Assembly (NCBI GenBank): GCA_963746365.1
Contig: CAVVBH010000031.1
Location: 98,245-162,244 of the forward strand
Direction of reading: 5' to 3'
DNA from: Ilumatobacteraceae bacterium
GTDB lineage: Bacteria > Actinomycetota > Acidimicrobiia > Acidimicrobiales > Ilumatobacteraceae
DNA: 64,000 bases
Both the position numbers and the translations under genes were made by a program. This document shows, piece after piece, positions 1-64,000 of this stretch; the first letter of the stretch is position 1; each line of letters starts with the position of its first letter. Below the pieces are notes generated by a model. The model was given only the letters and a program-made list of their open reading frames with translations, searched no databases and was not told the DNA's origin.

Positions 1-1100
1 TCACGGCTTGAGCGATGGCCAGAGCGATCATGTAACACGCACTGCCGAGGGCCAGCATCGCCATCGTCTTGCGGCTCAGCGTCGCATCGTAGAAGCGTTC
101 GATCACGAGCGGCCCGAGCAGAAATGCGCCGGCTGTCCCCACGACACCGACGACGAGCACCAGCTTCATCAGGCGCACGAACCCGGAACGGAACTCGGCG
201 ATCTCGTTGCGCGCCGCGAGTCGTGACAAGCGCGGCAGCAGGGCGGCTTGGACCGCTTGGAAGAGGAACAGCGGGATGCGCGCCAAGAGCACGCCATATG
301 TGAACCGTGTGACCAGATGCTTCTGGTCGTCACTCGCGAGCAACGTCGCCGCCAAGGGACCGGCGTTGACGAGCGCCGCCGCGAACACCGACCCGAGCAG
401 CAGCCAACCGAGGTTTGGTGTCACTTCCGACCACGTCGATTCCGGGCCCGGCTCGGTGCGCAGCGAGCCCCTCGCCTTCACCCACAGCACACCGGGGAGC
501 GGCGACAGGGCAACGGCGAATCCGTAGGGACCGACGGTCTTGACACCCAGAACGGCCAAAATTGCACAGAAGACGATGCGTACGGCGCCGTCGGCACCCA
601 TGACGATCGCATACGCGCGAAATCGGCCGTTGCCGCTGGCGATACCGCGTGCGAGGTGCGCAGGCGCGTATGCCGAGAACGCCAGGATCAGGGCCACCAT
701 CAGCACCCAGTCGCCATCGAAGTATCCGCTGACGATCAACGGGCTCGCCGCCAATGCAGCGATCGTGACCACCGCCGTCAAGCCGATGCCGAGTGCGCGC
801 ACGCCGCGCCACGACCGGCTGCCCGCCCTCGCCGATGGCGCGCCGGTGAGCCAGTGTCCTGGCCAGTTCCTGTTCGAGCGGCAGGAAGAAACCGGGAGCC
901 AAGGCGAACGTGGCGATCCAGAGACTGGCGATCGGTTGCACCGCCTCGTCGCTGCCGAGGGCGACCTTGGCGACCTTCAGGAACAGGTACGCGGTGATGC
1001 CGGCGATCAGCAGTCCGATCCCTACCGGGAGGGTGCCTTCCGGAAGGGGAGCCCGTCCAAGACGCTTGTCGGACGAAGGTTGTGTGTCGGAGGGCTCCAC
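1..1100 (-). pseudogene. MOP/Wzx-MurJ-like polysaccharide flippase-type membrane protein; 3' end lies outside the window; one apparent frame break near 805-815
   Basis: ORF 330..1100 gives a plausible N-terminus (..LLIAGITAYLFLKVAK..FFLPLEQELARTLAHRRAIGEGGQPVV) and then turns into Arg-rich nonsense. The adjacent minus frame reads RGVRALGIGLTAVVTIAALAASPLIVSGYFDGDWVLMVALILAF.. with many TM helices and stays open to nt 1. The family call rests on multi-TM composition and position next to a GT2 gene. Confidence 0.6.
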
Positions 1101-1149
1101 CAGACCAGCGAGGCTAGCTGCCCCGATGGCCTGGACGGAGACCTACCGA

Positions 1150-1467
1150 TCAGACCGCGGTACGGATCAACTCGCGCACTTTGCCGATGCCGTCGTTGAC
1201 GATTGCTGCGAGCTGCTCGCCCTGAGCTTGTGCTCGCTCCATCGCAACGACGCCGAGCCCGACGGTCATGTACGCGGCATCGAGAACGTTGGGCAGTTTG
1301 ACGTTGCGGAGGGCAGCCACGTCGAGCTTGCTGAAGTCGATTGCCGGGAAGTCGATGTTCGGGAGGTCGATCTTCGAGAAGTCGAACTTGGGAAGGTTGA
1401 AGTTGGGCAGCTCGAAGTTGGGGAAGGTGGGCAGATTGATGGTGGGAAAGTCGGGGAGTTTGAACAT
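1150..1467 (-). CDS. small (105 aa) pentapeptide-repeat-like protein with hydrophobic/helical C-terminal half; probably leaderless
   Basis: Lies inside ORF 1150..1614. The ATG at 1467 is 6 nt downstream of a near-consensus -10 hexamer. The protein is MFKLPDFPTINLPTFPNFELPNFNLPKFDFSKIDLPNIDFPAIDFSKLDVAALRNVKLPNV.., with 5-residue periodicity x-[FIL]-[DN]-[LF]-[PS]. The underlying DNA shows 15-nt periodicity over 1333-1452. Confidence 0.55.
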   Translation of the reverse strand: MFKLPDFPTINLPTFPNFELPNFNLPKFDFSKIDLPNIDFPAIDFSKLDVAALRNVKLPNVLDAAYMTVGLGVVAMERAQAQGEQLAAIVNDGIGKVRELIRTAV

Positions 1468-1473
1468 GCGCCC

Positions 1474-1502
1474 AATATACCGCATGGTGCTAACTTTTGC
1501 AA
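1474..1502 (-). promoter_or_regulatory. SigA/sigma70-like promoter TTGCAA-17 nt-TATATT driving a leaderless transcript of the small repeat protein
   Basis: On the minus strand the -35 TTGCAA is at 1502-1497, followed by a 17-nt spacer and the -10 TATATT at 1479-1474. Then 6 nt (gggcgc) precede the ATG at 1467. This is an AT-rich patch in a GC-rich region. Confidence 0.4.
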
Positions 1503-1558
1503 GCATTGATTGTGAGTGCCTGCACTCCCGCTCGCCCTCGCAGTAGCCTGGCCGCCTC

Positions 1559-4500
1559 GTGGAACCCGCCAACCAACTCGCCCCGCCCGTCGTGGCCGTG
1601 ATGGTGGTCTGCAAACCGGGTGACTGGTTCGACGAGGTGCTCGAGGGCTTGGCCGAGCAGGACTACGCCAATCTCAAGAGCTTGTTCCTCGTCGTCGGCG
1701 AGCCAGGCGACGTGCCCGAACGCGTCCGCCAGCGTGTGCCCAACGCCTTCGTACGCGGGGTCGGAGGCAGCACCGGGTATGGCGCGGCAGCCAACGAGGT
1801 CCTCCGCCTCGTCGAGGGCAACAACGGCTTCTTCTGCTTCCTGCACGACGACGTCGCCCTCGATCCCGGCGCGATCCGGCTGCTGGTCGAGGAGCTGTAC
1901 CGCTCGAACGCCGGCATCGTCGGCCCGAAGCTGGTGTCGTGGGACGATCCGGGCGTGCTGCAGCACGTCGGCATCGGCGTCGACCGATTCGGCGAGGTCG
2001 ATTCGTTCGTCGAGGAGGGCGAGGTCGACCAGGAGCAGCACGATGCCGTCCGCGACGTGTTCGCGCTTCCGTCTGCGTGCCTGATGGTGCGTGCCGACCT
2101 GTTCCGGGAGATCGGCGGTTTCGACACCTGCGATGCGACTTCTACGGCGACGACGTCGACCTGTGCTGGCGCGCCCACCTCGGCGGCGCCCGCGTCGTGG
2201 TCGTGCCGGCGGCGCGCGCCCGTCACCGCGAGGCGTTGTCCGAGCGCCGACCCGATTTGCGCCCGGCGTTGCTGCAGGCACGACATCGCATGCGGTCGGT
2301 CGCCACGCTGACAGGCGCACGACGTCTGCCACTGCTGATGGTCGCAGCTGATCTTCGTGACGCTCGCCGAGCTCGTCGTCGGCGTGCTCTCGGGCAAGCC
2401 GCGCGAAGCGTGGGCATCGGTGCGGGCGATGTTCGGCCTCGTACCGCGACTGCCTGGCATCTTCGTGCGACGCCGCGACGTTCGAGCCCTGCGCCGAGTT
2501 CCCGACGGCGAGATCGCCGGGTTGCAGCTGCGTGGCTCGGCCCGTGTCTCTGCGTACCTGCGCAGCCGCGACATGCGACCGTCGCGGGGAGAGAACTCGA
2601 TCGAGCGCCGCTGGCGTCAGACCGCTGGCTCCGCGCCGATGTTCGCCTGGATCTGTGTGCTCCTCGCTCTGCTCGTTCGGCAGCCGGCATCTCCTCGGCG
2701 GCATCCCGCGATTCGGCGAGTTCCTGCAGCTTCCAGTCAGCCCTCGGGCCATGCTGACCGACTACCGCTCCGGATGGTGGGGTCACGGCCTCGGCTCGAC
2801 GGCGCCGGTACCGACGGGCGTGGCACTGACGGCGTTGGCGAGCACGGCGACGCTGTTCCACATGGGCCTGCTGCACACCGTCGGCGTGCTCGGCCTGCTG
2901 GTGGTCGGCTACCTCGGGATCTGGCGTCTCGCCACCCTGTTCCCGACGGCGCGAGCGCGCGATCGCGGCCCTGGTGGTGTATGCGGCGGTGCCGCTGCCG
3001 TCGCAACTGCTGTCGAGTGGTCGTTGGGGAGCGTTGGCCTGTTACGCAGCGGCACCGTGGATCGTGCACCTGTTACGTCGCAGCGCCGGCATCGAGTCGT
3101 TCGACATCTCCGACAGCACGCGGCCCGACGGCTACACGCCGATCGCGCCGACGCAGCGCGCCTGCGGATGCTGTGTCAGCTCGCGCTGCTGACGGCGGTC
3201 ACGTTCGCATTCGTTCCATCGTTCGCGCTCGTCGTCGTGGCCATCGGCGTCGTGCTGGCTTTCACCACGTTGTTGGCGGGTGGCTCGTGGCGGCCGGCGC
3301 TGATGCTCGTCGCGATGTCGGTCGCCGCTGCAGCCCTCGCGTTTCTCGCCAACCTGCCGTGGGCGTCGTCGTTGTTCGGTCGGCACGGCTGGGACTTGAT
3401 CGCCGGTGTCCCGTCGCCCGTCGCCGACGGCCTACCCGCCGGATCCGTGGGGAGCCGCGCGCTCGGTGTCACCCGTCTCGCCAGGTTCGGGTTGGGCAAT
3501 GGACAGTTCGGCATCCTGGCCATCGCGCTGTACCTGCCCGTTCTCGTCGCGCCACTCGTTGCGCGCAGCTGGCGGTTGACCTGGGCCATCCGTTCCGCCG
3601 GTCTCGTCATCGTGTTCGGCTGGCTCGCGGTGCTCGATGATCGCGGGCTGAAGATCCGGCTCCCGGAACCGGGGGTGCTGCTGGCCCCCGTCGCGGTCGG
3701 ACTGGCCTTGTCCGCGGCATGCATTGCTGCGGCCTTCCAGGACGACGTGCTTGCCGGGTCGTTCGGGTGGCGCCAGCCGCTCGGCCTGCTCAGCGCGGCG
3801 GCAGTTGCGATCGGGGTGCTGCCCGGGCTGACCGCGATCGGTTCCGGCCGCTGGCGCATGCCGACGTTGACCTTGACGTCGGTGCTCGGTCAGTTCGCCG
3901 AGGACCCTTCCGAAGGCGACTATCGAATCCTCTGGATCGGCAACCCTCATGTGATGCCGGTTCCATCGTGGACGCTGCGGCCCGGTATCGGCTACGCCAT
4001 CACCGACGACGGTCCGTTGACGCAATACGAGACCTGGCCGGGCCGGCCGTCGAAGACCGAGTCCGAGGTCGGCTCCGTGATCGAGCAACTCGCGTCGGAG
4101 TCGACGTTGCGCGGCGGTCGGTTGCTTGCCCCCTACGCAATTCGCTACATCGTCGTGCCGGTCGCCGATGGTGCGACCAGCACGGTCGACGCGCCGTTGC
4201 CGCTACCCGATGGTCTCGTCGATGCGCTCGACGATCAACTCGATTTCGCAGCACCACTGACCCGTCCGCTCAACTTCCTGGTCTACGAGAACACGGCGTG
4301 GATCCCCACCCGCGCGCAGTTCTCGGAGGCCGATGCCGACGCCACCCGTCAAGCCGGCTTCGACTCGCTGGCCCGACTCGAACTGTCAGGCGCGGCCACA
4401 CCGGTGGCGGTCGGTGTGGCGGACAACGCCGACGTGTCGTTCGCGGCCGAGCCCGGCGCGGTGACGGTCGCGACGGGTGTCGACGAGCGTTGGACGATCG

Positions 4501-4931
4501 AACTCGGGGCGGAGTCGATCGCACCTCGCCCCGCATTCGGGACCACAACCGGATACGACATCACCTCGGGTGGGTCGGCCACCCTGCTCTATCACACGTC
4601 GATCTCGCGCGCATTCGCGTTGATCGGCCAGCTGGTGCTGTGGCTGTTGCTCGCGTTGGGCATCAGCAGGTTCGACACGTCCTCGATCGCGCGTTGGCGG
4701 CGCCGCCGCGTCTCCGCAGCGCCCGAGGCGCCGCTGTTGTCGATCGATACACCGTTCCCTCCTCCGACCGACAGCTCGGTGCTCGTTTCCCTCAACGACG
4801 ACACCGTTCCGTGGCAGGACGATCCCGAACCCGGTCCGGCGGAGCACCCGCATCATGCCGAACAGCGCGACGCCGCAGACCGTAAGGCCCCAGACCGTGA
4901 CATCGCGGATCAGCAGGCCGGTGTCGAATGA
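1559..4931 (+). pseudogene. family-2 glycosyltransferase fused to a large polytopic membrane/extracytoplasmic domain; at least 5 frame breaks as sequenced
   Basis: GTG start at 1559. N-terminal GT2 fold: PPVVAVMVVCKPGDWFDEVLEGLAEQDYANL.., FLHDDV, GGFD..FYGDDVDLCWRA. Sensible protein can be followed only by switching frames near 2125-2140, 2344, 2678, 2962 and 3165, using pieces of ORFs 1559.., 1939.., 2357.., 2532.. and 2974... The last 1.7 kb is one intact frame with many TM helices. The stop overlaps the next start (ATGA at 4928-4931). Confidence 0.75.
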
Positions 4932-6368
4932 TCGCCCTGCGCCGGTTCGTCGCCGGAATCCTGGTGTTGGCCTCGATCGTCGGGGTCGTGATGCTGCAAC
5001 GCTCACGCCCCGTGCACAGTGGCACCGCCGAGTTCTCGCGTCTCGGTAACCCGACGATGCCGTTCGTGCCCAAGGGCGAGTTCGTCACATCGGCCTGGTT
5101 CTGCGCCGGCGTGCCGGTCGGCGGCCCGCAATCGGGAGGCAGCGCGATCGTCGCCAATCCCTCCGAGGTGACGTCTGACCGGCCGTATCACGACGTTCAC
5201 AGATGCCGCGGGGGTCGAGGCGGTCGCAATGTCGTTCGACGTGCCCGCTCGCGAGACCGTGGCGTTCGATCTGGGTCAGATGCAGCCGCAGGGCACCTAC
5301 GTCTCGGCGATGGTCGAGATCTACGGGGGCGGGGGCTTCGTCGAGCAACGCGCCGACAGCTCGTCGGGCAGCGCGGTGTCACCGTGCTCCAACTCCACGT
5401 CGTCGTCGTGGTACTTCGCCGACGGCTACACCGTCGAGGGCAGCAGAGAGGATCTGGTCATCACCAACCCGTTCCCGTCCAACGCCATCGTCAGCATCCG
5501 CGAGGCCACCGATACCGAGAGCCGCGTTCCGGCCACACTGCAGAGCCTGCTCGTCGAGGCCAACTCGGTGCTCGTGGTCAGCCAGGACCTCCTCGCCAAG
5601 CGCGAGTTCGTTCTCGCCATCACGGTCACCAGCACCCGTGGAAGGGTCGTCGTCGGTCGGGCACAGGAGTATCTGGCATCGGTGGGCCGCGCCGGCTTCA
5701 CGATGACGTTGGGAGCGCCGTCGCTCGGCGATCAGTTCTACTTTGCCGATGGCGAGGTCGCTCCCAACGCAATCGAGCGCTACAGCATCTACAACGGCTC
5801 CGAGACCGAAGCCGTCGTCAACGTTGCCTTCCTCGGCCTCGACCCGGCGTCGGGCTTCGTCAACCCGGAGCCGCTCACGGTTCCCGCCGGCAACGTCGTC
5901 TCGTTGATCGCCGACGACGTCGGTGTGCCGGCGGGCAGGCACGGCGCGGTCTTCTCGACCGAGACGCAGGGCTCCATCATCGTCGAGCGCGCAATCACCC
6001 GGCAGACCGACGAGACCGTCGCGACCACCGTGGTCATGGGGTCGCCACCGTCGTTTGCGTCCACCCGCTGGAGCATGGCCATCGGCACCGACCTGCCCGT
6101 CGAGAACATTCTGGTCGTGCTGAACGCAACAGGCTCCGACGCCACCGTCACCGTCAAGACCCTCGGCGTTGGGGGAGAAGTGCCGGTGCCGGGTATGGAA
6201 GCGATCGCCCTGCCGGCCGGCGGAGTGATCCCCATCGGGGTCACGGATGCGACAGCGCTCGGTCATCCATTGATCGTCGAGTCGACGCAACGGATATACG
6301 TCGAGCGACTCCTGCCTCGAGATCCCGACCTGCGCGGTCGCTCCGGGTCGTTCGCTCTGCCAGGCTGA
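4928..6368 (+). pseudogene. DUF5719-like membrane-anchored extracytoplasmic protein; one frame break near 5168-5175
   Basis: N-terminal TM anchor MIALRRFVAGILVLASIVGVVML..SAWFCAGVP..IVANPSEV is in the frame of ORF 4928... The rest (LTGRITTFTDAAGVEAVAMSFDVPARETV..., Thr/Val-rich beta-type sequence) is in the frame of ORF 5229..6368, which is open from 5172. The family name is from memory of the conserved neighbour of the large actinobacterial GT2. Confidence 0.6.
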
Positions 6369-6372
6369 CGCC

Positions 6373-6831
6373 GTGAACCAGGTGCTCGTCGCCGTTGCAG
6401 TGCTCGTCGTCGCCCTCGGTGTTGGCGCGGTGCTGCGGCGCAGGCGCAGCGTCGATGCTCCGACGCAGCCGGTGTTCGCTGCTCCAGCGCAGATCGACCG
6501 GGCAGACTTCGCTGCGTTCGATGCGCCGTGGCTGGTTGCGGTGTTCTCGTCGGCGACGTGCACGACGTGTGCCGACGTCGTGCGCAAGGCCAACGTGCTG
6601 ACCTGCGCCGAGGTCGCCGTGGTCGATGTCGAGTACTCAGCCGCGGCCGCGTTGCACCGCAAGTACAACGTCGATGCGGTCCCGGTCGCAGTGGTCGCCG
6701 ACCGTGCCGGTGTGGTCAGGGCCAGCTTCGTCGGACCGATGTCGGCAACCGACTTGTGGGCGGCCGTTGCCGAGGTTCGTCATCCGGGATCCAGCCCGGA
6801 ACCTCACCTCGGCCACGACCACGATCACTGA
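6373..6831 (+). CDS. membrane-anchored thioredoxin-fold-like protein with CxxC (CTTC) motif
   Basis: GTG start. N-terminal TM helix (VLVAVAVLVVALGVGAVL), then ..WLVAVFSSATCTTCADV..KYNVDAVPVAVV.., which is typical Trx-fold spacing. His-rich tail HLGHDHDH. Confidence 0.55.
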   Translation: MNQVLVAVAVLVVALGVGAVLRRRRSVDAPTQPVFAAPAQIDRADFAAFDAPWLVAVFSSATCTTCADVVRKANVLTCAEVAVVDVEYSAAAALHRKYNVDAVPVAVVADRAGVVRASFVGPMSATDLWAAVAEVRHPGSSPEPHLGHDHDH

Positions 6832-6848
6832 CCCCCCACGAAGCCCGA

Positions 6849-6961
6849 GCGTTTGACATCTCCGGCCCCGCATGCGGGCGGCAACAGTCAAACGCAGTGG
6901 TCACCCAGGTGCGTTTGACATCTCCGGCCCCGCATGCGGGCGGCAACAGTCAAACGCAGTG
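6849..6961. repeat. tandem direct repeat (2 x 51 nt, 11-nt spacer) of a nested-palindrome element; family also present at 49458-49518
   Basis: Identical units at 6849-6899 and 6911-6961: gcgtttgacatctccggccccgcatgcgggcggcaacagtcaaacgcagtg. Outer 9-bp stem GCGTTTGAC/GTCAAACGC, inner palindrome CCCGCATGCGGG. Lies between convergent gene ends (6831 and 6966). Confidence 0.9.
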
Positions 6962-6965
6962 CTAG

Positions 6966-8930
<1,965 letters not shown>

Positions 8931-9016
8931 GGACACAATCCTACGGGTCCCCAGGGCAATTGGTCCTGCAGGAGTGCATCCACCACACGCTTCCGACGAC
9001 CACATAATTTGGGCTC

Positions 9017-9253
9017 ATGAATCGGCAGTGTTCGCGCAGCGGATGCGCGCAGTCGGCGTCGGCGACGCTCTCGTACCAATACGGTCGCGCGATCGTCTGG
9101 CTCGACGATCTCACCGGCAGTCGCGACCCGCACGACTACGACCTCTGCGAGCGCCACACCGCGCGGCTCTCGGTTCCGAATGGGTGGCGGCTGGAAGACC
9201 GCCGCAGCCGTCGGGTGCTGGTGTTCGCGTCCTCATCACGACTCGCCGGCTGA
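9017..9253 (+). CDS. DUF3499-like small Cys-containing protein
   Basis: MNRQCSRSGCAQSASATLSYQYGRAIVWLDDL..DLCERHTARLSVPNGWRLEDRR matches my memory of the conserved actinobacterial protein encoded next to phosphomannomutase (M. tuberculosis Rv3258c-type). Confidence 0.7.
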   Translation: MNRQCSRSGCAQSASATLSYQYGRAIVWLDDLTGSRDPHDYDLCERHTARLSVPNGWRLEDRRSRRVLVFASSSRLAG

Positions 9254-9290
9254 GCCCGCCGGCCGCGCTGCGCCGGTAATCTGTCGTCTC

Positions 9291-10037
9291 ATGCCCGGTG
9301 CCCAGGTCTCCCCGACACGCGTCGACCCGGACCAGGAGCGCATCAGCATCGGCCAGGCGCTCGGGGTATGGGTCATGACTTGGCTCGTCGGAAGTGTGGT
9401 CGGCGCTGCGGTGGTATCGGCGGCCGGCTACCACTCCACGGAGGAGGCCCCCGTGTGGGTCACCATGGCGGTGGCGGCCGGGCTGTGGGCTCCGATGTTG
9501 GTGGGCCTGTGGTTGCTGAGCGAGCGGTTCGGCCGGCCACGATTTGCCCGTCATCCGTTCGTCGAGGAATTCGGGCTGCGGTTCAAGCTCGTCGACCTCA
9601 TCGGCGTACCGATCGGCGTGCTGTCGCAACTCGTCCTGGTGCGCGTCCTCTACTGGCCGCTCGAACGCGCGTGGCCCGACACGTTCAGTAGATCGCGTGT
9701 CGAGGAGAACGCACGCGACCTCTACGATCGGGCCCACGGCGGCTGGCTGATCGGCCTCGTCGCCATCGTGGTGATCGGCGCGCCGATCGTGGAGGAGCTG
9801 ATGTATCGCGGCCTGCTGCAGGGCGCCGCCGTGCGCCGTTTCAACGACACGGTCGCAGTCGTCGCAGTAGCGGCGTTCTTCGCGTTCATACATCTTCGCT
9901 GGGTCGAGTTGCCGGGGCTGTTCGTCTTCGGTGCGATGCTCGGCGTGTGCGCACTGCGCACGCGTCGCCTCGGCATGAGCATCCTCGCGCACATGGCCTT
10001 CAACGCCACTGGCTTGTTGTTGGTTGCGTGGCAATGA
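9291..10037 (+). CDS. CPBP-family (CAAX-type) intramembrane glutamic endopeptidase
   Basis: Multi-TM protein with the diagnostic motifs APIVEELMYRG, FAFIH and ILAHMAFN. Start taken at the ATG at 9291 inside ORF 9180... Confidence 0.75.
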   Translation: MPGAQVSPTRVDPDQERISIGQALGVWVMTWLVGSVVGAAVVSAAGYHSTEEAPVWVTMAVAAGLWAPMLVGLWLLSERFGRPRFARHPFVEEFGLRFKLVDLIGVPIGVLSQLVLVRVLYWPLERAWPDTFSRSRVEENARDLYDRAHGGWLIGLVAIVVIGAPIVEELMYRGLLQGAAVRRFNDTVAVVAVAAFFAFIHLRWVELPGLFVFGAMLGVCALRTRRLGMSILAHMAFNATGLLLVAWQ

Positions 10038-10089
10038 ACGTCGAGGTGACGCCGCATCACCCGTCGCTTGGTGAAACAATGACAGCGAC

Positions 10090-12780
10090 ATGACCGAGCT
10101 GATCGATGAACCGATCGTCGCCGAGGAGCCCCTGCCGGAGGATCCCGTGCGACCCGAATTGCCTCGGCGCTCGCTGTTCGACCGCGTCGCGTCGCGTGTG
10201 GTGCGCCGGCCGCGCAATTGGCTCGACGCGCCGTGGACCAACGAACGAATTGCCCGGTACCTCACTGCGCTGATCGTCGTCGGCGGGACGACGTTCGCGG
10301 TCTTGAAGGTCGTCCATCTCAACCTGGTCTTCGAGAACAACACGCCCACGGGTGGCGACATGGGTGCCCACGTGATGGCGCCTGCCTACCTGCGCGACCA
10401 TCTCCTGCCACACTTCCAGCTCACTGGCTGGAGCAACTACTGGTACGACGGGTTCCCGATGTACCGGTTCTACATGGTCGTGCCGGCGCTGATGATCGTG
10501 GCATTGAACATCGTCTTCCCGTACGGCGTCGCGTTCAAGCTCGTCGCGATCCTCGGCCTCGTGACCTTGCCAATCTGCTGCTGGGCGTTCGGCCGCTTGG
10601 CGAGGTTCCGCTACCCGATGCCCGAGCTCATGGCACTGGCGGCCACGATCTTCCTGTTCGACGAGAGCTTCTCGATCTACGGCGGCAACGTGAAGAGCAC
10701 GATGGCGGGGGAGTTCTCGTTCTCCATCGCCTTGTCGTTCGCCATGCTCGGGCTCGGCGTGTTCGCCCGTGGCATGGAGACCGGCAAGTTCCGCAGTTGG
10801 GCCGCGATCCTGCTGGCGCTCGCGATGTTGTGCCACGGCATCGTCCTGTTGTTCGTCGTCCTCGGTGCGCTGCTGCTGTGGGCGGTGTGGATGGACCGCA
10901 CCCGATTCGTCTACGGGTTGACGGTGCTGGCCGGAGCCGTGCTGTTGAGTGCCTTCTGGGTCGTTCCGTTCCTGGCCAACCACGCGTACATGACCGACAT
11001 GAAGTACCACGGTCGACCCGATGGGATCACCGACTCGTACTGGGACATGTTCTTCCCGTGGACCACCTTCCTCGACATCCTCGTGACGGGTCTCGCCATC
11101 TTCGGGTTCGTCGCGTCCGTCGTGCGGCGGCACCTCGCCGGGGCATGGTTGGGGATCTGCGCGCTCGCGCTGACGGCGTTCGTGTTCCTGGCCAAGAACT
11201 CGCTACCCGTCATCGGCCTGCTCTGGAACCCGCGATTGCTGCCCTTCCTCTACCTGCTGCGGTTGATGCTGATGATGGTCGGAATCGTCGAGGTCGTCGA
11301 GATTCTCGTTCGAGGTACACGCGCCGTGCGCACACGCTCCGACATGTGGAAGGTCGGCCTCGCGACGGCCAGCGCGGTGAGCCTGGTGGTGTTGGTGATG
11401 GAGCTGTTCCTGTTCCAGCAGATGCCCGGTGGACGCACCATCACGCAGCACGGCAAAGCGGTCTACTCGTGGGGCGTCGGCGGCTTCAACCCGATCACGC
11501 TGACGCCGACGGCCAAGGACGCGCAGAGCGACGGGTGGACCCGTTACAACTTCATGGGGTACGAGGGTCGAAATGCGTACGGCGAGTACAAGGCGCTGGT
11601 CGACCAGATGAAGGCGCTCGGTGACGACACGACCCACGGCTGCGGTCGGGCGATGTGGGAGAACAACGGCGACAACGGTCAATACGGAACCACGATGGCG
11701 TTGATGCTGTTGCCGCACTGGACCGATGGATGCATCGCCAGCATGGAGGGGCTGTTCTTCGAGGCCAGCGGAACCACGCCCTACCACTTCGTCACCGCGG
11801 CGGCGATCAGCAGCAACAGCTCCAACCCGGTGCGCGAACTTCGTTACGACGACAACGATGCGGCCAAAGGCGTGCCGTATCTGCAGACGTTGGGTGTCAA
11901 GTACCTCATGGTCTTCACCGAGAAGGCCAAGGCGCAGGCCGAGAAGCGTGATGAGTTGACCAAGCTGGCGTCGGTCGGACCGTGGAACATCTACCAGGTC
12001 GCCGACAGCGATCTCGTCGTGCCGCTCGCTGTGCAACCGGTCGTGGTCGGTCACCGCGACGGCGATCAGCGCGAGCGCAATCTCGAGCTCGGCATGAGCT
12101 GGTTCCAGCATCAAGACGAGTGGGCGGCGATTCCCGCCAACGACGGCCCCGACGAGTGGCAACGCATCGATGTCGCGGTCGATCCGACGCGCAGCGATGG
12201 GTTGGCGCCTGGCGCCTCGGGTCGCAAGATCGACATCGTCCAACCGGTCGAGGCCATCGTTCCGAAAGCGCTCCCTGCCGTCACGATCAGCAACGTGAAG
12301 CTGGGCGATCAGGATCTCCGGTTCACCGTCGATCAGATCGGGGTGCCTGTCCTCGTCAAGATCAGCTACTTCCCGAACTGGCATGCAAGCGGCGCGAAGG
12401 GCCCATATCGAATTGCCCCCAACCTGATGGTGGTGGTGCCGACCTCCACCGACGTGCACTTGACGTACGAACGATCCAATCTCGACTACTTCGCCTACTT
12501 GTTGACCTTCCTCGGCATCGGCCTGCTGATCTTCATGAGGATCCGCGGCGACGTGCGCCACGCCAACACCCATCCGTTCGGTAACGCAACGGACGGCATG
12601 GTGTCGGGCTGGCACGACTGGGACCCGCCCTATGAAGGGGCGCTGGACCCCACGCCGTCCGAGCCTTGGGATCCCGATGAGGACGCTCCCCTCGAAGCCG
12701 ACCTGGATCCGAACTCCCTGGTGTGGGCCCCGCCGGCTGAGACCCCGGACGACTCGGCGCCTCCCGACGATAACGTCTAG
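10090..12780 (+). CDS. 896-aa polytopic membrane protein with large extracytoplasmic domain and a late TM anchor; possibly GT-C-like, function unknown
   Basis: Intact long ORF with strong codon bias. About 12 N-terminal TM helices, including NTPTGGDMGAHV in the first loop, then a roughly 400-aa soluble domain, a further TM helix (YLLTFLGIGLLIFM) and an acidic, Pro-rich tail. Confidence 0.8.
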   Translation: MTELIDEPIVAEEPLPEDPVRPELPRRSLFDRVASRVVRRPRNWLDAPWTNERIARYLTALIVVGGTTFAVLKVVHLNLVFENNTPTGGDMGAHVMAPAYLRDHLLPHFQLTGWSNYWYDGFPMYRFYMVVPALMIVALNIVFPYGVAFKLVAILGLVTLPICCWAFGRLARFRYPMPELMALAATIFLFDESFSIYGGNVKSTMAGEFSFSIALSFAMLGLGVFARGMETGKFRSWAAILLALAMLCHGIVLLFVVLGALLLWAVWMDRTRFVYGLTVLAGAVLLSAFWVVPFLANHAYMTDMKYHGRPDGITDSYWDMFFPWTTFLDILVTGLAIFGFVASVVRRHLAGAWLGICALALTAFVFLAKNSLPVIGLLWNPRLLPFLYLLRLMLMMVGIVEVVEILVRGTRAVRTRSDMWKVGLATASAVSLVVLVMELFLFQQMPGGRTITQHGKAVYSWGVGGFNPITLTPTAKDAQSDGWTRYNFMGYEGRNAYGEYKALVDQMKALGDDTTHGCGRAMWENNGDNGQYGTTMALMLLPHWTDGCIASMEGLFFEASGTTPYHFVTAAAISSNSSNPVRELRYDDNDAAKGVPYLQTLGVKYLMVFTEKAKAQAEKRDELTKLASVGPWNIYQVADSDLVVPLAVQPVVVGHRDGDQRERNLELGMSWFQHQDEWAAIPANDGPDEWQRIDVAVDPTRSDGLAPGASGRKIDIVQPVEAIVPKALPAVTISNVKLGDQDLRFTVDQIGVPVLVKISYFPNWHASGAKGPYRIAPNLMVVVPTSTDVHLTYERSNLDYFAYLLTFLGIGLLIFMRIRGDVRHANTHPFGNATDGMVSGWHDWDPPYEGALDPTPSEPWDPDEDAPLEADLDPNSLVWAPPAETPDDSAPPDDNV

Positions 12781-12785
12781 GCCCC

Positions 12786-14156
12786 ATGTCCTCGACCGAC
12801 CCCAAGGTGCTGGACGCCATCGTCAAAGCGTACGATGTGCGTGGCACCGTCCCCGATCAGCTCAACACCGATGTGGCGTACGCGCTTGGTGTCGGCTTTG
12901 CCCGATTCGCCAAGTCGCCGCGCGTGTTGGTCGGCCGCGACATGCGTCCGTCCGGTCCCGAGCTCGTCGACGCGTTCGTGCGCGGCGTGCTGGAGCAGGG
13001 CGTCGATGTGGTCGATCTCGGCCTGGCGTCGACCGATCTGGTGTACTTCGCAGCCGGCACGCTCGATGCTCCCGGCGCCATGTTCACGGCATCTCACAAT
13101 CCGGCGCAGTACAACGGCGTGAAGTTCTGCCTCAGCGGCGCTCGCGCGGTCGGGCAAGACACCGGGCTCGCCGAGATCAAGTCCGTCGCGGCAGATGTAC
13201 TTGCCGGAAAGGGTCCCGCCAACGCGGCGCGGGTCGGGTCGTCGACGAGTCGCAATCTGCTCAGTGCCTTCGCCGATCATGTGGCGTCGTTCATCAACCC
13301 CGCGACGATGCACCCGTTGCGTGTCGTTGCCGACACGGCCAACGGCATGGGCGGTCTCGTCGTGCCCGCGGTGTTCGAGCGCTTGCCGCAGATCACGCTC
13401 GAAGTGATGTACGGCGAGCTCGACGGCACCTTCCCCAACCATCCCGCCGATCCGTTGCAGCCTGCCAACCAGCGCGATCTCCAGGCACGGGTCATCTCGG
13501 GTGGCTTCGATGTCGGACTCGCATTCGACGGCGATGCCGACCGCGTGTTCGTGGTCGACGAAACAGGCAGAGGGCTCAGCGGTTCCACCACCACGGCACT
13601 CCTGGCTGCCGCGATGCTTCGGTCACACCCCGGCGCGACCGTGTTGCACAACCTGATCTGCTCGCGGGTCGTCCCCGAGGTCATCCGCGAGAATGGCGGG
13701 GTTCCGGTGCGCACGAAGGTCGGTCACTCGTTCATCAAAGAGATCATGGCCGAGACCGGTGCCGTGTTCGGCGGCGAGCATTCGGCGCACTACTACTTCC
13801 GCGACAACTTCGGCGCCGACTCGGGTTTGATCGCATCGTTGATCGTGCTCGACGAGATCAGTCGGGCCGACACGGTTCTCTCCGTCGTCCGCAAGCCGTT
13901 CGAGCGGTACTCGTCGAGCGGTGAGATCAACACTCAGGTCGGCGATCCCGATGCCGTCACGGCGCGGGTCGCCGCGGAGTTCAGCGATCAACAACAGGAT
14001 CACCTCGACGGTCTCACCGTCGACTGCGGTTCGTGGTGGTTCAACCTGCGTCCATCCAACACCGAGCCGCTGCTGCGCCTCAATCTCGAGGCGGCGACGC
14101 GCGACGAATGCGACCAGCGCGTGGTCGAGGTGCTCGCCCTCATTACGAGCGCATGA
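12786..14156 (+). CDS. manB: phosphomannomutase/phosphoglucomutase (alpha-D-phosphohexomutase family)
   Basis: Active-site loop FTASHNPAQYNGVKF, metal loop FDGDADR, sugar loop GGEHSAHYYF, 456 aa. Confidence 0.88.
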   Translation: MSSTDPKVLDAIVKAYDVRGTVPDQLNTDVAYALGVGFARFAKSPRVLVGRDMRPSGPELVDAFVRGVLEQGVDVVDLGLASTDLVYFAAGTLDAPGAMFTASHNPAQYNGVKFCLSGARAVGQDTGLAEIKSVAADVLAGKGPANAARVGSSTSRNLLSAFADHVASFINPATMHPLRVVADTANGMGGLVVPAVFERLPQITLEVMYGELDGTFPNHPADPLQPANQRDLQARVISGGFDVGLAFDGDADRVFVVDETGRGLSGSTTTALLAAAMLRSHPGATVLHNLICSRVVPEVIRENGGVPVRTKVGHSFIKEIMAETGAVFGGEHSAHYYFRDNFGADSGLIASLIVLDEISRADTVLSVVRKPFERYSSSGEINTQVGDPDAVTARVAAEFSDQQQDHLDGLTVDCGSWWFNLRPSNTEPLLRLNLEAATRDECDQRVVEVLALITSA

Positions 14157-14190
14157 CGTTCGTTACCCGATTGTGAAAGAATTGTCGACG

Positions 14191-14427
14191 ATGGCGCTCG
14201 ATCCACGACTGTTGGCTGTTCTCGCTTGCCCACAAGACAAGGGTCCGTTGTACTACCTCGGCGACGCCGATGGCCTGTACAACCCGCGCCTCCATCGCCG
14301 GTACGTGGTGCGCGACGGAATCCCGGTGATGCTGATCGACGAAGCCGTGACCGTCGACGAGGCCGAACACGAGGCGATCATGTCCCGAGTGAGCAGCGAA
14401 GGCCTTGCGCCGACGTTTGCCACCTGA
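14191..14427 (+). CDS. Trm112-family small protein
   Basis: MALDPRLLAVLACPQDKGPLYY..YVVRDGIPVMLIDEA is the typical Trm112/UPF0434 signature. ATG at 14191 inside ORF 13921... Confidence 0.75.
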   Translation: MALDPRLLAVLACPQDKGPLYYLGDADGLYNPRLHRRYVVRDGIPVMLIDEAVTVDEAEHEAIMSRVSSEGLAPTFAT

Positions 14428-14507
14428 CCACATTGGAGACATCGTGGGATACGCTCACAGAATGAAGTCGAGGCGGCACACAGCGCGGTTGGCGGCAGCC
14501 ATGGTCT

Positions 14508-15869
14508 TTGGCCGGCGCGATCATCATCCTGCCGACTGCTTCACCGAACGTCCAAGCAGCGACGCCACCGTGCGGGCTCTGCGGGGGCGGCGAGTTCCAT
14601 CCTCTTCCGCCTGCTCGCATCTTCGATTCCCGACCCGGCCTGGCGATCAACGACGTCGCGCCGTTGGGCGCCAAGCCGTTGAGCACCGGCCCGGCGGAGT
14701 TCAGCATCCATCTCCTCGGTCAGGGTGGGATTCCCGCCACATCGGCCAACGTGCTTGCCGTGGTGGTCAACCTCACGGTCACCGAGCCGGGCGCCAGTGG
14801 TTATCTCGAGGCATACGGCAAGGGATCGAAGCCGGAGAAGCGCACGTCGATCGTCAACTTCGGCCCCAACGACACGGTTCCCAACGTGGCCATCGTGCGG
14901 CCGGGAGTCGACGGCGATCTGACGATCGGCCTGTTCGGCCAGAGCGGGACAGCGCACGTCGTTGTCGACGTCTTCGGGTGGTTCTCGACCAGCACGTTCC
15001 CGGTCTCGTCCGCCGACCCTGGAGCTCGGTTGATCCCGACCTCGCCGTCGCGCGTCCTCGACACGCGGCCCGGCGCCCTCAACGTGGGTCGCCCATCGGG
15101 CACGCCGCTGGCAGCCAAAGAGGTACTCCCGCTCCAGATCCGCGGGGTCGACGGCATCAACCCCACAAAGGTCGACGTGGTGCCAGACCAGCCCAACGTC
15201 ACCGGCGTGTTGCTGAACGTGGTTGGCATCACCGGCTCCAGCGCGACCCACCTGTCGGTCTTCCCCAATGACCTCGGGGGTGTGGATCCGGCGACGTCGA
15301 ACCTCAACCTGCCACCCAACGCGATCAAGGCCAACCTCGTCTTCGTGCCCGTTGGCACCGACGGCAAGGTGCGCATCTTCAACAACCAGGGGTCAACCGA
15401 CGTCGTCGCGGATGTCGTGGGCTACATGCAGAGCGGCAAGGACGCCTCGACTCGCGAAGGTCGGGTCGTGCCGCTGTCGTCGCCGTACCGCACGTTCGAT
15501 ACGCGCGATGCCGCGTTCGGCGCAGCACCATTGGGGCCGGGGATGGCCGAGGCCTGGAGCTTCGCCGCATTCGCCAGCTCGGTCGCGATCGGTCCCGACT
15601 CTGTCGGTAACCAACTCGCCGTCATCGGCAACCTGACGTCGGCATCTGTCACACGTCAATACGCGTCGGTCTTCGTCCGGTCGTTCCTCACGGCCTATCC
15701 CGGTCCGGAGCGGCCGCTGTCGTCGAACCTCAACACGGTCGAGGGGCCCGCGGCGATCCCCAACATGGCGGTGCTCAAGTACGGGACCGACAACACCGTG
15801 AACGTCTACAACCTGTTCGGGTTTGCGCACTACCTGTTCGACGCCTCAGCGGTCGTGTTGGCCAACTAG
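14508..15869 (+). CDS. secreted protein built from three tandem ~140-aa beta-type domains, function unknown; likely true start at 14462 in another frame
   Basis: Three internal repeats, each starting R[IVT][FL]D[ST]R.. and ending ..VV[VA]DV.G[WY].. A textbook signal-peptide n-region (MKSRRHTARLAAAMVFG, ATG 14462) lies in the -1 frame directly upstream. It would join to AGAIIILPTASPNVQA/ATPP after a 1-nt correction near 14510. Confidence 0.7.
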   Translation: MAGAIIILPTASPNVQAATPPCGLCGGGEFHPLPPARIFDSRPGLAINDVAPLGAKPLSTGPAEFSIHLLGQGGIPATSANVLAVVVNLTVTEPGASGYLEAYGKGSKPEKRTSIVNFGPNDTVPNVAIVRPGVDGDLTIGLFGQSGTAHVVVDVFGWFSTSTFPVSSADPGARLIPTSPSRVLDTRPGALNVGRPSGTPLAAKEVLPLQIRGVDGINPTKVDVVPDQPNVTGVLLNVVGITGSSATHLSVFPNDLGGVDPATSNLNLPPNAIKANLVFVPVGTDGKVRIFNNQGSTDVVADVVGYMQSGKDASTREGRVVPLSSPYRTFDTRDAAFGAAPLGPGMAEAWSFAAFASSVAIGPDSVGNQLAVIGNLTSASVTRQYASVFVRSFLTAYPGPERPLSSNLNTVEGPAAIPNMAVLKYGTDNTVNVYNLFGFAHYLFDASAVVLAN

Positions 15870-15980
15870 TCCAAGTAGACTGACAGCATCCACGGGCTGA
15901 TCTGAACGTTGCCAGCTGGCACCGGCCCGACTACAACTTGGTACGTCCTGTGCCAGATCTGATCCTGTGGAGGAACTGTC

Positions 15981-17490
<1,510 letters not shown>

Positions 17491-18156
17491 CAGCGATGGG
17501 ACCTTCGCGTACCTGCTCGGGCATCGCGAGCATGGGGATCAGCACGTGCACCATCGGGCCGATGCCGATCACGAAGGCCAGCGTGCCGACGCCGATGTGA
17601 CCGCCCAGCGCGATGCCGACGCCCATCACGACCGCTTCGAGAACGGTACGTGTCAAGCGCACGCTGAAGCCACGCGCGGCGAGGCCGACCATGATCCCGT
17701 CCCGTGGTCCGGTGCCGAGACCTGCACCGATGTACATGCCCGAGCCGATGGCGATCACGATGACGGCACCGACGACGTAGGCGAGGCGGGGGATCAGCCG
17801 ATCGGTGGAAGGCAGGTGATCGCCGATGAGGTTGACGACGAGGCCGATCTCGACCGCGTTGAGGATGGTGCCGACGCCGGGACGTTGGCGCAGCGGGATC
17901 CACAGCAGCAGCAGCACGAACCCGACGATCTCGATGACCCAACCGAGCGAGAGCCCGGTGTGGCTCGAGACGCCCTGGTGGAACACGTCCCATGGCGCCA
18001 ACCCGAGCCCGGCCGTCACGAACATGCTGATGCCGAGCCCGAAGAACGCCAGCCCGACGATGCAGCGAGTCAGTCGCTGGACAGGGCGATCGGGGAACAG
18101 GGCTCGGAGCACGGCGTGACCCTACCGACGGCCGTGTCACACCCCGCTGGTAGTGA

Positions 18157-18837
18157 TTGCACCATGTTGTTCTCCAGTCGATTGTGTGGCCTGCGCCTGT
18201 CCGGGCCCTGGCGCTCTGCCATCGCTGCCGGTTCTCGCTGGCATCGCTGAGTGCGCAGCGCACGCCCGATGGCATCCGGGCAGCGTTCGCGTTCGAGGGG
18301 GTGGCTCGGGAGCTGATCGTTGCGTTGAAGTTCCGTCACGCCCGATCTGCTGGTGCTGTGCTCGCCACGCACATGGTTCGCCGGCTCGACCTCAATCACG
18401 TCGACGTGGTCACGTGGGCGCCCACCAGTGCTCGACGCGTGCGCCGGCGCGGCTATGACCAGGCAGAGGTCATCGCCCGCGCGGTGGCTCGTCAGCTCGG
18501 CGTTCCCTGCCGGCGCTTGCTGTATCGCGCCCACGGCGCACCCCAGACCGGCAGGTCACGTTCCGACCGGCTGGTTGGCCCGGCATTTCGGGCCCGCACA
18601 CCCCGCCAAGGGCTCACGGTCCTGCTGGTCGACGACGTCGTCACGACGGGCGCAACGCTGCGCACTGCGGCCGACGCGCTGCGCGCGGCCGGCGTCGCCC
18701 ACGTCGAGCTCGCCGCTGCTTCCAGCGCCCAGCTGCGCCACACCGCCCCGCGCATCAAGAGAGCGCCGCGAGCCGACGACCGCCGCGTGAACCCGGCCGT
18801 TGCCAAGCTCGTTGCCGGTACCGCCGGTAGGCTGTGA
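18157..18837 (+). CDS. comF: ComF-family phosphoribosyltransferase-domain protein; the N-terminal Cys cluster lies in another frame
   Basis: PRTase motif VLLVDDVVTTGATL and the ComF core AFAFEGVARELIVALKF. The first Cys pairs (GTG 18153: MIAPCCSPVDCVACACPGPG) are in the neighbouring frame and join ..LCHRCRFSL after a 1-nt correction near 18208-18216. Confidence 0.75.
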   Translation: MHHVVLQSIVWPAPVRALALCHRCRFSLASLSAQRTPDGIRAAFAFEGVARELIVALKFRHARSAGAVLATHMVRRLDLNHVDVVTWAPTSARRVRRRGYDQAEVIARAVARQLGVPCRRLLYRAHGAPQTGRSRSDRLVGPAFRARTPRQGLTVLLVDDVVTTGATLRTAADALRAAGVAHVELAAASSAQLRHTAPRIKRAPRADDRRVNPAVAKLVAGTAGRL

Positions 18838-18843
18838 ACCCGC

Positions 18844-21633
<2,790 letters not shown>

Positions 21634-21750
21634 TGGTCGGGACTGGTCTCCGCTGCGCTTCGACTGCTCCCTCCGTGTCGTCGGCTCCCTGGCGGTCGCT
21701 CGACGACCTGCTTCTCGCCTCTGACCACCTTTCGCCTTTTTCACACTCCC

Positions 21751-22851
21751 ATGCGTGACTACACCGACGATCTGAAGGAGCTGCGTCGCCGACTCGGCGA
21801 GGCACACGGCTACCTGAAGATCGACGCCAACCGCTCACGGCTCGTCGAGCTCGAACAGGAGGTCGGGCGCCCCGATCTCTGGGACGACCAGGACGAGGCC
21901 AAGAAGATCAACACCGAGTACGCCAACGTCAAGACCGACATCGACCAGTTCGACCAGCTCGCGAGTCAGCTCGAAGACGCAGAGGTCCTGCACGAGTTAG
22001 CACGCGAAGTCGACGATGCCACGCAGGAGCCCGAGCTCGACGCCGCCGTCGCGTCGATCACCAGGCAACTCGACCAACTCGATCTGCGCAGCCTGTTCAC
22101 CGGCGAGCACGACGATGCCGATTGCATCGTGCAGATCAATGCGAAAGATGGAGGCGTCGACGCCCAGGACTGGGCCGAGATCCTGTTGCGGATGTATGGC
22201 CGCTGGGCCGAACGGCGTGGTTTCGCGTTCGAGCTCGATGGGCTCAGTGAGGGCGCAGAGGCGGGCATCATGTCGGCCGAGTTCACGCTGTCCGGGCGGT
22301 ACGCGTATGGGCTGATGACGTCGGAGCGCGGAACCCATCGCCTCGTGCGCATCAGCCCGTTCGACAACCAGGGCCGGCGCCAGACCAGCTTCGCCAACGT
22401 TCAGGTCTGGCCGGTGATGGACGAGCTCGACCTCGAGGTCAACGAGGCCGACGTCCGCATGGAGGTCTTCCGCGCCAGTGGCGCCGGCGGCCAGCACGTC
22501 AACAAGACCTCGTCCGCCGTGCGCCTCATCCACGAGCCGACCGGGCTGGTTGCCTCGTCGCAGGAGGAGCGGAGCCAGCTCCAGAACCGGGAGAAGGCGA
22601 TGCGCCGGCTGCGGACGATGATCGCCACACGGATCGAAGAAGAGCGCGATGCCGAGCTCGACAGCATCGCCGGCCAGCAGGCGCAGGTCGGGTGGGGCAG
22701 TCAGATCCGCTCGTACGTCGTGCAGCCCTACCAGATGGTGAAGGACCTGCGAACCGATGTCGAATCCGGCAACGTGACAGCGGTGCTCGACGGCGATCTC
22801 GACGAATTCATGGAGGGCTACCTGCGGTGGCGACGGCGGGAAGCGCAGTGA
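21751..22851 (+). CDS. prfB: peptide chain release factor 2 (single uninterrupted frame)
   Basis: SPF tripeptide (RISPFD), GGQ motif (SGAGGQHVNKT), 366 aa. No in-frame TGA or +1 shift site near the 5' end. Confidence 0.93.
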   Translation: MRDYTDDLKELRRRLGEAHGYLKIDANRSRLVELEQEVGRPDLWDDQDEAKKINTEYANVKTDIDQFDQLASQLEDAEVLHELAREVDDATQEPELDAAVASITRQLDQLDLRSLFTGEHDDADCIVQINAKDGGVDAQDWAEILLRMYGRWAERRGFAFELDGLSEGAEAGIMSAEFTLSGRYAYGLMTSERGTHRLVRISPFDNQGRRQTSFANVQVWPVMDELDLEVNEADVRMEVFRASGAGGQHVNKTSSAVRLIHEPTGLVASSQEERSQLQNREKAMRRLRTMIATRIEEERDAELDSIAGQQAQVGWGSQIRSYVVQPYQMVKDLRTDVESGNVTAVLDGDLDEFMEGYLRWRRREAQ

Positions 22852-22918
22852 GCGAGTTAGTGTTTCCCGAGCTCCGGGCGGGGTGGCGGGCCCAGCAACA
22901 GTTCGTGGAGAAACCCCG

Positions 22919-23596
22919 ATGATCCGACTCGAGAACGTCACCAAGAGCTACTCGACCGAGGTCGTCGCGCTCCGTGACGCCAGCTTCGACGTCGCCAAGG
23001 CGGAGTTCGTCTTCCTCGTGGGTCCATCGGGTTCCGGCAAGAGCACGTTGCTGCGGATGATGAACCGCCAGGAACGCCCCGAAAAGGGTGCGGTGTGGGT
23101 CGCCGGGCGAAACATCAACGAGATGTCCGACAGCAAGGTGCCTCACCTCCGCCGCAACATCGGCAACATCTTCCAGGACTACAAGCTGCTGCCCAACCGC
23201 ACCGTGCACGAGAACGTCGCGTTCGCCCTCGAGGTGATCGGGCGTCCGAAGCACGTCATTCGGCAGCAGGTGCCTGCCGTGCTCGATCTCGTCGGACTGT
23301 CCGGCAAGCAGGAGCGATTCCCGCACCAGCTCAGTGGCGGCGAGCAGCAGCGCGTCTCGATTGCACGCGCGTTCGTCAACCGGCCGCTGATCCTGCTCGC
23401 CGACGAGCCCACCGGCAACCTCGACCCCGCCACGGGTGAGGGCATCATGCGTCTGCTCGACCGGATCAACAAGACTGGCACGACTGTGGTGATGGCTACA
23501 CACGATCAGCGGATCGTCAACATGATGCGCAAGCGTGTGATCCAACTCGATCGAGGCATCATCGTGCGCGACCAGGCCAGGGGTGTCTACGAATGA
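22919..23596 (+). CDS. ftsE: cell-division ABC ATPase FtsE
   Basis: MIRLENVTKSY.., Walker A GPSGSGKST, signature LSGGEQQR, Walker B ILLADEPTG. The stop overlaps the ftsX start. Confidence 0.92.
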   Translation: MIRLENVTKSYSTEVVALRDASFDVAKAEFVFLVGPSGSGKSTLLRMMNRQERPEKGAVWVAGRNINEMSDSKVPHLRRNIGNIFQDYKLLPNRTVHENVAFALEVIGRPKHVIRQQVPAVLDLVGLSGKQERFPHQLSGGEQQRVSIARAFVNRPLILLADEPTGNLDPATGEGIMRLLDRINKTGTTVVMATHDQRIVNMMRKRVIQLDRGIIVRDQARGVYE

Positions 23597-24495
23597 TCTC
23601 ACGTCTCCGCTACACGATGCGCGAGATGTGGGCAAGCCTCAGCCGCAACCTCACGCTGACCGTCGCCGCAGTGATCACCTCCACGGTGTCGCTGTTCCTG
23701 TTCGGAATGACCTTGCTGATCCAGCAGGCGTTCGACAACCAGCTCAGCCAGTGGACCGGTGGCGTGCAGATGATCGTGTACGTCAAGAACGGGGCCGAGG
23801 ACGCAGCGATCGCCACCATCCAAGAGGCGCTGGAGAGCCGCCCGGAGATCATCAAGAACGTCGAGTACTGCTCCATCGACTGTTCGCTGGACCAGGCCAA
23901 GAAGCTGTTCGCCGCCGACCCCGAGTCGCTGCGGTTCCTCTCCGTCGACAACATTCCCTCGTACTTCAGTGTCGAGCCCGTCGACAAGCAGAGCATCCAG
24001 CAGTTGTTGAGCATCCGCGAGTCGTTCGTCGCCCTTCCCGGCGTGCTGCGGGCCGATTTCCCCTCGGATCAGATCACGGTGTTGGGCAAGCTCAAATCGT
24101 TCTTCGGCGTCCGCACCTATGTGATGTCGGGCGTGCTGCTGTTCGCCTCGATCCTGTTGATCTGGAACACCATCCGCACCGCCATGTTCGCCCGTCGCCG
24201 CGAGATCGAGGTGATGAAGTTGGTTGGCGCAACCAACTGGTTCATCCGTCTCCCGTTCATGCTCGAAGGCCTGCTGCAGGGACTCGCCGGTGCGGCGCTG
24301 GGGAGCGGGCTGCTGTTGCTGGGTAACGCCGACTGGACATCGGGTGTGCGCAAGTTCCCGTCGACGGCAGGACTCGGCGGATTTGTCGTCACCGATGGGT
24401 ACCCGATCCGAGTCGTGATCTTCATGGTGCTGCTCGGCGCCTTCGTCGGCGCCGTCGGCTCCGCCACCGCCGCCAGCCGCTTCCTTGACGTCTAG
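23593..24495 (+). CDS. ftsX: cell-division permease-like protein FtsX
   Basis: 300 aa. N-terminal TM helix, a periplasmic domain of about 100 aa, and three C-terminal TM helices (FtsX/MacB topology). Translationally coupled to ftsE. Confidence 0.9.
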   Translation: MISRLRYTMREMWASLSRNLTLTVAAVITSTVSLFLFGMTLLIQQAFDNQLSQWTGGVQMIVYVKNGAEDAAIATIQEALESRPEIIKNVEYCSIDCSLDQAKKLFAADPESLRFLSVDNIPSYFSVEPVDKQSIQQLLSIRESFVALPGVLRADFPSDQITVLGKLKSFFGVRTYVMSGVLLFASILLIWNTIRTAMFARRREIEVMKLVGATNWFIRLPFMLEGLLQGLAGAALGSGLLLLGNADWTSGVRKFPSTAGLGGFVVTDGYPIRVVIFMVLLGAFVGAVGSATAASRFLDV

Positions 24496-24498
24496 CCC

Positions 24499-24607
24499 CC
24501 GCGATGAGAGATGAGCCGCCCGGCACGGCTCATCTCTCATCGCGGCACGTCGCCGCCCACGTGAGATGAGAGATGTGCGGCGTGGGGCGGCTCATCTCTC
24601 ATCGCGG
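24499..24607. repeat. pair of hairpin repeats built on the core GATGAGAGATG/CATCTCTCATC; same family at 37105-37213; possible terminator for ftsX
   Basis: Hairpin 1 is a perfect 20-bp stem (24499-24518 / 24526-24545) with a 7-nt loop, starting 3 nt after the ftsX stop. Hairpin 2 is imperfect, with cores at 24565-24575 and 24593-24603. Confidence 0.9.
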
Positions 24608-24634
24608 GACGGGTTGGGGGATAGGTTCCGGCGG

Positions 24635-25495
24635 ATGGAGTACACGCAGATCGCTTACGAGGTCGATGACCACGTTGCGACCATCACACTGAACCGGCCG
24701 GACAAGCTCAACGCCTTCACCACCAGGATGATGCGCGAGATGATCGATGCCTTCGATCGCATCGATGCCGACGACGAGGTGCGCGCGGTCATCGTGACCG
24801 GAGCCGGGCGAGCGTTCTGCGCCGGGGCCGATCTGTCGGCCGGAGGAGCCACGTTCGAAAAGGGTGGCAGCGACGAGCACACGTCGGCAGGCGTACCGCG
24901 CGACGGCGGGGGGATGGTGTCACTGCGGATCTTCGAGTCCACGAAGCCCGTGATCGCGGCGATCAACGGCCCGGCCGTCGGCGTTGGGATCACGATGGCC
25001 CTGCCGATGGACATCCGACTGGCGAGCACCTCGGCGAAGATCGGCTTCGTGTTCGCCCGACGTGGCATCGTGCCGGAGGCCTGTTCATCGTGGTTCCTGC
25101 CCCGATTGGTCGGCATCAGCCAGGCCCTGGAGTGGTGCTACAGCGGACGGGTGTTCTCGGCCGACGAGGCACTGGAGGGCCGACTGGTCAGGAGCGTCCA
25201 CGAACCGGACGATCTCATCCCGGCGGCGCGGGCGATCGCTGCCGAGATCGTCGACAACACCTCGCCCGTCAGCATCGCCCTGACGCGGCGGATGATGTGG
25301 TCGATGCTGACCGCAGACCACCCGATGGAGGCACACCGTGTCGACTCGCGGGCCATACTCGAACGTGGTCGCAGCGCGGATGCCCGGGAAGGTGTCGAGA
25401 GCTTCCTGGAGAAACGGCCCGCGGTGTTCACCGATCGGGTCAGCGATGGGGTCCCAGACGTCTTTCCTGGGCAATTGATTCGGAAGTTCTCGTAA
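24635..25495 (+). CDS. enoyl-CoA hydratase/isomerase (crotonase) family protein
   Basis: VATITLNRPDKLNAF.., oxyanion-hole segments VIVTGAGRAFCAGADL and AAINGPAVGVGITMAL. ATG at 24635 inside ORF 24566... Confidence 0.85.
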   Translation: MEYTQIAYEVDDHVATITLNRPDKLNAFTTRMMREMIDAFDRIDADDEVRAVIVTGAGRAFCAGADLSAGGATFEKGGSDEHTSAGVPRDGGGMVSLRIFESTKPVIAAINGPAVGVGITMALPMDIRLASTSAKIGFVFARRGIVPEACSSWFLPRLVGISQALEWCYSGRVFSADEALEGRLVRSVHEPDDLIPAARAIAAEIVDNTSPVSIALTRRMMWSMLTADHPMEAHRVDSRAILERGRSADAREGVESFLEKRPAVFTDRVSDGVPDVFPGQLIRKFS

Positions 25496-25600
25496 AGCCG
25501 ACCGCTTTCCGTGCCGATGTGACATCTGCAACGGTACGCAATCGGAATCTCACCGACTCGTACCGGTTGTGGCGGGCAACTCACTACAAGGACGGGACCA

Positions 25601-25795
25601 ATGAACTCAACAGCGATGCGACTTCGAGGTGGCGATGTGATCGAGCTCGAGATGGATGGCGACATCGTCTCGGCGCTGGTGCTCCTGGCCAACAACGAGA
25701 ACGTGATCTTTGACCTCTGCGACGGCAACATGCCGTGCGTAGCGCGTCACGAAGACCTCGCCAACGTGCGAGTCTTCGACGGCCTTGCTGCCTGA
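25601..25795 (+). CDS. hypothetical 64-aa protein
   Basis: The only non-overlapped ORF in this gap. Acidic, non-Arg-rich composition (MNSTAMRLRGGDVIELEMDGDIVSALVLLANNENVIFDL..) with G/C-ending codons. No recognisable family. Confidence 0.35.
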   Translation: MNSTAMRLRGGDVIELEMDGDIVSALVLLANNENVIFDLCDGNMPCVARHEDLANVRVFDGLAA

Positions 25796-25821
25796 CTCCT
25801 GACCGATAGCCTCAGCGGTCG

Positions 25822-26241
25822 ATGACCGATGAGGTGACTTTGTACGACGCTGTCGGCGGGATGCCGTTCTTCGAACGGTTGGTCGATGCGTTCTACACGG
25901 GGGTGGCGGGCGACGACATTCTGGTGACTCTCTACCCCGAGGCGCCGGATCTGCGCGGCGCCCGCCACCGCCTGACTCTGTTCCTCGCCCAGTACTGGGG
26001 AGGGCCCACCACGTACAACGACGAACGCGGCCACCCACGACTGCGCATGCGGCACATGCCCTTCAACGTCGGTCCCGTGCAACGTGATCGTTGGCTGACC
26101 CACATGGGAGCCGCCGTTGCGGAGTGTTCGCCCACGCAGGAGATCGCCGAGCGGTTGATGGCCTACTTCGTGCCCACGGCCGAGCAGATGCGCAACGACA
26201 CCGGTCTGCCCATCTCGTCGCCGGCACAGCGACGTCAGTAG
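25822..26241 (+). CDS. glbO: group II truncated haemoglobin (trHbO)
   Basis: LYDAVGGMPFFERLVDAFYTGV.., FLAQYWGGPTTY..RGHPRLRMRHMPF.. are the characteristic trHbO motifs. 139 aa. Confidence 0.85.
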   Translation: MTDEVTLYDAVGGMPFFERLVDAFYTGVAGDDILVTLYPEAPDLRGARHRLTLFLAQYWGGPTTYNDERGHPRLRMRHMPFNVGPVQRDRWLTHMGAAVAECSPTQEIAERLMAYFVPTAEQMRNDTGLPISSPAQRRQ

Positions 26242-27144
26242 TGCCACGGAAAGGCGCTCCAGTCGGGGTCGCGCTTCTCCAGGAACGACGCGCGGCCTTC
26301 TTCGGCCTCGTCGCTCGCGTACGCCAAGCGTGTTGCCTCGCCGGCGAACACCTGCTGACCGACCAACCCGTCGTCGATGAGGTTGAACGAGAACTTCAGC
26401 ATCCGTTGGGCAGTCGGGCTCTTCCCATTGATCTCCTTGGCCCATTGCAAGGCCGTGGACTCCAACTCGGCGTGCGGAACGACGGCATTGACCATCCCCA
26501 TGCGGTGGGCATCGGCTGCGGAGTACTCCCGGCCGAGGAAGAAGATCTCGCGTGCGAACTTCTGTCCGACCTGGCGAGCGAGGTAGGCACTTCCGAAGCC
26601 TCCGTCGAAGCTGGCAACATCGGCGTCGGTCTGCTTGAACCGGGCGTGCTCGTCGCTGGCCAGCGTGAGATCGCAGACGACGTGCAGGCTGTGACCGCCG
26701 CCGGCCGCCCACCCCGGTACGACGCAGATCACGACCTTCGGCATGAAACGGATCAGCCGCTGCACTTCGAGGATGTGCAACCGTCCCGAGCGGCCCGGCT
26801 CGATCGTTTCGCGACCTTCGTCGGTGGCGTACTTGTAACCATCGCGGCCGCGGATCCGCTGGTCGCCGCCGCTGCAGAACGCCCAGCCGCCGTCCTTCGG
26901 TGATGGCCCGTTGCCGGTCAGCAGCACACACCCGACGTCGGTCGTCATCCGCGCGATCGTCCAGTGCTGCGTAGAGCTGATCGACGGTGCGCGGGCGGAA
27001 GGCGTTGCGCACCTCCGGCCGGTTGAAGGCGATCCGCACCGTGCCGTGCTCGACCGATCGGTGGTAGGTGATGTCGTCGAAGGTGAAGCCGGGGACCTCG
27101 CGCCACGCCGCGGGATCGAACAAGTCGGAGACCATGGACCCCAT
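26235..27144 (-). pseudogene. menB: 1,4-dihydroxy-2-naphthoyl-CoA synthase, one frame break near 26955
   Basis: The N-terminal 63 aa (..ITYHRSVEHGTVRIAFNRPEVRNAFRPRTVDQLYAALDD) are in the frame of ORF 25747..27144. The rest (ARMTTDVGCVLLTGNGPSPKDGGWAFCSGGDQ..VVPGWAAGGGHSLHVVCDL..FLEKRDPDWSAFPWHY) is in the frame of ORF 26235..27401. They join after removing one base in gac-gat-c-gcg. Confidence 0.88.
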
Positions 27145-27176
27145 TGTGCTGTATCGGGCGCTGCTACGTTCAGCCC

Positions 27177-27932
27177 GTGACCGGCCTGCAGATCCTGGGC
27201 GTTCCCGGCATCCCCGAGATCACCCGAGGTGCCGACCTGGCCGCGATCATCGCCGATGCCGCTTCCGCCGCCGGCAGCCCTCTTGCGGACGGCGACATCG
27301 TCGTGGTGACGTCGAAGATCGTGTCGAAGGCCGAGGGTCGCGTCATCGAGCTCGCGATCCGTCGAGCCGTCACAGTTCGCCCGTCGAGTGGTCGGCCACA
27401 TGGGACAAGGACCCGGCGGTCACCGAGGTCGTGCTCCGCGAGGCGAAACGGATCGTCCGTCAAGTCGGGCCGGTCCTCATCACCGAAACGCAGCACGGCT
27501 TCGTCTGCGCGAACAGCGGCGTCGATCAGTCGTCCAGCGGGGCGCACGGGCGGCTGGTGGTGCTGCCGACCGATCCCGATGCCTCGGCTCGACGTATTCG
27601 GGCAGGGCTTGGTCGAGCGTGGTGTCGACGCCGCCGTGATCATCTCCGACACATTCGGGCGGGCATGGCGCGAAGGGCAGACCGATATCGCCATCGGCAT
27701 CGCCGGGATGCAGCCGATCCTCAGCTACATCGGACAGTTCGACCCACACGGGCACGAGTTCAAGGTGCAGGCGGTGTGCCTCGCGGACGAGCTCGCCGGA
27801 GCGGCGGAATTGGTGAAGGGCAACATCTCGCGCATGCCCGTCGGCGTGATCCGCGGGTACCAATGGGAGGCCGACGACTCGGCGACCATTGCCCCTGTGC
27901 TGCGCGATCAGAGCCGGGATCTGTTCAGATAG
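27177..27932 (+). pseudogene. cofE: coenzyme F420:L-glutamate ligase (stand-alone CofE-type), two frame breaks near 27355 and 27608
   Basis: VVVTSKIVSKAEGRVIEL (frame of ORF 27144..), then ..KDPAVTEVVLREAKRIV..LITETQHGFVCANSGVDQS..LPTDPDASARRIR (frame of ORF 27068..), then GVDAAVIISDTFGRAWREGQTDIAIGIAG.. back in the first frame. Confidence 0.8.
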
Positions 27933-27936
27933 GCGC

Positions 27937-28395
27937 ATGCCCGAGCAGATTCGCGTCGAACGAACCATCCATGGCGAGGCGCGCGACCTGTACGACCTCG
28001 TCAGCGATCTCCCCAGGATGGGCGAGTGGTCGCCGGAGAACACGGGCGGCCGATGGGTCAACGGTGCAGCCGGTCCGGTCGTGGGAGCCCGCTTCAAGGG
28101 CTCGAACAAGAAGGGGTGGGCGAGGTGGAGCACCGACGTCGTCGTGACCGTGGCCGAGCCCGGCGAGCGGTTCAGCTTCGACGTGACCCGCGGTCCTCTC
28201 AGGATCGCCAACTGGGACTACACGTTCGACCAGCAGGGCAGCAAGACCCTGGTCGTCGAGACGTGGACCGATCACCGTGTGCCGATGATCGGCACGATCG
28301 CCGGCTGGTTCATCGGGGTGACAGATCGGCCGGACCGCAACCGGCAGGGGATGGAAGTGACGCTGGCGAAGCTGGCCGCCGCTGTCGAATCGTGA
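27937..28395 (+). CDS. SRPBCC (polyketide cyclase/START-like) superfamily protein
   Basis: 152 aa. IRVERTIHGEARDLYDLVSDLPRMGEWSPE..WDYTF.. is typical of this ligand-binding fold. ATG at 27937. Confidence 0.7.
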   Translation: MPEQIRVERTIHGEARDLYDLVSDLPRMGEWSPENTGGRWVNGAAGPVVGARFKGSNKKGWARWSTDVVVTVAEPGERFSFDVTRGPLRIANWDYTFDQQGSKTLVVETWTDHRVPMIGTIAGWFIGVTDRPDRNRQGMEVTLAKLAAAVES

Positions 28396-29310
28396 TCATT
28401 CCGTCAGGGCCGAATACTCGACTGCGATGTCGCCGGCCAGCGCTGCATTCCGTTTGACCAGTGTCGTGTTGGCCTTCAGGCTGCGGCCCCCGGTCTTGTC
28501 GAAGATCCGGGTCAGCAGGAACGGTGTCACCGCTTGCCCGACGATTCCCTGCGCGGCCAGGTCGTCGAGTGCCTCGGCGATGAAGCCATCGATCTCGCCT
28601 GCAGGAATCTCGTCGGCTTCCGGAATGGGATTGGCAATGCAGATGCCGCGACGCAACTGCAGGCCCTGCCACGCTGCATCGAGAACGCCCGCGCATTGCT
28701 TGGCATCGTCGACATGGCGGGGCGCGGGATGGCCGCTCGACCGGCTGTAGAACGCCGGGAACTCGTCGTTGCCGACCACCACCACCGGCACGCCGACGGT
28801 CTCGAGGTACTCGAGCGTGAGGGCGATGTCGAGGATCGACTTCACTCCGGCGCACACCACGGCAACGGGAGTTGTGGCCAGTTCGGTGAGGTCGGCCGAG
28901 ATGTCGAAGGTCGCCGACGCGCCGCGGTGCACACCGCCGATGCCCCCGGTCGCGAAGATCCGAATGCCCGCGAGCGACGACAGGTGCATCGTCGCGGCCA
29001 CCGTGGTGGCACCCGTGGCGCCCGTAGCGACCAGCCAGGCCAGATCGCGTGTGGTGGCCTTGTGCACGCCGGATCGAGTGGCGAGCAACTCGATGTCCGC
29101 CCGGTCCAGCCCGATCCGGCAGGTGCCGTCGAGAACGGCGATCGTCGCCGGCGTCGCTCCGTGCTCGCGCACGATCGATTCGACATCGCACGCCATCTCG
29201 ATGTTCTGCGGATAGGGCATCCCGTGGCTGATGATCGTCGACTCCAGGGCGACCACCGGCCGGCCGGCACGCACCGCTTCTTGCACTTCTTCGCTGACGA
29301 GAATGGCCAT
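28396..29310 (-). CDS. psuG: pseudouridine-5'-phosphate glycosidase
   Basis: GRPVVALESTIISHGMPYPQN, FATGGIGGVHRG, VVCAGVKSILDI. Intact, 304 aa. Confidence 0.88.
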   Translation of the reverse strand: MAILVSEEVQEAVRAGRPVVALESTIISHGMPYPQNIEMACDVESIVREHGATPATIAVLDGTCRIGLDRADIELLATRSGVHKATTRDLAWLVATGATGATTVAATMHLSSLAGIRIFATGGIGGVHRGASATFDISADLTELATTPVAVVCAGVKSILDIALTLEYLETVGVPVVVVGNDEFPAFYSRSSGHPAPRHVDDAKQCAGVLDAAWQGLQLRRGICIANPIPEADEIPAGEIDGFIAEALDDLAAQGIVGQAVTPFLLTRIFDKTGGRSLKANTTLVKRNAALAGDIAVEYSALTE

Positions 29311-29363
29311 TGATGGCTACGGTACCGCTGCATCGATCATCGAGTAGGCCACACTGTGCGACG

Positions 29364-30166
29364 ATGAGTGTGGAATCTGACGAGCCGATCCGACTGACTC
29401 GCGATGGTCCGATCGCCACGATCTGGCTGAACCGTCCCACCAAGCGCAACGCGATGAACTATGCGATGTGGTCGCGGCTGGGCGAGTTGGCGACGCAACT
29501 CGGCGCAGGATCCGGCCACGCGGGTCGTCGTGGTGCGTGGCGCAGGCGAACATTTCTGCGCGGGTGCCGACATCACGGAACTGAACGTTCGCCGCGATCC
29601 GGATGAGGCGTCGTTCTCTGCGGTCGTGGCCGCGGCCGAGGCAGCGTTGGCAGGCGTACCGAAGCCGACGGTGGCGTTCATCTCCGGCGACTGCATCGGT
29701 GGCGGATGCTCCATCGCCATCGACTGCGACCTTCGCGTTGCCACCAGCGACGCACGGTTCGGGATCACCCCCGCCAAACTCGGCATCGTGTACCCGAGCG
29801 GGGCGCTGGAGCGGGCAGCGCACTTGCTCGGTCCTGCCGTGACGAAGCGTCTGCTGTTCACCGGCGATCTCATGTCGGTCGCCGAGGCTCGACGCGTCGG
29901 ACTGGTCGACGAGATTGTCGACGTCGCTGGCGGCGAGGAACGGCTTGCTACGTTGACCGGCGTGCTCGCATCGCGTTCGCTCTTGACCCAGGCGGCAACG
30001 AAGTCGATGATCTCGGAGATCCTGACGCACGGTCACGTCTCACCAGCCGTGGCAGGATCACTGGCGCGATGTCGCCGCAGCCGCACCCGACGGTGCAGAA
30101 GGAGTCGCAGCGTTCGTCGAGAAGCGGATCGCCCGCTTCACGTGGTCGGGCTCAGATGGCGTCTAG
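29364..30166 (+). pseudogene. enoyl-CoA hydratase/isomerase family protein, two frame breaks near 29505 and 30043
   Basis: IATIWLNRPTKRNAM.. (frame 0), then VVVVRGAGEHFCAGADI..FISGDCIGGGCSIAIDCDLRV.. (frame of ORF 29461..), then C-terminal ..APDGAEGVAAFVEKRIARFTWSGSDGV* in the third frame. The TAG at 30164-30166 lies 11 nt inside modB. Confidence 0.78.
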
Positions 30167-30971
30167 GACAGCACGCCGCATCGAGCGCTCGTTGCCCTGG
30201 CCGGCGATGGTGCTCGCCGTGCTCGCCGTCATCTTCTTCGCCCTGCCGCTGGCCGGGCTGATCAGCCGCGCACCGTGGAGAAGTGTCGGAACGATCCTGC
30301 GCACACACAGCGTGCGCGAGGCACTGAGGCTCTCGATCATCTGCAGCCTCTGCGCCACCATCGTCTCGGTCATCCTCGGCCTCCCGCTGGCCTGGTTGCT
30401 CGCGAGGAAACGGTTTGTCGGCCGTTCGGTCGTGCGTGCCCTCTGCACGCTGTCGATGTTGCTCCCCCCAGTGGTCGGAGGCGTCGCTCTGCTGTTCGCG
30501 CTCGGCCGCCGCGGGCTGGTCGGTCAATACCTCGATCGGTGGTTCGACATCCGCTTGCCGTTGACGTCGGCAGGCGTGGTGATCGCCCAGACCTTCGTTG
30601 CGATGCCCTTCTTCGTCGTCACGGTCGAAGCCGCTCTGCGCCAGGCAGACGTTGGTCACGACGAGGCGGCGCGTACCCTCGGCGCCGGCACGTGGTACTC
30701 GTTCCGCCGCGTCACACTGCCCGCTATCCGCCCCGCGCTGATCGCCGGCGCCGTGCTGTCGTGGGCCCGTGCCGTCGGGGAGTTCGGCGCGACGATCACC
30801 TTCGCCGGCAGCTTTCCTGGCAAGACCCAGACGCTGCCGTTGTCGGTGTACCTCACCCTCGACACCGACCCGAAGCAAGCACTCGTGCTCGCGCTGTTGA
30901 TGGTGGCCGTCTCCTTTGCTGTTCTCGTCGCGCTTCGCGACAGGTGGTTGGGTGGCGGAGAGCGTACGTGA
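30156..30971 (+). CDS. modB: molybdate ABC transporter permease
   Basis: 271 aa, 5-6 TM helices, EAA-loop region (DEAARTLGAGTWYSFRRVTLPAIRPAL), and SFPGKTQTLPLSVY typical of ModB/CysTW permeases. Confidence 0.8.
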   Translation: MASRTARRIERSLPWPAMVLAVLAVIFFALPLAGLISRAPWRSVGTILRTHSVREALRLSIICSLCATIVSVILGLPLAWLLARKRFVGRSVVRALCTLSMLLPPVVGGVALLFALGRRGLVGQYLDRWFDIRLPLTSAGVVIAQTFVAMPFFVVTVEAALRQADVGHDEAARTLGAGTWYSFRRVTLPAIRPALIAGAVLSWARAVGEFGATITFAGSFPGKTQTLPLSVYLTLDTDPKQALVLALLMVAVSFAVLVALRDRWLGGGERT

Positions 30972-32023
30972 CACTCCGCGCCCACATCGTGGTCGCCCAC
31001 GGTCCGTTGAACCTCGACGTGTGGCTCGATGCCGAGCCTGGCGAGGTCGTCGCCCTGCTCGGTCCCAACGGCGCGGGAAAGACGACCATCCTTCGTTGTC
31101 TGGCCGGACTGCAGGCCATCGATCGTGGCTCGATCAACGTGCTCGGCGAAGTCTTCGACGATCCGTCGTCGGGCGTTTTCGTGCCGTCGGAGCAACGGTC
31201 GTCGGGCGTGATGTTCCAGCAGAACCTGCTGTTTCCGCACATGTCGGTGCTCGAGAACGTGGCGTTCGGGCTGAGGGCTCGCGGTGTCGACAAGTCGGCT
31301 GCGCGCGAGGAGGCTCGGCACTGGCTGCGCAGGGTGGGGAGCCCGGACATCGAACGATCACGTCCTGACCAACTGTCAGGCGGTCAGACCCAGCGGGCTG
31401 CGTTGGCGCGGGCCCTCGCTCCCGAGCCGACGCTCTTGCTGTTGGACGAACCGTTGGCGGCACTCGACGCCGCAACACGGGTCGAGGTGCGCCGCGAGCT
31501 GCGTCGCCATCTCTCGGAGTTCAGGGGATGTGCGGTGCTGGTGACACACGATCCGGTCGACGCCTACACGCTGGCGGATCGGGTCGTCATCGTCGAGAAC
31601 GGCCATGTCGTCCAGGACGGGACGTTCACCGAGATCGCCGCCCATCCGCGGTCGGCATACGTGGCCGAAAGCGTCGGTGTGAACCTGCTGACCGGTTCGG
31701 TGATGGGTGGGGTGTTTGCCGTCGACAGCGGGGCAACCCTCGTCGTCGCGGCCGCAGACGTCGACGGCTCGGCGATCGCAGTGATCCGTCCACAGGCGGT
31801 CTCGCTGCACGCGTCGAGGCCGGACGGCAGTCCGAGGAATGCGTGGCGCGGGTCGGTCGTCGACGTCGACCATCGTGCGGATCGTGTACGCGTGCGTCTC
31901 GAAGGTCCCGTCCAACTGACCGCCGAGATCACCTTCGGCGCCGCCGAGGCATTGCGGGTCAAGGTCGGCCGCGAGCTGTGGGCGGCCGTGAAGGCCACCG
32001 AGATCACCGTCATCCTCAACTGA
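30968..32023 (+). CDS. modC: molybdate-type ABC transporter ATP-binding protein with C-terminal TOBE/Mop-like domain
   Basis: GTGA start/stop overlap with modB. Walker A GPNGAGKTT, signature LSGGQTQR, Walker B LLLLDEPLAALD, and a C-terminal beta-rich domain of about 110 aa. Confidence 0.8.
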   Translation: MTLRAHIVVAHGPLNLDVWLDAEPGEVVALLGPNGAGKTTILRCLAGLQAIDRGSINVLGEVFDDPSSGVFVPSEQRSSGVMFQQNLLFPHMSVLENVAFGLRARGVDKSAAREEARHWLRRVGSPDIERSRPDQLSGGQTQRAALARALAPEPTLLLLDEPLAALDAATRVEVRRELRRHLSEFRGCAVLVTHDPVDAYTLADRVVIVENGHVVQDGTFTEIAAHPRSAYVAESVGVNLLTGSVMGGVFAVDSGATLVVAAADVDGSAIAVIRPQAVSLHASRPDGSPRNAWRGSVVDVDHRADRVRVRLEGPVQLTAEITFGAAEALRVKVGRELWAAVKATEITVILN

Positions 32024-32143
32024 ACGTGACGCGGACCTCGTCGCGGGTGTCGTGCCGGGGTGTCGTACCGGGGTGTCGTGGCGGTCGGGACGCAGTGCGG
32101 TCTGGCAAGATCTCCACATGTCAAGAACCAGGAACGTCGCACC

Positions 32144-33001
32144 GTGTCGAAGGTGATCGAGAGCGTCGGTGTGGTCGGTTGCGGGCTGATGGGTTCGGGG
32201 ATCGCCGAGGTCGCAGCGCGAGCAGGCCTGGATGTGACGGTCACCGAGAGCTCGCCGTCCGCCGCCGAGGCGGGCATGGCTCGCGTGGCGACCTCACTGA
32301 AGCGGGCCGTCGCGTCGGGCCGTCTGTCGGAACCCGACCACGACGCCGCATGGCAGCGCCTGGCGTTCGGCCACCAGTTGGAGACATTGGACGGATGCGA
32401 TCTCGTCATCGAGGCGGTCGCAGAGGACGAGGCGATGAAGGTCGACATGTTCAGTCGGCTCGACTCGGTGTGCAAGCCCGACGCGGTGCTGGCGTCGAAC
32501 ACGTCGAGCATCCCCATCATGAAGCTCGCCCGAGCGACCAAGCGCGAGCAGCAGGTGATCGGCATCCACTTCTTCAACCCCGTGCCCGTGCTGCCACTCG
32601 TCGAGCTGGTGACGTCACTGCTCACCTCCTCCGAGACGGCGGCCGACATCGAGCAGTTCGCCACCGACACGTTGGGCAAGACGGTGATCCGGTCGCGCGA
32701 CCGCGCCGGTTTCATCGTCAACGCTCTGCTGATCCCGTACATCCTCGCTGCCATCCGCATGCTCGAGTCGGGGTTCGCCACCGCCGACGACATCGATACC
32801 GGGATGGTCAAGGGTTGCGCGCACCCGATGGGGCCTCTGCGCTTGGCAGACCTGATCGGTCTCGACACGGTGCAGGCGGTTGCCGAATCCCTGTACGGCG
32901 AGTTCAAGGAGCAGCTCTACACGCCGCCGTCGCTGCTGTTGCGAATGGTCGAAGCCGGCCTCCTCGGCCGCAAGGCCGGTCGCGGCTTCTATGAGTACTG
33001 A
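32144..33001 (+). CDS. 3-hydroxyacyl/3-hydroxybutyryl-CoA dehydrogenase
   Basis: VGVVGCGLMGSGIAEV (NAD fold), SNTSSI, IGIHFFNPVPVLPLVE, GFIVNALL. GTG start at 32144 preferred inside ORF 32060... Confidence 0.85.
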   Translation: MSKVIESVGVVGCGLMGSGIAEVAARAGLDVTVTESSPSAAEAGMARVATSLKRAVASGRLSEPDHDAAWQRLAFGHQLETLDGCDLVIEAVAEDEAMKVDMFSRLDSVCKPDAVLASNTSSIPIMKLARATKREQQVIGIHFFNPVPVLPLVELVTSLLTSSETAADIEQFATDTLGKTVIRSRDRAGFIVNALLIPYILAAIRMLESGFATADDIDTGMVKGCAHPMGPLRLADLIGLDTVQAVAESLYGEFKEQLYTPPSLLLRMVEAGLLGRKAGRGFYEY

Positions 33002-33620
33002 GCGCGACAACAGGCTGCAATGGATCTACTCGTCGCAGGGCGACGAGCAGCTACGGGAGCGCTACGACGTGTGGGCCGCCGACTACGACAGCGACCTCGA
33101 CGACATGAACTGGAAGGCGCCGCACGCCTGCGCCGAGCGTTGCAGCCACTTCGCCCGGCCCGGTGCAGAGATCCTCGATGCGGGATGCGGCACCGGCCTG
33201 GTCGGCGTGTCGCTGGCCGCCATGGGCCACACGCGCATCGTGGGCTTCGACCTGTCGGACGGCATGTTGCAACGCAGTGCCGAGCGCAACGTGTACTCCG
33301 AACTTCACCAGGGCTCGCTGCTGGATCGACTGCCCTTCGATGACGGACGATTCGGCTCCGTCGTGTCGGTCGGCGTCTTCACACTCGGTCATGTCAACGG
33401 CTCGGCGTTCGCCGAACTGGCCAGGGTCACCTCGCCGGGTGGACACGTGTCGATCACATTTCGCGACGACGCCGTCGACGACCTCGGGTACGGAGCCGAA
33501 CAGCAACGGCTGATCGATACCGGCACGTGGGAGCTCGTGGATCTCACCGAACCCATGGCGTTGATCCAGGAAGACGGCGAAGACGTCATGTTGCGCGTGT
33601 GGACCTGGAAGGTGTCGTAA
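32991..33620 (+). CDS. class I SAM-dependent methyltransferase
   Basis: Motif I ILDAGCGTGLVG, post-I GFDLSDGML, and SVGVFTLGHV. The ATG at 32991 overlaps the preceding gene by 11 nt. Confidence 0.75.
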   Translation: MSTERDNRLQWIYSSQGDEQLRERYDVWAADYDSDLDDMNWKAPHACAERCSHFARPGAEILDAGCGTGLVGVSLAAMGHTRIVGFDLSDGMLQRSAERNVYSELHQGSLLDRLPFDDGRFGSVVSVGVFTLGHVNGSAFAELARVTSPGGHVSITFRDDAVDDLGYGAEQQRLIDTGTWELVDLTEPMALIQEDGEDVMLRVWTWKVS

Positions 33621-33628
33621 CGACGGAG

Positions 33629-34246
33629 CTACCGGCTCGGCGGCCGCGCCAATGATCCTGCGGCGAGGCCGACCTCTGTCTCCAGCGCCGTCATCGCCCA
33701 GTCCAGCACCTGGGAGCGCTCGATCAACCCGGGGTGCGCCGCCAATTGCATGCTCAATCCGTCGAGCAACGACAACACTCGCCACGCAGCGGCGTCGGGA
33801 TCGTCGCACGACATGGTGCCTTCCGCGATTCCCTCGGCGATCGCGGTGGCGATCAGTCGTTGCCAGGCGATGTTCAACCGACGCGAGGTCGCCCCCAAGG
33901 CCGGGCGGCGGCTGGCCTCGGCCCAGGCGTCGAGCCACATCTGGAATGCGCTGTACTCGTCAGTGCGCGTGTACGACCCGAAGAAGCTCGCCAGCTGCTC
34001 GGTCGCGCCGCTGCAGGATTTCATCGCCGCCTCGGTGTCCGCAAGGTCCGCGCCCGCCGCTTCGGCGAATGCGGCCGCGAGCACGTCGTCCATCGACGCG
34101 AAGTAGTGGTGGATCAGTCCGCTCGAAGTGCCCATCTCGGCTGCGACATCGCGAACGGTGGTATTGGCCAAACCCTTGGTGGCGGCGACACGCAACGTCG
34201 CAGCGACGATCTCGTCTCGGCGCGCACTCGGGCTCAGGCGGGGCAC
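33629..34246 (-). CDS. TetR-family transcriptional regulator
   Basis: N-terminal HTH RRDEIVAATLRVAATKGLANTTVRDVAAEMGTSSGLIHHYFASMDDVL. GTG at 34246 is preferred because the ATG at 34293 would leave only 6 nt to the divergent gene. Confidence 0.8.
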   Translation of the reverse strand: MPRLSPSARRDEIVAATLRVAATKGLANTTVRDVAAEMGTSSGLIHHYFASMDDVLAAAFAEAAGADLADTEAAMKSCSGATEQLASFFGSYTRTDEYSAFQMWLDAWAEASRRPALGATSRRLNIAWQRLIATAIAEGIAEGTMSCDDPDAAAWRVLSLLDGLSMQLAAHPGLIERSQVLDWAMTALETEVGLAAGSLARPPSR

Positions 34247-34252
34247 ACCGAC

Positions 34253-34263
34253 ACAGTAACTGT
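34253..34263. promoter_or_regulatory. candidate TetR operator, palindrome ACAGT-A-ACTGT in the divergent intergenic region
   Basis: Perfect 5-1-5 palindrome within the AT-rich stretch acacagtaactgttattgcg, between the TetR start (34246) and the GcvT-like start (34300). Confidence 0.35.
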
Positions 34264-34299
34264 TATTGCGCGTTTGTCCAACAGGGTCTACCATCGCCG

Positions 34300-35500
34300 G
34301 ATGGTCTTGACGACGCCGTTCCACGAGCGCCTGGCCCCGTTGAACCACACGCAACTCTGGTCGCACTGGTCCGGCTACCTGTCGGCCGTGAAGTACCAGA
34401 TGTCCGACAAGTTCGAGTACTTCGCGGTGCGCAACTCTGCCGGCCTCATCGACACCTCGCCGCTCTACAAGTACCGGATAGCCGGTCGCGACGCCGGCAA
34501 GTTCCTCGGTGGCGTTCTGGCCCGCGACATTGGCGCCTGCCGCGACGGCCAGGCGCAATACACGCTGTGGTGTGACGAGCGTGGATTCGTGATCGAGGAC
34601 GGCGTGGTGATCAGGTTCGCCGCCGACGACTTCATCCTCACCTCGGCCGAGCCCAACCTCGCGTACTTCCAGAAGCTCATCGGGTACGACCACGTCGAGA
34701 TCACCGACGTGTCGGCCGACTACGCATCACTGGCCGTGCAGGGTCCGAGGTCACGCGAGATCCTGGCTGGTCTCGATCCACAGATCGCGCCGCTCGGTTT
34801 CTTTCACCACGGTCCTGCCAAGATCGGCAATGTCCCCGTGCATGTCTCGCGCACCGGCTACACGGGCGATCTCGGGTACGAGCTGTGGGTGGGCGCAGAC
34901 GGTGCCATCGAGATGTGGGACACGTTGACGGAGGCGTGCGCCGGACGAGGAGTGCTGCCCGTGGGGCAGAGCGCCTTGCTGATGACCCGAATCGAAGCCG
35001 GCCTCATACTGATCGGGGTCGACTTCCACTCCAGCCGATTCGCGTTCAACGACGAGGACTGCTCGACGCCTGCGGAGCTCGGCTTCGCGTGGATGTTCCG
35101 TGATCTGGCCAACTCGACACGGCGGTTCATCGGTCGCGCTGCCATCGAGCGCGAACTTGCCGACAAGACCTCACGCTGGAAGATGTGTGGGCTGACCATC
35201 GATTGGCGGGACTGGGATCGCCACTACGGCGAGGCCGGCCTGATCCCGCCAAAGGACGAGACCCCCGTCGTCTACGAGATGATGTTGTACGACGACGAGG
35301 GCAACCGGGTCGGTTACACGACCAGCTTCATGTACTCGCCGATGCTGCAACGTCACATCGCGATGGCCCGTGTGCGTCCGGATCTCGCGACGGCGGGATC
35401 ACACGTCAACCTCGAGATCACGATCAACCACCGCTACCACACCGTTGCTGCCGTCGTTGCTCGACCACCGTTGTTCAACCCGCCGAGAAAGACAGCCTGA
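34300..35500 (+). CDS. aminomethyltransferase (GcvT/folate-binding) family protein
   Basis: 400 aa. FAVRNSAGLIDTSPLYKYRI, SRTGYTGDLGYELW. This is the GcvT-type fold without an attached oxidase domain. Confidence 0.8.
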
Positions 35501-35503
35501 GCC

Positions 35504-37099
35504 ATGACAGCCAAGCGCTCGTACGACGCGATCGTGATCGGTGGCGGCCACAACGGACTGGTCAACGGTGCATACCTCGCCAAGTCGGGCCTGCGCACCT
35601 TGATCATCGAGCGGCGTCACATCGTCGGTGGTGCAGCCATCACCGAGGAGTTGATCCCCGGTTTCCACTTCACCACGTTCTCGTATGCCCTCAGCCTGCT
35701 GCGTCCCGACATCATCCACGAACTGGAGCTGACCAAGCACGGCTTCATGCCCATCCAGATGCCGTCCGCCTTTGCGCCCATGGAGAACGGCGACTACCTG
35801 CTGATGGGCACCGACCGCAACGAGAACCTCAAGGAGATCGCCCGTCACTCCAAGCACGACGCCGACGCGATGGATCAATACGAGTTCGACATGGCACAGG
35901 TGTGCCAGGCGCTGAAGCCGCTCGTCGACTCGGCACCGCCGAACCTGTTCGGCACCGATCCTGCCGACGCGATGCAGTTGGCCGACCTTGCCAGGCGAAT
36001 GAAGTCGCTGCCGCCGCGAGTGCTGCAGAACTGCATCCGATTGCTCACTGGTAGCTCTGCCGATTTCCTCGACGACTACTTCGAGAGCGACATCATCAAG
36101 GGATGGCTGTCGTCGTCGAGCATCATCGGCAGCAAGGTCGGTCCACGCTCGCAGGGGTCCGGGCTCGTGCTGTTGTTCCACAACCTCGGCGAGCACGACG
36201 GTCACTTCGGTTCGTGGGCGTTCCACAAGGGCGGCAACGGAGGGTTCACGCAGGTGTTGGCACGTGCCGCGCAGTCCTTCGGTGCCGAGATCGTCGTCGA
36301 CACCCCCGTCGATCACGTGATCACCAACAACGGCAAGGCCACCGGCGTGGCGCTGGCCGACGGCACGGAGCTGAAGGCAAAGGTGGTCGTCAGCTCACTC
36401 GACCCGCGGCGTACGTTCACCCAGTTGGTCGATCCGGCCGACCTGCCGACCGAGCTCAACGACAGCATCCGTCGCTTCCGCTTCCAGGGCACCTCCGCCA
36501 AGGTCAACTTCGCCCTCGACGGCGCGCCGCGCTATCCGGCGCTCGGAGATCGCACGGATCAGTTCCGCGGCTTCACCAACATCGGGCCCTCGATGGACTA
36601 CCTCGAGCGCGCGTTCGACGACGCGAAGTACGGCTGGTACAGCAAGCGGCCGTACATCGATGCGTGCCTGCAGTCGTTGGTGGATCCCGACATGGCGCCG
36701 CCCGGCAAGCACGTCATGTCGTGCTTCATCCAGTACGCGCCGTACGAGTTGAAGGGTAGCGATTGGGACACCGAACGGCAGAACTTCGGCGACACCGTTC
36801 AGGCGACCCTCGAGTCGTTCTTCCCGGGCTTTGGCGAACTCGTCCTGCACCGCGAAATCGTGACGCCGCTCGACATCGAGCGAGTCGTCGGGCTGAGCGA
36901 GGGAAACATCTTCGCCGGCGAGTTCCTGTCGCCCCAGATGTACTTCTTCCGCCCTGCACCGGGTTGGAACCAGTACCGCACGCCGATCGACGGCTACTAC
37001 CAGTGCGGTTCGGGCACCCATCCCGGCGGGTGCGTCTCCGGCGGACCGGGCAAACTGGCATCGCAACAGATCATCGGCGACCTCGTCCGCAAAGGCTGA
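35504..37099 (+). CDS. FAD-dependent oxidoreductase of the phytoene-desaturase (CrtI-like) family
   Basis: YDAIVIGGGHNGLVNGAYLAKSGLRTLIIERRHIVGGAA (dinucleotide fold), 531 aa, C-terminal GSGTHPGGCVSGGPG. Starts 3 nt after the GcvT-like stop. Confidence 0.8.
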   Translation: MTAKRSYDAIVIGGGHNGLVNGAYLAKSGLRTLIIERRHIVGGAAITEELIPGFHFTTFSYALSLLRPDIIHELELTKHGFMPIQMPSAFAPMENGDYLLMGTDRNENLKEIARHSKHDADAMDQYEFDMAQVCQALKPLVDSAPPNLFGTDPADAMQLADLARRMKSLPPRVLQNCIRLLTGSSADFLDDYFESDIIKGWLSSSSIIGSKVGPRSQGSGLVLLFHNLGEHDGHFGSWAFHKGGNGGFTQVLARAAQSFGAEIVVDTPVDHVITNNGKATGVALADGTELKAKVVVSSLDPRRTFTQLVDPADLPTELNDSIRRFRFQGTSAKVNFALDGAPRYPALGDRTDQFRGFTNIGPSMDYLERAFDDAKYGWYSKRPYIDACLQSLVDPDMAPPGKHVMSCFIQYAPYELKGSDWDTERQNFGDTVQATLESFFPGFGELVLHREIVTPLDIERVVGLSEGNIFAGEFLSPQMYFFRPAPGWNQYRTPIDGYYQCGSGTHPGGCVSGGPGKLASQQIIGDLVRKG

Positions 37100-37104
37100 C
37101 CCCC

Positions 37105-37213
37105 GTGCGATGAGAGATGAGCCGGCCGGCGCCGCACATCTCTCATCGGCTTCCGGTCGAGCGCGAGCGCGATGAGAGATATGCGGAAGGCACCGGCTCA
37201 TCTCTCATCGCGC
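37105..37213. repeat. second locus of the GATGAGAGATG/CATCTCTCATC hairpin-pair family
   Basis: Hairpin 3 cores at 37109-37119 and 37137-37147. Hairpin 4 arms at 37167-37186 and 37193-37213. Starts 6 nt after the stop of the CrtI-like gene. Confidence 0.9.
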
Positions 37214-37308
37214 TCAGTTCGCTCGGCGCGGCGTTCGCCAGGCACGAACCCCCGTGATGTCGCCCGACGAGTGCCGGGGTACGGTGCGGCGAGTCGAAGG
37301 GGGTTGAA

Positions 37309-38484
37309 ATGACCGACAGCGCAGCGGTTGAAGCAAAATGTGCCGACCACTCGAAGGCAGAGCCCTTCCGGTTCTTCGACAACCGCGAGAAGTACCTGCT
37401 GTTCGTGATGACGACCAGCGAGAAGGCCGAGGTCGCGGCGCGCATCGGTCGCGAGATCGCCCACATCGTGCCGCGCCCACCCGCGTTGCGGCTGTTCGAC
37501 GCCGGCACCGGCAACGGCATGGTGATGAGTCAGGTGCTCCGCGAGATGCACCGACGCATGCCGACGGTGCCGTTCTTCGTGGTCGGCAAGGAAGTCAGCA
37601 TGGAAGACACGCGCCTCACCCTGGCGACCCTGCCCGATCGGCTCGCCGAGCACCCGCAATCCGTCGTCGTGCTGACCAACATGTTCTACGCCGAGGCGCC
37701 GCACCTGTTCCCGAGGTCGCCGGAGTTCCAAGACAAGGTCCGGTGGATCGATGTAGCGCTGAAGGGCAACACCTCTCACGAGTTCTTCCAGCAGATCCAC
37801 GAGCTCGACGACCATCTCACACAGGGTTGGCAAACAGCCTCCAGTGCCAAGACCGGCAACCCCGTGTACGTCACGCCGTCGGTCATGGTCCTGTACCGCG
37901 ACGATCAGGCGTTCGCGCTCGACGACCTGATCCCGCGACCGACGGGTGCCCCGCAGCCGTTCGAGTACGACCTGGTGTTGGCGGCCCAGCCGTACCGCAG
38001 CCGTACGTCTGCCGAGACGAAGGTCAAGAACGTCCTGGCACCATTGGCCAAGGCGCTCGCACCGAGCGGTCGGCTGGTGGTCGTGCAGTCGACGGGCCAC
38101 GATCCGGGCATGGAGATCATCCGCAAGATCTGGCCCGCAGAGGATCCGTTCGCGACCCCGCGTCACAAGCTGATCAAGGAGCTCGACGCGCAGCTCAACG
38201 GCGACGTTGCTCCCGACTTCGGGTTCGAAGGCACCAGCGACGCGGCGTCGCTGTTCACTTATCACCTCCATGCGATGCCGAACGAGGTGTCGAATCGCAT
38301 CAGCACGTCGACCACGATGGCGGCGTGGAACGCAGCCGTCTATGTCGCGCAGATCGAGGACGAACGAACCGCTGATGTGCTGATGGAGGGCAAGTACCTC
38401 GACGCGACCGCAGAGGTCGTGTTGAAGCACGGAGGGCTCTGGTTTCAGGACGAGTCGTTCGTCGTGGTACGCCATGCGTCGTGA
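37309..38484 (+). CDS. conserved hypothetical 391-aa protein with a methyltransferase-like GxGxG motif
   Basis: Intact ORF with good coding composition. LRLFDAGTGNGMVMSQVL resembles SAM-MTase motif I. The rest is not assignable by eye. The stop overlaps the next start (GTGA at 38481-38484). Confidence 0.7.
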   Translation: MTDSAAVEAKCADHSKAEPFRFFDNREKYLLFVMTTSEKAEVAARIGREIAHIVPRPPALRLFDAGTGNGMVMSQVLREMHRRMPTVPFFVVGKEVSMEDTRLTLATLPDRLAEHPQSVVVLTNMFYAEAPHLFPRSPEFQDKVRWIDVALKGNTSHEFFQQIHELDDHLTQGWQTASSAKTGNPVYVTPSVMVLYRDDQAFALDDLIPRPTGAPQPFEYDLVLAAQPYRSRTSAETKVKNVLAPLAKALAPSGRLVVVQSTGHDPGMEIIRKIWPAEDPFATPRHKLIKELDAQLNGDVAPDFGFEGTSDAASLFTYHLHAMPNEVSNRISTSTTMAAWNAAVYVAQIEDERTADVLMEGKYLDATAEVVLKHGGLWFQDESFVVVRHAS

Positions 38485-38972
38485 ATCCGCAAGACCAGGT
38501 CGTCGCCCATCTTCTCCGGCTCGGGGTGGATCACGAGATCGTGCCCTGCGATCCGGCCCTCGCTGATACCGCAGCGTTCTGCGAGGCATACGGCTACTCG
38601 CCCGACGACTCGGCCAACACCATCATCGTCGTCGGGAAAGGTCAGACACCACGGCCGGTCGCGTGTGTCGTGCTGGCCTCGACACGGCTCGACGTGAACG
38701 GTGTCGTGCGCAAACGCCTCGAGGTGCGCAAGGCCTCGTTTGCCTCCGCGGACGAGACGATGCAGATCACCGGCATGGAGATCGGCGGGGTGACCGCGTT
38801 CGCGCTTCCCGATGGGTTGCCGATCTGGATCGATGCTGCGGTGATGGCGCGGGAGCGGATCATCCTCGGCGGCGGGAGCAGGTCGATCAAGGTGTTGACA
38901 CCGCCGTCGACGCTCACTGCAGTCGACAACGTGACGGTGATCGACGACTTGGCTCGCGCTCGCGAATCGAGC
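38481..38972 (+). CDS. YbaK/EbsC-type aminoacyl-tRNA deacylase-like domain protein; no stop codon before the following kinase
   Basis: ..CDPALADTAAFCEAYGYSPDDSANTIIV..MEIGGVTAFALPDGLPIWIDAAV..RIILGGGSRSIKV.. has the YbaK-domain length and motifs (about 157 aa). The reading frame continues uninterrupted into the kinase, so the end coordinate is nominal. Confidence 0.65.
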
Positions 38973-40005
38973 AGCCCGCGCACGTCGCTGATCGTCACGG
39001 CCGACGACAGCACCGGCGCGACGGAGGCCGCGGCAGCGTGTGCCGATGCGGGGTTGGCAGTCGACGTCGTTCCGTTCGGGGTGTCGTCGGTTCCGGCACC
39101 ATGTGTGGTCGCCGACCTGCGATCCCGTCATGCAGCGCCTGAGGAGGCTCGTCGACGAATCATCGCCGTCACCACCCATGCACATCGGGTGCACAAGATC
39201 GACTCGACGCTGCGCGGCAACTGGGCCGCAGAGCTCGCCGCTCTGGTCGATGCCGGCCGACGGGTCGTGCTGATCCCTTCGCATCCACTGGCCGGACGGG
39301 TGTGTGCCGGTGGGATCGTGTACGTCGGTGGCGTTCCCGTCGCCGACAGCGAGCTCGGCAACGACCCTCGCCTGCCCGTGCGCAGTAGCCGGCCGAGCGA
39401 GGCTCTGCCTGGCGCCGAGTTGGCCGGACGGCGGTCGCTGGCCGAATGGCTGGCGCAGTCGGAGCCCGGCGTCGCCATCGTCGATGCCTCCTCGCTGGCG
39501 GAGATCGACGAACTGGCCGCCATCGCGCTCGTGGCCGACGACGTCGTGGTGTCCGGCCCGGCCTCGGTGGTACGGGCAGTCGCAGGCGTCTGGTCGCCGC
39601 ACGGCGGGGCCAACCTTCCGCATCCCTTGCTGCCGAGGCCGATCGTGGTGGTGTGCGCCAGCCTGCACCCCGTCAGCCGCGCCCAGATCGAGAGGGTGGC
39701 CGAGGCCGGCGTCGAGGTGGTGACGTCGTCGCAGGTCCGCGCAGGGCGACCCCGAACTGATCGCCGTCGAGGTTGCCGAGCGTGCCCACGACCTCGTCGT
39801 GACCAGGGGCGCTCGCAGCGTGATGCTGATCGGTGGCGACACGGCGGAAGCGTTCATCGGCGACAGCGTGGTGCGGGTGTTCGGTTCGATCGATGTCGGC
39901 GTCAGCCTGGGCGACGCCGAGGTTCGAGGGACCCGGCTGCGAATCGCCAGCAAGCCCGGTGGGTTCGGTACACCCAATACGCTGGTGGACCTGGTGACGA
40001 GATGA
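38973..40005 (+). pseudogene. four-carbon acid sugar kinase (DUF1537) family protein, in frame with the YbaK-like domain; one frame break near 39735-39748
   Basis: N-terminal signature LIVTADDSTGATEAAAACADAGL, HKIDSTLRGN. The C-terminal domain ..LVVTRGARSVMLIGGDTAEAFIG..ASKPGGFGTPNTLVDLVTR* is in the frame of ORF 39799..40005, which is open from 39724. No ATG/GTG start sits at the domain boundary (ACG TCG CTG ATC..). Confidence 0.7.
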
Positions 40006-41006
40006 CTGCAGACGTGACCCCGACGGTGCCGATGGCGATCACGATGGGCGATGCCTCTGGGGTCGGGCCGGAGATCGTGCTGCGTCGCGCTGCGGAGGGC
40101 GCGTTCGCCGGCGAGCCGATCGTGGTGTACGGCGACGCTGCGATACTGCGGCACGGTGCGCAAGTGCTCGGGGTAGATGTCGAGATCGAGTCCATCACCG
40201 ATCCGCGCCATTGGCGCTCGGGCGGTCCGCTGCAGGTCGTCGACGCCGGGTTGCTGCAGGCTTCCGATCATCGCCCCGGTGTCATCGATGCCGCGTCGGG
40301 TGCCGCCGCCCGGCGGTACGTGCTCTCGGCGACGACCGATGCCCTCGCCGGCACTGTTGCCGGCATCGTGACGATGCCGATGAACAAGGAGGCGACTCAG
40401 CTGACCGACCCCGGGTTCGTCGGGCACACCGAGTTGATCGCGGAGGTGTGCGGCGTGCAGCGCTTCACGATGATGCTGACGGCCGGCGACCTGGCGGTCA
40501 CACACGTCAGCACGCATGTGTCGCTGCAGGAGGCCATCCGCCGCGTGACGACAGCACGTGTCCGCGAGGTGATCGAGCTGACCTACGAAACGCTGCATCG
40601 TTTCCTCGAACATCCGCGGATCGCCGTGTGTGGTGTCAATCCGCATGCCGGCGAGCATGGGCTGTTCGGATCAGAAGACGCCGAGCAGATCGTTCCGGCC
40701 ATCGACGCGGCCCGCACGGCTGGCATCGACGCGACCGGGCCACATCCGGCCGACACCGTTTTTCACCAGGCCGTCCACAACAAGCGGTTCGATGCGATCG
40801 TCTGCATGTACCACGACCAGGGTCATACACCGATGAAGCTGTTGGCCTTCGAGAGCGGCGTCAACGTGACCGTCGGTCTGCCGATCGTGCGCACGTCGGT
40901 CGATCACGGGACGGCCTTCGACATTGCCTGGAAGGGTGTGGCCTTCACGGGCTCACTGGATCATGCCCTGCAGTGGGCGAGGCGTTTGGCCGGCGTTGGT
41001 CAGTGA
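40002..41006 (+). CDS. PdxA-family NAD-dependent 4-phospho-hydroxyacid dehydrogenase (PdxA/PdxA2-like)
   Basis: ITMGDASGVGPEIVL, GFVGHTELIA, GVNPHAGEHGLFG, MYHDQGH, VRTSVDHGTAFDIAWKG. The ATG at 40002 overlaps the kinase stop (ATGA). Confidence 0.85.
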   Translation: MTADVTPTVPMAITMGDASGVGPEIVLRRAAEGAFAGEPIVVYGDAAILRHGAQVLGVDVEIESITDPRHWRSGGPLQVVDAGLLQASDHRPGVIDAASGAAARRYVLSATTDALAGTVAGIVTMPMNKEATQLTDPGFVGHTELIAEVCGVQRFTMMLTAGDLAVTHVSTHVSLQEAIRRVTTARVREVIELTYETLHRFLEHPRIAVCGVNPHAGEHGLFGSEDAEQIVPAIDAARTAGIDATGPHPADTVFHQAVHNKRFDAIVCMYHDQGHTPMKLLAFESGVNVTVGLPIVRTSVDHGTAFDIAWKGVAFTGSLDHALQWARRLAGVGQ

Positions 41007-42169
41007 GGATCGACGAGATCGAGGAACTGCCACTGCTTGCCGTCGGCAAGGCCGATCAACTCGCGAGCGCAGGTCTGCCAGACGTTCGGCCCCGACGTGA
41101 CGTGTTGCGTGCCGGCATGCACATCGCGGTACAACCGTTGGATGGTGCCGTGACGTAGCGCGGTGGTGCCACCCGACAGATACACGAAGCTGGCGATCTC
41201 GTGGAGCGTCTTGGTGATGTGCGCAAGCGCCAGCCGGATCAGCGTGTGCTGCCGCACCGAGATCGCGTCACCGGCGTAGAGGCTCTTCGACAGATCGGTG
41301 AACGATTCCATCACCAGCGCACGCGCGGCGCGGAACTTCGCTTCGGCCTCGGCGTAGCCCTGCTGGAACGCGGCGCTGTCTGCCTGCGCGCCGGGTCGGC
41401 CTGCCTTGCCGTGCACCAAGCCGGCGAGCTCGTCGAGCAGTCGCCGGCCGACACCCATCGCCCAACCACTGTGGCAGGTGACGGCGAAGCCGATGATGCC
41501 GAGCCCGTACAAGTTGCCACCGCGCTCCGGCACCGTGGTGACCGCGAAGTGACTCCAGCCATCGGGCACGAACACGTTGTCCATCGTGTAGTCGATGCTG
41601 CCAGTGCCGCGCAGGCCCATGACGTCCCAGTTGTCGATGAGGTTGACGTCGGCGATCGGCGTGACGAAGATCCGTGGCTCGCCCGTCTCCTCGATGATGC
41701 CCAGCGAGTGCACGTGCGTCGAGTGCTTGAGGCCGGAGCCGAAGCTCCATGAGCCGCTCAGCGAGAGCCCACCGTCGACGATCGTCGCGGTTCCCGGCCT
41801 CGTGCCCTGGCCGGCGATGACGGGCTTCCGGCCATCGCCCCACAGCTCCGCGACAGCGTGATCCGACAGGTAGGCCCCGGCGGTTCCGATCGACAGGTTC
41901 GCGGCCATGACCACCCAGCCCGCGGAGGCATCGGCGTACGACAGGTTCTCGAGCACTTCGAGCGAGTGCAGAGGGTCGAGCTCAGAGCCTCCGAGCTTCT
42001 CGGGCACCCAGATGCTGAACAATCCTTCGCGATGCAGCGCTTCTACTGCCGCCGGCGACAGCTCGCCTTCGGTGTCGCCATATTCGGCCTCGGCATCCAG
42101 CAGTGGAACGAGCGCTTTGGCCTTTTCGGCGAGGATGGATTCTCCGGTGAGTGATTCGCCGAGCGGCAT
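41000..42169 (-). CDS. acyl-CoA dehydrogenase-fold flavoprotein (possibly a flavin-dependent monooxygenase type)
   Basis: 389 aa with three-domain ACAD-like layout (..GWVVMAANLS.., WSFGSG, DNWDVMGLRGTGS, YRDVHAGTQH). It lacks an obvious catalytic-Glu context, so substrate class is open. Confidence 0.7.
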   Translation of the reverse strand: MPLGESLTGESILAEKAKALVPLLDAEAEYGDTEGELSPAAVEALHREGLFSIWVPEKLGGSELDPLHSLEVLENLSYADASAGWVVMAANLSIGTAGAYLSDHAVAELWGDGRKPVIAGQGTRPGTATIVDGGLSLSGSWSFGSGLKHSTHVHSLGIIEETGEPRIFVTPIADVNLIDNWDVMGLRGTGSIDYTMDNVFVPDGWSHFAVTTVPERGGNLYGLGIIGFAVTCHSGWAMGVGRRLLDELAGLVHGKAGRPGAQADSAAFQQGYAEAEAKFRAARALVMESFTDLSKSLYAGDAISVRQHTLIRLALAHITKTLHEIASFVYLSGGTTALRHGTIQRLYRDVHAGTQHVTSGPNVWQTCARELIGLADGKQWQFLDLVDPH

Positions 42170-42206
42170 GCTGCTGACCCCTTTGTGCGTTTGCTCTGGG
42201 GCGAGC

Positions 42207-43514
42207 TTAAACAGACACGGCGTTCCTGGCCGCTTCGAGCTTTTCCGTGGTCAATCTCCGGCGGCCGACGATGAAGAGACCCGCGTAGATCGCCGCGTCG
42301 AGGAAGAACGCGGATCGAAGAGCGATCCGGCGATTGGCAAGTTGGCTGACCACTGTCACGGTGATGCCTCCGAGCGCCGCGCCGAGCGGCATCATGCCCC
42401 AAGCGAAGAAGCGGTAGACGCTGTTGACCCTTCCGAGCAGATGAGGCGGGATGATCGTTTGGCGGAGGCTGACGGTGATCACGTTCCAGGTCGAACCCAG
42501 GCTCGTTCCGATTCCGAAGGCCAGCATCACGACAGGCCACCACGACGACAGTCCGACCACGAATGCTGTGGCTGCGCTGGACCCGAGGGTCATCGCCAGA
42601 CACGTGCCGCTGCCGAGCCGTTTCGACAGCCATGGCGCCAGGTTGCTGCCGATGACGCCTCCAGCGGCGAACCCGAAGCCCATGATCGTGAACACCAGCG
42701 GACCGATGTTGAGGATCTCCTGGGCGAAGAGCACCAGCACCCCGCCGCTGAGTGCCGACGCCAGGTTCATCAGACCCAGGATGATCGCCATCGAGCGCAA
42801 GAGGTCGTGCGACCACAGCCAGCGGAAGCCTTCGGCAAGTTCGGTCTTCCAGGGTGCCTGCACGTGGTCGTCGGGCCGTTCGGCGCGGAAGTTGCCCGGA
42901 ATCGACCACACAAGCACGGCGGCGACCAGGAAGGACGCGGCATCGACGAAGAACGGCAGCGAAAAGGCCGCGATCAGCAGCAGTGAGCCCAGCGGCGGGC
43001 CGAGGAACGTGTTGGCGATGAACTCCGCGCTCCACATGCGACCGTTCGCCTTCTCCAACTGGTCGGGCTCGACGATCGACGGCATGAACGTCTGCCCGCA
43101 GTTGTCGCGCAGCACCTCGGCAGTGCCGAGCAGCAATGTGGCGAACAGCAGCACGAGGTACAGACCGGTCGACGTGCCCGTGACCTTCTCGACCTCGTCG
43201 ACGCCGGGCAGGCTCGATTGGCGCCCCAGCACGGCGAGGGCGACGATCAAGGTCAGCCCGAACCGCGTGAAATCGGCGAGCGCCATTGCCTTCTTGCGAT
43301 CGACGCGATCGGTGATCACGCCGGCAGGCAAGGTGAAGACGAGCCACGGCAGGCGTTGCACCAGCGCGACGCCGGCGATCAACAGCGGGTTACGGGTCAG
43401 AGCCGAGGCCAGCCATGGATAGGCGATCAGCGACATGCCGTCGCCGATGTTCGACACGGTGGTCGAGATGAACAGCTTGTGGTAGTTGGCGCCGAGGCGC
43501 TTCTTCTCGGTCAT
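42207..43514 (-). CDS. MFS transporter
   Basis: 435 aa, 12 predicted TM helices, with the MFS loop motif (GVITDRVDRKKAM). Start overlaps the ArsR-type gene stop (ATGA). Confidence 0.85.
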   Translation of the reverse strand: MTEKKRLGANYHKLFISTTVSNIGDGMSLIAYPWLASALTRNPLLIAGVALVQRLPWLVFTLPAGVITDRVDRKKAMALADFTRFGLTLIVALAVLGRQSSLPGVDEVEKVTGTSTGLYLVLLFATLLLGTAEVLRDNCGQTFMPSIVEPDQLEKANGRMWSAEFIANTFLGPPLGSLLLIAAFSLPFFVDAASFLVAAVLVWSIPGNFRAERPDDHVQAPWKTELAEGFRWLWSHDLLRSMAIILGLMNLASALSGGVLVLFAQEILNIGPLVFTIMGFGFAAGGVIGSNLAPWLSKRLGSGTCLAMTLGSSAATAFVVGLSSWWPVVMLAFGIGTSLGSTWNVITVSLRQTIIPPHLLGRVNSVYRFFAWGMMPLGAALGGITVTVVSQLANRRIALRSAFFLDAAIYAGLFIVGRRRLTTEKLEAARNAVSV

Positions 43515-44119
43515 TCCGGATCCTCGGGGGCTACTGGGCGGTTGGTCGGGAACACTCCGGCGAGGAACGCGTACTCACGCGTCCCGCCGCGCGGCAATCG
43601 GGTGAACTCGGTTGCGAGCGCCATGACGCGCTCCGTGAACTCCTTCGCCCGTTCATGGGGGATCCGTGCATGGCGCAGGGTGAATCCGGTGCCTTCCGTG
43701 CAGTCATCCGGCGCCGACATGTCGGCTTGGGCTCGGGCGTCGGCCACGAACGGCAGGTCGCCGTCGTTCGTCTCCTCGGGGAAGACGATGATCTGCGCGG
43801 TGCGGCCGTAGAAGCGTTCCTCGATGGCGCGCACCCGACGGGTCGACGTGACCTTCAGCAGCCCCACGTCGACGAGCACATCGACGTGGTGGGCGACGGT
43901 GCCGCGCGGCTTGCGAACGCGGGCCGCCAGCTCCGTCACCGTCATCGCCCGCTCGAGAACCAGGTCGAGGATGAGGGCACGCAGGTGATTCCCGACCGCC
44001 TTCAGGCGGGCGGGGGAGTCGGCGACGATCGTCTCGTCGAGGTCGTACCCGAGTTCGTAGACCTCGCTGTCAGCCTGCGCGTCGGTCTTGGTAGTGCGAG
44101 AACGTCGTTTGTCCGACAT
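43511..44119 (-). CDS. ArsR-type winged-helix transcriptional regulator with C-terminal extension
   Basis: HTH region LKAVGNHLRALILDLVLERAMTVTELAARVRKPRGTVAHHVDVLVDVGLLKV. 202 aa. Translationally coupled to the MFS gene. Confidence 0.75.
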   Translation of the reverse strand: MSDKRRSRTTKTDAQADSEVYELGYDLDETIVADSPARLKAVGNHLRALILDLVLERAMTVTELAARVRKPRGTVAHHVDVLVDVGLLKVTSTRRVRAIEERFYGRTAQIIVFPEETNDGDLPFVADARAQADMSAPDDCTEGTGFTLRHARIPHERAKEFTERVMALATEFTRLPRGGTREYAFLAGVFPTNRPVAPEDPE

Positions 44120-44149
44120 TTATCGGATAATAGACAATAGTCGGACATT
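44110..44149. promoter_or_regulatory. candidate operator: two copies of GTC(C/G)GACATT, 29 nt apart, in the AT-rich divergent region
   Basis: tGTCCGACATT at 44110-44120 overlaps the ArsR-type start codon. GTCGGACATT is at 44140-44149. The GTCCGAC/GTCGGAC parts are reverse complements of each other. They are separated by the AT-rich tatcggataatagacaata. Confidence 0.35.
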
Positions 44150-44196
44150 CGTCAATACCCAGGCAGGTTCGGCGGTCTCTCAGCAATACTGGCGGG

Positions 44197-45381
44197 ATGC
44201 GCAATCGGTCCGTCGTGGTGGTGTTCGGCGCGCTGACGGGGCTGTTCGCGTCGGGTTACGGCGTGATGTTCACGGTGCTCGACGAGTTCCGCGACGAGTA
44301 CGGAATCGGTGAAGGCGCGCTCGGTCTCATCGTGGCGATGGGGTTCCTGTCGTCGTTCCTGGCGCAGGTGACACTGGCACCCTTGGCCGACCGGGGCCAT
44401 GCCCGCGTGATGATCGTGGTCGGCATGGTGTTCAACGTCGCCGGTCTGCTGGGCATGGCCTATGGCTCCACCTTCATCGTGCTGCTGACCGCGCGGTTCG
44501 TGATGGGGGTCGGCGTCGGGCTGGCGTATCCCGCGGCACGACGGATCGTGATCCTCGCCGAACCCGAGCGGTTGGGACAGAACCTCGGGCGAATGCTGGC
44601 TGCTGACGTAGCCGGCTTCGCGGTCGGGCCTGCCATCTCCGCCGTCCTTGTCGGCCCGTTCGGGATCGCTGCGCCCTTCCTGCTGATTGCCGTGTTGACC
44701 GTGGCGATCTATCCGCTCGTCGCCCGAACACACGTCGCCGAGACCGACGTCGACGCTGAGATACCGCCGAGGTTCGCGTTCGATCTCTTGCGCATCCGCC
44801 CGTATCTGGCCGCCCTGTCGATGGGCGCCGCAGTCTTCATGATGATCGGTGCATTCGATGCGTTGTGGGCGCTGGTGCTCGACGATCTGAAGGCCAGCGA
44901 CCTCATCGCCAATCTCGGCATCACGCTGTTCGCGGTTCCGATGGTGCTGTTCGCTTCGATCGGCGGGCGGTTGGCCCAAACGCTCGGGCCGTTCCGCCTC
45001 GGAACGTTCGGCCTGCTGGTGGGCGCCGTGGCGATGTTCGCCTACGGGCACGCGCCGTCGGGTGGGATCATGTTGATCTTCTCGCTCGTGCACGCCACCA
45101 ACGACGGCTTCACGGTCAGCAGCTGTGGTGTTGCCGTCGGATTGGTCGTGCCCGGCGAACGTCAGGCCAGCGCGCAGGGCCTGCTCGGTGGCGTCGAGAC
45201 GTTGACGGCCGGCATCACTGCGACCGTCATTGGCCAGGTCTACGAACACTTCGGGCGCACCGTCGCCTACACGAGTTGCGCGGCGGCGATGCTGGCCCTG
45301 ATCATCTGCGGCGCAGTGCTGTCGGGTTCGGCGTGGGGCATGCGCGACACGTCGCAGCAGCCGGCTGCCGTCCCTGTCTGA
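44197..45381 (+). CDS. MFS transporter
   Basis: 394 aa, 12 TM helices, loop motif PLADRGHARVM, divergent from the ArsR-MFS pair. Confidence 0.85.
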   Translation: MRNRSVVVVFGALTGLFASGYGVMFTVLDEFRDEYGIGEGALGLIVAMGFLSSFLAQVTLAPLADRGHARVMIVVGMVFNVAGLLGMAYGSTFIVLLTARFVMGVGVGLAYPAARRIVILAEPERLGQNLGRMLAADVAGFAVGPAISAVLVGPFGIAAPFLLIAVLTVAIYPLVARTHVAETDVDAEIPPRFAFDLLRIRPYLAALSMGAAVFMMIGAFDALWALVLDDLKASDLIANLGITLFAVPMVLFASIGGRLAQTLGPFRLGTFGLLVGAVAMFAYGHAPSGGIMLIFSLVHATNDGFTVSSCGVAVGLVVPGERQASAQGLLGGVETLTAGITATVIGQVYEHFGRTVAYTSCAAAMLALIICGAVLSGSAWGMRDTSQQPAAVPV

Positions 45382-45452
45382 CGTCTCCGATCGTCGAGCA
45401 AGTCACCGAATCTCCGCTTGTGCCGGATATGTGGTACCTGGCCTCGCCGATG

Positions 45453-45980
45453 TCAGCGGTTGCCGAGCTCGTGGCGCAGCAGTGACCAGATCTCCAGGTC
45501 GTTGTACACGCCTTGGTGAAACCAACACCCGCGCATGAGACCCTCGAACGTGAACCCACACTTCGCGGCAACCCGCTTCGACGCCGCATTGTCGGGATGG
45601 ATGTTGAGCTGCATGCGGTTGACACGTTTGCGGCCGAACAGGTAGTCGACGAGCAGCCTGACCGCCTCGGTGGTGTAGCCATGACCTGCGTGCTGGTCGC
45701 CGAAGAGCTGGTACGAGAGCTCGTAGCCCTGCAGGTAGTGGGTGATCGGGAAGTACTCGATCTCGCCGGCGATCTCTCCATCGCCGTTGATCATCAGCAA
45801 CATGCCCTCGTCCGTGTCCCAGAAGCCGTTCTTGTCGAACTCGTCCCGCAGGGCAGGTTCGCTCATCACGCCCAGCGGAAAGTAGGAACCTCTCGCGTCG
45901 AGGTTTGTCAGCAACTCGAAGAGGGTGCTCAGATCGCGCTCGCGCACGAGCCGAAGCTCCACCACGTCGCCGTGCAGCAT
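45453..45980 (-). CDS. GNAT-family N-acetyltransferase (RimJ/RimL-like)
   Basis: 175 aa. ..HAGHGYTTEAVRLLVDYLFGRKRVNRMQLNIHPDNAASKRVAAKCGFTFEG.. is the acetyl-CoA binding core. Confidence 0.8.
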   Translation of the reverse strand: MLHGDVVELRLVRERDLSTLFELLTNLDARGSYFPLGVMSEPALRDEFDKNGFWDTDEGMLLMINGDGEIAGEIEYFPITHYLQGYELSYQLFGDQHAGHGYTTEAVRLLVDYLFGRKRVNRMQLNIHPDNAASKRVAAKCGFTFEGLMRGCWFHQGVYNDLEIWSLLRHELGNR

Positions 45981-45981
45981 C

Positions 45982-46284
45982 TCAATCCCCGAGGCGGCGT
46001 TCGCCGGTGACGTCGTAGATGGTGATCGAAGAAGAGATCGGGTCGATCTCGTTCCCGGACGATCGCGGGGAATCGCGCATGGCCGAGAGGTGCGCGTCGA
46101 GGGCTTCTTGGCTCTCCCACCGCTCGTACAGCACGACGCGGCTCGGGTCGAGGGGATCGGCGGCGAAGGTGTACTCGAGACATCCTGCCTCCGCCCGCGA
46201 GTTGCGCATCATGTCGACTCGACTTGCGAGGAACTGGTCGCGCGTGATCGGGTCGAATTGGAACGTTCCCCCGACGACGACCAT
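45982..46284 (-). CDS. antibiotic-biosynthesis-monooxygenase (ABM/YgiN-like) domain protein
   Basis: MVVVGGTFQFDP..EAGCLEYTFAADPLDPSRVVLYERWESQEALDAHL.. is the ferredoxin-like ABM signature. The ATG at 46284 is preferred over the ORF-track start. Confidence 0.75.
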   Translation of the reverse strand: MVVVGGTFQFDPITRDQFLASRVDMMRNSRAEAGCLEYTFAADPLDPSRVVLYERWESQEALDAHLSAMRDSPRSSGNEIDPISSSITIYDVTGERRLGD

Positions 46285-46288
46285 GACG

Positions 46289-46963
46289 TCAGCCCAACTT
46301 CTCGTCGAAGAACCGGAACGTCCGCGCCTGCGCAATGGCTGCAGGCACGGCGCTGAACGACCCGCGCTGGTCGCAGTTGAAGCCGTGCTCGGCGTCGTAC
46401 CGGTACACCGTGGCGTCGGGCCATCCTGCCTCGATCTTGTCGACGTCCTCCATCGGTATCGCGTGATCGCGTTCTCCGAAGTGCATGATCATCGGCACCA
46501 CCGGCACCTGATCGATGAGCCCGATCGTCCCGCCGCCGTAGTACGACGATGCGGCGTCGAACAGCTTGGGATGTGAGATTGCACACGCGGCGGTGACTCG
46601 TCCGCCGAAGCAGTAGCCGACGACGCCGACCTTGCCACCTTCGCGGGCCTGTTCGCCTGCGGCCGCGACGTCGGCGAGGATGGTCTCGAAATCGAGCGAG
46701 GCATTGGCGATGGCACGACCAGCCTCGATGTCTTCGGGCGTGTAACCAAGTTCGATGCCGGGGCGATGGCGGTCGAAGATGGCCGGAGCGATGGCGAGGT
46801 ACCCCGCAGCGGCGTATCGATCCGCGACGGAACGGATGTGGTCGTTGACCCCGAAGATCTCCTGCACGACCACCACACCACCGCGGGCCTGGCCCTCGGG
46901 CTCGGCGCGGTAGGCGGACAGTTCGAAGCCGTCGGACGAGGTCAGTGTGATGGTGTTCCCCAT
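46289..46963 (-). CDS. dienelactone hydrolase family protein
   Basis: GGVVVVQEIFGVNDHIRSVADRYAAAGYLAIAPAIF, nucleophile elbow GVVGYCFGG, C-terminal H in EHGF. 224 aa. Confidence 0.85.
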   Translation of the reverse strand: MGNTITLTSSDGFELSAYRAEPEGQARGGVVVVQEIFGVNDHIRSVADRYAAAGYLAIAPAIFDRHRPGIELGYTPEDIEAGRAIANASLDFETILADVAAAGEQAREGGKVGVVGYCFGGRVTAACAISHPKLFDAASSYYGGGTIGLIDQVPVVPMIMHFGERDHAIPMEDVDKIEAGWPDATVYRYDAEHGFNCDQRGSFSAVPAAIAQARTFRFFDEKLG

Positions 46964-46991
46964 CCCGCCGACTGTATTTCGCCAGAGCTAC

Positions 46992-48176
46992 TCAGTCCAG
47001 TGCCGCAGCGACCCTTCGGCTGGTGTGGGCCGGTCGCTGCGTGATGGCGCCGACGATGCACGCTGCTGGAACGATCAGCAGGGCATGCTGCAGGCCAACC
47101 CCGTCGGAGAGCACGCCCATCGCGAGCGGGCCCAGCGTGACAGCAGTGCCGGACGCGAGGATGCAGATTGCCCCGAGCGAGATGGAGTCGATCTTGTGCT
47201 CAGCGGAGGCGTACAGCTTGTCCACCGTCAGCGGGTACAGAGGAGCGCCGCCGAAACCGACGATGATGAGGCCGGCGACGCGGGGCAACAGACCAGGAGC
47301 AAAGCACATCACCAAAGCGCCGACGCCCGTTGTGATGAAGCTGACCGTCACCGTTGCGTCGCCGAAGAGGCGGACGACCGACGGCATGACGACGCGCGAC
47401 GTGAACATCATCACGCCGAAGACGCCGGCCAGCGCCGCAGCAAGGCCGCCTGATGCGTGCCCGACTTCTTTCAGATATGTCGCGGCCCAGACGCCGATCG
47501 CGAACTCGCTGAAGACGGCGTTGATGATGTGCAGCCAGGGTATGAGCACGTCGCGGTCGCGAAGATGAGCCAGGGTGAACTCGCCGTGCCTCGTCGATTC
47601 CGGTACAGCCACCGGCCAGGCGACGGCTGTGAGGGTGAGCACGATGACCGCGGTGAGGATGAGGTACGGCGGACGCCAGGACCATTGCAGTGCCAATGCC
47701 CCACCGACGACGAGGCTGAACGCGACCCCGGAAAGACCCGGAGCGCCATTGACGGCTGCGAAGGCGGTCGCACGGTGCTCTCCATGATGATCGCTGATCA
47801 ACCCGGGCATGACCATCGTCAACAGAGCCCCGCCCATCCCACCCAACGCGGTACCGGCAAGGGTGACCGGCCAAGCCGGGCCGACACAGAACATGGTGAT
47901 GCCGCAGGCGATGGCCACGGCGGACACCAACAGGGATTGTCGCCGCCCGAGCCGATCGACGACGCGGACACCCCAGATTCCGGCGGCCAGCGACGCAAAT
48001 CCGAACGTGGAGCCGTGCAGCGCGGCGATGACGCCGGAGAGATCGAACTCCTGCCGCAGCTCGCCGAGCACGGCGCCGACGCTGAGCGCACCGACGAGCA
48101 GCGCATAGCCGAGCGCCGAGGAGTACGTCAGCCGATCCCACCGGAACTTGTCGGTATCGAGGGTGGCCGCGCTCAC
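46992..48176 (-). CDS. MFS transporter
   Basis: Only the C-terminal 394 codons of ORF 46992..49481 look like protein (12 TM helices, VRVVDRLGRRQSL loop). A GTG at 48176 is preceded by GGAGG. The upstream part of the ORF is antisense to the next gene. Confidence 0.8.
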   Translation of the reverse strand: MSAATLDTDKFRWDRLTYSSALGYALLVGALSVGAVLGELRQEFDLSGVIAALHGSTFGFASLAAGIWGVRVVDRLGRRQSLLVSAVAIACGITMFCVGPAWPVTLAGTALGGMGGALLTMVMPGLISDHHGEHRATAFAAVNGAPGLSGVAFSLVVGGALALQWSWRPPYLILTAVIVLTLTAVAWPVAVPESTRHGEFTLAHLRDRDVLIPWLHIINAVFSEFAIGVWAATYLKEVGHASGGLAAALAGVFGVMMFTSRVVMPSVVRLFGDATVTVSFITTGVGALVMCFAPGLLPRVAGLIIVGFGGAPLYPLTVDKLYASAEHKIDSISLGAICILASGTAVTLGPLAMGVLSDGVGLQHALLIVPAACIVGAITQRPAHTSRRVAAALD

Positions 48177-48194
48177 CCCCTCCTTTGTACCAGT

Positions 48195-48230
48195 AAAGAG
48201 ACCCGTAACGTGGGCTCTTTCCCGGAAAGA
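48195..48230. promoter_or_regulatory. overlapping palindromes built on AAAGAG/CTCTTT in a divergent promoter region; candidate operator
   Basis: AAAGAGaccc at 48195-48204 pairs with gggCTCTTT at 48212-48220. A perfect 7-1-7 palindrome TCTTTCC-C-GGAAAGA lies at 48216-48230. Located between the MFS start (48176) and the oxidoreductase start (48252). Confidence 0.3.
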
Positions 48231-48251
48231 TTGCGGCCTAGGGTGTGACAC

Positions 48252-49427
48252 GTGGCAAACCGGTGTGATGTCGCTGTGGTCGGTGTGGGATTGGTCGGTT
48301 CGGCGGCAATGCGACACCTCTCGGAAGCCGGTCGGCGTTGTATCGGCATCGGACCGCCCGAACCTGCCGACTGGAGCAGGCACGACGGCGTGTTCGCCAG
48401 CCACTACGACTCCGGTCGCATCACGCGCCGGCTCGACAAGCGACGCGAATGGGCGATCCTGGCAGGCAGGGCCATCGACGCGTATCCCGACATCGAGGAA
48501 CGGTCGGGCATCAGCTTCCATCGACCCGTGGGTGTGGTGATGGCCGACGTCGAGGCCGACCGGTTGGGAGCAGTCACAGCCGTCGCCGAGAGCCTCGGAG
48601 TCGGATTCCAACGCTACGAGCCCGGCCAGCCCTTGGGTGACGATCGCATCGCTGCCCCGGCCGGTGCAACGGTGCTTCGCGAGCCGTCGCCGGGCGGGTT
48701 CATCGACCCTCGCCGCATGCTGTCCGCGGAACTGGCCATCGCCCGACAACACGGCGCTGAACTGCTGGCGCAGCAGGTTGTCTCGATCGCCCGCGTGCCG
48801 GGCGCCGGTTGGGCGGTTCACACGGCCGAAGGCACCGAGGTCGAAGCCGAGCAGGTGGTGATCGCAGCGGGTCCGCACGCCGACGAACTGCAGGGTCTCC
48901 CTCGTCGGCCGCTGATCGATGTGGTCGCGGAAAGCGTGGTGATGGCCAGGGTGTCGTCGGCCGAACAGCAGCGCCTCGGCGGTCTGCCGTCGATCATCGT
49001 CGACGACGTCGACGATCATTTCTACGTCGTGCCGCCGACGGATTATCCCGACGGTCAGGTCTACGTGAAGTTGGGCGCGACACGACACGACCCATGGGTG
49101 CTGTCGCCGGAGGATCGGCGGGTGTGGATGGCCGGCACGCAACACGAGGCCGACCTCGACTGGCTTCGTGGGTTGATGCTGGGTGTGCTGCCTGGGCTCC
49201 AGGCGGACGCGTGGTCGACCAAGCCATGCCTCATCCCCGACACGCCTACCAAGCTGCCGTACCTCGAGATCGTCGAGCCCGGACTCGTGATGGCCGTCGG
49301 CACGAACGGGTACGCGGCGAAGAGCGCCGACGCCATCGGCGCGTTGGCCGCCGGGCTCGCCCTCAACGGGCGCTGGACCGACAGCGACCTCGACGCCACA
49401 TCGTTCGAGTTGATCAGCCGCGACTGA
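48252..49427 (+). CDS. FAD-dependent oxidoreductase (DAO/sarcosine-oxidase-like)
   Basis: GTG start. CDVAVVGVGLVGSAAMRHLSEAG dinucleotide fold, 391 aa, C-terminal GTNGYAAKSADAIG as in monomeric amine oxidases. Confidence 0.78.
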   Translation: MANRCDVAVVGVGLVGSAAMRHLSEAGRRCIGIGPPEPADWSRHDGVFASHYDSGRITRRLDKRREWAILAGRAIDAYPDIEERSGISFHRPVGVVMADVEADRLGAVTAVAESLGVGFQRYEPGQPLGDDRIAAPAGATVLREPSPGGFIDPRRMLSAELAIARQHGAELLAQQVVSIARVPGAGWAVHTAEGTEVEAEQVVIAAGPHADELQGLPRRPLIDVVAESVVMARVSSAEQQRLGGLPSIIVDDVDDHFYVVPPTDYPDGQVYVKLGATRHDPWVLSPEDRRVWMAGTQHEADLDWLRGLMLGVLPGLQADAWSTKPCLIPDTPTKLPYLEIVEPGLVMAVGTNGYAAKSADAIGALAAGLALNGRWTDSDLDATSFELISRD

Positions 49428-49457
49428 GTTCGGTAGCGGGCATTCGGGCCTCGAGCA

Positions 49458-49518
49458 GCGTTTGACGAATCCGGCCCGCATACGGGGCGCCAGCCATCAA
49501 GCGCTTTGGTCACCCAGG
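49458..49518. repeat. diverged single copy of the 6849-6961 nested-palindrome element
   Basis: gcgtttgacgaatccggcccgcatacggggcgccagccatcaagcgctttggtcacccagg aligns to the unit plus spacer at 6849-6909. It shares GCGTTTGAC, CCGGCCC-GCAT, and GGTCACCCAGG. Again lies between convergent gene ends. Confidence 0.75.
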
Positions 49519-49562
49519 CGGGACCCGAGGTGAGTTATGCCTCATCCCAACTTGCTGCGAAC

Positions 49563-50766
49563 CTATGAAGAGCCGAGTTCGCCGTGGGTCAGTCGGCGAT
49601 ACGCGTAGTCACGAAGCTCGATCCTCAACGCCTCGGCGGTCCACTCCTCTGCCACGGCGCGGCGAACGACATCGACCTGGGCATCGTTGGTGAGCCCCTT
49701 CAGCGGCTGGTCGCGGTCGAGGTTCGTCGGGAAGGCATATCCATTGGCAGCCGCGCCGATCGCGTTCTCGACTTCCCTCGCCGACGCGCCGGAGGCCTTG
49801 AGCTTCAACAGCGACGGGTAGACGGCGTTGACCATCCGTTCGTGATCGATCGCTTCGAGGCACTTGCCGAACGGCGAGTTGATCTGCAGCAGGTTGGCCA
49901 TGCGGTTCACGTCGGTGGTGCGGTTGGTTCCTGCCGCGTGGAAGAGCGCCGGGTTGAAGAACACGGCGTCGCCCTTGAGCAACGGCAGCTGCACGTAGTG
50001 CTGCTCGAAGTATTCGCGGAACTCCGGCCGCCACCACGCCAGGTACCCGTAGAGATACTTCTGAGCGTGCGGCAGGTACATCGTCGGACCAGTCTCCACC
50101 GGCATGTCGCAATGAGCGATCGCCCCTTGGAGCGTGAGTGCAGCGGAGAGGTTGTGGAGGTGCGCCGGAAACTCGGCGGCCTGCGTCGACGGTCATGAAC
50201 CCGAGGTGATAGTCGCGGTGCGGCTTCTGGGCCGCACCACCCGGGTTGACGACATTGACCTGCGACGTGAAGGTGAAGCCTGGTCCGAGCCAAGCCTGAG
50301 ACGCCATGGTGAGGATGTCGTTTGCGTAGTAGCTGACGAACTCGTCGGGTGCCGACACCGCCAACTTCTCGAGAGCGTTCCACACCCGGTCGTTGTCGCC
50401 GGGCTTCGCGTAGTGGTCGCCGGACTTCATACCGAGCCGGTGCTGCTCGGCGATCATTTCGTTGAATGCCACCGTCGCCGCGTCGACGACCGAGGTGTCG
50501 GGGAATGCCCGCTTGAACACGACGATCCCTGGACCTTCGAGGAACGCCTTGTTGAGCTCGGCCTGCACCGCGCGTCGAGTGTCGGCGTCGGCGCATTCAG
50601 CTCGAAGCCGGTCACAGTCGTAGCTGACGACGTTCTGGATGATCGATTCGGCGAACGGGTAGTCGCTGAGCTGGGTCGTCTGCTCGACGATTGCGATGAA
50701 ATCATCGAGCCGGCAGTCGGACTCGTGCAGATATCCACTGGCGGTGTCGGAATTCACGGAGGTCAT
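49563..50766 (-). pseudogene. phytanoyl-CoA dioxygenase (PhyH) family Fe(II)/2-oxoglutarate oxygenase, one frame break near 50178-50185
   Basis: The N-terminal 195 aa end in ..PHRDYHLGFMTVD (frame of ORF 49609..50766). The protein continues QAAEFPAHLHNLSAALTLQGAIAHCDMPVETGPTMYLPHAQ..FFNPALFHAAGTN.. in the frame of ORF 49563..50105. Confidence 0.75.
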
Positions 50767-50936
50767 GTCTCAAATGTAGATCCCCGGAAGCCGTCCACGG
50801 CTAGCGTGCCCACGTAACCACCTCCTCGACCTCCGTATCACCCACTTCTGGGCCTGCCGCCTCCGGGAACGTCATCACTCGATCAACCCGATCAGCCGGT
50901 CGCACGGTCACCCGCAAGCTGGCGGGCCGCGGTGCC

Positions 50937-51815
50937 GTGCTGGCGATGCTCGTTGCGCCGTTGATGTGGGCGTTCGGCGGCGTGCTGGGCAAGTCGACGC
51001 ATGCATCCGGCGTCGTGCTGTCGTTCTGGCGCATGTGGATCGCGTCCGGAGTTCTCCTGGTGATCGTGGCGCTGACCAAGCGCTGGCCGAGCCGCATGGA
51101 CTTCCGGCGAGCCGGCCTGGCCGGTGTGCTGTTCGGCCTCAACATCTGCGTGTTCTTCATTGCGATTCAGTCCGTCAGCATCGCCACGGCGCTGATCATC
51201 GCTGCCTTGGCTCCGGTCGTGGCGCTGCCGGTCTCGGTCCTGCGGTTCGGCGAGCGACTGACGCCGGTGAAGGTGATCTGCGCTGCTGTGTCGGTGGCCG
51301 GGGTCATCGTCGCGGTGCTCGTGGCACCCTCGAGTGGGTCCGGCACGTCGAGCTCGACGATCGGGTTCTTGTGGGCTCTGTTGGCCTTGGTGTTCTGGGT
51401 CGCGTACCTCCTCGTGTCGAAGGGCGTCCGGCCGAACGTCGAAACGGTGCGCTTCATGTTCGTCGTGTCGGTGATCGGCGCAGCGACGGTGTCGCTGCTG
51501 GTCGTCATCGGCAGCGACGACCTGGGCGAGGTGCACGGCGCAGGGTGGGTGTGGGTGGCCTTGCTGGCGCTCGGTCCGGGCATCGCCGGCCACGGCCTCG
51601 TCGCGTGGGCGCAGCCACGAGTCGATGCGTCGGTGACTTCGGTGTTGATCCAACTCGAACCCGTCGCCGCGTCGACTGCGGCCTGGGTGATCCTCGGCGA
51701 GCGTGTGTCGCTGGCGCAAGGGCTCGCGATGGTCGGAGTCGTTGCGGCCCTGTGCGTGCTTGCGTATCACGAGTCGCGAGACGGTGGTCTGGAGATCGTC
51801 GACGCCGTCAGTTGA
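50937..51815 (+). CDS. EamA/DMT-family transporter
   Basis: 292 aa, 10 TM helices, in two EamA-like halves. GTG at 50937 is the first possible start in frame. Confidence 0.8.
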   Translation: MLAMLVAPLMWAFGGVLGKSTHASGVVLSFWRMWIASGVLLVIVALTKRWPSRMDFRRAGLAGVLFGLNICVFFIAIQSVSIATALIIAALAPVVALPVSVLRFGERLTPVKVICAAVSVAGVIVAVLVAPSSGSGTSSSTIGFLWALLALVFWVAYLLVSKGVRPNVETVRFMFVVSVIGAATVSLLVVIGSDDLGEVHGAGWVWVALLALGPGIAGHGLVAWAQPRVDASVTSVLIQLEPVAASTAAWVILGERVSLAQGLAMVGVVAALCVLAYHESRDGGLEIVDAVS

Positions 51816-51856
51816 CCGGGCGACGACTAATCTCGCCACGAAGGGAGATGGACGCA

Positions 51857-53040
51857 ATGGCAGATTCGTTCCGTGAGATCGAGATGGGCCCCGTCGGCGG
51901 ACGGCTACCCGCCGGCGACGTGACGGCAGCGTTCCCCATCGACGCAGGGATCCTGGTGCAGTTCACCGAGGGGTCGGCGACGGTCCTGCCCGACTGGTTG
52001 CGCGACAACTGCCAGTGCCACGAGTGCCGCATCGTGCAGACCGACGAGCGCCGCTGGCAGCCGTGGACACAGCCGACCGCGCCCAGGGTGACAGCGGTCG
52101 ACGTCGTCGACAGCCAACTGCACGTCGATTGGGAAGGCGGCCATCACTCGACGTTCGGGCCGCCCGAATGGCAGAAGATCCGCACGACCGGCACCCGCGG
52201 CGCGTGGACGGCCAGGCTCTGGAACTCCGGCTACGACGATCGAACGCTTCGACCATCAGCAGTGCGTCGCCGATCAGGTCACACGACGCGGCATGTTCGA
52301 AGCCATTCGACGCGACGGCGCGGCGGTGGTCACCGGATCGCCGACCGAGCCGGGCACGGTCTTGGAGTTCCTCCGCGCGGTCGGCCTGACGGTGCGCGAT
52401 TCCTCGCTCGGCTTGATCTTCGACGTCAAGCTGGATCCCGAGGGCTACAACATCGCGTTCACGGCCGAGGAGGTCCCTCCGCACAACGACAACGCCCAGT
52501 ACACGCACCCGCCCAGCGGCCAGGTGTTGGCGATGCTCGTCAACGAGGCACAGGGTGGCAACAGCGTCGTGGTCGACGGATGGGCGGTGCTCGATCAACT
52601 CAATCGCGAACATCCCGACGCCATCGACGTACTCAGCCGCGTCGAGGTCGGTTTCAGGCAGTACTCGGCCGACGCCGACGCGTTCACCCGCGCGCCGCTG
52701 GTCGTTCGCGACCGCATCGGCCGTTTCGTGCACCTTCGGTTCTCGAACCAGTTGATGCAGCCGTTGGCCTACGACGACGGTGATCTTGCTGCGTGGTATC
52801 ACGCATACCGGTTGCTGGGCGCAGCGATCGCTGACCCCGCCAACCACGTGTCGTTCCGCCTATCGGCCGGCGACACCCTGTTCGTCAACGGTTATCGAGT
52901 GCTGCACGCCGCGCACGGCCTACCAACCCGACGGTCCTCGGCACCTGCAGGACGTGTACTTCGAAATGGACGACGTGTTCGGCCACCTGGCGCGGATGAG
53001 CGGAGAAGCCACCAACGCGATGGTCGCCGGCACGTCGTAA
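51857..53040 (+). pseudogene. gamma-butyrobetaine-hydroxylase-like dioxygenase (DUF971 zinc-ribbon N-domain + TauD/TfdA core), two frame breaks near 52238 and 52911
   Basis: N-domain ..PDWLRDNCQCHECRIVQTDERR.. in the frame of ORF 50966... Catalytic core with HxD (PPHNDNAQY) in the frame of ORF 52293... C-terminus [25 protein letters not shown] in the frame of ORF 52780... AAGGGAG lies 9 nt before the ATG at 51857. Confidence 0.75.
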
Positions 53041-53046
53041 ACCCCT

Positions 53047-53141
53047 TGTGGAGTGTCTGGGTGCACCCTGGTGGGCGCCAAACACTCCACGCCGACCTGT
53101 GGAGTGTCTGGGTGCACCCTGGTGGGCGCCAAACACTCCAC
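53047..53141. repeat. tandem direct repeat (2 x 44 nt, 7-nt spacer) of a third nested-palindrome element
   Basis: Identical units at 53047-53090 and 53098-53141: tgtggagtgtctgggtgcaccctggtgggcgccaaacactccac. Outer stem GTGGAGTGT/ACACTCCAC, inner palindrome GGGTGCACCC. Between convergent gene ends (53040 and 53145). Confidence 0.9.
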
Positions 53142-53144
53142 TTG

Positions 53145-54172
53145 CTAGGCCCAGTCGAGGATGACCTTGCCGCACTCGCCGCCTTCGACGATCGCGAAGG
53201 CTTCCTCGAACCGATCGGCCGGCAGCTCGTGGGTGATGATGCCGCTGACGTCGAGGCCGCTCTGCAGCATCGCGGCCATCTTGTACCACGTCTCGAAGAT
53301 CCGGCGTCCGTAGATCCCCTGGATCTCGAGACCCTTGAAGATCACGTCGTTGATGTCGAGGGTCATCGGGCCGGCCGGGATGCCGAGCACGGCGATCCGG
53401 CCGCCGTGGTTCATCGCGTCGAGCATCTGGTTGAACGCCGACTTCGGCGCCCGACATCTCCAGCCCGACATCGAATCCTTCGGTCATCCCGAGCTCGGTC
53501 ATCACCGGGCCGAGCTGCTCGGTGCGCACGTCGACGACGCGGCTGGCGCCGTGCTTGGCCGCCATGTCGAGGCGGTAGTGGTTGATGTCGGTGACGACCA
53601 CGTTGCGAGCGCCGATGTGGCGCACGATCGCCGTGGCCAGGATGCCGATCGGCCCGGCGCCGGTGATCAGCACGTCCTCGCCGACGACGTCGAATCGCAA
53701 TGCGGTGTGGGTGGCGTTGCCCAGCGGATCGAGCACGGCGGCGACGTTGTCGTCGATGTGCGCGGGGACGACGAAGACGTTCTGTGCGGGGATCACGACG
53801 TACTCGGCGAACGCGCCCGGCCGGGTGACACCGACGCCGGTGTGGTTGTGGCAGAACTCGCGGCGGCCACCTTTGCAGTTGCGACAGTGTCCGCAGGTGA
53901 TGTGGCCTTCGCCGGCCACCCGTTGGCCGACTTCGAGGCCGACCACATCGGCGCCGACCTGTTCGATCTCGCCCATGAACTCGTGGCCGACGACCATCGG
54001 AACGGGGATCGTCGACTGCGCCCAGGCATCCCAGTGATGGATGTGCAGATCGGTGCCGCAGATCGATGTCTTGCGAACCCGGATCAAGCACATCACGATC
54101 GCCGGGGGCGGGCTTTGGGACGTCTTCGAGCCACAGGCCGGGTTCGGGTCTCGCCTTGACCAAGGCCTTCAC
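53145..54172 (-). pseudogene. tdh: L-threonine 3-dehydrogenase, two frame breaks near 54085 and 53450
   Basis: (V)[27 protein letters not shown] | [49 protein letters not shown] | [33 protein letters not shown]. The three pieces lie in three minus-strand frames (ORFs 53411.., 52885.., 53145..). Confidence 0.85.
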
Positions 54173-55351
54173 GAGACCACGCTCCATTGCCTTGCCGACA
54201 CGCACGAACGCCGCGATCGCCTGGTCGATGTCAGTCGTCGCTGTGCGCTGCCGACATCTGCGTGCGGATGCGGGCCTTGCCCTGCGGCACCACGGGAAAC
54301 GAGAACGCAATCACATAGATCCCTTCGTCGAGCAGGCGCTCCGCCATCTCCGATGCGACGCGAGCATCGCCCAGCATCACAGGGATGATGGGATGCCCGG
54401 CACCGGCGAGCGTGAAGCCTGCCTGTTCGAGACCGGCGCGGAAGCGCTGCGGCGTTGCGCTCGACCCGATGTCGTAGCTCGTCGCCCGCCTCCAGCAGGT
54501 CGAGCACGTGAATGGTCGCCGAGGCGATGACCGGGGCCAGGCTGTTGGAGAACAGGTATGGCCGCGACCGTTGACGCAACCAGTCGATGACCTCGCGACG
54601 GCCCGCCGTGTAACCACCGGAGGCACCGCCCAGGGCCTTGCCGAGTGTGCCGGTGATGATGTCGACACGCTCCATCACGCCGGCGAACTCGGGTGTGCCC
54701 CGCCCGTGTTCGCCGACGATCCCGACGGCGTGCGAGTCGTCGACCATCACCATCGCGTCGTACCGCTCGGCGAGGTCGCAGATCGCCGGCAGGTTGGCGA
54801 GCACACCGTCCATCGAGAACACACCGTCGGTTGCGATCAGCCGGTAGCGGGCATCGCTGCTCTCCTGCAGGCGCTGCTCCAACTGATCCATGTCGTTGTT
54901 GTCGTAGCGCAACCGCCGGGCCCGGCACAGGCGGATGCCGTCGATGATCGACGCGTGGTTGAGCGCGTCGGAGATGACAGCGTCCTGCTCGTCGAGGATG
55001 GTCTCGAACAGGCCGCCGTTGGCGTCGAAGCACGACGAGTACAGGATCGTGTCGTCGGTGCCGAGGAACGCCGAGATCCGTGCCTCCAACTCCTTGTGCA
55101 CGGTCTGCGTGCCGCAGATGAATCGTACCGACGCCATGCCGTAGCCGTATCGGTCGAGCGCTGCGTGGGCTGCATCGACGATGTCGCGGTTGTCGGCCAG
55201 GCCGAGGTAGTTGTTGGCGCAGAGATTGAGACCGACGATCCGTCGGCCAAATCGATGTGAGCCGACTGAGTCGAGCCGATGACCCGCTCGGTCTTGAACA
55301 GTCCTTCGCCGACCAGAGCCGCAGTCCGCTGCTGGAGGTCGGCGAGCAAGG
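54173..55351 (-). pseudogene. kbl: 2-amino-3-ketobutyrate CoA ligase (glycine C-acetyltransferase), three frame breaks near 55240, 54454 and 54237; no clean stop before tdh
   Basis: [28 protein letters not shown].. | ..[46 protein letters not shown] (PLP Lys) | ..[35 protein letters not shown] as sequenced. Removing one t restores ..[21 protein letters not shown], which runs in frame into tdh. The lower coordinate is therefore nominal. Confidence 0.8.
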
Positions 55352-55353
55352 GG

Positions 55354-56262
55354 CTACGCATGTTCACGTCGCAGCACAGGCAACACCTCGGTTGCGATCC
55401 GTTCGAAAGCAGGCAGCTGAGCATCGACACCCGGGTAGTACATCGAGATCTCGGTGATCCCAAGATCGGTGATTCGACGCACCATGTCGACGAAGACGTC
55501 GTCGGACTCGTAGTAGCAGATCGCACCTCCGCTGGCTCGCGCCTTCGGATCGAACATCGTGTACGAACGGCGCAGCGACGCCGGATCGCGCCCGACCTCG
55601 GCGCACAGCTCGTCGACCGTCATGCAACGGTCGCTCAACTCCGCGAGCTGCTCCTCGAAATCGGCGGCGAAGCTCAAGCTGTTCCAGATGTCCGCGTGAT
55701 CGACGGCGTGGCGCAACATCTGCGGACCGAGTGCGGCGACCATGATCGGCAATCGTGGCAGCTGCACCGACCCAGGATTCATCACCGCTCCGTTGGCCTG
55801 GTAATAGGTGCCGTGGTAGATGGTGACGCCCTCGGCAAGGAGCTGGTCGACCAGCTCGAGGTATTCGGCGAATCGAGCCACACGTTCGCCGGTGCTCCAG
55901 TTGGGCACCCCGATCATGTCGTACGACGGGTCGATGGTCAGACCCGTACCGATCCCCAACTCCAGTCGGCCACCCGAGATCTGATCGACCGTGACGGCCT
56001 GGTGGGCGAGCACAGCCGGGTTGCGCAAGGCGATCTGGGTGACGCAGGTTGTGAGCCTGATCGTCGAGGTTCGCGCCGCGATCGCGGCGATGCTCGTCCA
56101 CGCTTCGTGCCACGTTCCTGACGGGTTGCCCCAGTTGCAAAAGTGGTCGGGAACAGCGGCGACGTCGAGCCCGAGCGCTTCGAGACGCAGGAACCGGTCG
56201 AGGTACTCCGGCCACGGTACGTTGGGGATGACCAGCACCTGGAACCGCAAGTCGTGGCTCAT
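55354..56262 (-). CDS. LLM-class (luciferase-like) F420-dependent oxidoreductase
   Basis: 302 aa, TIM-barrel LLM motifs (..VPDHF.., ISGGRLELGIGTG). The stop is 2 nt from the kbl start, so it is probably co-transcribed with kbl-tdh. Confidence 0.78.
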   Translation of the reverse strand: MSHDLRFQVLVIPNVPWPEYLDRFLRLEALGLDVAAVPDHFCNWGNPSGTWHEAWTSIAAIAARTSTIRLTTCVTQIALRNPAVLAHQAVTVDQISGGRLELGIGTGLTIDPSYDMIGVPNWSTGERVARFAEYLELVDQLLAEGVTIYHGTYYQANGAVMNPGSVQLPRLPIMVAALGPQMLRHAVDHADIWNSLSFAADFEEQLAELSDRCMTVDELCAEVGRDPASLRRSYTMFDPKARASGGAICYYESDDVFVDMVRRITDLGITEISMYYPGVDAQLPAFERIATEVLPVLRREHA

Positions 56263-56334
56263 GGGCGGATGCTACTTCGCCGCACCAGCTCGTCATCTTG
56301 GCGTCATCATCGATCATGTAGCGTGCTTGGACCA

Positions 56335-57780
56335 ATGGCCGACCTGCGCACGCTCCCTCTCCTGTGGGACGAACTGGTCGACGCCCATGGCAATCCCCGC
56401 CCTGCCGCGGCGGCTCTGGTCGAGCGCTTGCGGTCGCTCGAGATCGAGGAACTGCAACAGCGGCAAGGTCTCGCGGAGGTCGACATCCTGGCGCTCGGCA
56501 TCACGTTCACCGTGTACCACGACGGCCAGGGCACGGATCGCGCCTGGCCGATGGACATCGTGCCGCGCGTGATCGGATCGACGGAGTGGGCCCGGATCGA
56601 GCTGGGGTTGAAGCAGCGCTTGAGCGCTCTCAACCGTTTCATCGACGACGTGTACCACGATCGCCGCATCGTTGCCGATGGTGTCTTCCCCGAGGAACTG
56701 CTGCACGATTCGGTCAACCTGCGCACCGAGTGCGTGGGCATCTCGCCGAAGTTCGGCGTGTGGGCGCACATCTGCGGCAGCGATCTGGTCCGCGACGCCG
56801 ATGGCGTGGTCTACGTGCTCGAAGACAACCTCCGTGTGCCGTCCGGCGCCAGCTACCTGTTGCAGAACCGCGCCATTTCGAAGCGGGCGTTCGCCGACCT
56901 GTTCGAGCGTCAGTCGATCCTGCCGGTCGACGACTACACCGATCAGCTCCGCCGCCTGCTGGTCTCGCTGGCAGCCGACGAACTGCAGGGTGTGCGTCAT
57001 CCGCAGGTGGTCGTGCTGACGCCGGGCGTCTACAACAGTGCCTACTTCGAGCACGCCTTCCTCGCCCAGCAGATGGGCGTTCCGCTGGTGGAAGGGGCGG
57101 ACCTGTTCGTCGATCCGAGCAACCGCGTGTGGATGCGCACGATCGATGGGCCGAAGCCGGTCGATGTCATCTATCGGCGAATCGATGATCAGTTCCTCGA
57201 TCCGGAGGTGTTCCGCAAGGAGTCGCAGCTCGGCGTCGCTGGTCTCATGCGTGCGTGGAGTGCCGGCAACGTGGCCATCGCGAATGCGCCCGGCGCGGGC
57301 GTCGCCGACGACAAGGTGGTCTACGCGTGGGCTCCAGACTTCATCCGCTACTACCTCGATGAAGAGCCGCTGCTGCCCAACGTTCCGACGTATCGCTGTT
57401 TGTACGGCGACGAGTTGGAGTACGTGATCGCTCACGCTTCCGAACTGGTGCTGAAGCCCGCGAACGAGAGCGGCGGCTACGGGCTCACCATCGGCAGTGC
57501 GGCGACCGCTGCAGAACTGGAACTGGCGCTCGACGCGATCAGGGCAGATCCGCGCAACTGGGTGGCGCAGCCGATCCTCAAGCTGTCGACTGCGCCAACG
57601 CTGTGTGCCGGCGAGCTGGCACCCCGGCACGTCGACCTGCGTCCGTTCGTGCTGTCGGGCCGCGATACCTACGTGACGATGGGCGGTCTCACTCGGGTGG
57701 CGCTCGTCGATGGTTCACTCGTCGTCAACTCGTCGCAGGGTGGTGGCTCGAAGGACACCTGGGTCGTCGAGGATCCGTGA
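56335..57780 (+). CDS. circularly permuted type-2 ATP-grasp protein (COG2308-type)
   Basis: 481 aa. ..GITFTVY..DRAWPMDIVPRVI..EW..IE.GL.QR..ALN.F..D.Y.., ..VLKP.NESGGYG.., ..SSQGGGSKDTWV matches my memory of the DUF404/DUF407 family. ATG at 56335 inside ORF 56143... Confidence 0.8.
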   Translation: MADLRTLPLLWDELVDAHGNPRPAAAALVERLRSLEIEELQQRQGLAEVDILALGITFTVYHDGQGTDRAWPMDIVPRVIGSTEWARIELGLKQRLSALNRFIDDVYHDRRIVADGVFPEELLHDSVNLRTECVGISPKFGVWAHICGSDLVRDADGVVYVLEDNLRVPSGASYLLQNRAISKRAFADLFERQSILPVDDYTDQLRRLLVSLAADELQGVRHPQVVVLTPGVYNSAYFEHAFLAQQMGVPLVEGADLFVDPSNRVWMRTIDGPKPVDVIYRRIDDQFLDPEVFRKESQLGVAGLMRAWSAGNVAIANAPGAGVADDKVVYAWAPDFIRYYLDEEPLLPNVPTYRCLYGDELEYVIAHASELVLKPANESGGYGLTIGSAATAAELELALDAIRADPRNWVAQPILKLSTAPTLCAGELAPRHVDLRPFVLSGRDTYVTMGGLTRVALVDGSLVVNSSQGGGSKDTWVVEDP

Positions 57781-58727
57781 TGCTGCTGTCGCGAGTGGCC
57801 GAACGGTTGTATTGGGCGGCCCGATACCTCGAACGTGCGGAGGGAACGGCACGCATCGTGCGTGAGCACTCCAACGTCATCGTCGATCTGCCGCTGACGA
57901 TCCCTCCCAACTGGGATCATCTGCTCGGGATCACCGGCGGTCGCGAGGGCTTCGACAAACGGTACGACGCCGGTGACGAAGTCTCCATCGTGTCGTTCCT
58001 CGTTGCCGACCCGTTGAATCCCGGCAGTGTCTACTCCAGCATCGGCCACGCTCGCGAGAACCTCCGTACGTGCCGCGACATCCTGCCCGCACAGGCGTGG
58101 AACGCCGTCAACGATCTGTACCTCGCCTCGGTACGCGGTGCCGCCGATGGCATCCAACGCCGCCACCGGGCGCGGTTCTTGGAGAAGGTGATCGCGGAGC
58201 ACCAACGGCTGCTCGGAATCCTGACGACCACGATGAGCCGCGACGAGGCGTACACCATGTTGCGCCTCGGTCGCCACATCGAACGATGCGACATGGTGAC
58301 CCGAGTGCTCGACGTTCGTGCCGGACTGTTGCTGGGCGAACGGCCGGAGCGTGCCGAGCTGTACGACGACCTGCAGTGGTCGAGCGTGCTGCGTTCGCTG
58401 TCGGCGCTGCAGATGTACAACCGTCGATCGGCGAAAGGTGCCGGCGCGGCCGAGGTGATCCGGTTCATTCTCGGTGAGGGCACCTTCCCGCGATCTGTCG
58501 CGTACTGTCTGGCGGGAGTGCAGTCGAGTGCCAGGGAGCTACCTCTCAGCGAATCGGTGCTGGCCGCGTGCAGGGCAGCGCTGGTCGAGCTGTCGTCGTC
58601 GGACCCCAACGTGCTGCTCGACGCCGGCGAACTGCACCACAAGGCCGACCGTCTACAGATCGCCATCGCCGCGATCAGCGACCGCATCGCTGGTGCCTAC
58701 TTCGGCCACACGGCTTGGCCGGCTTGA
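57780..58727 (+). CDS. alpha-E domain protein (COG2307-type)
   Basis: MLLSRVAERLYWAARYLERAEGTARIV.. and ..LRLGRHIERCDMVTRVLD.. are the two hallmark helical repeats. The start overlaps the preceding stop (TGATG). Confidence 0.8.
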   Translation: MLLSRVAERLYWAARYLERAEGTARIVREHSNVIVDLPLTIPPNWDHLLGITGGREGFDKRYDAGDEVSIVSFLVADPLNPGSVYSSIGHARENLRTCRDILPAQAWNAVNDLYLASVRGAADGIQRRHRARFLEKVIAEHQRLLGILTTTMSRDEAYTMLRLGRHIERCDMVTRVLDVRAGLLLGERPERAELYDDLQWSSVLRSLSALQMYNRRSAKGAGAAEVIRFILGEGTFPRSVAYCLAGVQSSARELPLSESVLAACRAALVELSSSDPNVLLDAGELHHKADRLQIAIAAISDRIAGAYFGHTAWPA

Positions 58728-58731
58728 ACTG

Positions 58732-61223
58732 ATGGGCGTCGACACCTCGGCCTCCGGCATCCCCGCCTCGTACGCGCGCACCGTCGGGCGGTTCGACGAG
58801 CTCTTCGACGAGTCCGGAGCCGTTCGGCCGCACTGGGAGCCGATGATCAAGACGTGGTCGACGCTCGGCGCAGGCGAGATCGTGCGACGGCAGCGAGTCG
58901 CCGAGCGGCTGTTGGTCGCGGAGGGTGCCGGCCACGTGTTCCACGACGACAGCGAGATCGGCATGTCATGGGGCCTCGACCCGGTGCCGTACGTGATCGG
59001 CGCGTCGGAATGGCGCGACATCGAGCGTGGGTTGGGCCAACGAACGCGTGTGCTCGATGCCGTGCTCGATGACCTGTACGGGCCGCGCCGGCTGCTGCTC
59101 GACGGCGTCATCCCCACCGCCGCCGTGATGGGGTCTCGGGCGTACCAGTTGGCCGCGGTCGGCGTCGCCACGCCGCGACCGCGGCTGACGTTGTACGCCG
59201 CCGATCTCGTCCGTGATGGCGCCGGACAATGGCTGTTGCTGCGCGATCACACCGACGCCCCGACCGGATGTGGCTACGCGCTGATGAACCGCACAGTGCT
59301 GTCGCGCCTCTATCCCGAGCCATTCCGGCATCTTGGAGTCAGTCCCTTGTCGGGTTGGTTCGCCGATCTTCGCTCTGCCCTGTCGTCTGTTGCGCCGTCG
59401 ACCGTCACCGGTCCTCGTACCATCCTCCTCGGACCGAAGCCGCAGCGTCCTGGATTCGTCGAGGCGTCGTATCTCGCCACCCACCTCGGCTACCACCTGG
59501 CCAGCAGCGGTGACCTCATCACGCGCGGCGGCCGCGTCTGGTTGCGAACGCTCGGCGGTCTCGAGCAGATCGACGTCGTCTTCCGCCGCCTCGCCGACAC
59601 AGGGTCGGACCCGCTCGAGCTCCGTCCATCCGGGCTCGGCGGCGTGACCGGCCTGCTGCAGGCGGTGCGCGAAGGCAATGTGGGAGTAGCCAACGCTCTC
59701 GGAAGCGGGGTGGCAGATCGACTGTGGTTGCAGCCCTTCCTGGCCGACGCAGCCCGTCACCTGCTCGGCGAGACGCTGGAGTTGGCCTCGATCGACACGT
59801 GGTGGGTGGGTGATCGCGACACGCTCGCCGCGGTGAAGGCCGACCCGGACACATACGTGTTCCACGACACGGATCCGGTGTCTCCCGCCGCGTCGGTGAT
59901 CGCGGCACACCTGTCGGATTCCGAGGCCGACGGATTGGCTCGATCGAATGACGGCTGCGCCCCATCGATACGTGGTGCAACCGAAGATCGAGTTTGCCAG
60001 CACACCGGTGGCTGTCGATGGCGAGTTGCGGAGTGGCACCGCGAGCATCCGTGTGCAGACCGTTCGCATCGGCGACGAGGCCATCGTGTTGCCGGGTGGG
60101 CACGGTCGCCACGTTGCGCCCGGACAACTGGTGATCAACTCATCGGATGCATTCGGCAAGGACGTGTGGGTGCTCACCAATCCCTCGGCGCCACGGGCGG
60201 CAACGAGTTCGTCGGCCATCGCTCGACGCGCTCGGCTACCTCAGATCGACCTGCGCGACTCGTTGCCGACGCGTTCCGCAGAGGCGTTGTTCTGGCTCGG
60301 CCGCAACGCGGAGCGAGCCGAAGCTGCAACGCGGACCACGCGGCTGATCATCGCCCGCACCGGTGACGATCCTGCGCTGTTGGCGTCGCCGTGGCTCGAT
60401 CACGCCATCGCTGCGCTGCGAGCGGTCAGCGGCGGTCGACCGGCCGAGCGCGAATCCCACGACGGCGCCCGACGGGCAGGAGGCCTTGGCTGTCGAGATC
60501 GCAGCTGCGCTCGACGACCGTTCAGGTGCCGTCGCGAACAGCTTGCGTCACCTCGCGGCGAATGCGGGCGGCGTTCGGGAGTTCCTGTCGACGGCGACGT
60601 GGCGTGTGCTCAACGGTCTCGACTCCGAGCGTGCCGAACTGTCGGCCACCAGCGATCACAGCGACCCGTTCCTCGTCACGGAATGCCTCGACCGGATCAT
60701 GGTCGACCTCGCTGCGCTTGCGGGCCTCGTGATGGAGAGCATGGTGCGCGGCCCGGGATGGCGGTTCCTCGATCTCGGCCGCCGGCTCGAGCGCGCCGTG
60801 CTGCTGCTCGGCGTGATCGAGGCGACGCTCAGCCAGCCTCCCGCAGACGATGTCGCCCAGCCGGTGTACGACCTCGTGCTCGGAGCCAGCGAGAGCCTGG
60901 TTGCGTACCGGCGCCGCTACCGCAGCGATGTTCGCCTTGCGGCCATCGAGGACCTGCTCGTGCACGACGACAGCAACCCACGATCGCTCGTGTTCCAACT
61001 CGATCGCATCAACGAGCATCTGGCCGCTCTGCCATGGAACCCCGACGCGTCGAAGCATCGGCGTTTCCTCGATGCGGCAGCCCGCGGCCGCCTCGGGGAG
61101 GGCCCCGACTCGCTGTCGAAGCTGGTGCTCAGCGTGCGTGGCCCGCTGCTCGAGCTGATCCGAGAGCTGATGCTGGCGTGGTTCACGCACCCGGCGCGCC
61201 GCGGCCTCGGTGGGATCAGCTGA
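58732..61223 (+). pseudogene. fusion of a second circularly permuted ATP-grasp module and a second alpha-E module (about 830 aa), two frame breaks near 59930-59950 and 60467
   Basis: N-terminal ..RPHWEPMIKTW..SWGLDPVPYVIGASEWRDIERGLGQRTRVLDAVLDDLYG.. is in the frame of ORF 58474... The middle ..HRYVVQPKIEFASTP..AEALFWLGRNAERAEAATR.. is in the frame of ORF 59948... The C-terminal ..GWRFLDLGRRLERAVLL..LAWFTHP..* is in the frame of ORF 60363..61223. Confidence 0.75.
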
Positions 61224-62098
61224 TGAAGTACCGGGTCAGCCATACCACCGAGTATCGCTACAGCGCGCAGGTGATCAACGGCCACACGGTGGCTCACCTG
61301 CGCCCTCGCCAGACGCCGACGCAGACGGTGCTCGCGTCGGAGGTGACGACCTCGCCCGCAGCGGACCACACCGACGAGTACCTCGATGCCTTTGGGAACC
61401 ACGTGTCGTATCGCGCTGTCGAGCAGGTGCACGATCAACTCGTCGTGACTGGCCTCTACGAGGTCGACATCTCGACGCCCGCGGGGCTCGTCTGGTCGCC
61501 GCCATGGGAGGAGTTGCGCACGCTGGTGGCCACCGACGGCAGCGCCGACGGCCTGCTGGCGCGAATGTGTTCGATCGAGTCGACGTTCGTGAAGCCGTCG
61601 GCCGATCTGGCCAGGTTCGCCTCGTGGTCGTTCCTGCCCGGCCGGGCGTTTCACGAAGCGGTCATCGACCTGTCGCACCGCATCTTCACCGAGTTTGCGT
61701 TCGACCCGGCGTTCAGCGATGTCAGCACACCACTGGCCGATGTGCTGACCCACCGCCGCGGCGTCTGTCAGGACTTCGCCCACCTCGCAATCGGCACGAT
61801 GCGCTCGCTCGGCCTGCCGGCGAGGTACGTCAGCGGTTACATCGAGAATCGTCCGCCACCAGGTGTGGTGAAGCTGGCGGGGGCCGACGCATCGCACGCA
61901 TGGTGCTCGGTCTACATACCCGGATGGGGTTGGCTGGACGTCGACCCGACCAACGACCAGGCGCCACCGATGAGCCACGTCACCGTGGGCTGGGGACGTG
62001 ACTATGCCGACGTCGCACCGGTGCGCGGCGTGGTGTTCGGCTCGCCGGCGACGCAGGAGCTGTCGGTCGCGGTCGAAGTCACTCGCATCGGCGACTGA
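61223..62098 (+). CDS. transglutaminase-fold protein with bacterial transglutaminase N-terminal domain
   Basis: MKYRVSHTTEYRYS.. (Bact_transglu_N type), catalytic Cys in RRGVCQDFAH, His in SHAWCSVY, Asp in LDVDPTND. The start overlaps the preceding stop (TGATG). Confidence 0.82.
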   Translation: MKYRVSHTTEYRYSAQVINGHTVAHLRPRQTPTQTVLASEVTTSPAADHTDEYLDAFGNHVSYRAVEQVHDQLVVTGLYEVDISTPAGLVWSPPWEELRTLVATDGSADGLLARMCSIESTFVKPSADLARFASWSFLPGRAFHEAVIDLSHRIFTEFAFDPAFSDVSTPLADVLTHRRGVCQDFAHLAIGTMRSLGLPARYVSGYIENRPPPGVVKLAGADASHAWCSVYIPGWGWLDVDPTNDQAPPMSHVTVGWGRDYADVAPVRGVVFGSPATQELSVAVEVTRIGD

Positions 62099-62126
62099 TC
62101 CGTCGCCCGACCGTTACGCTCGCGAT

Positions 62127-64000
62127 ATGGGGAAGATCACCGCCTGCACGCTCGATTGCCCTGACAGTTGCAGCCTCGAGGTGACCGTGGAGGACGGACG
62201 CATGGTCGCCATCGATGCCGCGCCCGACAGCGCCAGCGCCAACCCGTTCACCAACGGGTGGATCTGCGCCAAGGTCAAGCACACTCCGCAACTGCTGCAC
62301 GGTCCCGACCGGGTCACCCGGCCGCTGCGCCGCACCGGCCCGAAAGGTTCTGGCGAGTTCGTCGAGATCACCTGGGACGAAGCGCTCGATCTGTTCGCCG
62401 CCAGGGTCGGCGCTGCGGCCGAGACGCATGGTTGGGGATCGGTCGTTCCGTACCTGTACAGCTCGTCTGCCGGAAACCTCGGTCGGTCCGGTCTGTCTCC
62501 GCTCGTGTGGGAGCACTTCGGCGCGGCGCGAACCGACATCACGATCTGTGCGGCAGTTGTCGGCGAGGCATGGGACCGCACGTATGGCTCGATGGCGTCG
62601 GCTGACCCGTCGGATCTTCAACACAGCGAGTTGATCGTGGTGTGGGGCGCCAACCCCAACGTGTCGCATCCTCACCTTGCACCGGTCATCGAGGGGCGCA
62701 GGCGTGCCGGCGCCAAGGTGATAGTCGTCGACCCTCGGCGCACACAGGTTGCGGCGCGCTGCCGACTTGCATCTCGCCGTGCGTCCCGGCACCGATGGCG
62801 TGTTGGCGATGGCTGTCGCAGCACTGCTGCAGCGCAACGGGCACATCGATCATGCGTTCATCGAGCAATGGGTCGACGGTGCCGACGAATATCTCGCGGC
62901 GTGTGAGCAGTGGACGGTGGCACGTGCCGCCGAGGTCTGCGACGTCGATGGTGGCGACATCGAGATGTTCGCGGAGATGTACGGCACCATCCGTCCGGCG
63001 ATGCTGCGTGTCGGATGGGGTCAGGAGCGAAACCGCAACGGTGGCTCGGCGAGCCGCGCCGTGTTCGCACTACCAGCGTTGGCCGGCCAGTTCGGTGTGC
63101 CCGGCGCCGGTGTGTTCAATTCGATCGACGGGGGAAAGGGCTACGAGGCGTCTGCAGTCCGGCGCGGCGTGGTCGGCGATGCTCCGGTTCCGGATCGCCG
63201 GGCGATCAACATGAACCGCCTCGGTCGCATCCTGACCGACGACGAAGGCGGACGTGTCGAGGTGCTGTTCGTGCAGGGTTCGAATCCTGCGGCAACGTGC
63301 CCCGAACAGGCCATCGTCCTGCAAGGTCTGGCTCGCGAGGATCTCTTCACCGTCGTGCACGACCTGACCATGACCGACACTGCCCAGTACGCCGATCTCG
63401 TTCTGCCGGCCACGTCGCAATTCGAGGTCGACGAGGTCGTCGGCAGCTATGGGTCGTTCGTGATGCAGGAGGGTCCGGCCGTGATCCCGCGTGTCGGCGA
63501 GAGTCGCACCAACGACGAGGTCAGCGTCGGCGTCGGGATCCGACTCGGTCTCGATCCGCAGCAATGGGACCCCAGCCCGCAACGAGTTCGACGCCTGGCG
63601 CTGGGTGATCGCGTCCTGCCCTTCATGAAGCGCCCGAGCGATGGCACGGTGCAGTTCCGAGACGTCGATCCGGGCGGCAAGGTGCAGTTGGTCTACGACG
63701 CCGAGGGTGTGGATCAGCTCCCTGCGTTCCGTGACATCGATCGGCCCGATCTACCGATCACACTGATCACACCGGCGACGAGTCGCACGACCAGCTCGAT
63801 GTTCGGCAACCTCGCGCCGGCCAGCGCCGACGTGCACATGCATCCCGCCGACGCCGCAGCCAGGGGGCTCGCCTCGGGCGATGTGGCTCGGATCACCGAC
63901 GGCCGGCACACGATCGAGGCGATCGTTGCCGTCGACACCACCCTTCGCCCAGGTCTGGCGACGATGCCGAAGGGAATGTGGCGCCGCGATGGTCACAACG
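62127..64000 (+). pseudogene. molybdopterin (MopB-superfamily) oxidoreductase catalytic subunit; 3' end outside the window; one frame break near 62758-62760
   Basis: N-terminal 4Fe-4S motif CTLDCPDSCSLEV. ..VVWGANP..KVIVVDPRRTQVAAR is in the frame of ORF 61998... ADLHLAVRPGTDGVLA..VQGSNPAATCPE.. continues open to nt 64000 in the +1 frame, and is not in the ORF track because it has no stop. Confidence 0.8.

Follow-up and report, generated by a model that had tools for sequence, protein, structure and literature searches.

A four-gene ATP-grasp/alpha-E/transglutaminase-like operon in Ilumatobacteraceae: one predicted ligase and a fused paralogue with altered ATP/Mg2+ ligand positions

Why a bacterium should encode a circularly permuted (CP) ATP-grasp protein and an alpha-E protein as separate units and, directly downstream, both modules again as one polypeptide, the whole being followed by a single transglutaminase-fold protein, is the question raised by a four-gene locus of an uncultured freshwater/soil actinobacterium of the Ilumatobacteraceae (Acidimicrobiia), as distinct from a mycobacterium. 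The locus lies in a stretch of 64,000 nucleotides that was analysed as a whole (the window). The CP-ATP-grasp/alpha-E/transglutaminase-like system is found in many bacterial phyla, including Mycobacterium tuberculosis and Pseudomonas, was described in 2008-2009 and is still without a known product; the operon of the window joins this widespread and known system, which is itself functionally uncharacterised. On balance, the region is probably a functional four-gene operon and a condensed form of this amidoligase system, working through the ligase/paralogue/amidase mechanism set out below.

Layout of the operon and its occurrence

The four plus-strand genes (table 1) and their junctions were found on re-examination where the first-pass annotation had placed them, namely a stop-start overlap (TGATG, 57778-57782) between genes 1 and 2, a 4-nt gap (58728-58731) between genes 2 and 3, and a second TGATG overlap (61221-61225) between genes 3 and 4. 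Its description is supported: the operon is of the COG2308/COG2307/COG1305 amidoligase type, with all genes in one orientation and coupled in translation. Its four domain assignments hold as well, as a Pfam search recovers CP_ATPgrasp_2, Alpha-E, Bact_transglu_N and Transglut_core. Inside the operon no internal promoter-like or terminator-like site was found and no Rfam family scored above threshold; none of the four proteins matches a PADLOC anti-phage defence model.

Table 1. Features of the operon and of its upstream region (positions in the window).
Feature	Position	Strand	Description	Basis
Divergent intergenic/promoter region	56263-56334	.	between minus-strand luciferase-like monooxygenase gene and gene 1	
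Gene 1 (G)	56335-57780	+	stand-alone CP-ATP-grasp protein, 481 aa	Pfam
Gene 2 (E)	57780-58727	+	alpha-E protein, 315 aa, all-helical	Pfam
Gene 3 (GE)	58732-61223	+	fused CP-ATP-grasp + alpha-E, 829 aa once frame-corrected	
First frame break	about 59927	+	1-nt insertion vs three intact orthologues	DNA alignment
Second frame break	about 60459-60462	+	4-nt insertion (net +1), variable linker of alpha-E module	DNA alignment
Gene 4 (T)	61223-62098	+	transglutaminase-fold protein, 291 aa	Pfam

The divergent region upstream of gene 1, for which a regulatory role may be inferred, contains three 11-nt phased repeats (CGTCATCTTGG, CGTCATCATCG and ATCATGTAGCG, at about 56291-56323) and is 94% identical over five genomes, as compared with about 80% for their coding DNA. 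The arrangement GTCATC-N5-GTCATC has a single occurrence in the window, which is statistically not unusual in itself.

The gene order of the window recurs in 14 of 83 related loci, being the norm in Acidimicrobiia and present also in one Pirellulaceae genome; another 15 of the 83 have the same genes together with a large transglutaminase-DUF2126 protein, and this five-gene version is present across many phyla. Thus, the joining of stand-alone and fused versions in one operon, which had initially been singled out as a special feature, is not unusual. The adjacency of GE and T is kept in nearly all loci. Neither the window nor any of the 14 four-gene loci encodes the large protein (Bact_transglu_N, Transglut_core and DUF2126), which is found in at least 38 other loci. 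Flanking genes are common to close relatives only, the four genes being the sole unit conserved across distant relatives; no other neighbour family recurs around the 83 loci, which bears out the earlier observation that neither an Anbu peptidase nor a conserved small open reading frame goes with the operon.

Ligand positions and folds of the four proteins

Gene 1 matches the Pfam models CP_ATPgrasp_2 (E 7e-153) and CP_ATPgrasp_1 (E 2e-129), as well as PDB 3n6x (E 4.5e-149; E 4.6e-213 in a profile search). It retains all residues that are invariant in stand-alone proteins (E163-D-N165, K327, K374-PAN-E378-SGGYG383, D434 and K473-D474), its ATP and Mg2+ ligand positions being 97-100% conserved among these (n = 37), and it has the phosphate-binding lysines, the glycine-rich loop and the acidic/Asn Mg2+ ligands by which ATP-grasp competence was judged. 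Its dN/dS is 0.067, and stand-alone ATP-grasp proteins are 53-61% identical between phyla, as against 33-38% for the N-terminal half of the fused proteins. Gene 1 is predicted to encode an active ATP-dependent carboxylate-amine ligase. The one published activity that bears on ATP-dependent amide-bond formation in the system is the release of phosphate from ATP in vitro by a Yersinia orthologue of the stand-alone protein (PMC6376114).

In Pfam, gene 3 gives CP_ATPgrasp_2 followed by Alpha-E over its three frame pieces, and the comparison of 37 stand-alone with 81 fused sequences sets the two families apart at the ligand positions. Each of the following is conserved in 97% of the stand-alone proteins: E163, which is A, S or G in the fused proteins; N165, which is R in 84% of them; K327, the ADDK lysine, replaced by P or A; E378, the loop glutamate, replaced by P or R; D434, replaced by V, S or A; and the G380-G381-x-G383 loop, for which the fused proteins have no consensus. 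The loop lysine, K374, is still K in 74% of the fused proteins and is H in the Acidimicrobiia clade of the window (YVFHDTDPVSPAAS). At the aligned positions gene 3 itself has R171, H173, L331, H378, P382, S384-P385, A387 and S438, so that its N-terminal half is without the features of ATP-grasp competence listed for gene 1; a like loss is seen across the 81 fused proteins and spans all phyla sampled. The positions concerned map, by motif spacing and fold similarity rather than by residue-level structural superposition, onto the K364-x3-E368-GGG loop and the Mg2+/phosphate ligands of eukaryotic-type glutathione synthetase (PMC2845819).

As judged from these alignments, only one of the two ligase-like modules of the operon retains the residues needed for ATP use, and we read the operon as one predicted ligase, one putatively non-catalytic paralogue and one probable thiol amidase. 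A full-length model of P0121, which is 93% identical to gene 3, has pLDDT 89 and pTM 0.87, and the best structural match of the N-terminal half is PDB 3n6x (TM 0.87). The fusion itself, together with the pTM of this model, argues for a physical association of ATP-grasp and alpha-E modules. In the light of strong purifying selection and of the invariant Arg, Asp and Asn residues shared with the stand-alone family, the fused protein may have another catalytic activity or a non-canonical mode of nucleotide binding.

Gene 2 matches Pfam Alpha-E (E 7e-77) and lies directly 3' of the ATP-grasp gene. Its AlphaFold2 model (pLDDT 93, pTM 0.91) consists of 14 helices, and a Foldseek search of the PDB with it returned no structural relative (best E 0.33, TM <=0.26), so that this confidently modelled protein is without a relative among solved structures. 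The conserved core is rich in Arg and Glu (W12, R15, E18, R19, R25, R99, E168 and R169). Gene 4 (Bact_transglu_N and Transglut_core in Pfam; E 2e-12 to PDB 3isr) contains the motifs RRGVCQDFAH, SHAWCSVY and DVDPTND noted in the first pass, and the Cys-His-Asp triad is indeed intact (C182-H225-D241, invariant in 72 homologues). Identity of gene 4 is 41-45% with the T proteins encoded after GE genes and 29-35% with the remaining small T proteins of the same loci, and the gene is assigned to the orthologous group that follows the fused genes.

A proposed mechanism and its alternatives

In the mechanism favoured here, gene 1 with its alpha-E partner gene 2 would be the only ATP-dependent ligase, activating a carboxylate as acyl-phosphate for coupling to an amine. 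It would make an amide of the gamma-glutamyl or peptide type, carried by a small molecule, a peptide or a protein, as with glutathione and glutathionylspermidine synthetases. Gene 3 would be a non-catalytic paralogue of the gene 1/gene 2 pair, still binding substrate or product and serving gene 4 as scaffold or regulator, and gene 4 would be a papain-like thiol amidase/peptidase, possibly a transamidase, that removes or transfers the ligated group. Genes 1 and 4 would follow the logic of E. coli glutathionylspermidine synthetase (Gss), in which a synthetase is paired with an amidase. This chemistry is proposed by analogy, since, as already stated in the first-pass annotation, the literature yielded no substrate, product or phenotype for any member of the system. 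Pull-downs of the Yersinia proteins, which gave no stable complexes, count against the mechanism (PMC6376114).

As a tentative extension, which is rather unlikely, the fused protein could be a non-catalytic reader dedicated to the amide that genes 1 and 2 make, handing the product to the transglutaminase-fold enzyme or gating that enzyme; this would turn the system into a module of writer, reader and eraser for a metabolite or peptide tag, with the four-gene operon of Acidimicrobiia as its minimal complete form and alpha-E as a ligand-binding fold. A fused paralogue that, as the sequences indicate, is degenerate rather than a second ligase changes the design of any reconstitution, which would call for a single active enzyme together with a binding partner and a thiol enzyme. 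The value of the analysis lies in guiding experiments on tractable homologues, the host being uncultured.

Only the nature of the acceptor separates this mechanism from protein or peptide tagging, in which the ligase would tag a target protein with an amino acid or a peptide, in the manner of tubulin-tyrosine-ligase-like enzymes and RimK, the transglutaminase-like enzyme would be a de-tagging peptidase and the alpha-E modules would recognize the target. Large conserved Arg/Glu-rich surfaces of alpha-E are in keeping with such recognition, a non-catalytic fused paralogue would suit a tag reader, and tagging is the prediction of comparative genomics, restated in PMC3495828 and PMC5666114. However, the relatives nearest in structure are ligases of small molecules (glutathione and homoglutathione synthetases, Gss, YgiC and Cp1B of the E-64 pathway), the operon has no conserved target gene and there is no report of a tagged protein, so that tagging is considered unlikely.

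The two-ligase, one-hydrolase pathway suggested by the first-pass annotation, in which genes 1 and 3 would add two successive amide bonds and gene 4 would trim or transfer the product, can draw on the strong CP_ATPgrasp matches of both proteins, on a long list of shared invariants (R95, D105, Y107, R153, D164, N178, R179, E239, D256, R281, R282, D289, N317, R436, K473, D474 and W476), on the purifying selection acting on the fused gene and on the lysine of the KP motif, kept by most fused proteins outside Acidimicrobiia. Yet the glycine-rich loop, the loop glutamate, the E-x-N motif, the ADDK lysine and D434 are missing from the fused family in all phyla sampled, and the loop lysine is also gone in the clade of the window; the lost residues serve as ATP-phosphate and Mg2+ ligands in the nearest characterized relatives and are invariant in stand-alone proteins. 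A second ligase is therefore unsupported, and we regard it as distinctly improbable.

The two frame breaks of gene 3 are present in the deposited sequence as first noted, at sites slightly upstream of those originally given. Dropping one base at each restores an uninterrupted protein; tblastn with intact orthologues (827-829 aa) maps gene 3 to frames 1, 2 and 3, and the best matches are Ilumatobacteraceae genomes with identical gene order and an intact gene 3 of 827-828 aa. Throughout the window there is about one single-base insertion per 1.3 kb, housekeeping genes included. In the approximately 15 kb covered by L002 proteins there are 11 frameshifts, which DNA alignment resolves into 10 insertions (nine of 1 base and the 4-nt insertion of gene 3) and one 1-nt deletion, none of the 11 being in a homopolymer run; two tallies arrive at the same total, with discrepancies confined to the ends of tdh and kbl. 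Each of the three frame segments of gene 3 has a dN/dS of 0.068-0.085, equal to that of genes 1, 2 and 4. The window-wide pattern of insertions, the intact orthologues and the low dN/dS in all segments indicate that the breaks are almost certainly assembly errors. The decaying operon of which the first-pass annotation had warned, with gene 3 a true pseudogene (called as a truncated 544-aa product, P0171) and the system being lost in the lineage, is hardly credible, given that comparable single-base insertions break tdh, kbl, TauD, PhyH and the molybdopterin oxidoreductase in the same window, that the correct frame has no stop codon past either break, that dN/dS is 0.07 downstream of them and that the gene is intact in all relatives.

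Comparison with known systems

PDB 3n6x, Mfla_0391 of Methylobacillus flagellatus, is a structural genomics entry named 'putative glutathionylspermidine synthase'. It is closely homologous to gene 1 and has the same motifs but is known from its structure alone, the depositors' name being a guess without experimental backing. The nearest characterized structural relative is the eukaryotic-type glutathione synthetase family, which, like Gss and YgiC, has the circularly permuted ATP-grasp fold (Foldseek probability 1.00; target-normalized TM 0.38-0.65, E 4.5e-10 to 2.4e-4). Gene 1 follows the K-x3-E-GG(G) loop logic of glutathione synthetase, although sequence similarity to either glutathione synthetase or Gss is undetectable, and what the comparison with Gss shows is a similarity of fold alone (TM about 0.4, E 6e-6 to 1e-4). 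In Gss, a papain-like thiol amidase undoes what the ligase makes; the operon has no CHAP amidase domain by Pfam and carries a transglutaminase-fold protein instead, and the alpha-E partner has no counterpart in Gss or glutathione synthetase.

The Anbu-type operon (CP-ATP-grasp COG2308, alpha-E COG2307, transglutaminase-like COG1305 and Anbu peptidase), reportedly described by Valas & Bourne in 2008 and by Iyer et al. in 2009, and including PP_2685-2688 of Pseudomonas putida, shares three protein families and their order with the window (ligase, then alpha-E, then transglutaminase-like), and a role in peptide ligation or tagging is likewise predicted for it. The window differs in having no Anbu peptidase, which is frequent but not universal in the system, in the fused degenerate gene placed between the alpha-E and transglutaminase-like genes, and in a transglutaminase-like gene from the orthologous group that follows fused genes. 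Induction of the system by nitrogen starvation is known only for proteobacteria.

Of the M. tuberculosis loci, the stand-alone one, Rv2411c-Rv2410c-Rv2409c, corresponds to genes 1 and 2, and Rv2566-Rv2567/Rv2569c to genes 3 and 4 (large transglutaminase-DUF2126 protein, fused protein and small transglutaminase), the fused gene being followed in the window by a small transglutaminase of the matching orthologous group. Unlike in M. tuberculosis, both modules are in one operon, and the large transglutaminase-DUF2126 protein and a second small transglutaminase are absent. Rv2411c and Rv2567 have been listed as uncharacterized candidate enzymes with an ATP-binding domain (bioRxiv 10.64898/2026.04.15.718621).

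A further correspondence is with the five-gene cluster G, E, large transglutaminase-DUF2126, GE, T of Planctomycetota, Acidobacteriota, Verrucomicrobiota, Myxococcota and Proteobacteria (loci L014, L018, L032, L033, L040, L049, L058 and others), which shares gene set and order with the window, down to the degenerate fused protein with a small transglutaminase of its own next in line, and differs by its additional protein of about 1,120-1,190 aa (Bact_transglu_N, Transglut_core and DUF2126). The four-gene arrangement, a minimal gene set, shows the components of the system travelling together without this large protein and without a second transglutaminase.

Layout and integrity of the operon

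Inspection of the ORFs and of the sequence itself bears out the four coupled plus-strand genes described in the first-pass annotation, together with their junctions: the stop of gene 1 and the start of gene 2 share a TGATG, a 4-nt gap separates genes 2 and 3, and a second TGATG forms the gene 3/gene 4 junction. A Pfam search upheld the domain call made for each product, namely a stand-alone circularly permuted (CP) ATP-grasp protein (gene 1, G), an alpha-E protein (gene 2, E), a fusion of the two (gene 3, GE) and a small transglutaminase-fold protein (gene 4, T). The Cys, His and Asp motifs quoted for gene 4 are likewise found, with C182, H225 and D241 invariant among 72 homologues. No NCBIfam or PADLOC model matches any of the four proteins, and Rfam, promoter and terminator scans inside the operon gave nothing usable.

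Features of the operon and its surroundings, with frameshifts of window positions 49500-63000 located by comparison with close relatives
Feature	Position	Strand	Description
PhyH	50182		frameshift
TauD	52237, 52911		frameshifts
tdh-kbl pair and luciferase-like monooxygenase gene	53145-56262	-	divergent from operon
tdh	53441, 54088		frameshifts
kbl	54180, 54233, 54451		frameshifts
kbl	55229		frameshift, deletion
Divergent intergenic region	56263-56334		72 nt, upstream of gene 1
Gene 1	56335-57780	+	481 aa; CP_ATPgrasp_2 and CP_ATPgrasp_1
Gene 1/gene 2 junction	57778-57782		TGATG
Gene 2	57780-58727	+	315 aa; Alpha-E
Gene 3	58732-61223	+	three frame pieces; CP_ATPgrasp, then Alpha-E
Gene 3, first break	~59927		one extra base
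Gene 3, second break	~60459-60462		4-nt (net +1) insertion
Gene 3/gene 4 junction	61221-61225		TGATG
Gene 4	61223-62098	+	291 aa; Bact_transglu_N and Transglut_core
Molybdopterin oxidoreductase gene	62127-64000	+	begins 28 nt past gene 4
Molybdopterin oxidoreductase gene	62760		frameshift

The nearest proteins to the operon products (90-93% identity) come from metagenome-assembled genomes of Ilumatobacteraceae (Acidimicrobiia), which shows that the window does not derive from a mycobacterium. In three contigs of close relatives (L001-L003) the gene order is identical to that of the window and gene 3 is intact at 827-828 aa; L002 is contig JBEEHE010000032.1 of GCA_041167245.1, with the four genes at 10001-15767. 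Comparison with these contigs confirmed that gene 3, which the database record gives as a truncated 544-aa product, carries two frame breaks as sequenced, and deletion of one base per break site restores an open frame of 829 aa. Frameshifts are not confined to this gene: mapping of the L002 proteins revealed one in PhyH, two in TauD, two in tdh, three to four in kbl and one in the downstream molybdopterin oxidoreductase gene, for a total of 11 in the ~15 kb of the window covered by these proteins. By DNA alignment, 10 of these are insertions, nine of a single base and one, in gene 3, of 4 nt; the remaining one is a 1-nt deletion. None of the 11 lies inside a homopolymer run, and across positions 49500-63000 their density is about one per 1.3 kb, mostly as single-base insertions.

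Two orthologues served for estimates of dN/dS. In the comparison with L002 the ratio is 0.085, 0.072 and 0.068 in the three segments into which the breaks divide gene 3, in the same range as the values of genes 1, 2 and 4 (0.067-0.075). Because frameshifts occur well beyond gene 3 and its dN/dS resembles that of the other three genes, it is concluded that the breaks are almost certainly assembly or sequencing errors and that gene 3 is functional. Decay of gene 3 or of the operon, which had been considered possible, is contradicted by the low dN/dS of all three segments, by the intact relatives and by the window-wide errors. Programmed frameshifting was rejected, as the indels occur in no relative and fit the window-wide error pattern. 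Any apparent 'pseudogene' in the window should be presumed to be an assembly error until shown otherwise.

Locus architectures and flanking genes

Species-representative genomes were searched with an alignment of homologues of the fused protein, and relatives turned up in at least 573 of them; the best 80 loci were taken for locus analysis. ORFs were assigned to classes G, E and T by profile HMMs built for each family, and the result covers 83 loci. The window order G-E-GE-T is found in 14/83 (13 Actinomycetota, mostly Acidimicrobiia, and one Pirellulaceae), and in 15/83 G and E share one locus with GE, T and a large T, a protein of ~1,120-1,190 aa that combines Bact_transglu_N, Transglut_core and DUF2126 ('putative amidoligase'). 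The co-occurrence of stand-alone and fused versions, which had been regarded as special, is thus a common arrangement. The remaining loci carry large T, GE and T, the flank holding neither G nor E (19/83), GE-T with G and E nearby (6/83) or GE-T alone (8/83), or have flanks too short for classification or no GE called, as in L006 (21/83).

Among the small T proteins there are two orthologous groups, which share ~30-35% identity (as seen in L032, L034, L048 and L073) and occur together in some loci: one follows GE genes, while the other (T') comprises the remaining small T genes of the same loci, among them the gene downstream of G-E in L034. Gene 4 falls into the GE-following group (41-45% identity, versus 29-35% to the other). 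In the light of the locus architectures and of this grouping, the window operon represents, in condensed form, a pair of linked modules (G-E-T' and large T-GE-T) from which T' and large T are missing. Clustering of neighbour ORFs turned up nothing beyond a generic ABC ATPase family and ORFs that shadow the large transglutaminase, and no further family is recurrent; the reported lack of an Anbu peptidase and of a small ORF extends to the related loci, neither recurring among their neighbours.

The window flanks (tdh, kbl, the luciferase-like monooxygenase, the molybdopterin oxidoreductase and a PfkB kinase) are common to the closest relatives only. Synteny of the tdh-kbl pair (threonine dehydrogenase and 2-amino-3-ketobutyrate CoA ligase) and the monooxygenase gene is likewise limited to close relatives, as is the adjacency of gene 4 and the molybdopterin oxidoreductase gene, between which two extra ORFs are inserted in L001. 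No terminator-like site was found between these last two genes, and the molybdopterin oxidoreductase gene may be co-transcribed with the operon in the window genome. Five genomes share 94% identity over the intergenic region that precedes gene 1, compared with only ~80% in their coding DNA. The region contains three 11-nt phased repeats, CGTCATCTTGG, CGTCATCATCG and ATCATGTAGCG, a spacing typical of the sites of OmpR/PhoB-family response regulators, a family that includes GlnR, PhoP and MtrA.

One putative ligase, one diverged ATP-grasp module and the alpha-E partner

The N-terminal halves of fused GE proteins (81 sequences) were aligned with stand-alone G proteins (37 sequences), many phyla being represented, and two sets of residues emerged (gene 1 numbering). 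R95, D105, Y107, R153, D164, N178, R179, E239, D256, R281, R282, D289, N317, R436, K473, D474 and W476 are invariant in both G and GE. The second set, 97-100% conserved in G, is lost in GE: E163 (A, S or G in GE), N165 (R in 84%), K327 of the ADDK motif (P or A), E378 (P or R), G380-G381-x-G383 (no consensus) and D434 (V, S or A). K374 of the 'vvKP' motif is present in 74% of GE proteins and is His in the clade of the window, where the loop reads YVFHDTDPVSPAAS, its gene 1 counterpart being LVLKPANESGGYG. The K-x3-E-GG(G) loop of gene 1 matches that of eukaryotic-type glutathione synthetase, the mapping being one of motif spacing and fold and not of superposition; in that enzyme, K364 and K305 bind the ATP phosphates, a glycine triad stabilizes phosphoryl transfer and four acidic residues hold two Mg2+ ions (PMC2845819). 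Furthermore, cross-phyla identity is 53-61% for G versus 33-38% for the N-terminal half of GE, so that G is far more constrained. On the basis of the residue loss in GE and the stronger constraint on G, we infer that gene 1 would be the sole ATP-dependent ligase of the operon, and that gene 3 would carry a derived ATP-grasp module which is non-catalytic yet still under selection. The 'two-ligase' pathway proposed in the first-pass annotation is at variance with these alignments.

Sequence and profile searches of the PDB with the ligase retrieved only 3n6x, which is also the top Foldseek match (TM 0.87) of an AlphaFold2 model of a 93%-identical GE orthologue (pLDDT 89, pTM 0.87). The other matches are homoglutathione and glutathione synthetases, the E-64 pathway ligase Cp1B, E. 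coli glutathionylspermidine synthetase and YgiC, the glutathione synthetase family being the nearest characterized structural relative. The glutathione-synthetase-like effectors of the nematode Globodera pallida (5oet/5oeu/5oev), a precedent for divergence of this fold from canonical ligase activity, are also among the neighbours.

Both gene 2 and the C-terminal half of gene 3 retain the Arg/Glu-rich core of the alpha-E family (W12, R15, E18, R19, R25, R99, W107, G146, G164, E168, R169, Y213, P237 and R238). The gene 2 model, built from 67 homologues (pLDDT 93, pTM 0.91), is all-helical with 14 helices, and a search of 350,542 PDB chains returned no significant structural relative (best E 0.33, TM <=0.26); PDB sequence and profile searches with alpha-E also found no solved relative. 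Alpha-E thus appears, from the model, to be a fold without any solved relative. Two observations, the fusion of the ATP-grasp and alpha-E modules in nature and the high pTM obtained for full-length GE, speak for a defined complex between these modules.

Proposed scheme and relation to known systems

Valas & Bourne in 2008 and Iyer et al. in 2009 reportedly described the COG2308/2307/1305 association, often with Anbu, and the former Pfam names of the family, DUF403/404/407, also turn up in published work on the B. cenocepacia NtrC regulon. In P. putida (PP_2685-2688), nitrogen limitation induces the operon; in M. tuberculosis the corresponding loci are Rv2411c-2409c and Rv2566-2569c. Phosphate release from ATP has been observed for the ATP-grasp protein of Yersinia; the Yersinia proteins showed no complexes and no Anbu activity, and the authors call the hypotheses unconfirmed (PMC6376114); E. 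coli lysates expressing Rv2411c or Rv2567 made no GABA-trehalose (2026 preprint, bioRxiv 10.64898/2026.04.15.718621). A literature search by family names, DUF and COG numbers and M. tuberculosis locus tags found no functional study and no paper assigning a product or phenotype, in keeping with the earlier statement that no substrate, product or phenotype has been shown. The first-pass interpretation is supported in part: the operon belongs to an uncharacterized amidoligase-type system, of which it is an ordinary member, the kind being widespread.

Gene 4 resembles PDB 3isr, a 'putative cysteine protease' (E 2e-12). M. tuberculosis Rv2569c is a small transglutaminase-fold paralogue of gene 4. 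This protein has been reported as a secreted 'serine protease' cleaving E-cadherin, in a paper whose text makes no mention of a transglutaminase fold, catalytic triad or active site (PMC11081392); the claim fits oddly with a Cys-His-Asp fold.

In the scheme proposed here, genes 1 and 2 would form an acyl-phosphate and then ligate an amine, and gene 4, as a papain-like thiol enzyme, would hydrolyse or transfer the resulting amide. Gene 3 is envisaged as binding this ligand but not turning over ATP, and as working with gene 4, the gene that follows GE in nearly all loci. In published work, the transglutaminase-like protein is predicted to undo the tagging done by the ATP-grasp ligase (PMC3495828), which agrees with the role suggested here for gene 4. 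Peptide tags are favoured in published predictions for the system; the structural neighbours of the ATP-grasp module found by Foldseek are all small-molecule ligases. One putatively active and one degenerate ligase, within a minimal set of four genes, offer concrete guidance for experiments. Among known systems, the proposed division between genes 1-2 and gene 4 is paralleled by the synthetase/amidase logic of glutathionylspermidine synthetase.
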